NCBI GenBank assembly: GCA_965116885.1
Contig: OZ220741.1
Span: 4,352,001-4,416,000 of the forward strand
From: Candidatus Latescibacterota bacterium
Lineage (GTDB): Bacteria; Latescibacterota; UBA2968
Direction: 5' to 3'
DNA length: 64,000 nt
Of the stretch, positions 1-64,000 are shown one piece after another. The translations under genes were made by a program, and so were the position numbers. The notes under the pieces are model-generated. The model made no database searches and was not told the origin of the DNA. It saw only the letters and a program-made list of their open reading frames with translations. The first letter of the stretch is position 1; each line of letters opens with the position of its first letter.

Positions 1-296
1 AGCGCGACTTGCCAGGACAATCCCAGTGTGCCCACCGCGACCGCAGCGAAATAGGCGTTCAGACCCATTCCCGGGATCAGTGCAATGGGATAGTTGGCGT
101 AAAGGCCCATGACCGCAGACCCGAACGCCGCGGCGAGACAAGTAGCTACCAGCACCGCGCCAGTGTCCATTCCCGCGCCTCCCAGCACCAGCGGATTCAC
201 GAAGATGATATACGACAGGGGCAGGAAAGTGGTGCATCCGGCCAGAACTTCCTGCCGCACGCTTGAGTTCCGCTCTTTCAACTGAAAATAGCTCAT
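1..296 (-). CDS. NCS2/AzgA-family purine permease, 5' part (runs off window)
   Basis: Own translation of minus strand: MSYFQLKERNSSVRQEVLAGCTTFLPLSYIIFVNP...ANYPIALIPGMGLNAYFA, typical AzgA/PbuG N-terminus; GAGGAG RBS upstream. Confidence 0.85.
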   Translation of the reverse strand, partial: MSYFQLKERNSSVRQEVLAGCTTFLPLSYIIFVNPLVLGGAGMDTGAVLVATCLAAAFGSAVMGLYANYPIALIPGMGLNAYFAAVAVGTLGLSWQVA

Positions 297-498
297 TATT
301 CCGCTGCTCCTCTCTGCATTGTGGATTCTTCAGCTATATATGTACTCCATCCTATCGAATGATCCATCTTCTGTCAAGGCAGTACCACGTTCATTATTGC
401 AAGGGACAGATATTTTGCACTTTGCACATCTTCCCAAAAGCGATACTTTAAGCGAGAAACAGATGGACTGGACGGACTGACCACTGACAATTCACCTT

Positions 499-1596
499 AT
501 GAACGACCTTGCAATCTATTTCACCACAAGCCTTTGCGCTGTGTACACCACGCTGATCGCCATTTTTTTCTTCGGTCTTTTTCGCAGATCGCGGCGAGTA
601 AATGCACAGCGTCTATCTGTTTCCGTTATTGTACCTGCTCGCAATGAAGCCACCAACATCGATGCATGTTTGCGGGCATTGGCCTCACAGCCCTATCCTG
701 CCGACCATCTGGAAATTATCGTTGTAGATGACCGCTCCACCGATGATACCGCCGCTCGAATCGACAAATGGACGCGCTGTTTACCCAACCTGAGTCGCGT
801 ATCTGTCACACAACAGAACTACGCCTGCCCCAAAAAAAACGCCCTGTGGCAGGGCATCAAACACGCACGGGGAGATATTATTTTTACAACGGACGCCGAT
901 TGTCGGCCCGGTCCCAATTGGATTGCGTCAAACCTCGCGTACTTTGCGTCCGATGTCGGCATGGTCATCGGCCACGCTCCCCTGCTGCAAAACGAAAAAG
1001 CCCTATCGGGCCTGCTGTCTCTTCAGGCACTCATTGTCTCAACTCTCGCAGCGGGCAGCGCGGGCATTGGATTTCCGCTCACTTGTTCGGGACGCAACAT
1101 GGCCTATCGCAGAAAGGCCTTTGATGAGGTCAACGGCTTTAACGACATCGGACACATCATCGGCGGCGACGATGTGTTGCTCATGCGCCAATTCGCGCAA
1201 AAAAGCGCGTGGAAAATTCGGTTCAACGCAGACGCCGATGCGTTCGTCCCCTCAGCGTCTCACCCGGACAATCTCATCAATCGACAGGTGCGCTACCAAT
1301 CCAAAACCATTCACTACGGCATTCCCACCTTGATTCTGGCTCTTGCGGTGTATATATTCCATGTCGTTCTGGCTACACTGCCCATTTTGTTCTGGACCAA
1401 CGCCGAATTATTTTATATGATCGGCTCTTGCCTGGGGATAAAAATAATCGCCGATGCCGTTTTTTTGCTCTTCGGCAGTATCCGCTTCAAAAGCCTGAAA
1501 TTGCTCCTGTGGTTTCCAGTTCTCGAAATCCTGATCATTCCCTATATTGTCATCATCTGCGCGCTCGGCACATTTACACCATTCAAATGGAAATAA
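499..1596 (+). CDS. GT2 family glycosyltransferase (membrane anchored)
   Basis: SVIVPARNE, VVDDRSTD, TTDAD, GGDD and RQVRY motifs; N- and C-terminal TM helices. Confidence 0.9.
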   Translation: MNDLAIYFTTSLCAVYTTLIAIFFFGLFRRSRRVNAQRLSVSVIVPARNEATNIDACLRALASQPYPADHLEIIVVDDRSTDDTAARIDKWTRCLPNLSRVSVTQQNYACPKKNALWQGIKHARGDIIFTTDADCRPGPNWIASNLAYFASDVGMVIGHAPLLQNEKALSGLLSLQALIVSTLAAGSAGIGFPLTCSGRNMAYRRKAFDEVNGFNDIGHIIGGDDVLLMRQFAQKSAWKIRFNADADAFVPSASHPDNLINRQVRYQSKTIHYGIPTLILALAVYIFHVVLATLPILFWTNAELFYMIGSCLGIKIIADAVFLLFGSIRFKSLKLLLWFPVLEILIIPYIVIICALGTFTPFKWK

Positions 1597-1597
1597 T

Positions 1598-2656
1598 ATG
1601 CTCTCAATCAAACTCCTGCCCGAAACCTTCATGCGATACCATCGCGCAATCACGCCCCGGCGAATATGGAATGCCTCAAAAGTGATTGCGTCCTACGCCC
1701 TTTCCAATCTGTTTCGGCGGGATATTCGCATGGGCAAACCCTTTGTACTCATGGTCGAACCCACCAATTTCTGCAACCTCAAATGCCCGCTCTGCCCCTC
1801 TGGCAATGGCGACATGACCCGCGAGCGCGGCATTATGCCGTTTGAACACTTCAAGCATGTCTTTGAGCAACAGGTCGATCATCTCCTGCTCCTCATGTTG
1901 TGGAACCAAGGCGAACCCTTTATCAACAAACACCTCACCGACATGATCCGATTGGCCTCCGCGCACAATGTCCCCACACTGACCAGCACCAATGTCCACT
2001 ACATCAAAAACCGGGAAACCGCCCGGGACATTGTCGATTCCGGCCTTTCCGAACTCGTGGTATCCCTGGACGGCGTCACACCCGAAAGCTATGTCAAATA
2101 TCGCGTGGGAGGCAATTTTGACCGCGTACTCGACGGCATTCGCCTCCTTGTTCAGGCTAAACGCGACCTGCAAAGCAGCCATCCTCTGATCCACCTGCAA
2201 TTTATCATCATGAAACACAACGAACACGAAATTGAAGCCGCGCGCAAATTCGCTCGGGAGTTAGGCGTAGATCGCCTCTCACTCAAAACAGCCCAGGTTT
2301 ATACCGATTCCGATGCAGAGACCTTCTTGCCTTCTGACGAAAAATTCAGCCGCTACGATTACAATGCAGACCATCTCTCGACCAAAAATAAAATCAGCAA
2401 CACCTGTCGGCATCTCTGGTACAGTACTGTCATCAATTGGGACGGCGCTGTATCGCCCTGCTGCTTTGACAAAGATGTTCACTTCGGTCTCGGCGATGCC
2501 CTCAGCGAATCGGACTTCGACCAGATCTGGACCGGTCAAAAATACACGGACTTCCGAAACGCCATCCTCAAAGACCGCAAATCTGTACCAATATGTAACA
2601 ACTGTTCAGAAGGCGTGAAGGGCATGTTTTACGATATAGAAAAAGTCGAGCACTGA
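1598..2656 (+). CDS. Radical SAM protein with SPASM/twitch domain
   Basis: CNLKCPLC (CxxxCxxC); C-terminal CRHLW...PCC...CNNC; start moved to the ATG just after the upstream stop. Confidence 0.9.
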   Translation: MLSIKLLPETFMRYHRAITPRRIWNASKVIASYALSNLFRRDIRMGKPFVLMVEPTNFCNLKCPLCPSGNGDMTRERGIMPFEHFKHVFEQQVDHLLLLMLWNQGEPFINKHLTDMIRLASAHNVPTLTSTNVHYIKNRETARDIVDSGLSELVVSLDGVTPESYVKYRVGGNFDRVLDGIRLLVQAKRDLQSSHPLIHLQFIIMKHNEHEIEAARKFARELGVDRLSLKTAQVYTDSDAETFLPSDEKFSRYDYNADHLSTKNKISNTCRHLWYSTVINWDGAVSPCCFDKDVHFGLGDALSESDFDQIWTGQKYTDFRNAILKDRKSVPICNNCSEGVKGMFYDIEKVEH

Positions 2657-2720
2657 GGAATTAAGAATTAAAAATTAAGAATGGTTTGGCGGTGTAATCA
2701 CTTCACAGCCCCTCTTTTTC

Positions 2721-2750
2721 ATCTGCGTCCATCTGCGTCCATCTGCGGAT
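2721..2750. repeat. Short tandem repeat (ATCTGCGTCC x2 + ATCTGCGGAT)
   Basis: Directly visible in the intergenic spacer. Confidence 0.7.
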
Positions 2751-2761
2751 CACACTTCTAA

Positions 2762-3877
2762 ATGGATATCATCCACCACTTATTGCTGCTCTCTACAGTC
2801 CTCTACACCCTCGTCGCACTGTGTTTTTTTTTCGGATTATTCCGCCTGAACAATCAGCCTCGCACCACTGAAACGCCATTTATATCCATCGTTATTGCCG
2901 CGCGCAATGAAGCGGATTATATCGGTCTGTGCCTCGATTCCCTGAAACAACAGACCTATCCATCCGACAGATTTGAAATCCTCGTCGTTGACGATGACTC
3001 GATAGATAATACATCCCAAGTCGTCGCCTCCACGCGCCTGGACAATCTCCACCTTTTGTCTGTCGATAACAGCTTTCCAGAAATGGTGGCAAAAAAACGA
3101 CCGATGTCCGTTGGTATTCACCGTGCCAGGGGCGAATGGATCCTCACCACCGATGCCGACTGCACAGTACCCCCCACCTGGATCGCCAGCATGGCATCTT
3201 ATATGGCGGCTGATATTGGCGTTGTCATCGGCTTTTCGCAACTTACATCGCGCTCGTTTTTCGACCGATTGCAGGCTTATGATTTTCTCACCCTCATGGC
3301 CGCAGCTGCCGGTGCCGCTGGGACAGGCATCCCCCTGGCTGCTTCGGGACAAAATTTCGCCTATCGCAAATGTCTTTTTGAAAAAGTCGGCGGTTTCCGC
3401 GCCATCGCACACCGCCCATCTGGCGACGATGTGCTATTGCTCCAATTGCTGCGCCGCGCCTGGGATGGACGCATCGCGTTTGCCGCTGATCCCGGCGCTT
3501 ATGCAACCACCCATCGCCCAGAAACCCCATCATCGCTGTGGCAACAACGCAAGCGGTGGGCATCTAACGCCGCGTATCAACTGCGTCTCAATCCCGTTTT
3601 TTTTTCTTATATTGCAGTAGTCTTTTTGACCAACGCACTCATTCCCGCTGCTTTTCTCATTTCAATAACAGACGGCACATACACGCTGCCCCTGATCTGC
3701 TGGGGCGCGAAAATACTGGCAGATCTGCTCATAGCGGGAAAAGGCGTTCAGATCTTCAAGCGTGCGGATCTACTCATCATGTTTCCACTTTGGGAGATCG
3801 TACAAATCCCCTACACCATTCTCATCGGCCTCGCGGGAACCCTGCGTGGATTTACATGGAAAGGCCGAGATCATTGA
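2762..3877 (+). CDS. GT2 family glycosyltransferase (paralog of 499..1596)
   Basis: SIVIAARNE, VDDDSID, TTDAD, SGDD, QRKRW motifs. Confidence 0.9.
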   Translation: MDIIHHLLLLSTVLYTLVALCFFFGLFRLNNQPRTTETPFISIVIAARNEADYIGLCLDSLKQQTYPSDRFEILVVDDDSIDNTSQVVASTRLDNLHLLSVDNSFPEMVAKKRPMSVGIHRARGEWILTTDADCTVPPTWIASMASYMAADIGVVIGFSQLTSRSFFDRLQAYDFLTLMAAAAGAAGTGIPLAASGQNFAYRKCLFEKVGGFRAIAHRPSGDDVLLLQLLRRAWDGRIAFAADPGAYATTHRPETPSSLWQQRKRWASNAAYQLRLNPVFFSYIAVVFLTNALIPAAFLISITDGTYTLPLICWGAKILADLLIAGKGVQIFKRADLLIMFPLWEIVQIPYTILIGLAGTLRGFTWKGRDH

Positions 3878-3880
3878 AGT

Positions 3881-5011
3881 ATGAGGTATCTCATGACTAC
3901 CAAAATCCTTTTCTCACTCCTCAGCCTGCTGCTCGCAATGCCATCTTATGCACAGCGCCCGCGTGCCCGAGATCTCGGCATTCAGATTGGCACATTGCTC
4001 ACAGGCACATACAACGCCATTACCGATGTCGAAGGCGTTCTCGTCGGTCACGTCACCTTAATTGAAGGCAGTGGCGAACTCGTCGTGGGCAAAGGACCCG
4101 TGCGAACAGGTGTCACAGCTATCGTCCCGCACAGCGAGGATATCTATCGAAATAATATATTTGCCGCAGCCGAAGCCCTCAATGGCAACGGTGAAATGAC
4201 GGGGATGGCCTGGATTAATGAACGCGGACAACTCGAAGTGCCCGTTGTACTTACGAATACGCTCTCTGTGGGAGAAGGCTATAGTGGGGTGGTCGAATAC
4301 ATGCTCAAGCAGGGCACCGGACGGGTCCCTCTACCTGTAGTCGCCGAATGTTACGACGGCGGTCTCAATGACATTGCAGGGCGCCATGTCACAGTCGATC
4401 ATGTTGTCGAAGCTATTGAAATCGCCACAGACGGCGCAGTGCCCGAAGGCTCGGTTGGTGCGGGCACAGGAATGCGCGCGTATGGATTCAAAGCTGGCAT
4501 CGGCACAGCTTCGCGCGTTGTACCAGATGGACATACCGTAGGCGTACTCGTCAATGCCAACTGCGGACGCAGGCCGAAACTCCTCATTGCCGGCGTTCCC
4601 GTAGGACGCGAATTACCCGTTCAGACTTCCCCAACGCGCGATGGCTCGATCATTGTGGTCATTGCCACCGACGCGCCCCTCGTCCCACATCAATTGCGCC
4701 GCCTGTGCAAACGCGCTGCCATAGGCATTGGTCGCACGGGCACGGTTTCCCGTACCAGCAGCGGGGATTTCGCCATTGCCTTTTCAACCGCCTACCGCGT
4801 ACCTCGCACCCGCGCTGACCGCGATACAATTACCACACTGCGCGATGGCCGGCTAAACGCCATCTTCCAGGCCACCATCGAAGCAACTGAAGAAGCCATT
4901 GTCAATTCCATGTGCGTAGCAGAACCCATGACGGGTCGAGACAACCGCATAATGCCCGCGTTACCGCATGACAAATTAGTCGAGGTACTTCAAAAATACG
5001 GTCGGAGATAA
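3881..5011 (+). CDS. DmpA/P1 (S58) family aminopeptidase, with signal peptide
   Basis: RARDLG...NAITDV.GV.VGH, PVVAECYDG.LND, EGSVGAGTGM, autocleavage motif DGSIIVVIATDAP. Confidence 0.9.
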   Translation: MRYLMTTKILFSLLSLLLAMPSYAQRPRARDLGIQIGTLLTGTYNAITDVEGVLVGHVTLIEGSGELVVGKGPVRTGVTAIVPHSEDIYRNNIFAAAEALNGNGEMTGMAWINERGQLEVPVVLTNTLSVGEGYSGVVEYMLKQGTGRVPLPVVAECYDGGLNDIAGRHVTVDHVVEAIEIATDGAVPEGSVGAGTGMRAYGFKAGIGTASRVVPDGHTVGVLVNANCGRRPKLLIAGVPVGRELPVQTSPTRDGSIIVVIATDAPLVPHQLRRLCKRAAIGIGRTGTVSRTSSGDFAIAFSTAYRVPRTRADRDTITTLRDGRLNAIFQATIEATEEAIVNSMCVAEPMTGRDNRIMPALPHDKLVEVLQKYGRR

Positions 5012-5013
5012 GT

Positions 5014-5862
5014 TCAAGGATAGCTATTGGTAAGTCTGCGGATGACGAAGCCCCTTTCCTCGTCGGCCATATTCTCGTGGTAATCTACAAAGAATTGTTC
5101 TGGATAGCCGAACTCCTCATTATACGTGACGTCGATGCGGGCTGCATTCTCGTCCAGTGCGCTCTGCAATACGGCGAACAGAGCCTTGACCGAAACGAAT
5201 CGCTCAGGATCGGGGATATTGGGCACGGCCGGGTCGGCAGAGGCGACGCTTGCGACTACACCTCCGCGCACGGTTACCTCCGCGTCAGCAGTGTAGTCTA
5301 TCGGACAGAAGCAGTTCCATGCGCCTGTATAAACGTAGTTCGCAACCCTTCTTCGCTCCCACCGCCCTTGATGACGGAGCAGGTCCGCCTGTAGGGAGCC
5401 TGGATCGCGCACGAGAAGGACGTCTTCGAAGATTGGTATATCGATCTCTCCACCGCCGGCAGTGATACCGGTTATAGTGCGAGTGTACCTGCCCGCTGGC
5501 AAATCTGCGTCGATCAGAGGCAGATTGACGATTCTGTGAAAAGGTAAGGGCAGTTCGCGAGTTGGAGCGGACAAATCCACGACCACTGTCTGCGATCCCC
5601 TGTTGCCAGCTATCTGGACGCGCACTGCGATAATGGCCCCGTCAAACTCGCAATTGCCGGTGTTGATGTCGTCAACCTGCGTGGGCACGGCATCTTTGCC
5701 AATCACCGCCATGAGGTAGTCGTCCGAGTAAGCCTCTGTAACTCCGCACGCCACTTCCGAAGCATCCGGAACAGTAGGCGATGGGACGATGCCACAGGCA
5801 ACCGTGATCCCGAGGGTCAATAGAACTCCTGATCTTGCAATATAGCGCCTGATGTTCATCAT
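5014..5862 (-). CDS. Lipoprotein with C-terminal DUF6174-like domain
   Basis: Lipobox TVAC; Y.Y....CFCP and Y....GYP.....D.....DEE motifs. Confidence 0.6.
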   Translation of the reverse strand: MMNIRRYIARSGVLLTLGITVACGIVPSPTVPDASEVACGVTEAYSDDYLMAVIGKDAVPTQVDDINTGNCEFDGAIIAVRVQIAGNRGSQTVVVDLSAPTRELPLPFHRIVNLPLIDADLPAGRYTRTITGITAGGGEIDIPIFEDVLLVRDPGSLQADLLRHQGRWERRRVANYVYTGAWNCFCPIDYTADAEVTVRGGVVASVASADPAVPNIPDPERFVSVKALFAVLQSALDENAARIDVTYNEEFGYPEQFFVDYHENMADEERGFVIRRLTNSYP

Positions 5863-6111
5863 CTATCTCCTCGTGAATGTCATTCTACTCATTCTATTTC
5901 TACATACTCAGAACGCACAAGGAGCCTCAATAGTTCCCCGATAGCTGGCAGCGCACGGATAATCCGCCCTATCATCGCTCGATGAACCTTCTCGCATCCC
6001 TCCATGAGAGGGCGTGGGCGCGTTTTAGAGCGATAGGTGTTGACAGACGCCTGGCAGGGTGCGATACTTCCCACAGATCGAAAAGTTCGAATATGCACTG
6101 GAGGACCAAAT

Positions 6112-7590
6112 ATGTCTCAAATGCCCATCATCACTGCCCTTTGCGCCTATGTTTTCCTCACCCTATTGGTCGGCGTCTATGCTGGCAGACGCGTTAAAGA
6201 TTCCGCCGATTTTGTCGTTGCGGGTCGGCGTCTGGGCATCTTGCTGGCTACGGGCACGCTTTCCGCCACCTGGTTTGGCACGGGCACAGTGCTCGGCGCG
6301 GCAGGCGCAGCTTACAAAGGCGGTTTTTTAGCCGTTATCGCCGATCCTTTTGGCGCAGCCCTGTGTCTGTTTCTTGCAGGTCTGTTTTATGTGCGGATGA
6401 TGCGACGCATGGGCGTCTCAACCATTGCCGAATTTTTTGAACGGAGATTTGGCAAAACAGCCGGTGTGGTCGCTGCTGCATGTACTATTCCAGCTTATAT
6501 CGGCTGGGTCGCATCGCTGATGGTGGGGTTTGGAAAAATTATCCACGCGCTCACGGGATTGGATGCGGTGTTAGGTACTTGCCTCGGCGCTGCTATTGTA
6601 CTGATCTATACAACAATAGGCGGCATGTGGGCGGTAACGCTGACAGACTTTATCCAGGTGGCCGTCTTAACTCTGGGACTGATCTTTATGACGCCCGTTC
6701 TCCTGAGCGACATGGGAGGATGGACCGCCATACGAGCGCAACTACCCGATGACCAATTTTATCTCTATCCCCGCGATGCGGATATGACCACCTGGTTTAA
6801 TTATGCGCGCGCCTGGTTGGTAATTGGCCTGGGCAATCTCGCAGGGCAGGACCTTTTGCAACGCAGCTTATCCAGCCGAAACGAATCCGTCGCGCAAAAC
6901 AGCGCGTACCTCTCTGGTATTATTTACCTGACCGTTGGCCTCTTACCCGTTTTCCTGGGCATTGCAGCCACCCTCACATTTCCCAATCTGAGCGACCCAG
7001 AGCAGGTGATGATGAAACTCGCTGAAACCTATCTTCCCCCACTCGGCATGGCCGTTTTTATCGGCGCTTTGATCTCCGCACTGATGAGCAGTGCCGACAG
7101 CGCCTTGCTCGCTCCTGCCAGCGTGATCGGCAACGACCTGATCCGCTACCTGCGCCCCGATATTGACGCGCGAACCCAACTTCGCCTGTGCCGCTTGAGT
7201 GTCCCCATCCTCGGCATCATAGCGCTTTATCTCGCGCTTTCGCACGACACGGTTTACACGCTGATGGTCGATTCCTGGTCTATCTTACTGGCGACCCTCT
7301 TTGTACCTCTCACTGCGGGTATCTGGTGGCGCAACGCCAATCGCTCTGGCGCACTCTGGTCGATGATTTCAGGTGCGATCACCTATCTCATCCTGCTCCA
7401 AATCGCGCCTGACCAACCCGCCGATCTCCTCGCAGTACCAATCGGCCTTCTCGCACTTGTCATCATAACCAAAGCCACCACAAAAACTGATCCACCCTTG
7501 CCCTTGAGCGATACGTCAGGAACACCTCTCCCCTATACAAACCGCCTGGGAGCTCTAAATCCGCTTCGAGGTTCATCCAATGGGAGATAA
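6112..7590 (+). CDS. Sodium:solute symporter (SSS) family transporter
   Basis: DFVVAGRRLG, YTTIGGMWAVTLTDFIQ, SALMSSADS; multi-TM; GGAGG RBS before ATG 6112. Confidence 0.9.
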   Translation: MSQMPIITALCAYVFLTLLVGVYAGRRVKDSADFVVAGRRLGILLATGTLSATWFGTGTVLGAAGAAYKGGFLAVIADPFGAALCLFLAGLFYVRMMRRMGVSTIAEFFERRFGKTAGVVAAACTIPAYIGWVASLMVGFGKIIHALTGLDAVLGTCLGAAIVLIYTTIGGMWAVTLTDFIQVAVLTLGLIFMTPVLLSDMGGWTAIRAQLPDDQFYLYPRDADMTTWFNYARAWLVIGLGNLAGQDLLQRSLSSRNESVAQNSAYLSGIIYLTVGLLPVFLGIAATLTFPNLSDPEQVMMKLAETYLPPLGMAVFIGALISALMSSADSALLAPASVIGNDLIRYLRPDIDARTQLRLCRLSVPILGIIALYLALSHDTVYTLMVDSWSILLATLFVPLTAGIWWRNANRSGALWSMISGAITYLILLQIAPDQPADLLAVPIGLLALVIITKATTKTDPPLPLSDTSGTPLPYTNRLGALNPLRGSSNGR

Positions 7591-7596
7591 TACTTT

Positions 7597-8301
7597 ATGA
7601 ATAACGAAAAATTTGATGCGCGCTTTGAGCCTACTTATGGCGTCTCAGAGGCGGCTCGCTATCTAAATATTCCGCCTTCTACGCTCAGGTCTTGGATATC
7701 AGGGGTACAGTATCGTTCTGATCGAAGTAACTTTGAACCTGTTATTAGTGTACCTCCATCAGAAATCGTGCAACTATCTTTTGTCAACTTAGTGGAGGCC
7801 CATGTCCTGGTGGCACTTCGCAGAATCCACAAGGTGCGTTTGCAGGATATCCGGGTGGCACTGGATACACTTGAAAAACAGTTTCCAGAGCAACCGCATC
7901 CTCTGGCTTTTAAGTCTTTCGCAACGGATGGAAAAGATCTGTTCATAGACCATATCGGGCAGCTTATCAATCTCTCCAAACGCGGACAACTGGAAATGGA
8001 AGAAGTCATCGACATGTATCTTCATCGTATTGAGTATGATACAAGTGGACCCGTTATCTTGTATCCCTTTACGCGAGGTCCATTCCAGGAAGATGATCAA
8101 CCGAAAGCCGTCTTGATGAATCCTTATATTTCCTTTGGACGTCCTGTGCTTGCAGGGAGAGGTGTGCCGACCGAATTGGTCTTTGAGCGGTTCAACGCAG
8201 GTGAGTTAATGGACTCACTGGCTGAAGATTATAGGCGTGAGAGATGGGAGATTGAAGAGGCTATAAGGTATGAATCGGCCAGAAGCAGAAAAGCCGCTTG
8301 A
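7597..8301 (+). CDS. HTH + DUF433 antitoxin (VapB45-like)
   Basis: YGVSEAARYL.IP.STLRSW HTH; LSFVNLVEAHVL; ISFGRPVL.GRGVPT DUF433 motif. Confidence 0.85.
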   Translation: MNNEKFDARFEPTYGVSEAARYLNIPPSTLRSWISGVQYRSDRSNFEPVISVPPSEIVQLSFVNLVEAHVLVALRRIHKVRLQDIRVALDTLEKQFPEQPHPLAFKSFATDGKDLFIDHIGQLINLSKRGQLEMEEVIDMYLHRIEYDTSGPVILYPFTRGPFQEDDQPKAVLMNPYISFGRPVLAGRGVPTELVFERFNAGELMDSLAEDYRRERWEIEEAIRYESARSRKAA

Positions 8302-8341
8302 CCTTCCACTCGTTTTTGTGGAAATATATCTCAATCAGTAA
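8270..8341 (+). pseudogene. Probable N-terminal remnant of the cognate PIN (VapC45-like) toxin
   Basis: Overlapping micro-ORF MNRPEAEKPLDLPLVFVEIYLNQ* at the position and overlap expected for the partner toxin. Confidence 0.4.
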
Positions 8342-8394
8342 ACTTGTAGGGAGTCATTGAAGGCGACTTCAATTGAGATGCGAATAAAGAGGTT

Positions 8395-8652
8395 TTGACA
8401 ATGAAACATTCAGACTGGACACAAGCTGATTCACGCGAAGCCAAACAGATCTGGAAGGAATACCAAAAGCAGCATAATCTCTCGGACCGAATTGGGCAAA
8501 CGGCGGGGATTGATCCGAAAAGTAGGCGCATTTGGTTTGGCTCTTCAATTAGAGATATTGTCCTCCAAAGAAATACTGAAGGATTGAATTCTCCTATTTT
8601 CTTTGAACGTGTTGGCTCCGAAACCTATTTCCGCAAAGGAGTTCGTCGGTGA
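8395..8652 (+). CDS. Small hypothetical protein
   Basis: Short ORF in the TA cluster, GAGG RBS, overlaps next GTG by 4 nt. Confidence 0.6.
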   Translation: MTMKHSDWTQADSREAKQIWKEYQKQHNLSDRIGQTAGIDPKSRRIWFGSSIRDIVLQRNTEGLNSPIFFERVGSETYFRKGVRR

Positions 8653-8690
8653 TTCACGGAGAAGTTTCGAGTGACGCGCCAGTTATTGTT

Positions 8691-9164
8691 ATGAAACCAA
8701 ATGTTTATATTGAATCAACGGTCATCAGCTACCTGACTGCAAGACCAAGTAGAGATCTAATTGTTGCAGCACACCAGCAAATTACTGTGGAGTGGTGGGA
8801 AGATGTACATCCTCAAGTAAATGGTTTCATATCTCCGTTTGTGAATCAAGAAATATCTCGTGGAGACTCTGATGCTGCACAGAAACGAATTGAAGTGGTG
8901 AAAGACTTGTCGGTTTTAGAAATCAACGATGAAATTCAAAAATTGGCAGAAAAATACTCTGTTGCGCTTGAAATTCCCGAAAAAGCAAAGATAGATGCCG
9001 CTCACCTTGCGGTTGCCGTTTGGCACGAAATGGATTATCTTCTAAGTTGGAATTGCAGACATATTGTTAGCGGTCGAGTCAAAAAATCACTTGAAGAAAT
9101 CAACGTCATTTTGGATTTAAAAACGCCTGTGATGTGTACCCCTGAAGAGTTAATGGAGGTATAA
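8691..9164 (+). CDS. PIN-domain (VapC-like) toxin
   Basis: MKPNVYIESTVISY, EISRGD, DAAHLA, LLSWNCRHI, CTPEEL. Confidence 0.85.
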   Translation: MKPNVYIESTVISYLTARPSRDLIVAAHQQITVEWWEDVHPQVNGFISPFVNQEISRGDSDAAQKRIEVVKDLSVLEINDEIQKLAEKYSVALEIPEKAKIDAAHLAVAVWHEMDYLLSWNCRHIVSGRVKKSLEEINVILDLKTPVMCTPEELMEV

Positions 9165-9168
9165 CCCC

Positions 9169-9354
9169 ATGTGGAAAGATCCTATAGTGGAAGAAATCCG
9201 CGCCATTCGCTTAGATATAGAAGCGGAATGTGATCATAATTTTGATAAGATATTCGCACGAGCGATTGAAGCTCAAAAAAAGTTAGGAAATCGGCTTGTT
9301 TCCAAACCCACTTCACAATATTCTAAAAAGAAAGTGACGCGCCAAAGTTGGTAA
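9169..9354 (+). CDS. Small putative antitoxin partner of PIN toxin
   Basis: MWKDPIVEEIRAIR start, typical of small genes downstream of this PIN subfamily; GGAGG RBS. Confidence 0.65.
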   Translation: MWKDPIVEEIRAIRLDIEAECDHNFDKIFARAIEAQKKLGNRLVSKPTSQYSKKKVTRQSW

Positions 9355-9373
9355 AATCTCTGCCCAAAAAAAC

Positions 9374-9410
9374 AAAGGCGCGGTTCCAGAATAAAGGAAC
9401 GGCGCCTTTT
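9374..9410. terminator. Bidirectional intrinsic terminator
   Basis: AAAGGCGCGGTTCC-loop-GGAACGGCGCCTTTT between convergent genes. Confidence 0.7.
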
Positions 9411-9419
9411 CTATGGGGA

Positions 9420-9647
9420 CTATGTAGAATAGTGCCTAATTTCCTCAATCAGTGTATAAGGCGCTTCCTCATCTTCCATACCACGCATCGCCGATGTAAG
9501 AGATAAGTCGGTCCACATCGTATCTTCTTCACGGTCTTTCGGTATTTTGTGCCGCGATTTAAGAAATTCGACAAAATCGAGAACTTCCCGCAGTACAGGC
9601 TCTGGAAGAGTTTGCAAATGTTGAGAAATATGATCTAATGTTGTCAT
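9420..9647 (-). CDS. DUF2281-family antitoxin-like protein (orphan)
   Basis: LPEPVLREVLDFVEFLK motif. Confidence 0.7.
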   Translation of the reverse strand: MTTLDHISQHLQTLPEPVLREVLDFVEFLKSRHKIPKDREEDTMWTDLSLTSAMRGMEDEEAPYTLIEEIRHYST

Positions 9648-9695
9648 AACAAAGTCCTCATAAAATGGGCGAACACACAGACCCGCTCCCCATAA

Positions 9696-10454
9696 TCATC
9701 CCACCCGAACGCGATTAATCTTGCTCGCGGCGACACCAGCACCAAACCCATTGTCGATATTGACCACGGTCACGCCCGACGCACAACTGTTCAACATACC
9801 CAGCAATGCAGCCAACCCCTTAAAACTCGCCCCATATCCCACGCTCGTCGGCACGGCAATAAGCGGCACATCGACTAAGCCACCAACCACACTGGGCAGC
9901 GCCCCTTCCATCCCGGCCACCACGATAATCACACGCGCATCCAATAGGCGTTCCTTACACGCCAGCAAACGGTGAATCCCGGCAACTCCCACATCGTAAA
10001 GTGTTTCGACCTCATTCCCCATCACCCGCGCGGTTTCCACGGCTTCTTCCGCCACGGGCAAATCGGATGTGCCCGCGGACACCACCAGAATTTTGCCAAC
10101 TGTTTCCGCAGCGGGAATCTCCCCTGCGACGACCACTGTGCGAGCGAGCGCATTGACATTTGCATCGGGATATTTTGCGACCAGAGCATCCCGCATCTCT
10201 GCATTTGTGCGCGTCGCCAGCAGTACTGCACCCGATGACACAATGCGGTCTGCTATGGCGGTCACTTGCTCAGTTGTCTTTCCCTCACAAAAAATAACTT
10301 CGGGAAACCCCTGTCTCAGCGTGCGGTGGTGGTCTATGCGCGCAAAACCAAGCTCTTCAAAAGGCAGGTGCGCGAGGTGTGTAAACGCCTCATCCACATC
10401 CGTTTGCCCCTGTGCAACAGCTTCTAACAACGCGCGTATGCGTTCCGGTGTCAC
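9696..10454 (-). CDS. larB: Nickel-pincer cofactor biosynthesis protein LarB (PurE-like)
   Basis: [58 protein letters not shown]. Confidence 0.92.
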
Positions 10455-11434
10455 GCCGCCACCCCCGCTTTGATCTGTCCCAGCAAATCCATGAGATGAT
10501 TCGGATCGTCTTCTGTCATCAACGTGCGACGATAAGGCGTAGCGCCGGGCACACCCTTGATATACGCCGCGAGATGCCGGCGCATTTCCAGGACGCCATA
10601 GCGCAATCCCTTAAACGCAATGGACGCCTTGAGATGGTGAACAGCCATTTCGAGGCGGTCCCTATCCGTTGGTCCGGGCAATAATTCTCCCGTATTAAGA
10701 AAGACTTCCATGCGCTTAAAAAGCCATGGATTGCCAATAGCCCATCGTCCCACCATCACCAGATCGCAACCCGTTTTCTGCATCATCTCCTTTGCAGCCT
10801 CTGGCCCGCGCACATCGCCATTGCCGATTACGGGAATCGAAACCGCGTTTTTGACTTCCGCGATAATATCCCAATCTGCTCTGCCCGCAAATTTTGCCTC
10901 GCGCGTACGCCCATGCACGGCAATTGCCGCTGCACCAGAATCTTCAGCAATCCGCGCAACTTTAACTGCCTGATCGGCTTGCGCCCATCCACTTCTAATT
11001 TTCAGTGTCACGGGAATATCCACGGCGTGCACCATTGCAGCAATGATTTGTCCCAAAAGATCAGGCGTTTTGAGCAAGGCCGCACCCGCATTTCGCGTCA
11101 CGATTTTTTTTACCGGACACCCGCAATTGATGTCGATAATATCCGGATTGCGCTCCGCCACAACCCGAGCACCTTCGGCCATGATCTCGGGGTCTGAGCC
11201 AAACAACTGCGCGGAAATCGGAAACTCATCGGGTTCAAAATCGAGATATTGATTCGACCTCTCACTGCCCTCGGCCAATCCTTTGGCACTGACCATTTCT
11301 GTAACCGCAAAACTCGCGCCCTGTTGCCGGCACAGCATGCGAAATGACCGGTCTGTAATACCAGCCAATGGTGCCAGCGCTGTCCGTCCGGGAATATTTA
11401 CATTGCCAATTTTTACGCCCATATCATCATTCAT
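10451..11434 (-). CDS. dusB: tRNA-dihydrouridine synthase B
   Basis: [39 protein letters not shown]. Confidence 0.9.
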
Positions 11435-12281
11435 CCCGATAACTTTCTCGCGCTTCTAACAATACGTTTGACAATTGTTCGGCAAATTTCACCTGACTGT
11501 TGTCCTCGGGTTCATAGCCAATTTTCTTTCGCGCATTGGAGATCGTCCAGAAATTGTGCGAATTGCCGCTAATACCATAAAAAATTTGAAACGGAATCCC
11601 ATATTCATCTTCGATATTTTCAGTTTCAATGCTCTTCACAATCAACTGCACCTGATCCCGAATGCTCAAATACGCGCCCAAGCCTCGATGCATGCTTTTC
11701 AAATTCGTGGATTTTGCGCGATCCATATCCGTCTCACGCGGGCCACCTATTCGAATCTGCACATTCTCCAGCTTCTTACCGCCGTTCATCAATCCCGTTG
11801 CAAAGGTAAAGCCCAACAACTCGTATTGCGCCTTTGCCCAGCCGTAATAATTATCGGAAAGCGGGTACATCTCTGGCGTTACAAATTCCTGCTTGCCTGC
11901 CCAGATCAGATTCTCGTAATAATCTGCCGCGTGATTTGAACTGATGATCACAGCGCGCCGGACATTTTCCTCCACACACGTCTGATACACATTGTGCGCC
12001 ATATCGATATTCGTCATCTCTGCCCAGAAGCGATCCGCATCATCTCTTGTCCGAACAAATCCGCAGTGGATAATCGCATCCTGTCCCCTGAAATACTCCC
12101 GATACGCATCCCGGTCCCGATTCGTCAAATCCGCAATCACCACATCGCGTACTTCCTCGCCTTCGCGATTGGTCGTCTTCACGTCTAAAATGGTCAGGTC
12201 ATATCGCTCGCGCAAGACAGGCAACATCCGCCCGGCCACATAACCCGTACCTCCCGTAATGAGCACTTTTCTCTTCGCCAT
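11427..12281 (-). CDS. NAD-dependent epimerase/dehydrogenase (uronate-dehydrogenase-like SDR)
   Basis: LITGGTGYVA, SSNHA, YGWAK, RIG. Confidence 0.8.
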   Translation of the reverse strand: MAKRKVLITGGTGYVAGRMLPVLRERYDLTILDVKTTNREGEEVRDVVIADLTNRDRDAYREYFRGQDAIIHCGFVRTRDDADRFWAEMTNIDMAHNVYQTCVEENVRRAVIISSNHAADYYENLIWAGKQEFVTPEMYPLSDNYYGWAKAQYELLGFTFATGLMNGGKKLENVQIRIGGPRETDMDRAKSTNLKSMHRGLGAYLSIRDQVQLIVKSIETENIEDEYGIPFQIFYGISGNSHNFWTISNARKKIGYEPEDNSQVKFAEQLSNVLLEARESYRDE

Positions 12282-12302
12282 ATCAACTCCTCAAATCAAT
12301 CA

Positions 12303-13061
12303 TCACGACAATGGAAATGGCATCCCGACCTTTGCAAAATGTCCAAATTGGTCTTCTCCGCGTAGCACAATAGGCTCCCAGGACTGCTTGTGTGAATTGA
12401 GCGTGGTCTGTTTGACATGCGGAGGGATAAATCGCACGGTCAGTCCGCATCGCCGTCGGTTTGACCGATTGGGATTGCTCGCGTGAAATAATTGCCCGTC
12501 GTGAACCGACATCTGCCCTGCTCTCAACACAATATCGACCGCCGCGCTATCATCCACATATTCATCTGGGATCTCCTGGTTAATACTCAGCAAATTGCCT
12601 TCCCGCGCGGATTTGTCGTGTACTGCAATCCCATTTTTGTGCGATCCCGGAATAAAACGCATACACCCATTCTCCACATCCGCGTCGTCAATGGCGATCC
12701 AGGCTGTATGTGCAATGGGCGGTTTCAGCCCCCAGTACGTAATATCTTGATGCCACGCCACAAATATCTTTGCCTCTGGATCGGGATATTTGCAAAAAAA
12801 GTGAGTGGATAACAGCATCACATTGTCGCCCATCACAGCCTGCATCACGTCTAAGATTCGCTTATCCGTTGCCAGTTGCCAGATAAATGCCTCGTCAAAA
12901 TGCCGCCCCTGCAAACCGATCTGGCATTTCTCCTTGCCTTCGCGCGCTTCCAAATCGTCAAATAACGCGCGAAAATGCCCGATCTCGCGTTCTGAAAACA
13001 CATCGACTTCTGTCAAAAATCCCTGCGTCTCATAAGTTTCGACCATAGAATCTAAAGACAT
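12303..13061 (-). CDS. Phytanoyl-CoA dioxygenase (PhyH) family 2OG/Fe oxygenase
   Basis: WHQD, WIAIDD...ENGC...PGSH, HAS.PN.S..RR. Confidence 0.88.
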   Translation of the reverse strand: MSLDSMVETYETQGFLTEVDVFSEREIGHFRALFDDLEAREGKEKCQIGLQGRHFDEAFIWQLATDKRILDVMQAVMGDNVMLLSTHFFCKYPDPEAKIFVAWHQDITYWGLKPPIAHTAWIAIDDADVENGCMRFIPGSHKNGIAVHDKSAREGNLLSINQEIPDEYVDDSAAVDIVLRAGQMSVHDGQLFHASNPNRSNRRRCGLTVRFIPPHVKQTTLNSHKQSWEPIVLRGEDQFGHFAKVGMPFPLS

Positions 13062-13236
13062 GGTGCATTCCTTTTGTGAGCAATGGCGAGCTGTATATAA
13101 ACTATTAGGAATATCCCGCACGCGCAACCCGTTTTCCAAATTGCTTAAAAAAGAACCGGTCCAAAAGCGTAGCCACGCAGAGCTTACCTCGCAGTGTTCG
13201 CATATCAAACCGGCTTTTAATTGTTTTATCACCAGT

Positions 13237-14109
13237 TCAGGCGCCGATCTCGCGCAAAAAAGATGGACTCAGCGTACCGCGCGCCACCTCTGCCACAGGT
13301 CCTGCCATCGTCAGGTTAAACGCCTCATCTACATCGATCATCAATGTGCCTCCAGGTGCTTCTACCGTCACAGGTGAGGCGACCAGTCCCAAACGCACCG
13401 CAGCACTTGCCGCAGCACATGACGAAGATCCCGACGCCTGCGTTTCACCTGCGCCGCGTTCCCAGATCAAAATGAAAATTTTTTGGTCACCCGTGGGCAC
13501 GACCAACTGCACATTGGTTCGCCTCGGAAAAATCTCGTGGTTCTCCAACGCAGGTCCCAGGCGCAACAAATCATCGCGCGACCATGCCTCGCCCCTCGGC
13601 TTAAACACCACACAGTGGGGATTGCCCACGCTCACACCCGTAAATACCATATCCTCGCCAGCAGCGGTAATCGGCTGTTCGATCAGTTCTTCCACCTCGA
13701 GCGAACACGGCAATGCCCCTGGTTCAAACGTCGCCTCCCCCATCTCTACAGTCGCCGCACTCGCATCGCCCCATTCGTCAATATGCAAATCAATATGCAC
13801 CAATCCCCCTGGCGTATCGACTGAGAATGACGTTTTATCTACCTTACCAGTAGCATGCAAATATCGCGCAAAAATCCGCAGCCCATTGCCCGATTTCTCC
13901 GCCTCGCTCCCATCTGGATTCCATATCCGCAACCCAAAATCCGCGCGGTCAGACGCTTCCAATGTCAAAATACCATCACTCCCTATCCCCCAATTGCGAT
14001 CACAGATTTTCTCAATGCGCTCTGGCGTCAATTCAAACGTCAACGCCTTTGGATCCATCACCAGATAATCATTGCCCAATCCATGACCCTTAAAAAATCC
14101 GTTCTCCAT
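13237..14109 (-). CDS. dapF: Diaminopimelate epimerase-like protein with Ser in both catalytic positions
   Basis: KGHGLGNDY, GIGSDG, NPDGSEAEKSGNG, VGNPH, WERGAGETQASGSSSCA. Confidence 0.85.
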   Translation of the reverse strand: MENGFFKGHGLGNDYLVMDPKALTFELTPERIEKICDRNWGIGSDGILTLEASDRADFGLRIWNPDGSEAEKSGNGLRIFARYLHATGKVDKTSFSVDTPGGLVHIDLHIDEWGDASAATVEMGEATFEPGALPCSLEVEELIEQPITAAGEDMVFTGVSVGNPHCVVFKPRGEAWSRDDLLRLGPALENHEIFPRRTNVQLVVPTGDQKIFILIWERGAGETQASGSSSCAAASAAVRLGLVASPVTVEAPGGTLMIDVDEAFNLTMAGPVAEVARGTLSPSFLREIGA

Positions 14110-14143
14110 AATTACTCCTGTTTTTTCGTAATAATCTAACACC

Positions 14144-15439
14144 CTAACCAACGGTCACCGCGACCCGATGCATCGAATTGTTGAGATATCCCTTCGGATT
14201 CCAGGTAATGGCGTGCGGCTGACTTATGCCTTCCGAATCGGTCGCCTTTGCCCAAATCTCGTAATATCCCGCTTTGGGAAATGCGATCTCCGCCCGCCAG
14301 CTCTGCCATGCATACGCATTCACTGGCTCGTCGAGCTTTGTATCAATCCATGTTGCGCCAAAGTCGATTGACAGACGGACAGCATCAACCTTCCGGTCTC
14401 CTGCCCAGGCGTGTCCGCGCACTTCCAGAGTCCGCTCGCTCATCTTGTGACCGGTAGCAGGATTGGTAATTAACGACTTAACCTTCATAGCGTGGATGAT
14501 CTCGAAGTCCTTCTCATCTACCTTTTCCCCTGGCGCTATCATCCGATTGGGTACCCGATAATCCATCCCCGTCATCTTCGGACCATCGTGAACCTGATCG
14601 CGCAACCAGATGCGGGTCAACCACTTCTGCGAACATGACCCCGACCAACCGGGAATGATCAGGCGCAATGGCGCACCGTTCATAGGATGGATCGGTTTGC
14701 CATTCTGGGTAAAAGCGATAAGGTTATGTTCGTCCATCGCCTTCTCAATCGGCACCCCGCGCGAAAGGGGAAGCCTTCCTTCCTCTCCAGAAACGTGGGT
14801 ATCGGCACCCACATGCGCGGTATAAACCACATTGTCTTTCACCCCGGCAGCCTTGAGAACATCGGATAGGCGAACACCTGTCCACTCCGAACAAGCCACA
14901 GCACCATAGGTCCATTGACTACCATCCGCAGAAGGCTCAAAAAAGGCGCGTCCATTGCCCCCGCACTCCAGCGTCAGTGCCCTATTAACGACTTCAAATC
15001 GCTGTTTGAGATCGTCAATGCTAAGAGCCAGGGGATTATCCACCAGACCATCAATCGTCAGTTTCCAACCCACTGCATCCGTATTCTCCGGCGGAATGCC
15101 ATTGTTGCGGATAAAATGCCTCTCTGTCGGAGTAATAGCGTCATCGAGCAAATGCGGAGGCGTTTCGGCATTCAATGGATGGTCATTGAGCACAGTCAAG
15201 CCATCCTTACCCTGAATCATATCCTCCGAAGCGAGCGCAACAGGAATAAAATGCGCCGGAATATTGCGATGAAACGGAATCGCCGCCCCGACCATTGCCC
15301 CCATCATCGCCAACCCGGCCTTCTTCAAAAATCCCCGCCTGTCGGGATACGTCTCGCGGCCAAACAATAAGCAATCAGCCTCATCGGGATTGCTCTGATA
15401 GAGTTCGAATAAACCTTGTTCTTTAGTGTTTTTGTGCAT
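14144..15439 (-). CDS. Sulfite oxidase-family molybdoenzyme (SorT/SoxC-like), Tat-exported
   Basis: RRGFLK twin-arginine motif; HFIRNN, LECGGNGR, GAPLRL..PGW.G..SQKWL, WNPKGY.NN. Confidence 0.88.
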   Translation of the reverse strand: MHKNTKEQGLFELYQSNPDEADCLLFGRETYPDRRGFLKKAGLAMMGAMVGAAIPFHRNIPAHFIPVALASEDMIQGKDGLTVLNDHPLNAETPPHLLDDAITPTERHFIRNNGIPPENTDAVGWKLTIDGLVDNPLALSIDDLKQRFEVVNRALTLECGGNGRAFFEPSADGSQWTYGAVACSEWTGVRLSDVLKAAGVKDNVVYTAHVGADTHVSGEEGRLPLSRGVPIEKAMDEHNLIAFTQNGKPIHPMNGAPLRLIIPGWSGSCSQKWLTRIWLRDQVHDGPKMTGMDYRVPNRMIAPGEKVDEKDFEIIHAMKVKSLITNPATGHKMSERTLEVRGHAWAGDRKVDAVRLSIDFGATWIDTKLDEPVNAYAWQSWRAEIAFPKAGYYEIWAKATDSEGISQPHAITWNPKGYLNNSMHRVAVTVG

Positions 15440-15510
15440 TATCGCTACCTCTTTATCTGGCGTTGGTAGTCAGAGTTGGATTCAAAGTGGAATTTCATAG
15501 TATTTGCCTA

Positions 15511-16212
15511 TTAGGCAGGATAATCGGTAATGAACCTTTTAACGAAGGTATGAGCGTCTTCGACATCTTCAAATTTAATGTCTGAACCTTTGCCGTGGGC
15601 GGCATCATTGCGAAGGTCTCCAATAGATTGGATACGTCGCCACACGGATTGATTATAGACATTATCATTGCGAAGCAGATCATTATATTTTGAAATGCTT
15701 CCCTGTTTGGGTAATGTCAGCCCCTGTATCTGCACCAGTTTTTGGAGATGGTCTTCAATGACCCCACCAATGAGCACCATAGCAGCAACATGGTAACCCG
15801 CGTTGAGAAGATCCAATGATTGTGTAAGAAAATCCTCGTGGATATTGGCACGAAGCCTAGATTCAAGTGATATCAATAACCCCTGGGCAACTGCATCGCG
15901 AAGGGCTATAAGCACGCCAGTTATAGTAGAAAAGAGTAACCTTTCATCACCAATCGCAAGTCGCACAGGTACACTTTGAGGAGTATTTTCATAGTATAGG
16001 CTGTTCTCGTCAGCGATTTGTTCGATAGTAGCACGAGAGGAAATCACAAATGCTCTGAGTTCTGCTTCTGAAGCACCAGACTTGTATGGTGGGGTGCCAT
16101 AATCATAATCATAGTCATCATAATCATCATAATCACACCTTTGAAATGACGCTGTTAATCGTTGGCCTGTTTCGATGAGTGTGTCAAGCTGTGTTAATAT
16201 TTCCGTCTTCAT
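15511..16212 (-). CDS. HEPN/DUF4145-like protein
   Basis: AAMVLIGGVIEDHL and C-terminal RNDAAH (Rx4H); lower GC. Confidence 0.7.
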   Translation of the reverse strand: MKTEILTQLDTLIETGQRLTASFQRCDYDDYDDYDYDYGTPPYKSGASEAELRAFVISSRATIEQIADENSLYYENTPQSVPVRLAIGDERLLFSTITGVLIALRDAVAQGLLISLESRLRANIHEDFLTQSLDLLNAGYHVAAMVLIGGVIEDHLQKLVQIQGLTLPKQGSISKYNDLLRNDNVYNQSVWRRIQSIGDLRNDAAHGKGSDIKFEDVEDAHTFVKRFITDYPA

Positions 16213-16259
16213 TGTGCATCGTCCGTGGGTTCAAGTTGCATGGCCTAAAAATTAGCATA

Positions 16260-16298
16260 TTGACAAAAATATAAAAAATGATTACTTTGTCAAGTAAT
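16260..16298. promoter_or_regulatory. Overlapping divergent sigma70 promoters with operator-like inverted repeats
   Basis: TTGACAAA(16260)...TTTGTCAA(16293) gives a -35 box on each strand; ATTACT-N6-AGTAAT palindrome at 16281-16298. Confidence 0.55.
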
Positions 16299-16314
16299 AA
16301 ACTAAGGAGAAATA

Positions 16315-17444
16315 ATGGCTGGTGGAAATTACATTGCCGCGAATATTGCCCGATTGCGGCTGGACCGGCAGTTGACCCAGGAGGAACTCGCCCGAAAAGC
16401 GGGCCTCTCGCGGATGGCACTCGGAAATATCGAGCGCGGCACTGTCGTCCCTCGTGCCCGGACCCTCACCGCTCTTGGAAAAGCACTACGGGTTCCGATC
16501 CGCGATCTCGTGATGCCTGTGCGGCCTCTCGAGACCGTGCGATTTCGATCTCAGGCACGGGTACATGCCCGAGCTCAGATCCTGGCCGAAGTTGCAAAAT
16601 GGCTCGATGCCTACACTCAGATTGAATCTGACCTCAACGCGTCGTGCCCCTTTCGTTTAAAACTGTTTCTCAACCGGGGAATCCGATGAAAACCGCACAG
16701 GCCGCGCGCGAAGCCATTGGATTTGGCACGGAAGAGCCGGTTCGCGATATCTGTGGACTGCTTGAGGAAAATGGTGTAAAGATCTTCCTCCTCAATAAGA
16801 AGAGTGACTCTTTCTTTGGTCTAAGCGTCGGTGCAAGAGATGGCGGCCCCGCTGTAGTAGTCAATACATGGGATCGCATCTCAGTAGAGCGTTGGATCTT
16901 TACCGCAGTACATGAACTCGGCCATTTGTTACTCCATCCCACCCAATATCAGCGCGACGCCACCGAACTCCCCATGCAAGCAGAGCGCGAGGCCGACGCC
17001 TTTGCGAGTCACTTTCTAATGCCAGAAGCAGGTTTCGCACCGGAGTGGGATGAAACCCGTGGACACCCACTCCTCGTTCGCGTCCTCAAGGTCAAGCGCA
17101 TCTTTCGAGTGAGTTACAAAACCGTACTCTATCGACTGGTCGAATCGGACCGTGAAACCTCAGATATTTGGCGTACATTCCAGTGCCAGCATCGCCACTA
17201 TTTTGGCAAGACCCTGCGAAAAACCGATGAGCCTATGGCACTCGATAAGAGCGAATTTGCCTGGAACTGGAGCCGCTCAGGCGAGCCTGAGGGTCTCTCC
17301 CGGCACGACTTCGTCGAAGATCGCCTCTTGCGGCTCGTGCGACAAGCGCTTGAGCAAGAGCACATTTCACTTGGGCGTGCCGCCGAGATTCTGGGACTAC
17401 ATCGTGAGGAAATGAGAAGGTATGCGCGCGAGTGGGTGGGGTAA
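16315..17444 (+). CDS. XRE-HTH + ImmA/IrrE (DUF955) Zn metallopeptidase, split by a -1 frameshift near 16656-16662
   Basis: LTQEELARKAGLSR..LGNIERG HTH in the first frame; FTAVHELGH (HExxH) and EREADAFASHFLMP in the -1 frame. Confidence 0.8.
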
Positions 17445-17969
17445 ATGGCGATGGTTCAGACCGTACTTCTCGCGGATGCAGATGTGCTTATAGACTACCG
17501 CGAGTCGGAGTTGGATATTCTTAAACTCGTGGTGCAACACATAGGGAGAATTGTTGTTTTAGCACCTGTACTCGATGAGGTACAAGGCGTAACACCGACA
17601 CAATGCAAACAACTCGGCATTGAGGTTGTCGAGGTAACAACAGAGCAATTGGTACAGGCTTCGGAAGGCGAGTCACGCGTGTCCTTCAACGACCGCCTCT
17701 GTCTGATCGCCTGCCGAGATGAGGGCTGGACGTGTGTCACGAACGACGGTGCGCTCCGGCGCCTCTGTGAACACCACAGCGTGACAACGCGATTTGGCCT
17801 CGGCCTCATGGTAGATCTGGTTGCTGTTGGTGTTCTCACGCGGCGGCGTGCCCTGACTATCGCACGACAAATCCAGGCCTCCAACTCTATATATATCAAC
17901 GAGCGTGTAATCACCCGCTTCAGGGCTGCGCTTGTTGCGACCATCCCACGAGGTCGTGCAGGTGCTTAG
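17445..17969 (+). CDS. PIN-domain protein partnered with HTH-DUF955
   Basis: LLADADVLID, DE, SFND, TNDGALRR acidic PIN pattern; abuts the upstream stop. Confidence 0.75.
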   Translation: MAMVQTVLLADADVLIDYRESELDILKLVVQHIGRIVVLAPVLDEVQGVTPTQCKQLGIEVVEVTTEQLVQASEGESRVSFNDRLCLIACRDEGWTCVTNDGALRRLCEHHSVTTRFGLGLMVDLVAVGVLTRRRALTIARQIQASNSIYINERVITRFRAALVATIPRGRAGA

Positions 17970-18014
17970 CACTGCTAATCCATTGAGCGATGAAGGTGTA
18001 TCCGCTCATTGCTT

Positions 18015-18272
18015 CTACCTACCCCTATTACGCGCTTGCATCAGATTATAGGCAGTCTGACGGCGCAGCCAGAACTCGGCATTAGACCATCCTACCTTCT
18101 CCAGCCGAATAGCCATCTCAGGTGAAATAGCCGCATGACCATTCAGTACACATGAAAGCGTGTGACGGGCCACGCCCAATACCCTCGCGGCTTCGGTAAT
18201 ATTCAGACCGAGGGGTACCAGACAGTTCTCTTTGATGCTGAGGCCGGGATGGGGTGGATTCTTCATAGCCAT
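18015..18272 (-). CDS. higA: HigA-family antitoxin (orphan, possibly C-truncated)
   Basis: [38 protein letters not shown]. Confidence 0.8.
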
Positions 18273-18283
18273 GGCATCGTCCT

Positions 18284-19186
18284 TCATTTTATCACTCCGA
18301 ACAGCGCGAAGGAGAAATTTGGTGCTGGATCGACCAGATCGCTTCTATCTTTCAAATAACGCCTCTTTTGCTCCTCGGGCGGAATGGTCTCGATCTCCAC
18401 AAAGCCAATGCGCGACATCTCGTCATTCAATTCCTCGGGCGTAAACACGGACAACATCGGCTCCCCTCGGCGCGCCACAAACCGGTCCAACCTGTCGGCG
18501 AAAGGCAAACTCTCTTCGGGGATAAGGTGCCTGGCGAGCTTATAATCGAAAACAATGCGGCTGCCAGGCGCGGCAACATCTGCGACGCGACCAAACGTCT
18601 CCCTTATCGCGTCCTTCGTAAGATAATAAGTCGTTCCCAACCATGAAAAAAAGGCGGGCTTCTCTGGATCGAATCCCGCTCGGATAAGTGCCTCATTCAA
18701 CTGGTCGGTCTCAAAATCAATGGGAACAAATACCAGATTGGAGGGCACATCGCCATTGACCGCGCGCACCTGTGTCTCTTTCGTCGCCTGGGTCGCGGGA
18801 TGATCCAGCTCGAATATCCGCACGCCATCTGCGAATTCCTTGTGGCGCATGGAAAACGTATCGAGACCTGCACCGAGGATCACGTACTGCCCGACGCCCT
18901 CCGATATCGCCTCCATGAGACGGTCTTCCGCATATCTGGCTCGCAGAATAACCTCGGTATGTATGGGGCGGAACGATTGGAACACCTTGTGAACAACGAA
19001 CCAGCTAAGCAATCTGTTCTTGGCGATCACGCGCCAGATAAACGGCACCATGTCAACCGCATAATCATCCGCAAAAACCGGGAATTTGCTCTGCTGATAA
19101 TGATACGCGCGTACACTTGCTGCGAGTGCCGCCGTCTTGCTCGTCCTGTGCTTGTGTGCGGATATTCCAGATTGCGGAGAAGACAT
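18284..19186 (-). CDS. SAM-dependent methyltransferase (LCM family)
   Basis: [34 protein letters not shown]. Confidence 0.88.
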
Positions 19187-19187
19187 A

Positions 19188-20159
19188 CTAATCCTTCCAG
19201 ACCATCACCACGGCCATTGCCTCATCAAGACGCGTGTACAACAAATCAAATGCTTCTGCAGCATCCTCATAATCAAAACGATAGGTTACCATTTTCCAGG
19301 TCTGGATCTTATCTTCCATCAACAACTGGATCGCCGTATCCGACCCCTGTGGCCGGTACGCGCTGTTCAGATATCCTCCAATCAGGCGTTTGCCCTGAAT
19401 TTTTGACGAATCCAGAGGCAGTGGCTCGCCCTCATACAATCCCACAACCTGCAACAACCCACCCCCACGCACCATATCTTGCGCCTGTGCAAATGCCTGC
19501 GCGCCCGCACGTCCCCCCACTGCTTCAACCACAACATCTGCACCCCTACCATCAGTAAGCTCTTTCACCGCTGCAATCGGATCGGTCTCGCCCGCATTCA
19601 CCACAGCACTCGCACCCAACTGTTCCGCCAAATCGCAACGCAAGGATAAGGCATCGACCGCGATTACGCGGCAATTTTGCAAATGTCGTGCGACCTGCAT
19701 ACAGCAACTCCCCACCAGACCTTGTCCTAAAATCACCATGGCATCGTCTGGACCAGCCCCAGTTTCTCGCATCCACAGCACCGAACTCGTAGTCAGGGGC
19801 CAAAAAGTCGCCGCCTCGGATGTAACCGCATCGGGTAGCGAAACCACAGACGGTTTATGGCGCGAATTGACAACCTCAACAGCCACGTACTCGGCATGCG
19901 GCGCCAGAGCCGCTACTCGCTCCCCCATCGAAAAATCATCGACCTGCGCCCCTACCTGCACAATCGTTCCAGCGAGCGAATATCCCATCATCTGGTGATC
20001 AATCGCTTCTTCTCGCACATACCGCCGCCAGATCTCAGACCCTCTGCTAATCAGCGTGCGTTCCGTTCTGATAAGCACCTCTGTCTGTCGAATCTCTGGC
20101 AAAGGCACATCTTCGATCTCGACATGATACGCGCCTTCGGGTTTAATCACGCGCTTCAT
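19188..20159 (-). CDS. MDR/zinc-binding-type dehydrogenase
   Basis: TLISRGSE, MGYS.AG, GQGLVG, GADVVVEAVG. Confidence 0.85.
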   Translation of the reverse strand: MKRVIKPEGAYHVEIEDVPLPEIRQTEVLIRTERTLISRGSEIWRRYVREEAIDHQMMGYSLAGTIVQVGAQVDDFSMGERVAALAPHAEYVAVEVVNSRHKPSVVSLPDAVTSEAATFWPLTTSSVLWMRETGAGPDDAMVILGQGLVGSCCMQVARHLQNCRVIAVDALSLRCDLAEQLGASAVVNAGETDPIAAVKELTDGRGADVVVEAVGGRAGAQAFAQAQDMVRGGGLLQVVGLYEGEPLPLDSSKIQGKRLIGGYLNSAYRPQGSDTAIQLLMEDKIQTWKMVTYRFDYEDAAEAFDLLYTRLDEAMAVVMVWKD

Positions 20160-20390
20160 GGAACACCTCCGGAGACAGTTGTAAAAGATATACAGGATAA
20201 GGCCCAGGAAGGAGTGGGTCTGTGCCAAGGAGCCAACCGCAAGATGGATGGGACATACAGAATAGAGATAGATGGAAGACCCAGGAGGGAGAAGGAGTCA
20301 ATAATCAGTAGTTATTGTTCATAATCCATCGGGCCACATCTCCGCGCAATTTATGGCATAACTTTCACCACACGGTTTTGAGCAGCACGC

Positions 20391-22646
20391 TCACGTTGGC
20401 CAACATTGCTTATTAATAGTGTCTATTTGCTCAATTTCATCCATGAGCGATTGCAAAGGTACCGGAACAGTCACATCCTGAGATACATTAATTTGTCCAT
20501 CGTGATTATTCACAAGACTAACTTTGAATTTCTCTTTATGGGTTATAAATAAGGACGTCCCATTTCCATTATCAATCTTTAATCCAGGTGGAGTATTATC
20601 ATGAACGTAAATATAATTGACATTAGTAGCCAATTTAACGAACTGTTCTTCTTGATTTCTTTTTTTGAGTTCAATCCCTAAGACATAGGTTTTTAACTCA
20701 GCATGATAACTAGACATGCGCGTCTTTGTTAGAAGATATACTTCGCCATTGTCTTTTCTTATATTCCTCTCGTTGCAATATAAAATAGCCTCGGGATATA
20801 AAATAAAATACTGCCTCCAATCATTAACATCAGCTTCATTAATCATACCTTTTAAATTTTGAACGATATCACCATCTAAACTATCAAGAAGCTTTTTAAA
20901 AACACCTTTTTCATTATTGAAAACTCTTTGTTGGCTTTGTGGGTACTCATTACGCTCACGAGCAGAGCCAGAACTAGGTCTACAGAACGAGAGGTTTTCT
21001 CCTGTTTTTATCAAATAATTGTCAATAGAGAGAAGTGCCCTCTGAACAAGAAATTCTTCAGGGGCAAAAAGAGAGAGATCGAACAACTCGGAGGCTTTTT
21101 TACCATATTGTCTAAACGCAGATTGATTGTACGTGCCCTCTTTAGTTTTTGAATATTGTAAGAGAAAACCTATTCGACCTTGGAAGTATTTATGCGCTTC
21201 AAATTTAATAAACAATTGTTCCCAAGATGTATCCCGTAAAATTAACTGCGCTTTTAGTCTCTCTTCTTCACGCTGAGGCATATAGAAGAATTCAATATCA
21301 TCTGATTCCATTTTGCTCAAAGCTTCATATAACTTCATTGAGTGAACTGAGAATTTTTTTAATGACTGAATCGAACTAACAAATGTAGGGATGTCATCAA
21401 TTCGAGTATTATCAATCAGATTGTTTGTGACACGCGTCCATTTTCTAAGCTGTTCTTCGCACTTTTCTTTCCATTCATCCAAAACATCAAATTGAGATAC
21501 GAACACCCAAAAAGCATAAAATTTAGCCAAGGTGTTGTAATCATCTTGAAAAATAACCTTAGCAAACAAATTCTTACCGCTCGTCGTAATATGTAATCTA
21601 TAAAATTCGAGGAAATTGTAAATTTTCTTTATAGAACATTTATTAAAAGAATCTTTATTTTCAAACTCCGAAACTGAAATATTGTTACCTCTTGGGCGTA
21701 ATGAGGAAATCCATTTTCTACTTGCCTCCTCAATAGAGTGACGGTCTGATTTTGCCTTTTCACATGCATCGAAAAGTGCTACAACTTCAAAAAACCTCAA
21801 ATAGTGTGTATCAATATCGCTACTGCCTCGCTCCCTCAAGTCCCAAAATATATCAGTCCAATCTTGATCCACTTTTAATTCAAATTGCTGCTTCGACAGA
21901 ATTAAAGGGAGTTTATCTAAATGCCCAAACAGCCAAGCTTTAAAATTTTCAAATGGAGTAAGCGTTTTACCTCTAGCATTCATTTTTATGTATAGATCGT
22001 CAGACAAACCAAAATCTTTCATATTTAAAAACTGAAATGTGATATATGGATTTTGAGTTTGAATCAGTCGATTATAAAAACCAGAGGAAGCACCAAATAA
22101 TTCGTTAATCAGATCTAACATAACCAAGCAGGACTTTATCGTAGGATCTAACTTCCAAGAAAGAAAAAACCATCGGCAATCCACCATTTTCTGAGATAAA
22201 GCCATCGATTCTCCTTGTTCATCAGGTAACTCAAATGGCTGCGTGGCTAGCGCATCAAAGAACTCAGACGAACTTGGCCTTGTTTGATACGTAAACCGAG
22301 ATTGCCCATCACTTTGAATACGATCCTGAAATTCATCAAGTCGTTCATCTTTAACTGCAAGATACCAATGTAACAAAAAGAGTGTTGTTAAACGCTGTTG
22401 TCCATCTAATAATGAAAATTTCTGATCGGATTGAGTCCCTTCAAAACTTCCATAAACAAAATCCAAGTCCAGCGGCTGCTGGCTAGAAAGCGCGTCATAG
22501 ATCGCTCGCAAAAACTGCTTCCGCACGTCAACAGTAGATTCTCTACCTTGGGCATAATCACGCTGAATTATTGGTATTTCAACTTGTAAATCTTCAGCGA
22601 AAAGTTGAAAAAAAGTCAAGCTTTTACCATTTTTACCAGAGTCCAT
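20391..22646 (-). CDS. DUF262 (GmrS/ParB-like) domain protein
   Basis: IPIIQRDYAQG, LLDGQQRLTT, YIKMNARGK.LT.FE; AT-rich. Confidence 0.88.
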   Translation of the reverse strand: MDSGKNGKSLTFFQLFAEDLQVEIPIIQRDYAQGRESTVDVRKQFLRAIYDALSSQQPLDLDFVYGSFEGTQSDQKFSLLDGQQRLTTLFLLHWYLAVKDERLDEFQDRIQSDGQSRFTYQTRPSSSEFFDALATQPFELPDEQGESMALSQKMVDCRWFFLSWKLDPTIKSCLVMLDLINELFGASSGFYNRLIQTQNPYITFQFLNMKDFGLSDDLYIKMNARGKTLTPFENFKAWLFGHLDKLPLILSKQQFELKVDQDWTDIFWDLRERGSSDIDTHYLRFFEVVALFDACEKAKSDRHSIEEASRKWISSLRPRGNNISVSEFENKDSFNKCSIKKIYNFLEFYRLHITTSGKNLFAKVIFQDDYNTLAKFYAFWVFVSQFDVLDEWKEKCEEQLRKWTRVTNNLIDNTRIDDIPTFVSSIQSLKKFSVHSMKLYEALSKMESDDIEFFYMPQREEERLKAQLILRDTSWEQLFIKFEAHKYFQGRIGFLLQYSKTKEGTYNQSAFRQYGKKASELFDLSLFAPEEFLVQRALLSIDNYLIKTGENLSFCRPSSGSARERNEYPQSQQRVFNNEKGVFKKLLDSLDGDIVQNLKGMINEADVNDWRQYFILYPEAILYCNERNIRKDNGEVYLLTKTRMSSYHAELKTYVLGIELKKRNQEEQFVKLATNVNYIYVHDNTPPGLKIDNGNGTSLFITHKEKFKVSLVNNHDGQINVSQDVTVPVPLQSLMDEIEQIDTINKQCWPT

Positions 22647-22657
22647 TTGTCACCTTC

Positions 22658-24466
22658 TTATTCAGTAGAAAAAAAGTCAACAAGGGTATCTATAATTGAT
22701 TCCAAGATGTCCTCACTATCTCTCTTACTCCATACCATCATGTTATCAATTTTCTTGCTGTAATATTTTAGAAAAAGGTTTTTTGTACATAAAGGGACAA
22801 ATGTACCCTTTTTATCTAATTCTAGGATCAACTTACGCTTAATTGGGAAAACAGCATTTTTGTAGCTTCGATTAGTGGTTGCATCTAAAAGGGTTAAATT
22901 TCCTATCGAGTTATTAGTTTCACTACTATCACTATTGATATCAGTCTCGTTATTACCATTAAAGTGTACAAGTAGTTCATCATATAATTCCTCAAATGCC
23001 TTACTATCAAAAGTTTTTCCAGATATCAGCTTGATGCAACGACTACAGAATATTTGTTCTTTTTCATTTGATATTTTTTCGATGCTTTCTTGTTGCTGAT
23101 GCTTTTTTTTCTCACCTGTAAAATATACCAGAACATTTTCAAGCCATGATTTCTGATCGCGTGGGCTCACAGGCATTACTGATTTTATAGATCTAACATG
23201 TTCGATATCCCAACTTTCTTTTTTAAAGCTATCAAATTGAAAACGCATATTTGACGATGTGTTAGCAATAAGAGTTGCGATATTAAACAGTAGCAATGAA
23301 GAACGAATTTTGGATTTGTTACCATCGTAATCCCAATTTGCTAAGTGGTCTTTCAAACTATCACGCAGTTTGTCGCCACCAAGTTCTTCCAAGGATTGTT
23401 GGTCGTCATCAAAAAGGGACTTGAATATCTTTGCTTTCAAGACATTACGAAATTCTCTCTTAGACTCACAGTTATCAGCATCTTTTTTAATTTCTGCAAT
23501 CGATTTCCCTTCATTAACCAGATAACCAATCAAGTGATATAAATATCGGTCATTATACCACTCTTCAATAGTCATAAAGTATTTCTTGATGTTCGTCCAC
23601 TCAGGATTTGATATGTCTTGATCGGCAAATTTCTTATTAAATACTAAAAAAGTATAGTAAGGATCATTTTTAAAGCCAGCTTCAGTTATAGATTCATCCG
23701 CAATAAGCTCTAAAATAAATTCTATTCTATTCGAAAAATTGTCTTTATTACTGATGAAATACCAACATGAATCAGATTGAAGAGACTTTTCTATTCCATC
23801 CCATTCTTGCGCGATCTTAATCTGTTGAAGTGTAATTTCACTTTTGTTAAAATTTTTGGAACGTAAAAAAAGTGCTTTCACAAGCTCAGAGTTTGTTAGT
23901 GGAATCTTGCCAATGTTTAAACGAGAAAAGACAGCTATTGGGTCTATAGCTGTCTTGATTTCGTACCAGATTACCTTAACCTTATTTAGAAAGACAGATT
24001 CAATATCATTAATTCGGTTCTCGTGTGCTTGAAACCAGTCTTCGATCTCTTGGAAACTCTCGTATATATGAAAAAAATCAATATTTTTTTTTCTTTTACT
24101 TGCATCAAGCGATTTTAAGTACTTTTTACTATCCTCACGCGTTTGGTATTCAATTGAAAAAATGCTTTTCTGATATTTCTCATTCAATCGACTGTTGAAA
24201 TACTTCAGGATAAGAAAAATGACGGTAAGACGTTGCTGGCCATCAACTAGCTCCCATTGCCCCTCTTTATCCTTAACAACAATAGGCTGCAAACAATAAA
24301 ATTCGTCTTTAGATACATGCTCTTTATCACAAAATTCAAGTACATCTTCAAGCAATTCTTTTACTTGTCGTCTTTTCCATCGGAAACCTCGTTGATATGC
24401 TGGTATGAAAAATTTTTCCGAAAGAAGATCATTGATCGGCTTTAAACTCAGTGCGTTGTCATTCAT
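22658..24466 (-). CDS. DUF262 + DUF1524 (HNH) GmrSD-like protein
   Basis: IPAYQRGFRW, LVDGQQRLT, FSRLNIGK; C-terminal DIEHV...SIGNLTLL...N; AT-rich. Confidence 0.9.
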   Translation of the reverse strand: MNDNALSLKPINDLLSEKFFIPAYQRGFRWKRRQVKELLEDVLEFCDKEHVSKDEFYCLQPIVVKDKEGQWELVDGQQRLTVIFLILKYFNSRLNEKYQKSIFSIEYQTREDSKKYLKSLDASKRKKNIDFFHIYESFQEIEDWFQAHENRINDIESVFLNKVKVIWYEIKTAIDPIAVFSRLNIGKIPLTNSELVKALFLRSKNFNKSEITLQQIKIAQEWDGIEKSLQSDSCWYFISNKDNFSNRIEFILELIADESITEAGFKNDPYYTFLVFNKKFADQDISNPEWTNIKKYFMTIEEWYNDRYLYHLIGYLVNEGKSIAEIKKDADNCESKREFRNVLKAKIFKSLFDDDQQSLEELGGDKLRDSLKDHLANWDYDGNKSKIRSSLLLFNIATLIANTSSNMRFQFDSFKKESWDIEHVRSIKSVMPVSPRDQKSWLENVLVYFTGEKKKHQQQESIEKISNEKEQIFCSRCIKLISGKTFDSKAFEELYDELLVHFNGNNETDINSDSSETNNSIGNLTLLDATTNRSYKNAVFPIKRKLILELDKKGTFVPLCTKNLFLKYYSKKIDNMMVWSKRDSEDILESIIDTLVDFFSTE

Positions 24467-24785
24467 ATCAGATGGGATTTTTATTTTTATCGTGAGGTTG
24501 TTTCATTTTAGAGGTTTTATGTATTGCTATTTCATTTTATGAAATTAAACTTTTGGACAATTGTCAACAAATAAAAGAAGTCGCCAAAGGCAAGGATGAG
24601 CGACAAACGATGGATCATCCTCAAACGCTTGTGAACATTCACGCACATTCACGCACAATATATCCCAGGTTTTGTTTTTGACCAAAACAGGCAAAAAAGA
24701 GTCTCGTCCTTTTAATAAAGCAATTACAGTCTTCAAACTACCCAGATTTTAGTAATGGTTAATGGAAGGTGTGGGCAGCCCCGCC

Positions 24786-26702
24786 TTAGAGATCATTGCC
24801 CATCACCCAATCGTACATCTCCCCAGCCCGTTCGACAGCGAGATCTACATCTTCGCGCAACATCAACCGCTCCCCCACCAGTTCCCGAGCTGCTCGCGCC
24901 ACACAATCCAGATACGCTTCGCGGCTGCCATAGCGTTGGGCAATCGATAGTCGCGAATCACCCTCGCGCGCATCCTCATCGCGCGCAAATGGCACCCACA
25001 TCCCATCCAGGCCAACAAGCGCATCTGTCGCGCCGCGTTGTCGATACCGCCATCCCGTAAACGTACCCAGAGGTGCAACCACCTCTGGCATGCGAATACC
25101 CGCGACCTCATTGCCATCTACATCAACCTGGGGTACGCGCACCCCAAAAGGACGCCCTTTTTCAGGCGGCTCGAGATCGATAATCCCCTCGCCCCACCTA
25201 TCCCCCCAATTCAACCGCAAAGGTCTCCGCATGCGTCTGGGACTTCGCAAGTCGGGAATCGAGGGAAATTTCAAATCGTCCGCATCAACCAGCGAACCAT
25301 CCGCAATGCGGCCATACCTGCTCTCGGGAGGGACAACGCCCTCGCGCACCCAGCGGTCTAAGGCAACGAAAAGGGCGCGCTCTGCATAGCGAAAATTCAC
25401 GGGATTTGGAGGCACTGTTTGACGCGGCTTTTTGGGCACATCACCCGGACCGTGTTTTGTACTTGCAAAATGATAAACGCGGACCGAAGAATGGACCTCG
25501 ATATCCTCATGCCCGCTTACGTCCGTGTGAACCAAAGACGCGGCGCGATTCCAGTATTCGGTTGAAGTATTCGTATAAAAAATGCGAGGTGTCACCCCCG
25601 CGGCGTCACAGCGATTCAACAAACCGCCTTCTTCCCGCGTTTCCGTATCTATCTGCGGCAAATCTGTAAACGGAAACTGCTCCGTGGGATACAACGCATC
25701 AAAATGCGCGCTGGCATGCCGCGAAGGCTGTGCAAACCGATGGTTAAACGATCCCCGCGCGCCGCCTGCAACATTGGCAAATACCCCATCGAAAACCTTT
25801 CGCCCAGCTTCATCCCCATTAAAGCCCTCATACAACATGTGTCGCAAAAAACGCCCACTTTGCGACGACCCAAAAGCATACGCCCGCTCAATCGCATTGC
25901 CCAGTGGATTGCCATCCGTCCCGTACTTCAAAAACGACACAAAATCCCGGGTCGCGGCAAAACCCGTTCCCATCACAGTCGGATTTTTTCCCGTATAAAC
26001 CAGATTGTAAATGCGCCCCGGTTCAAATCCCTGTGGAAATCGGATCGCGGCGCGCCCATCTTCCAATCGATCAAACGCCCATTGATCGCGCCCAATTTCC
26101 TCGGCTTCATCATACGGATAAGCCCGCACAGTGAGCACCGCATCGCCATCTTCTACGGGTTCATAGGGATCGTGATAGCGACTCCCCAGAGAATGCAAAT
26201 CCGTCTCTGCATCCACCACAACCTCACACGACACAGGACCCGTAACATCAACCACTGGCGCGTCCAATGTCATCAAATTGGTAGCGCCTTCTGCTTCAGG
26301 CGGCACATCGGCCTGCCAACCACACGAGGCAATCGTATAACCCTGCCGCATCAAAAAACCATCGCCAAAATGTGCGGCAGTCTCGGGCATATTTGATCCC
26401 TGCGCCAGATTAAACATAGGCAAAATATTTTTGCGCCCGCGATTGACCACATTGTAAAACACCGTGCCATTGCCCCGAGCGACATCAACCGGCTTGAGCA
26501 AATGCACATCGGCTCGAAAAATCACCCGCCCACTCTCGTCAACGGTCGCGAGATTTAAATCGACAATCGCCTCGTTTTGCTTGTGGTTGGGATCAAGCGC
26601 GAACCACGCACTACCACACAGCGCTTCATAAGCACCCACAGCACCGTATGACTTGCCATCGAGCACAGTTTCCCGAGAAGTAATTTCCAATTGCGTGAGC
26701 AT
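24786..26702 (-). CDS. Alpha/beta-hydrolase domain protein (Abhydrolase_10-like)
   Basis: NRGRK, GSSQSGRFLR, N.RFAQP, NTSTEYW, D.DGNE..GIR.PE. Confidence 0.8.
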   Translation of the reverse strand: MLTQLEITSRETVLDGKSYGAVGAYEALCGSAWFALDPNHKQNEAIVDLNLATVDESGRVIFRADVHLLKPVDVARGNGTVFYNVVNRGRKNILPMFNLAQGSNMPETAAHFGDGFLMRQGYTIASCGWQADVPPEAEGATNLMTLDAPVVDVTGPVSCEVVVDAETDLHSLGSRYHDPYEPVEDGDAVLTVRAYPYDEAEEIGRDQWAFDRLEDGRAAIRFPQGFEPGRIYNLVYTGKNPTVMGTGFAATRDFVSFLKYGTDGNPLGNAIERAYAFGSSQSGRFLRHMLYEGFNGDEAGRKVFDGVFANVAGGARGSFNHRFAQPSRHASAHFDALYPTEQFPFTDLPQIDTETREEGGLLNRCDAAGVTPRIFYTNTSTEYWNRAASLVHTDVSGHEDIEVHSSVRVYHFASTKHGPGDVPKKPRQTVPPNPVNFRYAERALFVALDRWVREGVVPPESRYGRIADGSLVDADDLKFPSIPDLRSPRRMRRPLRLNWGDRWGEGIIDLEPPEKGRPFGVRVPQVDVDGNEVAGIRMPEVVAPLGTFTGWRYRQRGATDALVGLDGMWVPFARDEDAREGDSRLSIAQRYGSREAYLDCVARAARELVGERLMLREDVDLAVERAGEMYDWVMGNDL

Positions 26703-26753
26703 TAACCCGCTCCAATTCTCAATAATTCTCTACCCGTTCCGATACCCTACAAC

Positions 26754-27689
26754 CTAAAACGCGGTGAGATCAAAGGGATTGGACCACGCCTTGTCGCCAT
26801 TTGGTGCAATAATCTCAAAACGCACGTGTTTTGAACCAGGCCGCAGCGTAAATGTGGCGGTCTCAAACAGCTTACCACCCTCTTGGTATTCGGTACCCCT
26901 CGAATCTAATACCGCGGCAATGCGCTGTGCGGGTGAACATTTTACCGTGGCTTCAACCGCGCGGCCTTCCCCACCATGCAACTGAATATCAAAAATTTGT
27001 GGACCCGTTGACGCATAACCCGCGCCAGATTCCAGGGCTTCGACAATGGCTTTGGGAGACCGTTCCTTCACGCGCACCATAGTCCAACCCTGATACGTAT
27101 CGCGCTCTTCTGATTCAGCCGCGTGGGAATCGTCATTGCCCAGTGCCGGGAGCAATTGTCCCGACAAATCCATCCAATCGTCCCAATGCACAGAAGACTC
27201 ACCACGCCCGGCGCATCGACAGGTCGTATTAAAAACTTCTATTCCCGCCAGACCCGTCAGCGGCATTGTATCGCGCAAAATATTGATCCCGCTCCAGTGC
27301 GGATGTGCGAGCCAGATTGACCCCCCCTGTTTTTTTACTTCGTCAATCACATGTTGCGGGGGCATAGCTCGCGCATCCATATCCTCTGAAATATTGAGTG
27401 CTACAAAGTGATGGCGGTCGCCGCCAAAGGGATTGTCGGGATGCAATTCTGCACCCTGAATAAGCGTAAAATTTTCAGGACAGGTCAGTGTCTCGACAAA
27501 TGTGATATTGTTGTGATCTGATACACACAAATAATCGTAGCCCTGATTGACATACCCATCCACGCGTTCCTGGGGCGAAACCTTCCCATCCGAATTTGTC
27601 GAATGGCTGTGCAAATTGCCCTTCAGCCACATATAACCATCGTCATCAGATAAAACGAACGGATTTACCAACCCATTTTTCTCGAGCAT
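26754..27689 (-). CDS. PHP-domain (CehA/McbA-like) metallohydrolase
   Basis: KGNLHSHS..SDG, SDH, AHP.W, GNDDSH, AWSNP. Confidence 0.85.
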   Translation of the reverse strand: MLEKNGLVNPFVLSDDDGYMWLKGNLHSHSTNSDGKVSPQERVDGYVNQGYDYLCVSDHNNITFVETLTCPENFTLIQGAELHPDNPFGGDRHHFVALNISEDMDARAMPPQHVIDEVKKQGGSIWLAHPHWSGINILRDTMPLTGLAGIEVFNTTCRCAGRGESSVHWDDWMDLSGQLLPALGNDDSHAAESEERDTYQGWTMVRVKERSPKAIVEALESGAGYASTGPQIFDIQLHGGEGRAVEATVKCSPAQRIAAVLDSRGTEYQEGGKLFETATFTLRPGSKHVRFEIIAPNGDKAWSNPFDLTAF

Positions 27690-27713
27690 AACAAACTCCT
27701 CTGTGTTAATACA

Positions 27714-28847
27714 TCACCCTTGCCACCAGACCTTTCCATTGCGAACAGACGCACGGCAAACCAATCGCTGCTCCCCCATCAACACCTGCTGCATCGAATC
27801 GGTCAACTCGAATGTCCCCTTTTCCAATTCAAATACAGCGACATCACCCGCAGCACCAACCTTTAGATGTCCCAAATCATTCTCTCGGTCAATTACCTGT
27901 GCTGGTTCGATAGTTGAGCGTTGAATCACTTCCTCGAGCGACATGCCCAAATTTAGAAACTTGGACATCGTCGTCGGCAAATCGTACACGGGACCATCGA
28001 TATTATACGAATGAATATCACTGCTGATGGTATCGGGCGGAAAACCATCTTCCATCGCTGCGCGCCCCACATCGTAACTAAAACTGCCCAACCCGTGACC
28101 AATGTCAAAAATCACCCCGCGATCGCGCGCATCCCACGCCTCAGAAATCACCTTTCCTCGATTGTCAATAATCGACGCGGGCTGTGTACCGTGAAAACAA
28201 TGGGTCACAATATCGCCCGGGCGCAAAGGCTGAATCAGGTCACGCAAAGGCACATCGGCATTGCTGATATGCACCATCAAGGGTTTTTCGCACCGATTGG
28301 CGGCCTCCAGGGCAATTTGTAACAAATCGCGTATATCCGCATCACCGCCCACCCCTTTGTACAAACGCACCTTAACGCCCAGTGCTGTTTCTGGGTGATT
28401 CAAAACCACCTGCGCGCACTCACTGGCCGACACGTAGCCTTCATACACCATCTCGCCGCGCCGCCAGGGCAATCCAACACCCGACAGATTGACATAGGCC
28501 AAAATGCGCGTTGAAGACGGCTCGATCACATAGCGTTCCAATCCGCGATAATTAATCCATCCCGCCGTCCCCGTATCCACGCTCGTTGTCACACCCGTGC
28601 GCGGACACAAATCATCGGCCTCTATGCCAAAACTCGATACATCTTTGTACACATGGGTATGCAAATCAATCAGCCCCGGCATCACAAAACATCCGCTTGC
28701 ATCAATTACTGAATCAGCCCCACCCAAATCGCGCCCAATAGCTACCACCACGCCATCCTTCAACGCCACATCCAATGCGTCATGCACGCCATTGGCCGGG
28801 TCTATCACCGTCCCACCAGTTATCAACACATCGTATTGATCAGCCAT
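27714..28847 (-). CDS. Amidohydrolase/deacetylase (dihydroorotase-like)
   Basis: PGLIDLHTH, MVH, THCF, DIGHG, ISSD.H. Confidence 0.88.
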   Translation of the reverse strand: MADQYDVLITGGTVIDPANGVHDALDVALKDGVVVAIGRDLGGADSVIDASGCFVMPGLIDLHTHVYKDVSSFGIEADDLCPRTGVTTSVDTGTAGWINYRGLERYVIEPSSTRILAYVNLSGVGLPWRRGEMVYEGYVSASECAQVVLNHPETALGVKVRLYKGVGGDADIRDLLQIALEAANRCEKPLMVHISNADVPLRDLIQPLRPGDIVTHCFHGTQPASIIDNRGKVISEAWDARDRGVIFDIGHGLGSFSYDVGRAAMEDGFPPDTISSDIHSYNIDGPVYDLPTTMSKFLNLGMSLEEVIQRSTIEPAQVIDRENDLGHLKVGAAGDVAVFELEKGTFELTDSMQQVLMGEQRLVCRASVRNGKVWWQG

Positions 28848-28855
28848 ATCTGTCC

Positions 28856-29854
28856 TCATGATCGCTCTGCAATATACGTTTCCGCATCGATTTTTCCCGC
28901 GGCAATCAATTCGCGGAACAGTGCCACAGTTTCAGCCACGCCTTCTACCAGCGGCTTGTGCGCCACCGTGCCAATCGCAGCCTCTAATCCACTCCCATCG
29001 ACCTCTTGTGGAAATGGCAACTGGATATCTTCAAACGCGATCTTATCCGCCGCCTCGGGTGCTGCCCGATCAATCGCATCCTTCACATCCTGCATATCGG
29101 GAGTAAATCCCCCCAAATTAAATGCTCCGGCGCCCTCGTAATCAGCCCGTGCAGCCTGAATAAACGCGCGCGCCGTATCATCGGCATATTGAAAAACCGT
29201 GCGCCCACCATAAGAAATGTGATAGGGCAAGTTCGCCGCCGCCGCGAGCATGGCCGTCGTTGGCGTTGAAGTAATACCTTGATCGCGCCCCACCCCATAG
29301 ACCACATAAGGCCGAAAACCAATAGAAGACACCCCTTCATCGAGCCAATACACATGCGCGGTTCCCTCATTCGCCTGTTTGTACACGCCGTAATGCGTAT
29401 GGGGCATCAGCGAGGAATCATCTTGCATCACAGCACCGGGTTCGTAGTCTTCGGGCGCGCCAAAAACAGCAACAGAGCTTGCATAGACCACCTTGCCAAT
29501 GCGCTCTTGCCGGCGTTTCACAGCTTCAAAAACATTTGCGGTACCCACCACATTGACGCGCGCGCCAAGCGGAGGATCGGCTTTGCAAAACGGCACTTGA
29601 AGCCCAGCCAGATGAATGACACGCGTAATCTCATTATCGTCTAACGCCCGTTCAAAAGCGGGCAAATCCGCAATATCGCCTGCGACAAAATTTACCTGCG
29701 CCAGTTCGTCATCTGACAGCAACAATTGCAACCGCCGGGGCTTTGTCGCCAGATCAAATACCGTGACCGGCACCTCTTGGCGCACCAGATTGTGCACAGC
29801 CCATGCGCCAATACACCCCAATGCACCCGTAACTAAAAAACGCTCATCAGCCAT
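28856..29854 (-). CDS. NAD-dependent epimerase/dehydratase
   Basis: VTGALGCIG, HLAG, ASS.AVFG, YGVYK. Confidence 0.88.
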   Translation of the reverse strand: MADERFLVTGALGCIGAWAVHNLVRQEVPVTVFDLATKPRRLQLLLSDDELAQVNFVAGDIADLPAFERALDDNEITRVIHLAGLQVPFCKADPPLGARVNVVGTANVFEAVKRRQERIGKVVYASSVAVFGAPEDYEPGAVMQDDSSLMPHTHYGVYKQANEGTAHVYWLDEGVSSIGFRPYVVYGVGRDQGITSTPTTAMLAAAANLPYHISYGGRTVFQYADDTARAFIQAARADYEGAGAFNLGGFTPDMQDVKDAIDRAAPEAADKIAFEDIQLPFPQEVDGSGLEAAIGTVAHKPLVEGVAETVALFRELIAAGKIDAETYIAERS

Positions 29855-29867
29855 AATTCCCTCTAAA

Positions 29868-29903
29868 AAAATCCGCTGGTATGCACAATCACCAACGGAT
29901 TTT
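29868..29903. terminator. Intrinsic terminator-like hairpin
   Basis: AAAATCCGCTGGT-loop-ACCAACGGATTTT downstream of the membrane cluster. Confidence 0.6.
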
Positions 29904-29928
29904 CGTCATGAAAATAAACCCTTTGCGA

Positions 29929-32373
29929 TTAGAATAACAAGACCGATACCGACTTCTGGATCATGGCAATGGACACCGATGCCATGCCCACGAGGGCCAT
30001 ACCCACGGAAAAGCCGACCATCAATACCGCTGCATAAATGCGCCATTGTTGCTTGCCAAAACGCTTCCAAAAATAGTAGCGAGCAATCAGCGCGCCAATG
30101 ATCTCAGTGATCATAAAATGCGGAATACTGGTCAAACTACGTATATAACCAAAGATGAGCAAAATGGGCAACCCAAACAGGGACAAAACAATGAAGAACA
30201 CAAGCCCAATGGCAAATCCGGTACCAATAACCCAGGGTTTCAGAGCCTCGAACAAAATGGGCTTATCATCCGACGACTGTAAAAATGCCCCATCAAAAGA
30301 AGGCACCTGATCGATCTCGTATTGATAGAACAATTCTCGGTCCTGAGGATCCATCGCCCTGGAAATGACCATTTCTGGATTTGGAGTACGCAGGTGCGCG
30401 CCATCGTCCGCGCTGCGTATTTCTGGCGCAGAAGGCAATCCCTGAGCCAGAGCATCGGAAATATCGGGCGGAGCGCGACTCAGCGTTGAGGGCGAGTATG
30501 GCGGGGGTTGTTCAGCATCAAAATTGGTGTAAAAATAGGCAGTTTTAGACCACGGGCCATATCTGACCTGGTCTGGAGGCACACTCTCTGGATCATCAGG
30601 CGTTGCCCTTACCCGCCAGTACCACCACGCATTATTCGACAAATTCGCCGGCGTCCACGTTACAGTGTTCTCTTCAGAATAGTCAACTTCCCCGCGCATG
30701 GTACTGGTAATCCACACACACCGCTGGAGGGCGTTCAACGGCCAGAACAATTGCACATAAGGATACGCGTCAGAAGGAATGGGTGCGAGTTTCCAAATAT
30801 AGGACCAATACATAAAACTGGTTAGAAAAACCAGAGGCACCATAAAGATCTCGGCCTTCAAAATGCTCGTAAATTTGGTACCCGTCAACTCGATCTCTCT
30901 GAAACGCTGCGCCGCCGCGCCATAGTTGTCCAGACCAAAATCCACAAACCAGATCTCAATTCCCCGGAAACCACTCAAAAAAATGGTCGCTTGTTTAATG
31001 TACGGGATACTCACGTTTTGCCCCACCATACCGTCTAAACGGGCGTTGACAAATGAAATGAGGGGCGTGTACACAAATGCAAAGATAAAGAAAAAGATAA
31101 GCAGGGTGATGGTGACCAGTTGTGGAAAAAGAATTTTGGACAGAACAATGGTGTACAAACTCGCTATACAAAACAACACCACGCAAATCCAAATCCTGAA
31201 ATCACCCCGCCCGGGCGGCGTTTCCCACGATCCCTTCTCGGTCTTTTCAATCCGCGCGGTTCGCACCCCGCGCCACACCTGATAAAATCCGATAACAGTA
31301 ATGGCAAATGTAATGCCAATACCAAAGCTCATCCAGAAATCAATACCCGTCACAAAGTGCGTCTGGATAGTATCCATCCCCATAAACCAGTGCGGCATAA
31401 ATCCATAATGGTGTAAAATGGGGCTTGCAATTGTATGGATCACCACGCCTATAAAAGCCCCCATCACAGCCCAGAATGGGGCGAGGAAACCCGCAAAAAT
31501 GGGTCCCAGATGCAGGGTGAAGCCCAGCGGGGTAGCGGGCAAAAAATATCCTGTATATTGCGTGAAATCGACAAATGGAATCGGGATAAGCTGCACGGGT
31601 TGTTCCATAAACGCACCCGTAATAGCCGGCACAGCCACATAGACCATCCCCCACACCAGGCCAATCACCGCACCGACAGAAAACATGCGCCAGCGCCACG
31701 TAATATCCCCACTGCTTTCTTCTGCCAATGCCATAGCCCCCTGTGCCGCGATGGGAGCAAATGGAAAAGGCAATTTCTCGTAATCGGACGTGATGCGGAA
31801 CAGCACATAACTGGCGGAAAACCAGGCAATGCGCCCCATAATTGTGCCCAGTATCAGCAATGCAATGGGCCAAAACCAATCGGCGTGTAAAAACGTGCGC
31901 TCGATCAGCGCCTCGGAATTTGCCTTCGGCGCGAACCACCACAATTCGCCCAATGCCTTTTGTATGCCAAATTGCACGACTGCGGGCGACTGCACAAAAT
32001 ACTGATTCCACAATAGACCTTCAAAGGCATTGGACTCCCGGTTGACCAGCGCAATCGTCACATAATACAGCAGATATATTTCCTGTCGCTTGAGTACAGT
32101 AAACGAGCGCTTTGCCAATTCGATGAACAAAATAATCGTGACCCACTGCGCCGCCGCGCCAATTGAGCCGCCGATCATCAGTTCCAGATAAATATTGCCG
32201 GGCACCATCACAATCGACACAAATAATGCACCCACAATGGTCTTTGCGTTAAAGCCATCGGCAAATTCGTCGGGTGTTTGGAGCAGATCGCGATACTCTT
32301 CGATCTCTTCAAACTGCGTATTTTTTCTTTTTGGTTTGTCTTTGTTGCGTCTTAAAAGATTGCCTAAAGCCAT
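29929..32373 (-). CDS. OPT-like polytopic membrane protein with inserted soluble beta-rich domain
   Basis: Many TM helices, LPFPFAPI.A.GA motif; about 150-aa hydrophilic insert containing WYWRVRA. Confidence 0.6.
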   Translation of the reverse strand: MALGNLLRRNKDKPKRKNTQFEEIEEYRDLLQTPDEFADGFNAKTIVGALFVSIVMVPGNIYLELMIGGSIGAAAQWVTIILFIELAKRSFTVLKRQEIYLLYYVTIALVNRESNAFEGLLWNQYFVQSPAVVQFGIQKALGELWWFAPKANSEALIERTFLHADWFWPIALLILGTIMGRIAWFSASYVLFRITSDYEKLPFPFAPIAAQGAMALAEESSGDITWRWRMFSVGAVIGLVWGMVYVAVPAITGAFMEQPVQLIPIPFVDFTQYTGYFLPATPLGFTLHLGPIFAGFLAPFWAVMGAFIGVVIHTIASPILHHYGFMPHWFMGMDTIQTHFVTGIDFWMSFGIGITFAITVIGFYQVWRGVRTARIEKTEKGSWETPPGRGDFRIWICVVLFCIASLYTIVLSKILFPQLVTITLLIFFFIFAFVYTPLISFVNARLDGMVGQNVSIPYIKQATIFLSGFRGIEIWFVDFGLDNYGAAAQRFREIELTGTKFTSILKAEIFMVPLVFLTSFMYWSYIWKLAPIPSDAYPYVQLFWPLNALQRCVWITSTMRGEVDYSEENTVTWTPANLSNNAWWYWRVRATPDDPESVPPDQVRYGPWSKTAYFYTNFDAEQPPPYSPSTLSRAPPDISDALAQGLPSAPEIRSADDGAHLRTPNPEMVISRAMDPQDRELFYQYEIDQVPSFDGAFLQSSDDKPILFEALKPWVIGTGFAIGLVFFIVLSLFGLPILLIFGYIRSLTSIPHFMITEIIGALIARYYFWKRFGKQQWRIYAAVLMVGFSVGMALVGMASVSIAMIQKSVSVLLF

Positions 32374-32394
32374 AGATTGTCCCGTGTATAGATA

Positions 32395-35300
32395 CTACGC
32401 ATTGACCACTGCTGTGGGTGCTGCCAGCAACTCTCGCCCTTTTTCCGTGTATTTGGCGCGATTCGTTGGATCAACTGTTCGCCAGATCAAAAACTGTTTG
32501 CGAAGCGCGTTCATAAAGCCCTGATTGCCCCGCCGCCACGAAGCCACATCACCAGAAAGTCGATCTATTGTTAGCGTCATCGCAAAAATATTGTGCTCAC
32601 CTATTGGCACGGCTTCAAAATGTACCTGTTGACTCACACCCAAATCATAAGGCGCTAACCAGATTGTCGTATCAATCGTATAGCCCGACCCGGTTTCTGC
32701 TTCAACAGAACCAAACCGCGCACCATCTGTATAAAACGCGCCCATGGACTCGCCCATGTGCGACTCGAAATAATCCACCAGAAATACCGACAGCCCAAAC
32801 ACGTCTTTACCACCTACGGTAAATGGAAACTCAAAATGCCAGTGATCGCCTTCCGGATCGGGCAACCTCCAGCGGCGCGTCACATCGGGCACAGCCATAA
32901 GTGCCGCCTGACGCGCGGGATAGAGCGACGAAATCAAAACCACGACCATCACCAGAGCTGAAGAAATAACCGTTGACAATGCCGAGTAATTCACATTAAG
33001 CCCTTGCAACCACCCCTGCCACAACAAAACTTTGATCACTCCTTGACCGAGCAAATACCCCGATACAGTACCCAATACAGCGTAAACGCACGCTTCGGCA
33101 ATAAACAAAAAAGAGATGTGTACAGGTGCCAACCCCACGGCAGAATAAATACCAATCTCGCGGAAGCGCTCGTACACCGACCCCATCATCGTATTCAGCA
33201 CAATTAGTGCAGCCACCAGAATGGGAACAAACAAATTGGCAAGGCCGGGCAATGGCCCCCATCCCAGCGAACTGTAAATTGACACCTCGATTTTGCCGTC
33301 TTCCCCTGGAATACCCGCGTACACAACCACCGACAACCGCGACACGTATTCTTTGACCTGTTCTTCGACATTTACATCTTCGTGCAAACGAATTGCCACA
33401 GATTGCAGTGGACTGCCCACTTCGCGCAATATCTTATAGGGAATAATGGCAATATCGTCCGGATCTATATGCTCGAATGGCATGTTCTCGAGCTGAGGCT
33501 GTTCCAGACCCTGTTTTTCGCGACTCTCCCGCTGAGTCATCTGAGAGATAATTTCATCATCCGTCAGCTTAAAATCTGCCGGACTCAATATCTCGCCATC
33601 CAGGTCCTTGAGATCGCGCATTTTTTCCGCATCGATCAAACCCACGACTTTCAACTGTTTGCCAAATAAGCGCACGCTCTTTTTGCCAACATCCCCTGGC
33701 TCTACCTCGAGCAATCCGGCTATTTTGCCAGGCAAAATACACGCGATCTCACCCTCTTCAAACCACCGTCCATGGCTCAACAAAGTATCGATGCTCGTGA
33801 CTGCAGGCTCATTGACCGATAGTCCCACTATCCCCAGCACTTTGGTCGATTTTTCAGGCGTTTCAATAGGCGTCTTTTTCAGGTCCCGCGTAACATACCA
33901 ACTGCGCGGCGCGATCTCACCCTGATCAAAAAAATTGATGCGGGCATAATCATAAGCCGTATCCTCCAGCGGCCCCCAGAATTGGCTGCGGATCAACAGC
34001 CCCGGATACTTGCCTTCGGTATCATCCAGCGGAAGTTGATGAAAATCGAGCGTCGTCTTAATCGACGTAAAGGACAACACCGTAAATGTCAATAAGACCA
34101 GCGTTGCAAATGTCAGGCTGGTGCGCATTTTGCGCTTTTTCATATTCGCAATACCCAACTGAAATGCTGCCACTGAAGCACTTATACGCCCCACATCCGT
34201 ATCGTGCAACAACACCTCTTCTGTGCGCAATTGACGGATATTGTCGTGAAACCGCCCCGACACAATGGAAATCACAAAAACCGCCAGTGCCAGAATCACA
34301 AAAGCCAGCAAAATCACAAATGGATTGGAGAGATCAAAAGCGGGATGCACCTGCGCGAGAACGGTCCAGATCACCACAAAAACCACGCTAAAACCGCCGA
34401 TTTGCACCCGGATATCGGAAAAGGTAAAAAGCAACCGCTCGACAAAAAACGCACACGGAATAACCAGCAGCATAAAGAAAATCACGCCTCGAATTACATC
34501 GTTTTGCGTTGATTTTACGTCTGGATAGGCGCGCGATTCGAGGCCCATGCCCGCGCGCGTGTGTTTGACAAACAAATCCCATTTCCTATCTTTCATCGCT
34601 TCTTCGGCCAAATCCAGATGGTATTTGGCCTGATCGTGCAAATTGGTCATCCGCTGATTCTCAATCGAATACTTCGCCAATTCGCGCATCCGCGCCTCGT
34701 TCAGTGTCCACATATCTTTTGCGGCCTGAAACGAAGAGCGAATAAACGCCCCCCCGTGTTGCAAAATCTGAAACCCATCGCCGCGCGCGACTTCCACACT
34801 TTCCGCGCTCTTTGAGTTCAACAACAAATAGCGCACGCCGATCTCTCGCTCCCGCATCACAATTTTGATTCGTTCGCCCGGCGTTGTAAAAATGGTTCCC
34901 ACCGGTTCTTCTGGACCAAAACCAATGGCATAGCCGTATTCCTGTGGCGCAGTATTGCCGGGACCGAGCACACTGATGCTCGACAACTTGGTGAGATAAC
35001 GGGGATCTACTGTATCGTAAAAATCCGTTGCAACACACGGGAACAAAATCCGCGTGCGCTTGGATATCCACCAGTCCATATTAAACTCGCCCCGGTATAT
35101 GCGCGCCTGGCGGCCGTGATTGGGTGCGTATGTGATCTCGCCGCTTTCTGGATCCATATAAAAAGCCTTCACATCCACACGGCGTTCGGCAATGCCCGGC
35201 ATGTAAAATTCGCCATTTTCATCGGCAATATCGTAATAGACGCGGCGCACGCCTTTAATCGATTTGTCATTGCCCATTCGCAGCGAAGCCACAGCACCGG

Positions 35301-36912
35301 GACGGGGGCGATCAGGTGTAATGCTCAGTCGGGGAAATGTGCGCACAAAACCCTGCAACCCGCGCATGCGATCGTCGGGATCCAGCTTGTAATCGGGCAA
35401 AAAATCTTCGGAATTTAACCCGAGGTCAAGCACGCCGGCAAGCAGGCGTATCTGCCCGGTGAGATTTTTGAAATTCACATGTTCGGGTTTATCCAGCGGA
35501 GTATCTACTCTAAAACGCGCATCGTTGACCGTAATGAGCGATAGCGCTGGCGTGCCAGCTTCCAAAACGACCTCACCATCTGTCTTCAGGACTTTTCCCG
35601 GAATATACATATCCCAGTTCATGCCGCCTTTGGGATTGATTCCATCGATGAGGGCATCGGCGGGGTCCAGGTCAAAGCGCTCGGCTATCGCCTCTGAATA
35701 ATGCACAAGCGATTTGCCAAATGGTGTAAAGAAACGCTTGTAATAATAATTGCGCGTGCTGTTCCAAACCCCGATTTCATCTGTCTGACTCGTCAAATCC
35801 AGAGAAATGAACAGCGGCAATTCGAGAGGTTCAGTCATCAATGCGGCAAAATGCTTTTCTTTCCGCGAATGCCTGCTCAAAAAATCGCAAATACCTCTAA
35901 AGCCGAGATGATGCCCAGAAGATGCGAGAAACAAAAGCGTGTGTTTGGGCGGGTACTTGCTGAAATATTCGGCCAACTTCATCAGGCCCACAATCCCACC
36001 TGCCATCTCAGCGCCTGGCGCGAGTGCTGGTACTACAGACATCGCATCGTAATACGTATTGATCACCACGATTTTTTCGCTCAATACGGGATCGATTCCG
36101 CGAATCCAGCCCAAAATATTCCGGGTCTCTTTCTTTTCCCAATCCATTCGCGCCTTCAAAGTGACATTGACCTCATCCTTTTGCGCAATCAATTCCTTCA
36201 GCTTTTCGCCACTTGCCTTATCGATCCAAAAACGCTCAACACTATTGGGCACCTGCAAAAATTTGGTCTCTGCCTGCGCGGTAAACGTGGAATCGGGTTC
36301 GATAAACACAATCTGCTGTGCGCCGAGCATGGCGGCATTGAGCCAGTTGTTCCACGAATTAAATTCCATCAACACCACCGCGCCCTCTATATCGCGCCCA
36401 TTAAATTCCGACACATCGCCAGTGCCTCCCCACAAGAGATGCCCCCGCACGCCACCTGCGGGCAAGGTGGTCGTCTTGACCAGATTGGGCCACAAACCGT
36501 GAATGGTAAAAACCTCGCCTGTATCTTCCACCATTAAGCTGCCGCCCTGGTCTATGGGCACGGCCACGCCATACGTCTCGGATTCTACGTCTTCCATGCC
36601 AAAACGCCGAAACTCAGATTCTATAAAATCCGCGGCTTTTTCATGGCCGGAATAACCCACTACGCGTGAATCGTAGCGCACAAACTGATCCATCAACGCG
36701 CGAATCCCATCTTCGCGCACGGCATCCAAAACCCGTGTACCCACTTCTTCTGCACGAGGAACGGGTACGGGCGGAACCTCGCCGGGCACTTCCAATCCCA
36801 ATAGAGCAGCTATACGGGGATTTACGCGATAGGGACCGGCAATCAGGAGTGCCGTAACAAAAACCCCCAGGACGATAAGGCTCCATGTGATGTGCTTATA
36901 ATATTTATCCAT
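32395..36912 (-). CDS. Large membrane protein: M28-peptidase-like N-domain plus FtsX/MacB-like permease domains
   Basis: SRVVGYSGH..AA..I, YDAMS...APGA; C-terminal NTMMGSVYERFREIGIY..VG and SLYPARQA FtsX motifs. Confidence 0.75.
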   Translation of the reverse strand: MDKYYKHITWSLIVLGVFVTALLIAGPYRVNPRIAALLGLEVPGEVPPVPVPRAEEVGTRVLDAVREDGIRALMDQFVRYDSRVVGYSGHEKAADFIESEFRRFGMEDVESETYGVAVPIDQGGSLMVEDTGEVFTIHGLWPNLVKTTTLPAGGVRGHLLWGGTGDVSEFNGRDIEGAVVLMEFNSWNNWLNAAMLGAQQIVFIEPDSTFTAQAETKFLQVPNSVERFWIDKASGEKLKELIAQKDEVNVTLKARMDWEKKETRNILGWIRGIDPVLSEKIVVINTYYDAMSVVPALAPGAEMAGGIVGLMKLAEYFSKYPPKHTLLFLASSGHHLGFRGICDFLSRHSRKEKHFAALMTEPLELPLFISLDLTSQTDEIGVWNSTRNYYYKRFFTPFGKSLVHYSEAIAERFDLDPADALIDGINPKGGMNWDMYIPGKVLKTDGEVVLEAGTPALSLITVNDARFRVDTPLDKPEHVNFKNLTGQIRLLAGVLDLGLNSEDFLPDYKLDPDDRMRGLQGFVRTFPRLSITPDRPRPGAVASLRMGNDKSIKGVRRVYYDIADENGEFYMPGIAERRVDVKAFYMDPESGEITYAPNHGRQARIYRGEFNMDWWISKRTRILFPCVATDFYDTVDPRYLTKLSSISVLGPGNTAPQEYGYAIGFGPEEPVGTIFTTPGERIKIVMREREIGVRYLLLNSKSAESVEVARGDGFQILQHGGAFIRSSFQAAKDMWTLNEARMRELAKYSIENQRMTNLHDQAKYHLDLAEEAMKDRKWDLFVKHTRAGMGLESRAYPDVKSTQNDVIRGVIFFMLLVIPCAFFVERLLFTFSDIRVQIGGFSVVFVVIWTVLAQVHPAFDLSNPFVILLAFVILALAVFVISIVSGRFHDNIRQLRTEEVLLHDTDVGRISASVAAFQLGIANMKKRKMRTSLTFATLVLLTFTVLSFTSIKTTLDFHQLPLDDTEGKYPGLLIRSQFWGPLEDTAYDYARINFFDQGEIAPRSWYVTRDLKKTPIETPEKSTKVLGIVGLSVNEPAVTSIDTLLSHGRWFEEGEIACILPGKIAGLLEVEPGDVGKKSVRLFGKQLKVVGLIDAEKMRDLKDLDGEILSPADFKLTDDEIISQMTQRESREKQGLEQPQLENMPFEHIDPDDIAIIPYKILREVGSPLQSVAIRLHEDVNVEEQVKEYVSRLSVVVYAGIPGEDGKIEVSIYSSLGWGPLPGLANLFVPILVAALIVLNTMMGSVYERFREIGIYSAVGLAPVHISFLFIAEACVYAVLGTVSGYLLGQGVIKVLLWQGWLQGLNVNYSALSTVISSALVMVVVLISSLYPARQAALMAVPDVTRRWRLPDPEGDHWHFEFPFTVGGKDVFGLSVFLVDYFESHMGESMGAFYTDGARFGSVEAETGSGYTIDTTIWLAPYDLGVSQQVHFEAVPIGEHNIFAMTLTIDRLSGDVASWRRGNQGFMNALRKQFLIWRTVDPTNRAKYTEKGRELLAAPTAVVNA

Positions 36913-38896
36913 AGCGATGTACCCAATGTCCGCGTTCAGGGAACCAGATCATGTCGATACCCAATGACAAAGCCACGCCGAGAATATATCCGACGAGCAA
37001 ACCGATGAACAGGGGTCTCGATTTGCGATAAACCGTTGGCCCGCCTACTTTTATGATTACAAACTTAATCAACCAAGCCAGAAAAGTTGTAAAGCTGGTG
37101 CGTCGGGCCAGATAAGAACCCGAAATCGCCAACCCCACGGGATGCAGCGGCCACCACACAAAGCGATAGCGCATATAGATCAATCCAGCCATCAGAAGAC
37201 CGCCAATGCCCAAAAATACCGCTTGTTCGGGATGTTCCTCATAAAATGGCGGCTCGTCAGGTTTTTTGATCGCATCAACCGTGCTCTGAAAATGGCGTTC
37301 GGCTGCCCGCGTGATCTCCCAACTGTTGAAATTATAAGCCCCTTGATCGTAACCCAACCACACGGTAAACAACATATTAAACAGCAAGCTGACCATAAAT
37401 ACCAGTCCAAGCGCCCCCATCAACCGCCGCCGCTGATTGCCGGGAACACCCTCGGAAACACGCCCGGCATGGGAAAGCGCGGGCATAAACAAGCCCTTAA
37501 AATTCTCGTTAATCAGTGCGGAAAAGCGAAAAGAGACGAGGGTGGAAAGCGAGATATTGCGCCTTCCATAAAACGATGCGACCATACTCCATGACCCAAT
37601 GGGTTTGCTCGCAAATGGCATGCCGGTATCGGCGAGGATCTTCGCCATACCCGTATAGACAAAAATCGCTGCCAGAATATATAAAAATCCTTTAAACGGA
37701 TCGAAATTCATCTGCGTCAGCCAGATAAACAAATACGCTATGCTGCACAGCAAACCGATACAAGCGGCGCGATAGGACATCAATTCCTGGGAGTCATCCA
37801 CTGTGGGATCCCTCCCGAGAGCCTTCATCAACACATCGCGCAAATGTTTTCTCGCTACCCAGAATGTCGAACCCACAAAAACGACAAAGGCTCCAAAAGT
37901 CTGCCAGTAATACACTCCCGTGCGATAATAAGGCGTGGTGGCTTTATAGCCCCACTTAGTGAGCTGGCCACCTTCAAAGATGAACACCAGATCAAAAAAC
38001 CAGATTGAAAACAGAACATCCAGGCTGGCAAAATAAGAAAAAAGAATGGTAAAAATGCCAAAGTATCCCCTGATAGGCGGCAATTGGCGATCTATCCAGT
38101 ACCAGCGCGACCGATAAATGGGAAAACGCGGAAAGCCCGGCAAAAAGTAATTGATACAATTCCAGGCCAGCACGCCAAACGCAATGGCAAATCCGATCCA
38201 GAACAAGCGATTGCGCATAAACTCGGGCAACCACCCCTCACCATCACCCGGTTCAGAAGTCATATCGATCAACGGCGCCATTGCGGGAAAAACCAGGCGT
38301 TCGTTTTGCACCCATTGTTTTCTAAAAACAGTGGCCACACAGGCCAGCATTAAAAAAGCCGCCGCCACAACCGTCGTCCACCAAAACAGGGGCAATATCC
38401 ACACGCCCCAGGGGATAGTAGCACCACTCGGCAAGCCTTCGTAAAACCACGCAACGGCATTGCCCTCAGGGCTCGGCAAGAGCCAGTTGGGCAAATGCGG
38501 GTGCAAGTGCTCAGCCCACTGGTTTTCTTCCGTAGCAAAATAATAAGGTGCCGTGATATAGCCGATCAAATAACCCGTCATTCCAAAACACGGGAGTGCT
38601 GCCCCCACAAGACCCATCGCCAAAATTGCATGCCATTCGCCTTTTGAGAGCACCCAGCCGGTCATTTTGGCAACGATTGCGAGTCCGATCATCAAAATCA
38701 TCAAAATGATCAACATGGCCATTGGAATGTGGCTATACGTCATCAGCGAAGCGTGCAAGACATAGCGTACATACATAGCCAGCAGATCGAGGGCAATGAC
38801 GAGAAAAACGCCCAATCCCACAGCGCGCAATGTTACTGCAGGTTGTGAACTCGCATCATCTGTTTCCGTCTGAATATTTTGTATATCAAGAGCCAT
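36905..38896 (-). CDS. DUF6785/DUF6784-like polytopic membrane protein
   Basis: WVQNERLVFP, RYRFVWWPLHPVG, RPLFIGLLVG. Confidence 0.7.
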   Translation of the reverse strand: MALDIQNIQTETDDASSQPAVTLRAVGLGVFLVIALDLLAMYVRYVLHASLMTYSHIPMAMLIILMILMIGLAIVAKMTGWVLSKGEWHAILAMGLVGAALPCFGMTGYLIGYITAPYYFATEENQWAEHLHPHLPNWLLPSPEGNAVAWFYEGLPSGATIPWGVWILPLFWWTTVVAAAFLMLACVATVFRKQWVQNERLVFPAMAPLIDMTSEPGDGEGWLPEFMRNRLFWIGFAIAFGVLAWNCINYFLPGFPRFPIYRSRWYWIDRQLPPIRGYFGIFTILFSYFASLDVLFSIWFFDLVFIFEGGQLTKWGYKATTPYYRTGVYYWQTFGAFVVFVGSTFWVARKHLRDVLMKALGRDPTVDDSQELMSYRAACIGLLCSIAYLFIWLTQMNFDPFKGFLYILAAIFVYTGMAKILADTGMPFASKPIGSWSMVASFYGRRNISLSTLVSFRFSALINENFKGLFMPALSHAGRVSEGVPGNQRRRLMGALGLVFMVSLLFNMLFTVWLGYDQGAYNFNSWEITRAAERHFQSTVDAIKKPDEPPFYEEHPEQAVFLGIGGLLMAGLIYMRYRFVWWPLHPVGLAISGSYLARRTSFTTFLAWLIKFVIIKVGGPTVYRKSRPLFIGLLVGYILGVALSLGIDMIWFPERGHWVHRYG

Positions 38897-39056
38897 CGGT
38901 ATGATTTTCGTGATACAAGGTAAAATCCCTTAAAAAATGTGCGGGGATAATTAACCCTTGCCCCTTGCATTTGTCAAATGGTTTATCTGTTTATAATTGT
39001 AATCCTGCACATAGCGCAACATTGCTCCTGTTTACGAAAAAACGTAAGCAAGAACC

Positions 39057-39085
39057 TTGACACCAATCAGCCGTTTTGTTAAATT
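39057..39085 (+). promoter_or_regulatory. sigma70 promoter of tRNA-Phe
   Basis: TTGACA-17 nt-TAAATT, 25 nt upstream of the tRNA. Confidence 0.55.
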
Positions 39086-39110
39086 TGGTCGTCTTATCGG
39101 GAAAGATGAT

Positions 39111-39183
<73 letters not shown>

Positions 39184-39239
39184 CCTTTTTTTGTTTGACC
39201 CTACACAGACGTAGATTTCCTTCTAAAAGTTCCAATAAG

Positions 39240-39275
39240 AAAAGGGTGTGAATACTGCAAGTTCACACCCCTTTT
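39240..39275. terminator. Bidirectional intrinsic terminator
   Basis: AAAAGGGTGTGAA-loop-TTCACACCCCTTTT. Confidence 0.7.
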
Positions 39276-39292
39276 TGTTTTTTAAAAAAAAC

Positions 39293-39357
39293 GGGCGACC
39301 ACAGGGGGTCGCCCCTACAAATAATATCATTGTAGGGGACGGCCCCTGTGCCGTCCC
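39293..39357. repeat. Inverted pair of GTAG-type REP elements
   Basis: 39293-39318 (rc GTAGGGGCGACCCCCTGTGGTCGCCC) and 39332-39357 (GTAGGGGACGGCCCCTGTGCCGTCCC). Confidence 0.75.
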
Positions 39358-39374
39358 AGGTTGTTTTTTTAACG

Positions 39375-40166
39375 TTATAAACTCTGCGCCACCCGAAACC
39401 CCACATAAAGACTCCCGGCAAAGGTTCTGTGTTGGTCGCGAGCAGCCGAGCGAAGGAAATATCCTTCCAGATACCATGCACCACCGCGCACCACGCGCGA
39501 AGTAGAGTCGCCGACCTCCCACGCAGATCCGTCATCGGGTGCGCCCACATATCTATTATTATAACGATCCTGAGTCCATTCCCACACATTGCCGTGCATA
39601 TCGTGAAGGCCCCAGGCATTGGCCTCGAACGATCCCACAGGCGCTGACATCTCATTATCCCACTGACTGCCGCACCCATTGCAATTGGCGAGGTTTTGAC
39701 CGAGATTATTCCCCCAGCTATACCTCGTCACTGTTCCCGCACGCGCCGCATACTCCCACTCCGCCTCGCTCGGCAAACGATAGTTCTTCCCCGTCTGCTC
39801 CGATAACCACGCTGTGTACGCCACCGCATCGTCCCAGGTGATATTGATCACGGGACGCCGCCCCCGACCAAAACCCCGGTCATCTGCTCGCTCGCGCCCC
39901 GTCGCATCCGTGAAGAGATCGTATTCCTCAAATGTCACTTCGTACTTCGACAGCGCGAACGATGCAATCGTCACCTCATGCACCGGCCTCTCGCTATTAT
40001 TACAACTTCTCCCCGACACGCACCCCATCTTAAAATTTCCCGCGGGAATTACCACCATCTCCGGCGTTTTAAAAGAAGCCCCTTCCTCCTGTGAAACACG
40101 AGCAGATGCAACCGTGAAAAATCCCAATGCGATTACAGCGAAAACACTTTTGATTACTCTCTGCAT
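39375..40166 (-). CDS. Secreted FGE-sulfatase (formylglycine-generating enzyme-like) domain protein
   Basis: Signal peptide; IPAG.F.MG, YRLPSEAEWEYAARAG, GLHDMHGNVWEW, RVVRGG.W, GFRVA. Confidence 0.88.
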   Translation of the reverse strand: MQRVIKSVFAVIALGFFTVASARVSQEEGASFKTPEMVVIPAGNFKMGCVSGRSCNNSERPVHEVTIASFALSKYEVTFEEYDLFTDATGRERADDRGFGRGRRPVINITWDDAVAYTAWLSEQTGKNYRLPSEAEWEYAARAGTVTRYSWGNNLGQNLANCNGCGSQWDNEMSAPVGSFEANAWGLHDMHGNVWEWTQDRYNNRYVGAPDDGSAWEVGDSTSRVVRGGAWYLEGYFLRSAARDQHRTFAGSLYVGFRVAQSL

Positions 40167-40410
40167 GATCTCTCTCCTGTCATTACCACCTGATAAATGC
40201 TCATAACAGAAAAAATAAGACAACTTCCTATGGATGAGAAACATATTTTTTACCTTCCGATAGTCACATTGACCAGGGCGCCAGGGCGGACGTACTTTCC
40301 CGCATTCAAAAAAAGACCTGTTACTTTGCACGTCCCATTTTCGGGATCAATTATGGGACTGATCCCGACGACGCGCCCGGGCAGCGCGCTTTCCGCCAGC
40401 GGGTTGTATA

Positions 40411-41604
40411 TCATAGTTGTTCTCCTGTCAGACGAATACGTAACACACCCCTGAATCGCACGTTTTTGCGTTTCAGGGCCTCGATCTCTTTCTGCTTTTC
40501 CGCCAGTTTTCTCTCTACTTGCTCCAGTTTCAGGTAATGCACGGGCGGATAAGCCATTTTTAAGTCCTCCAGTTTTTCATAGATCTCTTGCTTCTGCCTT
40601 AACAAATCTTTTATGCGCTCAGCGAGACCTCTTAAAATGGGCTGAAACCGCAAAATCTCCTTTTTTTGCGCAAATTTGAATTCAATCTCCCGGGTAGTGA
40701 AACTGACAGCACCGCCCAGACGTTCTTCCTCCCCAACTTCAAAAGAAGCATCTGCCTCGAGCAGGCCAGACACAAAACTGTTTGCGGGGATCCGCTCCAC
40801 CAGTTCCTGATAGGTCTCGCCTCTTAACTGAATCGTCTGTATTCTCACGGGACGATCCGTCTCCTCCACGCGCACCTTATCCGGCAAAATGGCACCGTGT
40901 TCTCCGCAGGTCAGAACTCGCCCATTGAAAAAGATCCAGAACCAAGCGGGCCTGGCATCGAGGATCAGGGCTTTTCCACTCACCTTCTCCCGCGTGTGTC
41001 GCCATTGTCCTTCAAAATTCAAATAGGTTTCTGTATTGGCTCTCCGATAATCTGAGTATGCGGCCGAAGGCGTCGCCATCAGGTATCTAAACGATCGCCA
41101 GATACCCCCCTTATGTGATACGGGCATGAACAATAGGAGCAGTATGACAACCACAGCCAATACAGTGCCCTCCCCCATGAGGGATCCCGTTTTGATTCTG
41201 TATCTCGCACTGCCAGGAAAAACGCAAACCGCGGGATGGGGATAAAACAGGGGCACGCCGCTTTTGGTCGTACTATCGGCGATCAGATGGCTCATATAGC
41301 CCAGGAGCACAGCCGCATAACATGCGGTTTCCCAGGCGAGTAAAGGCAGAGTGACAACCGATAGAGCGAGCATACAGAGCAGCGAATGCGTAATCGTGCG
41401 GTGCCCCCATCGCCGCTCAATCGGGATCGAAGCAAAGGGCATCGCCTTGCCAATAGAACTCCTCGGTGAATCCACATCTGGAAGCAGGCTCCCTATGATC
41501 GCGCATGCGACCGCGGGAAGATTGCGGTGAAAGGACATGGAAAAGAGCGAAAAGGAACTCGCCACCGTGAGCAACCCAAATGCAATGTGTGTAGGTGCAG
41601 TCAT
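40411..41604 (-). CDS. YdjM-family membrane metal-dependent hydrolase with C-terminal extension and coiled coil
   Basis: MTAPTH, GSLLPDVD, GHRTITHS, SHLIAD..T..GVPLFYP. Confidence 0.85.
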   Translation of the reverse strand: MTAPTHIAFGLLTVASSFSLFSMSFHRNLPAVACAIIGSLLPDVDSPRSSIGKAMPFASIPIERRWGHRTITHSLLCMLALSVVTLPLLAWETACYAAVLLGYMSHLIADSTTKSGVPLFYPHPAVCVFPGSARYRIKTGSLMGEGTVLAVVVILLLLFMPVSHKGGIWRSFRYLMATPSAAYSDYRRANTETYLNFEGQWRHTREKVSGKALILDARPAWFWIFFNGRVLTCGEHGAILPDKVRVEETDRPVRIQTIQLRGETYQELVERIPANSFVSGLLEADASFEVGEEERLGGAVSFTTREIEFKFAQKKEILRFQPILRGLAERIKDLLRQKQEIYEKLEDLKMAYPPVHYLKLEQVERKLAEKQKEIEALKRKNVRFRGVLRIRLTGEQL

Positions 41605-43091
41605 CGTTTGAACCTGTACATAAAGAATCGAATGCCTACCAGAATCGCACTGCCAATGCCGGCCAGCACATACCCTTCCATACTCCCGATACCGCGCATG
41701 AAGAATCGCGCCGCGACCACGAATAGTAGAATCAGCACCACGGCGAACGTGAGATCGATCTGCGCTCGCGCGCCGGTGTGGGACACATCTCGCACCGCGG
41801 ATCGAGTTACCGCCGGTTCTTTGCGAAGCCGCTCCACAATCTCAATAATGGCGCGCGGATTACCAGCACTCTGTTGTAATACGCGAGTCTCGGTCATGGC
41901 GTAGTCTTCTATGTCGGCGCCCGCGGCGCACTGGCGGATGAGTTTTTTCGCGTCCGCAGTAGATAGGTGCTCTATTTCTACGCGGTCGAACTTCCAGAAG
42001 TATTTCTCGTAAGGCTTCCGGACTTCTGGTAGCGCAGCGATAATGGTAAACTTGCGGTTGAGTTTGTCGATCAATCGCCCGACGGAGGCGGTCATATCCG
42101 ACAGGTCATCCACGATCAACACGAACTCATTTTTCTTCACCGAGCCGAGCACCATATCTGTCCAGCCCTGAATGCTCGTGCGGGTGTGTTGCTTTTTGAT
42201 CGTTTTAAAGTTGTCTGGACCATCCGGACATAGCCTTCCGATTTTGTGCAACCCCTCCGCAATATTTATCAGGTTCTCTTTCACTGGTGAAAGCGTCTTT
42301 ACCTTCAGCGCGTTCTCTGCGTTGAGCAACGCGAGTAAATGACTTTTGCCCACGCCAATCGGGCCAAGCAATAGTGTGTCAATACCCTTGCTCAAGTTGT
42401 CTGTGAGTTGGCACAATTCCTCATCGCGTCCCACTGTCTTTCCCATCTCGACTCTCGACCGCGCAAAAAATCTGTAATTGCGATTCTTCTGGCGCGACCA
42501 CCACCGCGACAACCGCGACCTGCGATCAATGCGATCAACAGAACGCCGCTTTTGCTCTTCACTAACAGAGATGTAGATGGAGGCTGTCTCAATGGACGCA
42601 TGCCCCATCAAGTCCTTGATCCGCTCGACCGGCACATCCCGATCTGCCAGGTCAGTGCCGAAGGTATGCCTGAGCATGTGCGGATGGACGTGGCGGATCC
42701 CCGCGCGCTGCGCGCAGGTCTTCATGGCCGCCCACACAGTCTTGCGGCTGAGTTGCTGTCCGTTGCGGAGATTGTAAAAGACGTATTCAGAATCCGAAAA
42801 CCGACGGGACTCCAGCCATTCTCGGAGCACATCCTGCACCTCGGGGTTCATCGGGACAACGCGCTCTTTGCCACGCTTATCCGCAAAGCGAAGGCTCGGT
42901 GTGTCCGTTGACCAGTGGATATTGTCAACCGTGAGTGAACACGCTTCGGAAACGCGCAGACCACACATCGAGAGCACGGCGATCAGCGCGCGATCACGCG
43001 AATTCATGCGTACAGATTTGAGTGCTTCAAGCTCGTGTTGCGCGAGCGCTTTTGGTACTGCTGGACGGGTTGCGAGTGACTGGTGAACCAG
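41601..43091 (-). CDS. Tyrosine recombinase catalytic domain fused to P-loop ATPase and two C-terminal TM helices (probable CTG start)
   Basis: GLRVSE, KRGKER, HMLRH, MGH, SIY; Walker A GPIGVGKS, Walker B LIVDD; frame open upstream through PKAL..HEL to CTG at 43089-43091 with GGAGG 8 nt before. Confidence 0.85.
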   Translation of the reverse strand: MVHQSLATRPAVPKALAQHELEALKSVRMNSRDRALIAVLSMCGLRVSEACSLTVDNIHWSTDTPSLRFADKRGKERVVPMNPEVQDVLREWLESRRFSDSEYVFYNLRNGQQLSRKTVWAAMKTCAQRAGIRHVHPHMLRHTFGTDLADRDVPVERIKDLMGHASIETASIYISVSEEQKRRSVDRIDRRSRLSRWWSRQKNRNYRFFARSRVEMGKTVGRDEELCQLTDNLSKGIDTLLLGPIGVGKSHLLALLNAENALKVKTLSPVKENLINIAEGLHKIGRLCPDGPDNFKTIKKQHTRTSIQGWTDMVLGSVKKNEFVLIVDDLSDMTASVGRLIDKLNRKFTIIAALPEVRKPYEKYFWKFDRVEIEHLSTADAKKLIRQCAAGADIEDYAMTETRVLQQSAGNPRAIIEIVERLRKEPAVTRSAVRDVSHTGARAQIDLTFAVVLILLFVVAARFFMRGIGSMEGYVLAGIGSAILVGIRFFMYRFKR

Positions 43092-43144
43092 GGGAATGCC
43101 CTCCTGAATGGGTTTGGAACTGAAACTTCGTGCCCTTTAAATAG

Positions 43145-43160
43145 TGCAAAAATCGTGCCA
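43145..43160 (-). promoter_or_regulatory. sigma54 (-24/-12) promoter
   Basis: Minus strand TGGCACGATTTTTGCA, matching consensus TGGCAC-N5-TTGCW. Confidence 0.8.
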
Positions 43161-43237
43161 AACAAGCCGAAAAACCCGTAAGTGCTTGCAGGAGAGCGTA
43201 TTTTTAAAAAACGCCCAAAAACGGACATGCCGAAAAC

Positions 43238-43274
43238 TGTTTCAAATGAAACAGTTGGTGTGTCATATGACACA
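43238..43274. promoter_or_regulatory. Two palindromic TGT-N10-ACA enhancer-like sites
   Basis: TGTTTCAAATGAAACA (43238-43253) and TGTGTCATATGACACA (43259-43274), 21 bp apart. Confidence 0.65.
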
Positions 43275-43403
43275 GTTGGGATAGGAATGAGGCAGGGGGA
43301 TTACAGAGGAAATCACACAAAAAATGCCCTGAAGAACACGGGGCATTTTGGAGGGTAGTTATGATATTGGTGCTCTGATGAGCACTATATTGGAAATGTC
43401 GCG

Positions 43404-43700
43404 AGCGACCAGAGCGATCAGTATCTATCCCTCACATTTGGAAAGCGTTGTCGTGAAGCTGGCAGGCGCCCCTCAATGGGGTCTATAGGCGATTGCTATG
43501 ACAACGTGATGGGCGAAAACTTCTTCTCTACCCTTGAATGTGAGTTAATCAATCGCCATTGTCTCCTTACACCAAGGAAGCACAGTTGAACATCTTCGAA
43601 TACACTGGGGTGTGGTATAATCCGCATCGCAGGCATTCTTCCATCGCCTGCGATGCGCCGATGACTTATGAAAAACTGCATCTATCACAGGCTTGATACA
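43404..43700 (+). mobile_element. Degenerate IS3-family transposase (OrfB C-terminal) remnant
   Basis: Own translation: SDQSDQYLSLTFGKRCREAG..PSMGSIGDCYDNVMGENFFSTLECELI, frameshift, IFEY..VWYNPHRRHSSI. Confidence 0.85.
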
Positions 43701-43792
43701 GCTTGCCGTATAGAATCTCTGGATTAAACCATTCCAGAGCAGACTATTACGGCACATGCTTCGCAAGCCATTGGTGCGCGCGATCACCTTGC

Positions 43793-43855
43793 TCACGTTT
43801 TTCTTCGCGCGAAGGTATCCAGCTCATGCCGGACAGTCTCACTGGACAGCTCAGC
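43793..43855 (-). pseudogene. C-terminal tail of a tyrosine recombinase (homologous to 55414-55680)
   Basis: AELSSETVRHELDTFARRKT* vs AELS...TVRQELDAFARKKT. Confidence 0.6.
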
Positions 43856-43864
43856 CGCGCCCTA

Positions 43865-44887
43865 TCACTGTTTTCCCAGAGAACGGCCGTTCACATAGGT
43901 TTCTGTTTCGGTGGTCCCGTCCAATCCACGCCAGATCCAATGTCCGTGCCTTTTCCCACCCACATAAGAGCCTTCCCCTTGTCCACCTGGATAAGGCTCG
44001 ATCCACTGGCCCTGCTTCTTGCCATCGACATAAGCGCCACCCCCTACGCTACCATCAGATTCATGAGTGACCCATTTTCCGTGTTTCTTGCCAGCGACAT
44101 AAGCACCTTCCGCTTGTTTTGGGCTATAGATGTCCGGCCAACGCTCGACCCACAGGCCGTGCCGCTTGCTATTCACATAGGGTCCTTTCTGTTCCGTAAT
44201 GCCTCCAGTCAGAGTCGATATACGATCGGTCCACAGACCTTGCCGATAGCCGTTCTGGAGATATCCCATGGCTTCTTCTCTTCTTTCGTCCCAGCGATCT
44301 TCATATGGGTTGTAACTGTAATTTCGGAGGCGTGTTCCCGCCCCCTGTGCAAAGCCATCGGAACACACGCCAGACCAGGTCACGGTCTCGTCTTTCTGCA
44401 GGTTCGGGTTCCAGACGTAGCATTCAGGCTGGTCGGTCAACGCCATCCAACAACGGGAGCCTACAGGCTTTCCTTCACACATATTCTCAGGCGTGACCTG
44501 AAGCCCCCCAAGCTCCTTCTCAAGCTCCTCCTCAATCTCCTCAATCTCGATCAACAACGCCAATGCCTCCTTGTAAAACTCACGCCCTCTCCCTGCTGAC
44601 AGATATTTGCTCACCGCGTCAAGCGCGATCTGAATTGAGCCTACTGAAAAGGCAATCTGTGCATATTTGAAGTGGAATTCATCCAGCAACGTGATATTGT
44701 GTTCTTTCTGCAGCGCGAGGATCTTGTCCATCATATTGAGCGCAGCCACATAGTCTTTTCTCTCAAATAACTGTTCTGCCTGCACCAGATATTTATCCGC
44801 GATGACCTCTGGCGGTAGTTGAGCGGATGCAATCGTAAAGAATCCCAGTGAAAATAGAACAAAAATACTTCTGATCACGTTCTGCAT
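43865..44887 (-). CDS. Secreted protein with TPR-like N-domain and MORN-like (GKKHG.W) repeats
   Basis: Signal peptide + QLPPEVIADKYL; repeated G.YV.GK+.G.W units. Confidence 0.7.
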   Translation of the reverse strand: MQNVIRSIFVLFSLGFFTIASAQLPPEVIADKYLVQAEQLFERKDYVAALNMMDKILALQKEHNITLLDEFHFKYAQIAFSVGSIQIALDAVSKYLSAGRGREFYKEALALLIEIEEIEEELEKELGGLQVTPENMCEGKPVGSRCWMALTDQPECYVWNPNLQKDETVTWSGVCSDGFAQGAGTRLRNYSYNPYEDRWDERREEAMGYLQNGYRQGLWTDRISTLTGGITEQKGPYVNSKRHGLWVERWPDIYSPKQAEGAYVAGKKHGKWVTHESDGSVGGGAYVDGKKQGQWIEPYPGGQGEGSYVGGKRHGHWIWRGLDGTTETETYVNGRSLGKQ

Positions 44888-45003
44888 TGTGTCTTTCCTA
44901 TCATCAATTTTCGCCCTATCGCTGCTCAAAGAATTTTCTCTGGACTTCAGATATTTCCACTGTAAATATGCACGTCTTGCACCAAAACGGGAGAAACCCA
45001 ACA

Positions 45004-45744
45004 TTACGGATACATTAATTCTATATTTAATCGCAATTCCTTATCTAAGGAATCACCAAACATCCACTTATCCTCACAAAATATTCGCAATAGGTTTTGA
45101 AGATGCTTTGGTATCGGATCGCCTTCAATACTTAGAATATCCTCAATATCGGCACAGTCTGATGGATCGATAGTAAACCTATATGGCGTGATAGATGATG
45201 AAAAGGGAGCTTTCAATAAATCAAATTTCCTGCATGAATCAGAATCGCGCCAATCAGCAGGTGCGATGGCAAAACCATCCTGACGGATCCATCGATGCTT
45301 TAAACCGCCATCGTCAAGCTGATGAGTCAAAAAAAAATGATCAATTATGATTGCTTTATTTGACATGGTTTTACAATCCAGTTTGTAGATGACCGCCTCT
45401 TGACCCGGCTTAGCATTAAGGAGAGCAAAGAATATCGCTACTTCAAGTTTTGCAGACAGATCAATCAATGGGGTGGGCCATCCGTAGTGCTGGAGTACTG
45501 CAATTCCGTCTAGCGGACCTATACTGTAACCACGTAAGCCCTTGCCGATTTCTTTGGCATAACGGCACGTCGTGTAGGCTTGTCCAATCCGCAGTTTTTC
45601 ACACGCTGGGATACGTGCGAAGCGCGATTTTACACTCGAGTAAATTTGTGATTGTCCACGAAACAAGAATCGTGGTTTTCCTGATGGTAGCATTTCTTTT
45701 TCTAGAGACTCGAGTTGAGTTCTGATTGATGCGAGCTGTGTCAT
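45004..45744 (-). CDS. FRG-domain protein
   Basis: FLFRGQS, LQHYGWPTPLIDLS...VAIFFA, R...Q.G; AT-rich. Confidence 0.85.
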   Translation of the reverse strand: MTQLASIRTQLESLEKEMLPSGKPRFLFRGQSQIYSSVKSRFARIPACEKLRIGQAYTTCRYAKEIGKGLRGYSIGPLDGIAVLQHYGWPTPLIDLSAKLEVAIFFALLNAKPGQEAVIYKLDCKTMSNKAIIIDHFFLTHQLDDGGLKHRWIRQDGFAIAPADWRDSDSCRKFDLLKAPFSSSITPYRFTIDPSDCADIEDILSIEGDPIPKHLQNLLRIFCEDKWMFGDSLDKELRLNIELMYP

Positions 45745-45802
45745 AGTATTCTTCTCCTTGGGTTAAGTCCAAAAAATTCTGTAAAAAGGTAACCTCGTGA
45801 TA

Positions 45803-45820
45803 TGGAGTTGCCCCGCTTAG
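45803..45820 (+). mobile_element. IS3-like terminal inverted repeat (left copy)
   Basis: TGGAGTTGCCCCGCTT; 15/16 match to the reverse complement of 55710-55725. Confidence 0.55.
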
Positions 45821-45988
45821 AGAGTAGGCTATTACGGCACATGTCTTGTAAGTTGTTGGCGCGTGGTAGGCGATTGAAGAATGCCTGCGATGCCGTGCCT
45901 GCGCCGTCGTGCGGCAGAGGGATTATATTACCAACCTTTCAAAATCACCACCTCCTTTCTCGCCTATAAAAAAATAAAGAATCAGGAG

Positions 45989-48763
45989 CTAAAAAGACCG
46001 GACAACTCGAAAACCGATGTAGAAGTTCCGGCTCTCGGCGGTGTTCTGGAAGCGACTCGCCGAACGCAAGCCACTCGGTTCTTTGCCCCACGAACCACCA
46101 CGAACCACGCGCCTATAACAGTTGCCGCTCTCCCACGCAGAACCGTCAGCAGGCGCCCCCCGGTAATTGTCGTTCCAACAATCTTGCACCCACTCCCACA
46201 CATTGCCGTGCATGTCGTAAAGACCCCATCTGTTGGCACTAAACGAGCCTTCTGGGGCTGTCTTCACTGCATCCCACTGACTGCCGCAACCATCGCAATT
46301 GGCGCGGTTGCGACCAATGTCGTTACCCCAACTATACATCGTCGTTGAGCCAGCACGGGCAGCATACTCCCACTCCGACTCACTCGGCAAGCGATAGTTC
46401 TTCCCTGTCTGAGACGATAGCCAATGCGTATAGGCCACCGCATCATCCCAATAAACATTGATCACTGGACGCCTACCCCTGCCCCAGCCTTCGTCGTCCG
46501 CTCGCTCGCGTCCCGTCGCATCTGTGAAGGCATCGTACTCCTCGAATGTCACCTCGTACTTAGACATTTCGAACGATGCTATACGCACACTATGCACAGG
46601 CTTCTCCCGGTCATAGCAGTCTATACCCGACACGCAACCCATTTGAAAACTCCCCGCTGGAATCACCACCATCTCCGGCATTGGAAAACTTGGGATACGC
46701 AGTTTCACTGTTTCCACGATGAGTCGCGCTTTCGATCCGGCACCACCCCGATGCCGCCAGACCTGCGTTTCCGTGTTCTCTCCGGTAACGCGAATCTCGC
46801 CCGTATTTGCATCTCTGTGGCTACAGTGGTCTCCCTTGTATCCCGTACCGTTGAGCGCTGTCAGTTCCACCTGGTAGGTCTCCCCCCCACGAACCTCTAT
46901 AGCCTGGCAGTCCCACTCATTGAAGATCTCTCCGGAAAATACGGTCCGTCCTTCCACATCAACGCGGATCTCATCCCCATCTTCGCACTCGTGGTCTCGC
47001 ACGCAAATCTCAAGACTCCCTGTCGCACCTCTGATTTTCATCGGGAAGTCCCGAAGCCCCTGATCGCCGGTGACGGTCAGGCACCCATCCAGTGACATAT
47101 CATCACGCGCGGTACGCATCATCTGTGCATCGCTATAGACAGAGCCATCAGCAGCGGCAGAAAGCTCAATTTCTGAACCTGGGCGAACTTCGATCTCGAA
47201 TCGCCCCTCAACATCCGTCGTTGCCTTAGAACGCCCGACATAGTCTTTCCCGTGCGCTGTCACCTCTGCATTTTTGACCGGCTTCCCCTGCTGATCCTGG
47301 ACGCATCCCGTCATCGTAATCGACTCATATAGCACGTCCGCATTCCACGTCGAAAAATGTCCCACGCTTCCCGTATAGGCCCACTTCCCATCTGCGGTCC
47401 TCTCCAGCATTGCTGTGCCTTCCTCAACCCAATAACCCGTCGCATCCGACCAGTAATACAACGGGATTGATTTGGGAGCATCTTCAGGCCGTCGTCCAGA
47501 GGCCAGAGGGATCGAGATACGCGCCTGTTTCCCGCTGGCGAGATTCAGCCGATTGCCATTTCCACCCGTAAATTCCACATTCATCGCACCGAAGGACTCA
47601 ATAGGCTCGGCCTCGCCTGTATCCGCATTCCACTGTTCCATATCGCCCGGCATCACCGAGGGATCTTTCGACGCATCCAGCACTGTTACCCTCGCAGTCG
47701 CCTGTCCGGACGCAACACCTCCGCTGTCTGTCATCAGGACATTGGCAGACAGCGAGACAACCGTTTGACCATCCACCTGTATCGCGGCATTGTTTTCCGG
47801 CAGGAAGGACTGCGTCACCTGCACCGGTATCATGGATAGGTCAGCCGTTCTCCTCGATCCATCAGAGACATCAACAATGATCGATTGGGGCGCGAAGCCT
47901 GTGGCATTTGCAGTGACGGTCAACCTGCCCGGCTTGACCCGCACTTGAACAGTATATTTGCCATCTCTGCGCGTTCTTGCAGTGCCCACCTTTTGAGAGA
48001 TGTCACCCTGATATTGGCGAACGGTAATGGCGGCTCCTGAGATGCCCCTGTACGTCGCATGGTTCTTGATGGTTCCGGACAAAAGAATCCCCAGTACCGT
48101 TCCGGACTGGGGATTTTCCTGTCGTCCATATGTTGCGATCTTCACCATCACTTTATCTGTTGCCGTTGCATTGTCGTCATCCGTGACACGCAAACGAAAC
48201 GTCAGGGTAACGCCGCCCTCGACTTTGGGTGCAACAAAGGACACAGAGGCTTGATTCTCGTTTGAAAGCGACACGGAAGGACCAGCGATCTGCTCCCAAT
48301 GATAGGTCTCAACCGCGCCGTCCGGATCCGATGCACTGCCGCGAAGCCTCACCCTGTCGCCCACATTAACCGTCTGATCGGAACCGGCTTGTGCATTGGG
48401 CGGCTGGTTGAGCTTGCCCACGATCGTCACGGCCACTTGATCGGTTGCCGTTGCATTGTTGTCATCTACGACGGTCAGGCGAAACGCCAATATCTGGGAA
48501 CCTTTGACTCTGGGTGCGACAAAGGACGCAGATGCCTGATTCTCGTTTGAGAGCGACACAGGAGGTCCGGCGATTTGCTCCCAGCGATAGGACTCAATCG
48601 CGCCGTCCGGATCCGATGCACTGCCGAAGAGCCTCACCCTGTCGCCCACATTAACCGTCTGATTGGAACCGACCTGTACATTGGGCGGCTGATTTGACTC
48701 ACAGCCTGCGAACAGGACAACCAGTGCAAGCAATATGAACGTGATCAATTTGTTGTGTGTCAT
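45989..48763 (-). CDS. Lipoprotein: two PKD/Ig-like repeats, carboxypeptidase-regulatory-like domains, C-terminal FGE-sulfatase domain
   Basis: Lipobox FAGC; NQPP...G.ASDPDG...Y.W.Q x2; GHFSTWNAD; YRLPSESEWEYAARAG, GNVWEW. Confidence 0.85.
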   Translation of the reverse strand: MTHNKLITFILLALVVLFAGCESNQPPNVQVGSNQTVNVGDRVRLFGSASDPDGAIESYRWEQIAGPPVSLSNENQASASFVAPRVKGSQILAFRLTVVDDNNATATDQVAVTIVGKLNQPPNAQAGSDQTVNVGDRVRLRGSASDPDGAVETYHWEQIAGPSVSLSNENQASVSFVAPKVEGGVTLTFRLRVTDDDNATATDKVMVKIATYGRQENPQSGTVLGILLSGTIKNHATYRGISGAAITVRQYQGDISQKVGTARTRRDGKYTVQVRVKPGRLTVTANATGFAPQSIIVDVSDGSRRTADLSMIPVQVTQSFLPENNAAIQVDGQTVVSLSANVLMTDSGGVASGQATARVTVLDASKDPSVMPGDMEQWNADTGEAEPIESFGAMNVEFTGGNGNRLNLASGKQARISIPLASGRRPEDAPKSIPLYYWSDATGYWVEEGTAMLERTADGKWAYTGSVGHFSTWNADVLYESITMTGCVQDQQGKPVKNAEVTAHGKDYVGRSKATTDVEGRFEIEVRPGSEIELSAAADGSVYSDAQMMRTARDDMSLDGCLTVTGDQGLRDFPMKIRGATGSLEICVRDHECEDGDEIRVDVEGRTVFSGEIFNEWDCQAIEVRGGETYQVELTALNGTGYKGDHCSHRDANTGEIRVTGENTETQVWRHRGGAGSKARLIVETVKLRIPSFPMPEMVVIPAGSFQMGCVSGIDCYDREKPVHSVRIASFEMSKYEVTFEEYDAFTDATGRERADDEGWGRGRRPVINVYWDDAVAYTHWLSSQTGKNYRLPSESEWEYAARAGSTTMYSWGNDIGRNRANCDGCGSQWDAVKTAPEGSFSANRWGLYDMHGNVWEWVQDCWNDNYRGAPADGSAWESGNCYRRVVRGGSWGKEPSGLRSASRFQNTAESRNFYIGFRVVRSF

Positions 48764-49070
48764 TTTACTCCCACCCATAGAGGCTGTAAATGTGTGAGCA
48801 GACGGCTTACACATCTCCAGTCAATTTGGGTTAAAACTGAGGGATGATTGTAATCTGCCTGAGGCATACCGCACACCTATCCCGAGCAATTCGAGCCTGC
48901 GGCATCTGTAATACCCTGAAGCCACGCCTGAAAGGCCGCATCAAGCGGCGCACATAGCCCTGTGTTATGAAAGTAAAATTGCTTCAGCTTTGTCAGCCCG
49001 GGCAGGCTTTGGGGAAGCGCACCCATCAAGGATGCGTTATCCTGGAGCCACAGAGTCTCAAGATTAGACA
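48599..49070. repeat. Segmental duplication (LRR 3' end, spacer, PKD-lipoprotein 5' end); second copy near 61399-61880
   Basis: Near-identical sequence at an offset of 12812 bp. Confidence 0.85.
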
Positions 49071-51741
49071 GGTTACCCAATTCTACTGGAATCTCATCAC
49101 TCAACTGATTGTTGCTAAGATCCAATGTCGTAAGATTGGACAGGTTACCCAATTCTACTGGAATCTCATCACTCAACTGATTGCTGTGAAGAGACAGTAT
49201 CGTAAGATTAGACAGGTTGCCCAACTCTGGTGGAATCTGACCTTCTAACTGATTGTCGCCGAGGTCCAGGGTAGTGAGACTGGACAGATTGCCCAATTCT
49301 GGTGGAAGCTCGCCACTCAACTGATTGCCCCAAAGATGCAATTGCGTGAGATTGGAAAGGGCGAACAATTCGGAGGGGATTGCAGTCAGTTGATTCCCTG
49401 CCAGACCGAGCCAACTGAGCGCGGTCAGGTCATCAAAGAAACCATCGGGCAAGCTACTGAGTTGATTCCCTTCCAGGCTGAGCGTTGTCAGACCAGTCAG
49501 ACCAGAAAAATCGCCAGACTTCAATTCTGTGAGGTTTGCATCATCCAAAATAAGAGAATTTATTGCAGATAGATGCTCCGCGGTCACATCGCCGCAAGCA
49601 CTTACAGGCACTTGTGCCACAATCCTGTCGCGCACGGCAGGCGTGCGGTCACATACCGGCACCCCTAACTCTACGCCACAATTCGAGCCATTGTGATCTG
49701 TAATACCCTGAAGCCACGTCTGAAAGGCGGCCTCAAGTGGCGCGCATAGCCCTGTGTTATGAAAGTAAAATCGCTTCAACTTTGTCAGCCCGGTCAGGCT
49801 TTGGGGAATCGCACCCGTCAAGGACGCATTATCTTCGAGCCTCAGAGACTCCAGATCGGAGAGTTTACCCAATTCTACCGGAACCCTACCACTCAACCGA
49901 TTGCCTTGAAGCGTTAGTACTATAAGGTTAGAAAGATTGCCCAATGCTTTGGGTATCTCACCACTCAACTGACTACGGTTAAGACCCAGAACCTCAAGAT
50001 TGGACAGGTTACCCAATTCTTTTGGAATCTCGCCACCCAACTGATTGTTGCCGAGGTCCAGGGTAGTGAGACTGGACAGATTGCCCAATTCTTTGGGAAT
50101 CTCACCTTCCAGTTGATTAGTATGAAGCCATAGGCCCTCAAGGTTAGACAGATTGCCCAATGCTGGTGGAATCTCGCCAACCAACTGATTGTCGCGAAGA
50201 CTCAGTGATATAAGATTAGACAGATTGCCCAATGCTGGTGGAATTGCACCTTCCAACTGATTGTTGTAAAGAACCAGTACCTTAAGATTAGACAGATTGC
50301 CCAATGCTGGTGGAATTGCACCTTCCAGTTGATTAGTATGAAGCCATAGGCCCTCAAGGTTAGACAGATTACCCAATTCTGTTGGAATCTCACCACTTAA
50401 CTGAGTGTCGTTAAGCCATAGTTCCGTAAGGTCAGATAGATCGCCCAATTCTGGTGGAATCGCACCTTCCAGTTGATTAGTACTAAGCCATAGGCCCTCA
50501 AGGTTAGAAAGGTTACCCAATGCTGGTGGAATTGCACCATCCAACCGATTGTTGTAAAGAGCCAGATGCGTGAGGTTAGACAGATTGCCCAATTCTGGTG
50601 GAATTGCACCTTCCAACTGATTGTTGTAAAGAACCAGATGCGTGAGGTTAGACAGATTGCCCAATGCTTTGGGAATCTCACCACTCAACTGAGTGTCGTT
50701 AAGCCATAGTTCCGTAAGGTTAGACAGATTGCCCAATGCTTTGGGAATCTCACCACTCAACTGAGTGTTGTTAAGCCATAGTTCCGTAAGGTCAGATAGA
50801 TCGCCCAATTCTTTTGGTATCTCGCCACCTAACCGATTTCTTTCAATATCCAGTACCCTGAGATTGGACAGATTACCCAATTCTTTTGGGATTCCACCAT
50901 CCAACCGATTGTTGTAAAGAACCAGATGCGTGAGGTTAGACAGGTTGCCCAATGCTGTTGGAATCTCGCCATCCAACCGATTGCCCCAAAGCCATAGTTC
51001 CGTAAGGTTGGATAGGCTACCCAATTCTTTGGGAATCGCACCACCCAACCGATTGTCGCTAAGACTCAGGAATGTAAGATTAGACAGGTTGCCCAATTCT
51101 TTTGGAATCTCGCCACCCAACAGATTACGGGTAAGACTCAGGAACGTAAGGTTAGAAAGGGCGAATAACTCTGAGGGGATTGCAGTCAGTCGATTAACTC
51201 CCATATCGAGCCAACTAAGCGCGGTCAGATCATCAAAAAAACCATCGGGCAGGCTACTGAGTCGATTCTCTCGCAGGTTGAGCTTTGTCAGACCAATCAG
51301 ACCAGATAAATCCCCGGCCTTCAACTCTGTGAGACGTGCACCAGATAGACTCAGAGAATCTATTGCTGATAGATGTGCCGCTGTCACATCCCCACAAGTG
51401 CTTACAGGCACCAATGCCACAATTGAGTCACGCACGGCAGGCGTGCGGTCACATACCGGCACCACTACTGCCTGTGACGGCACTTCTTTGCCAAACAAAT
51501 CGACAAATATCAAAAAGTCAGGAATACCTATCACACCATTGCCATCCAGATCATATTTGGTTTGATAGGTCCCATCACCACGACTTGATCCAAACTGCTC
51601 CACAAATAACAAAAAGTCGGGAATACCTACCACACCATCTCCATCAAAGTCCGCAGAACGTGTCGTATTCGCAGAAGCATTCCACACACACACCAGCACT
51701 GCAAGAGCGACAACATTCATAAACACCCATCTCTTTTTCAA
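48877..51741 (-). CDS. Secreted EF-hand/dockerin-like + plant-type 24-aa LRR protein (two LRR blocks)
   Basis: Signal peptide; DFDGDG.VG..DF x2; LxxLxLxxNxLxGxIPxxLGNLSN repeats; CDRT N-caps and NTGLCAP C-caps. Confidence 0.9.
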   Translation of the reverse strand: MKKRWVFMNVVALAVLVCVWNASANTTRSADFDGDGVVGIPDFLLFVEQFGSSRGDGTYQTKYDLDGNGVIGIPDFLIFVDLFGKEVPSQAVVVPVCDRTPAVRDSIVALVPVSTCGDVTAAHLSAIDSLSLSGARLTELKAGDLSGLIGLTKLNLRENRLSSLPDGFFDDLTALSWLDMGVNRLTAIPSELFALSNLTFLSLTRNLLGGEIPKELGNLSNLTFLSLSDNRLGGAIPKELGSLSNLTELWLWGNRLDGEIPTALGNLSNLTHLVLYNNRLDGGIPKELGNLSNLRVLDIERNRLGGEIPKELGDLSDLTELWLNNTQLSGEIPKALGNLSNLTELWLNDTQLSGEIPKALGNLSNLTHLVLYNNQLEGAIPPELGNLSNLTHLALYNNRLDGAIPPALGNLSNLEGLWLSTNQLEGAIPPELGDLSDLTELWLNDTQLSGEIPTELGNLSNLEGLWLHTNQLEGAIPPALGNLSNLKVLVLYNNQLEGAIPPALGNLSNLISLSLRDNQLVGEIPPALGNLSNLEGLWLHTNQLEGEIPKELGNLSSLTTLDLGNNQLGGEIPKELGNLSNLEVLGLNRSQLSGEIPKALGNLSNLIVLTLQGNRLSGRVPVELGKLSDLESLRLEDNASLTGAIPQSLTGLTKLKRFYFHNTGLCAPLEAAFQTWLQGITDHNGSNCGVELGVPVCDRTPAVRDRIVAQVPVSACGDVTAEHLSAINSLILDDANLTELKSGDFSGLTGLTTLSLEGNQLSSLPDGFFDDLTALSWLGLAGNQLTAIPSELFALSNLTQLHLWGNQLSGELPPELGNLSSLTTLDLGDNQLEGQIPPELGNLSNLTILSLHSNQLSDEIPVELGNLSNLTTLDLSNNQLSDEIPVELGNLSNLETLWLQDNASLMGALPQSLPGLTKLKQFYFHNTGLCAPLDAAFQAWLQGITDAAGSNCSG

Positions 51742-51851
51742 TTCTAACCTCCTTCAATAGATGTGACCCCAAACAGGAACAAGTCTCAAAAATTCTGTCA
51801 AAAGGTAGCCCCGTGATAGAGGTGGTGGTTTTATGTCAAGGTATTTATAAA

Positions 51852-51867
51852 TGCAAAAACCGTGCCA
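51852..51867 (-). promoter_or_regulatory. sigma54 (-24/-12) promoter of the LRR gene
   Basis: Minus strand TGGCACGGTTTTTGCA; IHF-like TAAAGGATTGTTT at 51899-51911. Confidence 0.8.
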
Positions 51868-51923
51868 ATAGGCGCGTTGTTATAGGGCGCAATACGCGTA
51901 AAGGATTGTTTTAAAAAAGAAAA

Positions 51924-51973
51924 AGAGCCAATCTGACTATATCATATCGTCGCAGAATAGTCGGATTGGCTCT
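51924..51973. promoter_or_regulatory. 17-bp inverted repeat, candidate activator binding site
   Basis: AGAGCCAATCTGACTAT-N16-ATAGTCGGATTGGCTCT (16/17) between the sigma54 promoter and the divergent activator. Confidence 0.5.
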
Positions 51974-52148
51974 AAAAAAAAGACTTTATATGGTCTAAAA
52001 GACGTACTATGGTCTCTATGGTCCTGAGATTATTACACCCTTCATTATTTCTGTTTGCAGGTGTGAGATTCAATATTATGTTTCTTTTATAAGCAGGAGA
52101 TTCTCTTTTTGAATTCGTTTTTTTACCCATATCAAAAGGTTCTTTCTT

Positions 52149-55100
52149 ATGATCAAACCGCTTGTCCGCACGGGCACCTACCGGACTTATTCTATGGCCG
52201 ATGGCCTGGCCGGGGTGCGCATTGAACACATTGCCGAAGATAGCGAGGGGTGTATCTGGTTCGCCACATGGGAAAACGGCGTCAGCCGCTTTGATGGGGA
52301 CGAGTTTCAAAATTTTACGCAACAGAACGGACTTATTGATGATCGTACCTATTTTGTTACACAAGACAGTCAGAACCGATTGTGGTTTGGGACAGCAAAT
52401 GGCGTCTGCTGGTACGACGGAGCCAGATTCCACCATTTGAAGGACGATGGGATTGCAGACCGAGACGTGCGGTGTATCTACGAAGACAATGAAGGCCGTG
52501 TATGGTTCGGTGGTACCCGTACTATAGGGTATTACGATGGCACTGCTTTCCACGACATGATTCCGCTCTACCTGCAAGACTACGAAGAGCCTCCTTCTCC
52601 CAAGTGGCGTCCGTGTTGGGGTATTACTCAGGATCCGCAAGGACACCTGTGGTTCGGCTTTAACTACCTCATCCGCTTCGATGGTGAATCCTTCCACCGC
52701 TACGATGAGAAAGACGGTTTCTCTCAGGAAGGGACCGCCTATGCCGTAGATACGGATCATACCGGCAAAGTGTGGGTCGGACGGTTCGAAAATCGAGATG
52801 AAGTCTGGTGCTATGCCAATGGCACCTTCCAATCTGTTCAGGTCGATTTAGGTGGCGCACTGCGCAAAATACAGTGTGACCGTGAAGGGCGAATGTGGTT
52901 CTGTACGTCAGAAGGGGGATTGTATCAGGACGGTGATGGCTTTAGCAGGTTTACCATTGCCGATGGTTTGCCCCATCCCGCAGTCAAAGCCGTGTTTGAG
53001 GATCGAGATCATCAGTTCTGGTTTGCCACCTGGGGCGGCGTCGGTCTTTACGATGCACATAGTATCAGTGTTTTTGACCTCGATAAGGCTTCTCCCAAAG
53101 AGAAAGAGCCGAGCGAGATCTCGCAGATCGTACAAGACCGGCAAGGTGATATATGGATCGGGTGTGTATCACCCATTTTTTCCTATCTGAACAAAAGCGT
53201 CGCCCGCTTCGATGGTGAGCGCTTTGCATTTGTAGGCTCCGAGCAAGGCTTTGATCTCGACAACTGTTTCTCTATGTACGAGGATCACGAGGGATATATG
53301 TGGTTTGGCGGTCTCAATGGCCTGTTCCGCTACGATGGACAAGAATTCAAAAAGATGAAAATAGCTGCGGTTTCAGGCGACAGGAGTATCAGTGCAATTG
53401 CCCAGGACTTGCAGGGTCAATTCCTTTTCGGCTATTGGAAAAAGGACACTTATAAAACCCAATTTATGATAAAAGCAGAACTCTCGATCAGCCCCTTAAA
53501 GATCATTTACCAGCGGGACGAAACATTCCAAACCATTTTTGTAGAGAAAAAAAAGAAAGATGCTTTAGACCGTATTGGCACTGTGATTGCCGGGCGAGAT
53601 GGCGAGGTCTATTTTCATCTGGTCTGCCACAATTTTTCAGTTGGCAACAGGGGCCTGGCGCGGTGGCATCCCGAAGATGGTCTTAAATTTTATGGCATTG
53701 AAGATGGACTGATCGACGACAGGGTCACAGACCTTATAGAAGACCGCAATAGCAACCTGTGGATCGCTACTCTGAGTGGTCTTTGTCGCTTTGATGGCAA
53801 CACCTTCCAGACCTTCACGACAGACGATGGGCTGCCGAGCAACCGCATCCGTTGTTTGTTCGAGGATCGAAAAGGCCACATCTGGATTGGTACAGACAGG
53901 GGTGTGACGCACTTTGATGGTCAGCTTTTCCAGACCATCAACTCACCGCATATAGGACTGGTTTGTCGGATATTCGAAGATCGCGATGGAACATTCTATT
54001 TTGGCACGCTTCTGGGTTCTATCATACGCTACCGCCTGCGGCAAACTTCGCCCCGGATTCACTTGATACAAGTGATTGCTGATCAAGACTATGAGAATCT
54101 GGAGGAAGTCATCGTATCCACGGCGGGACAGCAGGTGATTTTCGAGTACAAGGGTCTGAGCTTTTCCACACACCCCAGCGACATGCTCTACATCTATCGC
54201 CTGAATGGCTATGACGCCGACTGGCAACCAGCGACCCGAAAGATGCGGGCGCATTACCGGGGCCTGCCACCGGGAGACTACACCTTCCAGGTCCGGGCTA
54301 TAGATCGCGATCTCAATTACTCAGAGATCGCGCAAGCGCGCCTCTCGATCACAGAAGACCCGCGTATCGAAGCATTGACCGACGTCATCAACCGGCGAGA
54401 AAGCCAGCAGTTTATTGGTCATAGCGTGGCTCTGCGCCAGTTTCAGACCAATCTTGAAAAAATTGCATCTACCAATATGACCGTGCTGGTTCTGGGCGAG
54501 ACAGGTGTGGGCAAGGGACTGGCTGCTCGAACACTACACGCGCTGAGTGCCAATAGCGACGGCCCTTTTATAGAGGTCAGTTGCGGTGCATTACCCGAAG
54601 CGTTGATCGACAGTGAGTTGTTTGGTCACGAGAGAGGGGCTTTTACTGGCGCAGTTTTCCACAGGCTGGGCAGGGTGGAACTGGCAGAGGGTGGTACGCT
54701 CTTTCTGGATGAGATCGGCGATATGGCTGTGGAAACGCAGTCCAAACTGTTGCGCTTGCTGGAAGAGGGCAGGTTTGAACGCATTGGGAGCAGCGAAACG
54801 CAGATGGCAAAGACGCGGGTTGTGGCAGCGACCAATCGCGACTTAAAGGAGATGGTCCGCACAGGTGATTTCCGGGAGGATCTGTATTACCGCCTCAATG
54901 CCTTTCCGATGTATTTGCCGCCGCTTCGCGAGCGCAAGGAGGATATACCAGAGTTGGCCGAGTTTTTCAAGACTCGCATGGCGACGCATCTGGGCAAGCG
55001 AATTGCTCCCCTGACACCTGAAATTATCGAGGTGTTGCAAAGCTACGATTGGCCGGGCAATGTGCGGGAACTGGAACATACCATACAGCGAGCCGTGGTT

Positions 55101-55367
55101 TTATGCCCTGATTCTCAAATCAGAAAGGGGAATCTGGGACTGTATGGTTCTCAAATCGAAGATACAGGTCATAAAGGGCAGACCTTATCGGCACCTCAAG
55201 ATCGAGAAGTCGAGTCTTTAGCAGAAATAGAGCGGCGCCACATTCTCGACGCGCTCGAAGCCACCAAATATCGGATAAAGGGACCCAGGGGCGCGGCGAA
55301 GAGGCTTGGCGTACCGCCTTCTACGCTGTATGGAAAAATAAACAGACTGGGCATCAAACTAAGCTGA
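52149..55367 (+). CDS. sigma54 enhancer-binding protein with Reg_prop beta-propeller and Y_Y_Y sensor domains
   Basis: ED..G.IW.GT..G repeats; YIYRL.GYD.DW...[51 protein letters not shown]-terminal HTH. Confidence 0.92.
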
Positions 55368-55413
55368 CCACGCATGTATTTCAGTGGCTTTTAAGCGGCC
55401 CATTAATTCGCAA

Positions 55414-55680
55414 TCACCGGGTCCGCGTTTTTTTACGCGCGAAGGCATCCAGCTCCTGCCGAACGGTTGAACTACTGGCGTAGTTGTACCCCGCTCGACC
55501 GGACAGTTCGGCATAGCGCTGCGTTGTCTGCAAATTGCGATGACCGAGTAGCTGGCGCACTGTACCAACCCCCACGCCACTGTTCACCAGCTCCGTCGCA
55601 GCCGTGTGCCGAAGCTGGTGGATTTCGCATTTGAAGCCCGGTTTCGGCCAACAGGGTGAAGAGCAGGCGTTCCCGCGGTT
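55414..55680 (-). pseudogene. Internally deleted tyrosine recombinase relic (not in ORF track)
   Basis: PRERLLFTLLAETGL (box I) joined out of frame to GFKCEIHQLRHTAATEL...LLGHRNLQTTQRYAEL (box II). Confidence 0.8.
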
Positions 55681-55706
55681 TTGAATTCGGAATTCGGCAA
55701 CATCAA

Positions 55707-55725
55707 CTAAAGCGGGGTAACTCCA
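55707..55725 (-). mobile_element. IS3-like terminal inverted repeat (right copy)
   Basis: AAGCGGGGTAACTCCA, ends in CA. Confidence 0.55.
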
Positions 55726-55738
55726 TTCATTAACACCC

Positions 55739-57799
55739 TCAAAAGCTCATTTCAACCCCTCTGCGTTGAAGGGCTGGAATATGTGTCCTGAGTGATTCGG
55801 CACTTAACGGATTATTCTGTACACCAACCACATCTCCGCTGCCCAATCCCGTATTTGCGACCAGAGGCGCAAGATCCGAGATGCTGTTGTAGTAAAGCCA
55901 CAGCTGTTCCAGATTGGTCAAGCCTGAGAGTGCGGACAAATCTGTGATGTTGTTATTGTCAAGACGCAGTTCTTCCAGATTGGTCAAGCCTGATAATGGC
56001 GTGATATTCGAGATGTTGTTGCGACCAAGAAGCAACTTTTTCAGATTGGTCAAGCCTGACAGCGCGGACAAATCTCTGATGCTGTTCAACGTAAGATTCA
56101 GATAAGTCAGATTGGTCAAGCCTGACAGCGCGGACAAATCTCTAATTTCGTTCACGTTAAGAAACAGCGTTCCCAAGCGGGTCAAATTTGATAGCGCAGA
56201 TACATCCGAGATGGCGTTGACACGAAGATCCAGATAAGTCAAGTTGGTCAAGCCTGATAGGGTAGATAAATCTGAGATGGTGTTGTTAAAAAGGGTCAGA
56301 TATTCCAGGCTGGTCAGGCTTGAGAGAGGTGTGATATCCGAGATAGCGTTATGAGAAAGATGTAGATAGGTCAGGTTGGTCAAGCCTGAAAGGAGCGAGA
56401 TGTCGGATATCTCGTTGCTGTTGGAAAACGGATCAATCACACCGGAACCAAGATGTAGCCACACCAGATTGACAGCAAACTCAAGCCCTGTCAAATCCCT
56501 GACATTCCTATCCCGAGCGCCAAAGCGCGTCAAGGCCGCCATTTCAGCTACCGTGATTAGTGCCCCTTGCTCTTTGCCAAGACTGTCCTCGATAACAGCG
56601 CGCAGATTAACATCTGGAATACTTACATAAAAAGAAATCTCAACCCCTCTGCGGAGCAGGGTTACAATATGCGTTTTGCGTGATGTGTCACTCAACGAAG
56701 TTTCTCTCACATCAATCTCATCTCCACTACCCAATCCCGTATTTGCCACCAGCGGCGCGAGGTCTGAGATGCTGGTCTTGTAAAGTTTTAGACTTTCCAG
56801 ATTAGTTAAGCCTGAGAGTGCTGAAACATCACTGATACCGGTACCTGAAAGATCCAGCCTTTCCAGATTGGTCAAGGCAGACAACACAGATACATCATTG
56901 ATACTGGTGAAGGACAGATCCAGATCTGTCAAGTTGACCAGGACAGACAGCGCTGAAACATCACTGATGCTGGTATTAGCAAGAATCAGCCTTTCCAGGC
57001 CGGTCAAGGCAGATAGTGCTGACACATCCCTTATGAAGTTGAAGGACAGATCCAGATCTTTCAGATTGGTCAAAACTGACAGTACTGAAACATCACCAAT
57101 GAAGTTGGAGGAAAGATCCAACGACCTAAGACGGATCAGGCCGGACAATGCTGACAGATCAGTAATTCTGTTATTAGCAAGACTTAGCCTTTCCAGACTG
57201 GCCAAGACAGACAGCGCTGACACATCCTTGATGCTGATGCCGGAAATATCCAGTGTTGTCAGGCTGGTCAGGCTTGAGAGAGGTGAGAAATCGGTTATCT
57301 CGTTGCTATTGAGAAACTTATTCTCCACGCTCTCGCCACCAAGATCTATCCATATCAGATTAGTTGCAAACTCAAGCCCGGCCAAATCTCTGATATTCTT
57401 GTTCCGCGCCTCAAGGCGCCTCAAGGCCGCCATCTCACTCTGAGTGATCGGCGCACCGCTCGCCTTGCCGAAAATACCTTCAATAACAGCGCGTAAATTC
57501 CCATCCGGAATAGCAACCAGTGCTGCACCATCACCGCCAGAGGAAGGCTCCCCTTTGCCAAAGCTGCTGCTAAAGAGCAGAAAATCGCCAAAGCCAATTT
57601 CGCCATCGCTGTCCAGGTCGTACTTCGCGTCATATCGCCCATCGCCCTGACGCGCTCCAAACTGACCTGCAAACGCCAAAAAGTCGGCAAAATCAACCTG
57701 GCCATTGCCATCAAAATCAGCAGAAACTTGTCCCGAAAGAGATAGCGGATACACCAAAAGCGCGAGTGTGGATAGTATGAACAAAATAAGGTTACGCAT
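55739..57799 (-). CDS. Secreted EF-hand/dockerin-like + internalin-type 22-aa LRR protein
   Basis: Signal peptide; DFDGNGQVDFADF; IPD.NLRAVIE caps x2; I.D.S.LS.LT.L..L.L..N repeats. Confidence 0.9.
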   Translation of the reverse strand: MRNLILFILSTLALLVYPLSLSGQVSADFDGNGQVDFADFLAFAGQFGARQGDGRYDAKYDLDSDGEIGFGDFLLFSSSFGKGEPSSGGDGAALVAIPDGNLRAVIEGIFGKASGAPITQSEMAALRRLEARNKNIRDLAGLEFATNLIWIDLGGESVENKFLNSNEITDFSPLSSLTSLTTLDISGISIKDVSALSVLASLERLSLANNRITDLSALSGLIRLRSLDLSSNFIGDVSVLSVLTNLKDLDLSFNFIRDVSALSALTGLERLILANTSISDVSALSVLVNLTDLDLSFTSINDVSVLSALTNLERLDLSGTGISDVSALSGLTNLESLKLYKTSISDLAPLVANTGLGSGDEIDVRETSLSDTSRKTHIVTLLRRGVEISFYVSIPDVNLRAVIEDSLGKEQGALITVAEMAALTRFGARDRNVRDLTGLEFAVNLVWLHLGSGVIDPFSNSNEISDISLLSGLTNLTYLHLSHNAISDITPLSSLTSLEYLTLFNNTISDLSTLSGLTNLTYLDLRVNAISDVSALSNLTRLGTLFLNVNEIRDLSALSGLTNLTYLNLTLNSIRDLSALSGLTNLKKLLLGRNNISNITPLSGLTNLEELRLDNNNITDLSALSGLTNLEQLWLYYNSISDLAPLVANTGLGSGDVVGVQNNPLSAESLRTHIPALQRRGVEMSF

Positions 57800-57983
57800 T
57801 GGTCTTTCTTTTCTTTGTGTCATCAATCTCCTTGAAGGCTTCCGCATAGTCTTTTGCGGCATATAACTGTTCTGCATGAATCAGATGCTTGTCCGCCATG
57901 ATCTCCGGCGGTAGTTGGGCAGATGCAACTGTGAAGAAGCCCAATAAGACTGTAAAAAGAATGCCTTTGATTATGCTCTGCAT
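57792..57983 (-). pseudogene. Truncated copy of the QLPPE signal-peptide/TPR module
   Basis: MQSIIKG..LGFFTVASAQLPPEIMADKHL, similar to the 44887 gene N-terminus; stops after 63 aa. Confidence 0.7.
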
Positions 57984-58160
57984 GGTGTACCTTCCTTCCG
58001 TTGGTGTTTCTGTAAAGAATTAAGAACTAAATTGAATCTGCTGATAGGGCCACACGCGCATAGGGGACGGGCGCCGGATCATCCCTCTTCCTGCCGACGC
58101 CCGGCTTGTCCCAACCCTATGCCTGATAATACCTGCCTGGGAGAGCGGGTTGGGGTCAGT

Positions 58161-59291
58161 TTATAGCTTCACCGGTAGTTCATAATTCCATTCTTCGAAA
58201 GCAAATCGCCAGTCCCGTGAGATGCGCTTCATAGCGGCAGGATCTGGCTCGAATGTATTTTTTTGGTAGTCCGAAAGCGTGCTCAGGTACTCGACGACCG
58301 CCTGCTTTCCTCCGCTTTCCCAACCGGACAATCCGAGAATCGCGTAGATGCGTTCCAGTTCGCCCAGTGGATCAGCTACGAGGTCCTCGTACTTCACTTC
58401 CGCCAGATTGCCTTCTGAGATCAAAGCTCTGTCCTTCAGGTACTGCTTCATCAACACCTGGTACTCGAAAACCACAAAATTCGCAAAATCTTCTGGATCA
58501 TCCTCCAGGAGAAATAACTCGCTCATCTTCCTTAATGTATGAATCACCGAGTAATAGACATCGCATGGGTTTCTTGCGATATGAATGAATTTGGCATTGG
58601 GGAAAAGGCGCAGGATGTGGGGGATTCGACCGGTGTTGGTGGGGCTTTTGAGTACCAACTGCTTTCCACCGCCCGCAAATGTGGCTTTTTTAATGATGTC
58701 CATGATGACGGCGTCCCAGCGCGCCAGTTGCTGACCTGTTAGCCCCCTCATGAAGACATATCTTTGAAGGTATTCCAACGCCCTGGAAGGGAATGTAAGG
58801 AAGTGCGCAAAGGATAGCTCAGAGGAATTAGCAATCGCAAATTCTTCCTCGTTCGGCATGTCCATTGTTATTTTAACATCATCCTGCGGACGTTTCGGAT
58901 CGAGTTGCTTGGCCATGAAACGCTTGATCCAACCACGGCCGATCAAAAAGAATGTCGGGACGATGGATTGGAACAGCGAGACGATTGCGAACTGCGGATC
59001 GCGTGTCAGGAGATAGTGCAAGTGCGTCGTACCCGTGCGGGCATGTCCGATGATAAAGATCGGTGGATGCGCTATCTTCGTCCGAGCCACGGCACGCCCG
59101 TAGCGCATCTTTTCGATCAAGCGTAGTGGTACCATCAGCGCCGAGCCGATGAGAATCCGCCTCACTCGTTCCCGGTGCTGGGGCGCAACCCTCACTCCGT
59201 CCTGACCCCAGAGGAGCCTCGCCCAAACGCGCAACGGTGCGGGCGTGTTGGGGTGATCTACATTCTTGGACTGTGGCTTCTTAGCAGGTAT
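58161..59291 (-). CDS. Sulfotransferase (Stf3-like); start codon uncertain
   Basis: PIFIIGHARTGTT.LH 5'-PSB loop, KSP.NT.R, HIARNP, YEDLV.DP. Confidence 0.85.
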   Translation of the reverse strand: MPAKKPQSKNVDHPNTPAPLRVWARLLWGQDGVRVAPQHRERVRRILIGSALMVPLRLIEKMRYGRAVARTKIAHPPIFIIGHARTGTTHLHYLLTRDPQFAIVSLFQSIVPTFFLIGRGWIKRFMAKQLDPKRPQDDVKITMDMPNEEEFAIANSSELSFAHFLTFPSRALEYLQRYVFMRGLTGQQLARWDAVIMDIIKKATFAGGGKQLVLKSPTNTGRIPHILRLFPNAKFIHIARNPCDVYYSVIHTLRKMSELFLLEDDPEDFANFVVFEYQVLMKQYLKDRALISEGNLAEVKYEDLVADPLGELERIYAILGLSGWESGGKQAVVEYLSTLSDYQKNTFEPDPAAMKRISRDWRFAFEEWNYELPVKL

Positions 59292-59308
59292 TTTGACACT
59301 CCATTTTG

Positions 59309-61294
59309 CTATCGGTGCCGACGCATTAGGCGGAACTTGTAGTCGGGTAGAAGGGAATAGGTCTGTTTGGTCTTTAATTCGCAATCGGGCGGATCGAGAA
59401 CCAACTCGGCCTCGCGGAAAATGGTCGCTATGTTGAGCGCAATGAGCGCCTCGGCGAGGCTGGCACCCAGGCATCGGTGTGCTCCTACGCCGAAGGGGGC
59501 ATAGACTCCAGGCTGTCGATGTTCAGCGCGTTCTGCGCTGTAACGGTCGATATCGAAACGCTCTGGATTGGGAAAATATTCCGACATCAGGTGCGGTATG
59601 GTGAACGCAATGAGAAGGGTCTCGCCAGCGGAGACCTTATAGCCCTCAAATTCAAATGAGTTGGCTACCGTGCGCAATGATAGTGCTGGAGAAAGGGGAT
59701 AGAGGCGCATCGTTTCCATTGCCGTGCGGTGCAGGACGTCGAGGTGACGCAGACCGCTCACCTCAGGCATACCCTGGTCAAAGAGGGCGTCTGCTTCAGC
59801 AATTACCTGCTCGCGCAGATCGGGGCGCTTCAACAGTTCATATAACATGAAGGCACACATATTTGCCGCGGTATCAAGACCGGCCGTGAGAGGACCCAGC
59901 ACCTCTGCTTCTAAATCAGTCTCGGGAAGAAATTGCGGATCCCTGTGGTGCAGTTCCAGCAAATGGTCAATTGCATCCAGTGGCTTGTTGCGGCGTTTTT
60001 CTGGTTCGTGATCTGCCAGAATGCGCTGAGTCAGTTCCTCCATTCGCTTGAAGGCACGCCGGACGTGTGGTCGATATAGCATCAGCCTGGGTTGCTGCCG
60101 CATGATATACGTTTTTATCTTGTTGTGAAAAGAAGTGATCAGGTCGTCTAAGTAATCCCGCAAAGGCATGCTGATGGCCAGCACACCGAGCTGATCTAAG
60201 ACGATGCGCTGCCAGGTGTATAAGCCCGGCAGCGGCTTGTCCTGGGGCCATCCAGCGATATCTTGTTGAAGAACGTGGACAACGTCTGCCACACGGCCTT
60301 CAATGAGACGGTGTGTGTACACATTCGCCAGTTCTTTGCGCATGCGAATATGCTCGGGGCCAACCATACTGATTATGGAACGTCCGACTCCATCAGCTTT
60401 ATTGTAATCCACCCAGCCTTCAAGCGTGCGAAAGTACTTACCCCCTCGCTTTGCGAAGGTATTCGCCTTGGGACCTGCGAGGACGACGAAGCGGCGATTG
60501 AATGCCTTGACGCGAAAAATCGGACCTAAGTCTCGGTATTGTTTGACGAGAAACGAGCGCAAATCGCGCGTCATGCCGATGGTGTTGCCAATAAGCGGCA
60601 ACCCCGGTGCCTGTGGTATCTCCTTGCGCGGACGAGGGGAGGCGGATGATGGGCGGGGGGCTCTCTCAAGCTCTCGAATTGCTCTGGTGACCGATTGCCC
60701 GATCAGGTCCATTTTGCGAATCAGTTCGATTCGGTCTTGCACTTCAGACAATTCCGACTGGGACAGAATATTCTTGAAAACGCCGCAGGCATCCGCCAGA
60801 CAGATAATGACGATGTCACGCGGATCTGGAATTTCATCGGTGAACAGTACGCGCATAATGCGTAACTGAACTTCTTCTACTGTTTGTCCATCAATGGTTG
60901 GATAGCGTCGGGAGCGCGACACCAGACGCGAAAGGAGGAAGATATCTTCGGATTCGGACTCCAGAATGCCCCGGTTGATCAGTCGCGCAAGTGCTTTATC
61001 GCGAATTTCGTCGCCCCGTTTGGCTATTTGTGTGATCCAATAGCTGGTATCTCGTGTATTCGTATCCCGTACGATGTCGGCAAGAGTGGGGTCAAGCAGG
61101 TCGTCTTCGAGAGGCATGGCATCAGCCAAAAAGAGATGCTCGAGATCGGTATCGATGCGGTTTTCCAAGGCCAAATCCATCAATACGGCTCCGGCAAGAG
61201 CGATATTCAACGAGTGCTGTGCAAGACCGGGTGCGAAATCGCCTCGGTCTTCGTCGTGAAGGAGTAGAAGTATTTCTTCAGCAAATCTTAGCAT
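59309..61294 (-). CDS. GPP34 (GOLPH3-like) domain fused to cytochrome P450
   Basis: N-term EEILLLL.D...ALAGAVLMDLAL..RI; P450 AGLDT, ETMR, PERF, FGVGAHRCLG. Confidence 0.88.
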   Translation of the reverse strand: MLRFAEEILLLLHDEDRGDFAPGLAQHSLNIALAGAVLMDLALENRIDTDLEHLFLADAMPLEDDLLDPTLADIVRDTNTRDTSYWITQIAKRGDEIRDKALARLINRGILESESEDIFLLSRLVSRSRRYPTIDGQTVEEVQLRIMRVLFTDEIPDPRDIVIICLADACGVFKNILSQSELSEVQDRIELIRKMDLIGQSVTRAIRELERAPRPSSASPRPRKEIPQAPGLPLIGNTIGMTRDLRSFLVKQYRDLGPIFRVKAFNRRFVVLAGPKANTFAKRGGKYFRTLEGWVDYNKADGVGRSIISMVGPEHIRMRKELANVYTHRLIEGRVADVVHVLQQDIAGWPQDKPLPGLYTWQRIVLDQLGVLAISMPLRDYLDDLITSFHNKIKTYIMRQQPRLMLYRPHVRRAFKRMEELTQRILADHEPEKRRNKPLDAIDHLLELHHRDPQFLPETDLEAEVLGPLTAGLDTAANMCAFMLYELLKRPDLREQVIAEADALFDQGMPEVSGLRHLDVLHRTAMETMRLYPLSPALSLRTVANSFEFEGYKVSAGETLLIAFTIPHLMSEYFPNPERFDIDRYSAERAEHRQPGVYAPFGVGAHRCLGASLAEALIALNIATIFREAELVLDPPDCELKTKQTYSLLPDYKFRLMRRHR

Positions 61295-61575
61295 ATATGT
61301 TTCGGGAGAATTTGAGCTTTCCTCAGTTTGTATTCACTTACTTTTCCAATATGGCAAAACGGATTGACGATGGTCATATAACAGGCATTTCGGATTAAAT
61401 AGGTCTCAACCGCGCCGTCCGGATCCGATGCACTGCCGAAGAGCCTCACCCTGTCGCCCACATTAACCGTCTGATTGGAACCGACCTGTACATTGGGCGG
61501 GTGATTTGACTCACAGCCTGCGAACAGGACAACCAGTGCAAGCAATATGAACGTGATCAATTTGTTGTGTGTCAT
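61288..61575 (-). pseudogene. Truncated duplicate of the PKD/FGE lipoprotein 5' end
   Basis: MTHNKLITF...ASDPDGAVETY, then unrelated sequence from about 61398. Confidence 0.85.
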
Positions 61576-61688
61576 TTTACTCCCACCCATAGAGGCTGTG
61601 AATGTGTGAGCAGACGGCTTACACATCTCCAGTCAATTTGGGTTAAAACTGAGGGATGATTGTAATCTGCCTGAGGCACACCGCACAC

Positions 61689-64000
61689 CTATCCCGAGCA
61701 ATTCGAGCCTGCGGCATCTTCAATGCCCTGAAGCCACGCCTGAAAGGCAGCACCAAGCGGCGCACATAGCCCTGTGTTATTAAAGTAAAATTGCTTCAGC
61801 TTTGTCAGCCCGGTCAGGCTTTGCGGAAGCGCACCCATCAAGGATGCGTTATCCTGGAGCCACAGAGTCTCAAGATTGGACAGCTTGCCCAATTCTGGTG
61901 GAAGCTCGCCACCCAACTGATTACTGTAAAGATACAGTCCTGTAAGATTGGACAGATTGCCCAATTCTGGTGGAATCGCACCTTCCAACTGATTACTGTA
62001 AAGATACAGTTCCGTGAGATTGGACAGATTGCCCAATTCTGGTGGAATCGCACCGCGCAACTGATTGGTGTTAAGAGCCAGTATCTCAAGGTTAGACAGC
62101 TTGCCCAATTCTGGTGGAAGCTCGCCACCCAACTGATTGTCGCCGAGGTCCAGGGTAGTGAGACTGGACAGATTGCCCAATTCTGGTGGAAGCTCGCCAC
62201 TCAACTGATTGCCCCAAAGATGCAATTGCGTGAGATTGGAAAGGGCGAACAATTCGGAGGGGATTGCGGTCAGTTGATTACCTCCCAGATAGAGCCATCT
62301 GAGCGCGGTCAGGTCATCAAAGAAACCATCGGGCAAGCTACTGAGTTGATTCCCTTCCAGGCTGAGCGTTGTCAGACCGGTCAGACCAGAAAAATCGCCA
62401 GACTTCAATTCTGTGAGGTTTGCATTATCCAAAATGAGAGAATTTATTGCAGATAGATGCTCCGCGGTCACATCGCCGCAAGCACTTACAGGCACTTGTG
62501 CCACAATCCTGTCGCGTACTGCATCCGTGCGGTCACATACCGACAGCCCCACTCCACAATTCGAGCCTGCGGCATCTTCAATGCCCTGAAGCCACGCCTG
62601 AAAGGCAGCACCAAGCGGCGCACATAGCCCTGTGTTATTAAAGTAAAATAGCTTCAGCTTTGTCAGCCCGGTCAGGCTTTGCGGAAGCGCACCCATCAAG
62701 GATGCGTTATCCTGGAGCCACAGAGTCTCAAGATTGGACAGGTTACCCAATGCTGGTGGAAGCTTGCCACTCAACTGATTGCTGTGAAGAATCAGTCGCG
62801 CAAGGTTGGACAGATTACCCAACTCTGGTGGAATCGCACCTTCCAACTGATTACTGTAAAGATACAGTTCCGTGAGATTGGACAGATTGCCCAATGCTGG
62901 TGGAATCGCACCTTCCAACTGATTAATGTAAAGATACAGTTCCGTGAGATTGGACAGATTGCCCAATGCTGGTGGAATTGCACCTTCCAACTGATTGCTG
63001 TGAAGAGCCAGTATCTCAAGGTTAGAAAGGTTACCCAATGCTGGTGGAATTGCACCTTCCAACCGATTGTTGTAAAGAGCCAGATGCGTGAGGTTAGACA
63101 GATTGCCCAATTCTGGTGGAATTGCACCTTCCAGTTGATTAGTATGAAGCCATAGGCCCTCAAGGTTAGAAAGGTTACCCAATGCTGGTGGAATTGCACC
63201 TTCCAACCGATTGTTGTTAAGAGCCAGATGCGTGAGGTTAGACAGATTACCCAACTCTGGTGGAATTGCACCTTCCAACCGATTGTTGTAAAGACCCAGA
63301 TGCGTGAGGTTAGACAGATTGCCCAATTCTGGTGGAATTGCACCTTCCAACCGACTGTTGAAAAGAATCAGATGCGTGAGGTTAGACAGATTGCCCAATG
63401 CTTTGGGAATCTCACCACTCAACTGAGTGTCGTTAAGCCATAGTTCCGTAAGGTCAGATAGATCGCCCAATTCTTTTGGTATCTCGCCACCTAACCGATT
63501 TCTTTCAATATCCAGTACCCTGAGATTGGACAGATTACCCAATTCTGTTGGGATTCCACCATCCAACCGATTATCGTAAAGAGCCAGGTGCGTAAGATTA
63601 GACAGGTTGCCCAATTCTGTTGGAATCTCGCCATCCAACCGATTGCCCCAAAGCCATAGTTCCGTAAGTTTGGATAGGCTACCCAATTCTTTGGGAATCG
63701 CACCACCCAACTGATTGTCGCTAAGACTCAGGAATGTAAGATTAGACAGGTTGCCCAATTCTTTTGGAATCTCGCCACCCAACAGATTACGGGTAAGACT
63801 CAGGTACGTAAGGTTAGAAAGGGCGAATAACTCTGAGGGGATTGCAGTCAGTCGATTATCTCCCATATGGAGCCAACTAAGCGCGGTCAGATCATCAAAA
63901 AAACCATCGGGCAGGCTACTGAGTCGATTCTCTCGCAGGTTGAGCTTTGTCAGACCAGTCAGACCAGATAAATCACCCGCCTTCAACTCTGTGAGGTTGC
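61689..64000 (-). CDS. Plant-type LRR protein, paralog of 48877..51741 (5' end outside window)
   Basis: Same caps and 24-aa repeats, different repeat number and order. Confidence 0.9.
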   Translation of the reverse strand, partial: NLTELKAGDLSGLTGLTKLNLRENRLSSLPDGFFDDLTALSWLHMGDNRLTAIPSELFALSNLTYLSLTRNLLGGEIPKELGNLSNLTFLSLSDNQLGGAIPKELGSLSKLTELWLWGNRLDGEIPTELGNLSNLTHLALYDNRLDGGIPTELGNLSNLRVLDIERNRLGGEIPKELGDLSDLTELWLNDTQLSGEIPKALGNLSNLTHLILFNSRLEGAIPPELGNLSNLTHLGLYNNRLEGAIPPELGNLSNLTHLALNNNRLEGAIPPALGNLSNLEGLWLHTNQLEGAIPPELGNLSNLTHLALYNNRLEGAIPPALGNLSNLEILALHSNQLEGAIPPALGNLSNLTELYLYINQLEGAIPPALGNLSNLTELYLYSNQLEGAIPPELGNLSNLARLILHSNQLSGKLPPALGNLSNLETLWLQDNASLMGALPQSLTGLTKLKLFYFNNTGLCAPLGAAFQAWLQGIEDAAGSNCGVGLSVCDRTDAVRDRIVAQVPVSACGDVTAEHLSAINSLILDNANLTELKSGDFSGLTGLTTLSLEGNQLSSLPDGFFDDLTALRWLYLGGNQLTAIPSELFALSNLTQLHLWGNQLSGELPPELGNLSSLTTLDLGDNQLGGELPPELGKLSNLEILALNTNQLRGAIPPELGNLSNLTELYLYSNQLEGAIPPELGNLSNLTGLYLYSNQLGGELPPELGKLSNLETLWLQDNASLMGALPQSLTGLTKLKQFYFNNTGLCAPLGAAFQAWLQGIEDAAGSNCSG

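Follow-up and report, generated by a model that had tools for sequence, protein, structure and literature searches.

A candidate sigma54-controlled operon in a Latescibacterota symbiont combines a tyrosine-recombinase catalytic domain, a membrane-anchored ATPase and a YdjM-family protein

The window is a 64-kb stretch (64,000 nucleotides) of the chromosome of a Candidatus Latescibacterota bacterium, a sponge symbiont. An operon on its minus strand starts with a fusion gene at 41601..43091 (496 codons and a stop). Its product contains, in this order, a tyrosine-recombinase catalytic domain (42507..43058, residues ~12-195), an AAA_16/STAND-like P-loop ATPase (41772..42437, residues ~219-440) and a C-terminal hairpin of two hydrophobic helices (41607..41753, residues ~447-495). 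The initial annotation had placed a recombinase catalytic domain, a Walker A/B ATPase and two C-terminal transmembrane helices in a single open reading frame, and profiles, motifs and an AF2 model agree with this. The second gene, at 40411..41604 on the same strand, encodes a putative YdjM-family metal-dependent membrane hydrolase. Its start codon overlaps the stop codon of the fusion in an ATGA (41601-41604), as can be read from the sequence, so that the translational coupling proposed earlier holds. A second ATGA is found at 40411-40414.

The fusion gene most likely starts at CTG 43091 and not at the first in-frame ATG (43007), which had been taken as the start, because the codon at 43091 is ATG in five of five relatives and in a paralogous locus of the same genome, and a Shine-Dalgarno box AGGAGG (43100..43105, minus strand) lies 8 nt upstream. 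This box is conserved in the relatives, where it precedes the ATG. In the window copy the codon has become CTG, which is usable as a weak start.

The possibility of the fusion being unique to this assembly had been raised. In fact, 489 database proteins match it at E<=0.001, many of them on long contigs or in complete genomes. A search with the ATPase gave 390 representative clusters at E<=0.001, of which 247 reach E<=1e-10; the recombinase domain is carried by 88 of the best 150 representative clusters, which rules out an assembly artefact. The dN/dS values of the fusion gene (0.11-0.17 against four relatives) indicate purifying selection. Judging from these comparisons, the fusion is both real and old.

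The recombinase domain matches Pfam Phage_integrase PF00589 with 136.8 bits (cut-off 27.1) at residues 33-191 of the extended frame. Foldseek aligns it with XerA (4a8e; E 6.1e-9, 182 aligned columns, rmsd 2.1), as expected of the catalytic-domain fold. There is no N-terminal SAM/core-binding domain in the fusion, and the protein begins about 12 residues before the catalytic half. All catalytic residues are present in the window protein: R46, K72, H138-x-x-R141, H164 and Y173 in the 496-residue numbering. Their conservation was counted in 79 fusions, namely 78 diverged ones and the window protein. R46 is retained in 56 of 79, H138 in 62, R141 in 78, H164 in 58 and Y173 in 75. Homologs without catalytic residues had been considered a possibility; the residues are mostly retained. 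In 13 of the 79 fusions R46 is replaced by Phe and H164 by Ile; catalysis is therefore not universally kept. The recombinase part has dN/dS of 0.14-0.19.

Tyrosine recombinases are generally viewed as soluble enzymes that do not depend on ATP. Two ordinary Xer-type recombinases are encoded in the symbiont genome besides the fusion. No convincing flanking inverted repeats were found at the promoter or the operon, and neither a dif-like site nor another DNA target site was identified. A search for inversions and excisions near the operon, suggested with the initial annotation, revealed no joints around it in the examined contigs, except for inversion joints at the palindromic enhancer sites described below. 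The original reading of the locus as a DNA-rearrangement or DNA-transfer module is retained as one of several.

The ATPase contains Walker A (G243-x-x-G-x-GKS250), Walker B (D328/D329) and a GNPRA motif at 410-414. The G-x-P motif is a hallmark of STAND proteins. Within the same fusions, K249 and P412 are conserved in 79 of 79 and D328 in 67. The AAA_16 model scores 23.8 bits on the window protein, under its cut-off of 32.6, and 36.7 and 38.0 bits on the homologs L141 and L150; nSTAND1 remains slightly below its cut-off in two homologs. Foldseek neighbours include the RFC small subunit, RuvB and ORC besides NB-ARC. With AAA_16 under its cut-off in the window protein and fold matches so mixed, the STAND assignment is soft. 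No C-terminal repeat sensor domain (TPR, WD40, LRR) was found; the ATPase is followed only by the hydrophobic hairpin, placed by the AF2 model at 448-468 and 471-495 and conserved through the family.

The YdjM protein matches Pfam YdjM PF04307 over residues 1-168 with 96.6 bits (cut-off 29). Nineteen sequences share the ligands H6, D43, D45, H68, H73, H106 and D110 without exception, and there is a match to Zn_dep_PLPC (E 1.6e-4). According to Tan et al. (2021, PMC8557891), YdjM is related to alpha-toxin phospholipase C, HET-C and S1-P1 nuclease, forms the toxin tip in RHS proteins and in most cases is linked to a beta-sandwich. This would suit an enzyme of the effector type. The extension of the window protein (residues 169-397) consists of a beta-sandwich and a helical hairpin. 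Hence the assignment to the YdjM hydrolases made in the initial annotation stands, whereas its description of the extension as a coiled coil covers only part of the structure. We know of no enzymatic activity established for any member of the YdjM family. The gene evolves with dN/dS of 0.19-0.24.

A predicted contact between the ATPase with its transmembrane hairpin (residues 216-496) and the YdjM protein lends weak support to an interaction of the two. The score is 0.33 (best control 0.01), the runs share at least 85% of contacts, and the pLDDT of the partner is at least 76. Among solved complexes, 116 of 157 attain the pass mark, as do two of 215 mismatched pairs, and passes at scores of 0.60 or less comprise only 18 of the 157 complexes together with both of these mismatched pairs.

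In relatives the YdjM gene is followed by an intact gene of 242 aa encoding an HlyD-like periplasmic adaptor, which matches HlyD_3 and HlyD_D23 (HlyD_3 65.2 bits, cut-off 22.2; adaptor lengths 242-264 aa). The window lacks an intact HlyD gene. It retains a remnant of 54 codons (40250..40414, minus strand), formed by an in-frame internal deletion of residues ~5-192, that is, about 190 codons. One database protein (P0132) has the YdjM and HlyD domains fused. On gammaproteobacterial plasmids, a gene for a secreted coiled-coil protein (OEP-like) is located ahead of the ATPase.

The window copy is thus partly eroded and may work poorly. Its complete loss of function, a relic in this genome only and compatible with any reading of the family, seems possible but on balance doubtful. 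It would agree with the ATG-to-CTG change, with the shortened HlyD-like gene and with the loss of the ATPase gene from the paralogous locus. On the other hand, both long reading frames are intact with low dN/dS, the Shine-Dalgarno box, promoter and enhancer sites are preserved, and the two loci together still hold one full set of parts under the same enhancer.

The recombinase domain does not form the core of the system: it is absent from 46 of the best 150 ATPase clusters (at least 250 aa) and from 17 of 30 loci in the phylum, yet these keep the YdjM partner. The 30 loci come from 22 genomes. A genome search for the fusion and its neighbours, proposed at the outset together with the possibility that homologs lack a YdjM partner, gave the opposite picture. 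A gene for YdjM with the extension directly follows the ATPase in 29 of the 30 loci, and the thirtieth ends at a contig end. In nine of nine plasmid contexts (Bacteroidota, Gammaproteobacteria, Spirochaetota) a YdjM-family hydrolase is encoded beside the ATPase or at most 5 kb away. On Bacteroidota chromosomes, a stand-alone ATPase is directly followed by a full-length integrase gene. In three of five enlarged Bacteroidota loci the YdjM-extension gene lies two genes upstream of the ATPase, and in a fourth it lies nearby (here the ATPase gene had been dropped by the ORF filter). As the pairing recurs in the loci of the phylum and on plasmids while the recombinase is separate or absent in some, the core is the ATPase and the YdjM hydrolase. 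The recombinase is a frequent add-on and the HlyD- or OEP-like periplasmic protein an accessory.

The operon is preceded by a sigma54-type promoter TGGCAC-N5-TTGCA (TGGCACgatttTTGCA, 43145..43160, minus strand) with the GG-N10-GC consensus and upstream activator sites. The window contains two matches to the motif against 0.14 expected, and none of 100 shuffles had two or more, in agreement with the consensus promoter first proposed. The motif is invariant in an alignment with five relatives, and in 20 of 30 related loci it is found a short distance ahead of the first gene. The sites are two palindromes, TGTTTCAAATGAAACA and TGTGTCATATGACACA, on the minus strand at 43238-43253 and 43259-43274 and of the form TGTKTCA-N2-TGAMACA. 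They are 21 bp apart centre to centre and lie ~80-115 nt upstream of the -24 element. These paired enhancer-like sites, also noticed initially, are rare: the motif occurs at only six sites (three loci) in the 5.56-Mb genome and nowhere in a reversed control. The palindromes are conserved in the three promoter copies of the symbiont genome and were also seen in 19 of 30 loci, which all belong to the same genus.

The second sigma54 promoter of the window is at 51852-51867, and the enhancer-binding protein (bEBP) encoded in the window more likely belongs to it rather than to the promoter of the operon. A candidate for the operon may be an NtrC-type bEBP, a response-regulator activator, whose gene adjoins the paralogous operon in two relatives and whose ortholog is intact in the symbiont genome.

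This type of control could point to a signal-induced operon for envelope or lipid remodelling. The ATPase, the YdjM protein and the HlyD-like adaptor would then make up a machine that spans the envelope and serves in membrane stress or in export, and the recombinase domain would only tether DNA or regulate, without strand exchange. The response-regulator activator beside the paralogous operon, the periplasmic HlyD- or OEP-like partners, the frequency of recombinase-less versions and the joint loss of R46 and H164 in some fusions are all consistent with such a role. We nevertheless consider it distinctly unlikely. The distribution is patchy, plasmid-borne and island-borne, linkage to an integrase recurs in another phylum, and the near-universal tyrosine and R141 together with the low dN/dS of the recombinase part speak for the retention of an activity directed at DNA.

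Fifteen of 20 other genomes in the genus encode the ATPase, as do 22 of 168 in the phylum. At one and the same locus, some genomes have a cassette of 6.4 kb and others lack it. In the close relative G090 it is missing between the flanking genes and the tRNA is kept; this is tRNA-Phe(GAA) at 39111..39185 on the plus strand, given here as context. The operon thus sits in a flexible locus beside this tRNA gene. Eleven of 72,556 plasmids carry the ATPase, six in fused and five in stand-alone form. All eleven are typed as non-mobilizable, and the module is often within a few kb of rep genes. On pA5BP1, a 14.4-kb plasmid of Flavobacterium, the fusion is the only annotated recombinase. No match was found in 50,697 phage records.

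One possibility is that the module maintains plasmids or integrative elements. The recombinase would resolve multimers or integrate site-specifically, the ATPase would gate or position it, much as in a self-contained version of FtsK-activated XerCD, and the local copy would be domesticated or decaying; this leaves the role of YdjM in the membrane undefined. The non-mobilizable carriers, the nearby rep genes and pA5BP1 agree with it, as do the conserved catalytic residues and the closest similarity of the recombinase domain to Xer proteins. Moreover, the split form on Bacteroidota chromosomes has the full-length integrase as its last gene, at the border of a block that contains Lin1244_N, Pol-beta-thumb and KaiC/RecA-like genes and adjoins housekeeping ProRS and DnaE. 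However, many ATPase-YdjM members, including the five stand-alone ones on plasmids, have no recombinase domain; no repeat or dif-like site was identified, and the genome has its ordinary Xer-type recombinases too. Within the genus, the operon lies on the chromosome under sigma54 control, and it also exists as a recombinase-less paralog under the same enhancer. Overall, we regard this possibility as rather unlikely.

The neighbourhood of the module often contains defence or toxin-antitoxin genes. FRG/PDC-S15 adjoins the operon, and GmrSD genes are 17 kb away. Related loci hold matches to NsnA/PD-T4-2, PDC-S45, PDC-S19, PD-Lambda-4_B and RecD-like proteins, as well as a match to a pAgo model that Pfam shows to be Schlafen-like. 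MazF, RelE, PIN, type I R-M, DruA and dGTPase genes are found on carrier plasmids. These associations are anecdotal, and plasmids and islands carry such genes anyway. No model of PADLOC-DB 2.0 matched the fusion (only mad8, E 0.0026, with no scored stretch) or the YdjM protein.

We tentatively favour, at somewhat below even confidence, a horizontally mobile membrane module that serves in conflict or stabilises plasmids. The data above establish the architecture with its conservation, the gene linkage in several phyla, the purifying selection, the promoter elements and the mobility of the cassette, whereas each biochemical step, the role in the cell and the choice of the cognate activator are inferred. 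The conflict side of the reading is opposed by the lack of a PADLOC match and of phage-borne copies among the records searched, and by the anecdotal nature of the neighbours; to our knowledge, control by sigma54 and enhancers is uncommon among defence systems. The incomplete retention of R46 and H164, the lack of a DNA target site or of inversion and excision joints, the soft STAND assignment and the erosion of the local copy and its paralog also count against the favoured reading. Plasmid maintenance fits at least as well, because the module is often near replication genes and is the sole annotated recombinase on pA5BP1.

The core of this proposed mobile module is a small AAA_16/STAND-like ATPase, anchored in the inner membrane through its C-terminal hairpin, and a YdjM-family membrane hydrolase resembling zinc phospholipase C or P1 nuclease, with a beta-sandwich and coiled-coil domain. 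A DNA-acting arm is frequent but optional, as a recombinase catalytic domain at the N-terminus of the ATPase or as an adjacent integrase, and a secreted coiled-coil protein, HlyD-like or OEP-like, is accessory. From these parts we infer the following scheme. Firstly, sigma54 and an NtrC-type response-regulator activator would turn the genes on. Secondly, nucleotide-driven oligomerisation of the anchored ATPase would gather the recombinase domains. Having no core-binding domains, these would be unable to clamp DNA alone; once assembled, they could cut or rejoin DNA at the membrane, be it incoming phage or plasmid DNA or that of the element itself. Finally, the same oligomerisation would control the YdjM hydrolase, leading to attack on membrane lipid or nucleic acid. 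The net role may be defence of the exclusion or abortive-infection type, or stabilisation of the carrier plasmid or island.

A more far-reaching proposal, which we regard as unlikely, is a new class of ATP-gated, membrane-tethered tyrosine recombinases. Here an ATPase ring would replace the core-binding domain, and DNA, for example that entering the cell or a plasmid docked at the inner membrane, would be cut or recombined only there, with a trans-envelope YdjM/HlyD apparatus. If true, this would be a hitherto unknown coupling of site-specific DNA chemistry to the cell envelope, for immunity or mobile elements. Highly improbable is a conduit for DNA export or import, in which a relaxase-like recombinase nicks DNA and binds it covalently, the ATPase serves as coupling factor and YdjM/HlyD span the envelope. 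Membrane anchoring, periplasmic coiled-coil partners, a DNA-cleaving domain of the type that forms covalent intermediates and the RadA/KaiC-like ATPase added in Bacteroidota loci could be seen in this way. However, no channel-forming or pilus component was seen, the ATPase does not belong to the FtsK/VirD4 class of translocases, many members do without the recombinase, and the whole construction is conjectural.

No description of the ATPase-YdjM module was found in print, consistent with the first impression of an undescribed system. What is unusual is a catalytic domain without a DNA clamp welded, in hundreds of sequence clusters, to a membrane-anchored P-loop switch and consistently partnered with a YdjM-family hydrolase. 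If the parts cooperate, this would assign a function to the long-unexplained YdjM/DUF457 family, provide a new regulatory principle for site-specific recombinases and bring to light a new conflict or maintenance system carried by plasmids or islands. Versions on plasmids, among them that on the 14.4-kb Flavobacterium plasmid, open the module to direct tests in culturable bacteria.

Among known systems, XerC/XerD, XerA and XerH with FtsK likewise combine a tyrosine recombinase with a membrane-anchored ATPase, and the recombinase is closest to Xer in sequence and fold. Here, however, both are in one chain, the core-binding domain is missing, and the ATPase resembles AAA_16/STAND proteins or clamp loaders and is not a RecA-fold FtsK motor. 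The NCBIfam Xer models score 135.9, 127.1 and 123 against cut-offs of 220, 329.6 and 335, with matches covering the catalytic half only; as these full-length cut-offs are not reached and the core-binding domain is missing, the fusion is not an XerC/XerD/XerA equivalog. The invertases FimB and FimE are tyrosine recombinases without the N-terminal core-binding domain, as is the fusion, but they have no ATPase or membrane anchor. Assignment to this type was rejected, as the NCBIfam models score 59.4 and 47.5 (cut-offs 221 and 222) and no invertible segment between inverted repeats was found.

The fusion has the same order of effector, P-loop switch and C-terminal module as STAND/NLR-like defence NTPases (Avs and others), its ATPase resembles AAA_16, nSTAND1 and NB-ARC, and it occurs on islands and plasmids near defence genes. 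The fusion is much smaller and has a membrane hairpin in place of the repeat sensor domain. The portions of the STAND survey literature covered by a term search make no mention of a tyrosine recombinase as N-terminal domain. The AAA+ transposase helpers IstB of IS21, TnsC and MuB are likewise ATPases functionally tied to a DNA recombinase, fused or adjacent; these helpers are soluble and serve DDE transposases. An IstB-type helper was rejected for the ATPase of the fusion, as the IstB model gives 18.5 against a cut-off of 200.

The HlyD-like adaptor of the relatives and the OEP-like coiled-coil protein of the plasmids recall tripartite efflux systems. However, a transporter permease is lacking, the ATPase is not an ABC protein, and the adaptor is short (242-264 aa) and missing from the window. 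As for the second gene, the window protein falls outside the ortholog group of E. coli YdjM (NCBIfam PRK11648 85.1, cut-off 216). It shares with the YdjM/DUF457 family, for which Tan et al. (2021, PMC8557891) propose a toxin domain of the phospholipase type, the His/Asp ligands and the beta-sandwich after the YdjM domain, but adds a helical hairpin and is consistently paired with the membrane ATPase.

The fusion gene occupies 41601-43091 on the minus strand and is predicted to have 496 codons with a weakened start codon, CTG. Counted from the first ATG, at 43007, the reading frame ending at 41601 has 468 codons. The frame is open upstream as far as 43130, and the nearest database relatives (95-97% identity) start 28 codons farther up, with MVHQSLAT. 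In the alignment, position 43091 is CTG in the window and ATG in all six other sequences (five relatives and the paralogous HlyD-like/YdjM operon at 1.63 Mb of the same genome), and an AGGAGG box 8 nt upstream of it is conserved. Therefore the gene was taken to start at 43091, and the start codon of the window copy seems to be weakened relative to its kin.

The product combines a tyrosine-recombinase catalytic domain (Phage_integrase, 136.8 bits), an ATPase (sub-threshold AAA_16 match in Pfam) and a C-terminal two-helix hairpin. The NCBIfam Xer models match the catalytic half only, with scores far below the cut-offs. The catalytic domain is complete and lacks the N-terminal core-binding domain, as the initial annotation had it: the proteins of the family start about 10 residues ahead of the conserved LPKAL helix. 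The AF2 model (pLDDT 79.8) has three parts: the recombinase domain, with XerA, XerH and phage integrases as its Foldseek matches; a P-loop domain of the alpha/beta type that bears a helical lid, matching the RFC small subunit, RuvB, NB-ARC proteins and ORC; and two long terminal helices, consistent with the two annotated transmembrane helices after the ATPase.

The fusion is not unique to this assembly. The full protein as query retrieved 489 proteins at E<=0.001, and the ATPase with its membrane hairpin (ATPase-TM) retrieved 390 representative clusters at the same threshold among 1.84 billion representatives. The recombinase domain is present in 88 of the best 150 of these clusters, mostly proteins of 480-525 aa; 46 others (at least 250 aa) lack it, and 16 are short fragments. 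Stand-alone ATPase-TM proteins (281-306 aa) come in two forms, a paralog with 75-80% identity and the fusion precisely minus its recombinase part. A profile search of genome contigs with 10 full-length fusions gave generic Xer loci and nothing else, the matches covering residues about 10-200, and a protein-atlas look-up gave only generic stand-alone ATPase clusters.

The claim of intact catalytic residues holds for most homologs. Among 78 diverged full-length fusions and the window protein, the nucleophile tyrosine is kept in 75 of 79, R141 in 78 and the Walker A lysine in all, but R46 is replaced by phenylalanine and H164 by isoleucine in 13 each. Compared with four relatives, the recombinase part has a dN/dS of 0.14-0.19, the ATPase-TM part one of 0.09-0.18 and the YdjM gene one of 0.19-0.24.

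Of 168 phylum genomes, 22 have a match to the ATPase part; within the genus, 15 of the 20 other genomes do. A YdjM hydrolase gene with an extra C-terminal domain directly follows the ATPase in 29 of 30 phylum loci, the thirtieth ending at a contig end; thus the partner named by the initial annotation is conserved. The recombinase domain is present in 13 of the 30 loci. An HlyD-like gene then comes in most loci with enough flanking sequence. The membrane-anchored ATPase and the YdjM hydrolase form the stable core of the module, to which the recombinase is a frequent and selected, but dispensable, arm.

The fusion stop codon overlaps the start of the 397-codon YdjM gene (ATGA), so the arrangement for translational coupling can be read directly in the sequence. 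The YdjM domain proper covers residues 1-168 (Pfam, 96.6 bits). The rest had been described as a long coiled coil, but the model (pLDDT 87.5) predicts a beta-sandwich interrupted by a helical hairpin. The whole model had no Foldseek match at E<=0.001. In a VIA wide search, residues 165-253 matched the beta-sheet of the TrmB sugar-binding domain (Z 11.0, 78 residues), and residues 325-381 had many coiled-coil matches (Z about 8). An impression from the alignment that the extension is MFP-like is unsupported, as MFP-like matches are absent from the VIA listing. According to the passages of Tan et al. 2021 (PMC8557891) that deal with YdjM, the family is related to alpha-toxin phospholipase C, HET-C and S1-P1 nuclease, serves as the toxin tip of RHS proteins and is usually coupled to a beta-sandwich. 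This view agrees with the Zn_dep_PLPC match in the protein and with the beta-sandwich of the predicted model. A preprint (bioRxiv 10.1101/2025.11.13.688252) concerns DUF4579 rather than DUF457 and is irrelevant to YdjM.

A second ATGA links the YdjM gene to a 54-codon ORF, the remnant of a gene for an HlyD-like adaptor, from which an in-frame deletion has removed about 190 codons. In the same genome, the ATPase is lost at the paralogous locus and the HlyD gene at the window locus; together the two loci retain one set of parts, both under the same enhancer. An envelope-stress machine is improbable as the role of the module.

The promoter described by the initial annotation was borne out. The sigma54 motif TGGCACgatttTTGCA (43160-43145, minus strand) is one of two in the window, where 0.14 are expected. 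Upstream of it are two palindromes TGTKTCA-N2-TGAMACA, 21 bp apart (43238-43274). The 5.56-Mb genome has six such sites in total, forming three pairs; the reversed control has none. The pairs precede the window operon, the HlyD-like/YdjM operon at 1.63 Mb and a gene for a receiver-AraC regulator. Among the 30 phylum loci, 20 have a sigma54 motif shortly upstream and 2 more about 460-500 nt upstream; the palindromes are present at 19, all within the genus. Immediately beyond the enhancer sites, on their upstream side, is a terminator-like hairpin (43321-43349, ATGCCC...GGGCAT, bordered by runs of A and of T) that is kept in the paralogous promoter copy; it would insulate the operon from upstream transcription.

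In two relatives, a gene for an NtrC-type response-regulator activator adjoins the paralogous operon. Its ortholog (84% identical) is intact elsewhere in this genome: two in-frame stops seemed to break it, but both lie upstream of the real start, and thus the 466-aa gene is whole. We infer that this regulator is the cognate activator of the operon. The second consensus promoter, TGGCACGGTTTTTGCA (51852-51867, minus strand), lies upstream of a gene for a 954-aa leucine-rich-repeat protein (48877-51741, minus strand). Divergent from it is a 1072-aa activator gene (52149-55367, plus strand), in whose product a Reg_prop/Y_Y_Y sensor and a sigma54-interaction domain with HTH_8 are directly fused. 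This activator is more likely tied to the adjacent promoter than to that of the operon; it may be a one-component sensor-activator controlling the eukaryote-like LRR protein. The sigma54 activator repertoire of the genome is unusually large (44 matches to an NtrC-type query), and many of the matches are in open frames exceeding 1000 aa, like this one. The module has Reg_prop beta-propeller sensors in its vicinity in three unrelated settings: this activator, a 480-aa protein on the Flavobacterium plasmid pA5BP1 (L145, 1548-2990) and a 1278-aa histidine kinase (locus L125 of genome G061, 1199-5035). This may be a coincidence or a sensory link.

The operon stands in the same place in three relatives, with genes for an FGE-sulfatase and a DUF6785 protein after it. 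A close relative (G090) has about 100 nt in place of a 6.4-kb cassette, which comprises the promoter, the three genes of the operon and a gene of 849 aa; the flanking genes are the same and tRNA-Phe is kept. The DNA rearrangement envisaged by the initial annotation was not recovered, as contigs from public runs contain no joint supporting inversion or excision of the operon. A candidate inversion joint between opposite strands (43240/43293) coincides with the palindromic enhancer sites and probably reflects the assembly. Contigs from RNA libraries touch 40403-40563, 40995-41215 and 41767-41929 with 2-22 differences and do not demonstrate transcription.

Several other features of the region were observed. 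A 2.1-kb segment with a gene of 379 aa, rich in repeats, and a gene for an FRG-domain protein (PADLOC PDC-S15) is flanked by palindromic REP-like repeats (43624-43668/45849-45893 and 43736-43778/45821-45863). In run X2, one contig jumps from 43635 to 45761, suggesting an insertion/deletion polymorphism (the short side, 22 letters, is weak). A 300-nt direct repeat (39474-39773 and 46088-46387, 74% identical) is the FGE-sulfatase domain shared by the 318-aa and 941-aa genes flanking the locus. The DUF6785/DUF6784 membrane protein family, searched with the protein encoded at 36905-38896 (minus strand), is greatly expanded: five genomes of the genus have 25-36 matches each. A single 661-aa ORF (59309-61294, minus strand) combines a GPP34 (Golgi phosphoprotein 3) domain with a cytochrome P450, which is unusual in a bacterium.

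The neighbours of the module often belong to conflict systems, which is suggestive. In the window, the FRG/PDC-S15 gene is directly upstream of the operon, and a pair of neighbouring genes for GmrSD-type (type IV restriction) proteins of 751 and 602 aa (20391-24466, minus strand) is 17 kb away. Neighbours at related loci match NsnA/PD-T4-2, PDC-S45, LmuA-like, PDC-S19, PD-Lambda-4_B and RecD-like models, and another matches a pAgo model but is Schlafen-like in Pfam. On plasmids, the neighbours include toxin-antitoxin pairs, type I restriction-modification, DruA and dGTPase.

The ATPase was found by tblastn on 11 of 72,556 plasmids. Six of them carry the fused form (Flavobacterium pA5BP1, Spirosoma, two Haliscomenobacter, Flammeovirga and Thiospirochaeta) and five the stand-alone ATPase (Methylobacter, Allochromatium and three Nitrosococcus). 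In all nine plasmid contexts examined, a YdjM-family 'metal-dependent hydrolase' gene with a C-terminal extension adjoins the ATPase or is no more than 5 kb away; the Flammeovirga copy is truncated, and in Thiospirochaeta an IS separates the gene from the ATPase. The gammaproteobacterial plasmids have a gene for a secreted coiled-coil protein just upstream, and the Flavobacterium plasmid encodes in addition a weakly OEP-like coiled-coil protein. All 11 plasmids are typed as non-mobilizable. The module could serve plasmid or island maintenance by multimer resolution or integration, which we regard as a doubtful second choice. A DNA conduit is the least credible role, very improbable indeed. The ATPase part had no matches in phage records, and exact peptides scanned against IMG/VR produced a single weak, partial match (28% over 79 residues).

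Among 401 sampled Bacteroidota genomes, stand-alone relatives occur in 10 and the fused form in none. At several of these loci, a full-length integrase gene immediately follows the ATPase-TM gene. In three of five enlarged loci, genes for a 552-aa YdjM-extension protein and a KaiC/RecA-like ATPase closely precede ATPase-TM, and a fourth has a 592-aa YdjM-extension gene nearby. The split-form block (L141 of genome G433, 9083-14513; likewise L142 and L144) has genes for a KaiC/RecA-like ATPase with a zinc ribbon (260 aa), a Pol-beta-thumb protein (187 aa), a Lin1244_N protein and an unknown protein of 431 aa; its last gene is the integrase, next to housekeeping ProRS and DnaE. This block may be an integrated element. 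Thus, in the plasmid and Bacteroidota contexts, the linkage of ATPase-TM, YdjM-extension protein and tyrosine recombinase recurs across phyla, fused or neighbouring.

A FastTree of recombinase domains comprised 165 rows: 79 fusions, 81 generic Xer proteins and five Bacteroidota integrases (four directly beside an ATPase-TM gene, one a convergent neighbour). The five integrases branch as the sister group of the most populous clade of fusions (55 rows), with a support of only 58, and the window's subclade of 24 is placed on the Xer side.

The ATPase-TM may contact the YdjM protein. The predicted contact scored 0.33 (best control 0.01). Of 157 solved complexes, 116 reached the pass mark, as did 2 of 215 mismatches; only 18 of these 157 complexes, but both of the passing mismatches, did so with a score of at most 0.60. 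The runs share at least 85% of contacts, with a partner pLDDT of at least 76. This weakly suggests that the two proteins interact.

A role in conflict or stabilisation is ranked first, as a tentative preference, ahead of maintenance, envelope stress and the DNA conduit. In public annotation, the fusion is named 'tyrosine-type recombinase/integrase' and its partner 'metal-dependent hydrolase'; literature searches found no description of the fusion architecture or of the ATPase/YdjM gene pair. Term look-ups in the main texts of two STAND surveys (PMC13581612 and PMC7159879) gave no mention of a recombinase effector. With an enzyme at the N-terminus, then a P-loop switch and an anchor at the C-terminus, the layout is like that of those immune proteins of the STAND type whose N-terminal domain is activated by oligomerisation. 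A recombinase domain without a DNA clamp would plausibly need assembly of this kind.
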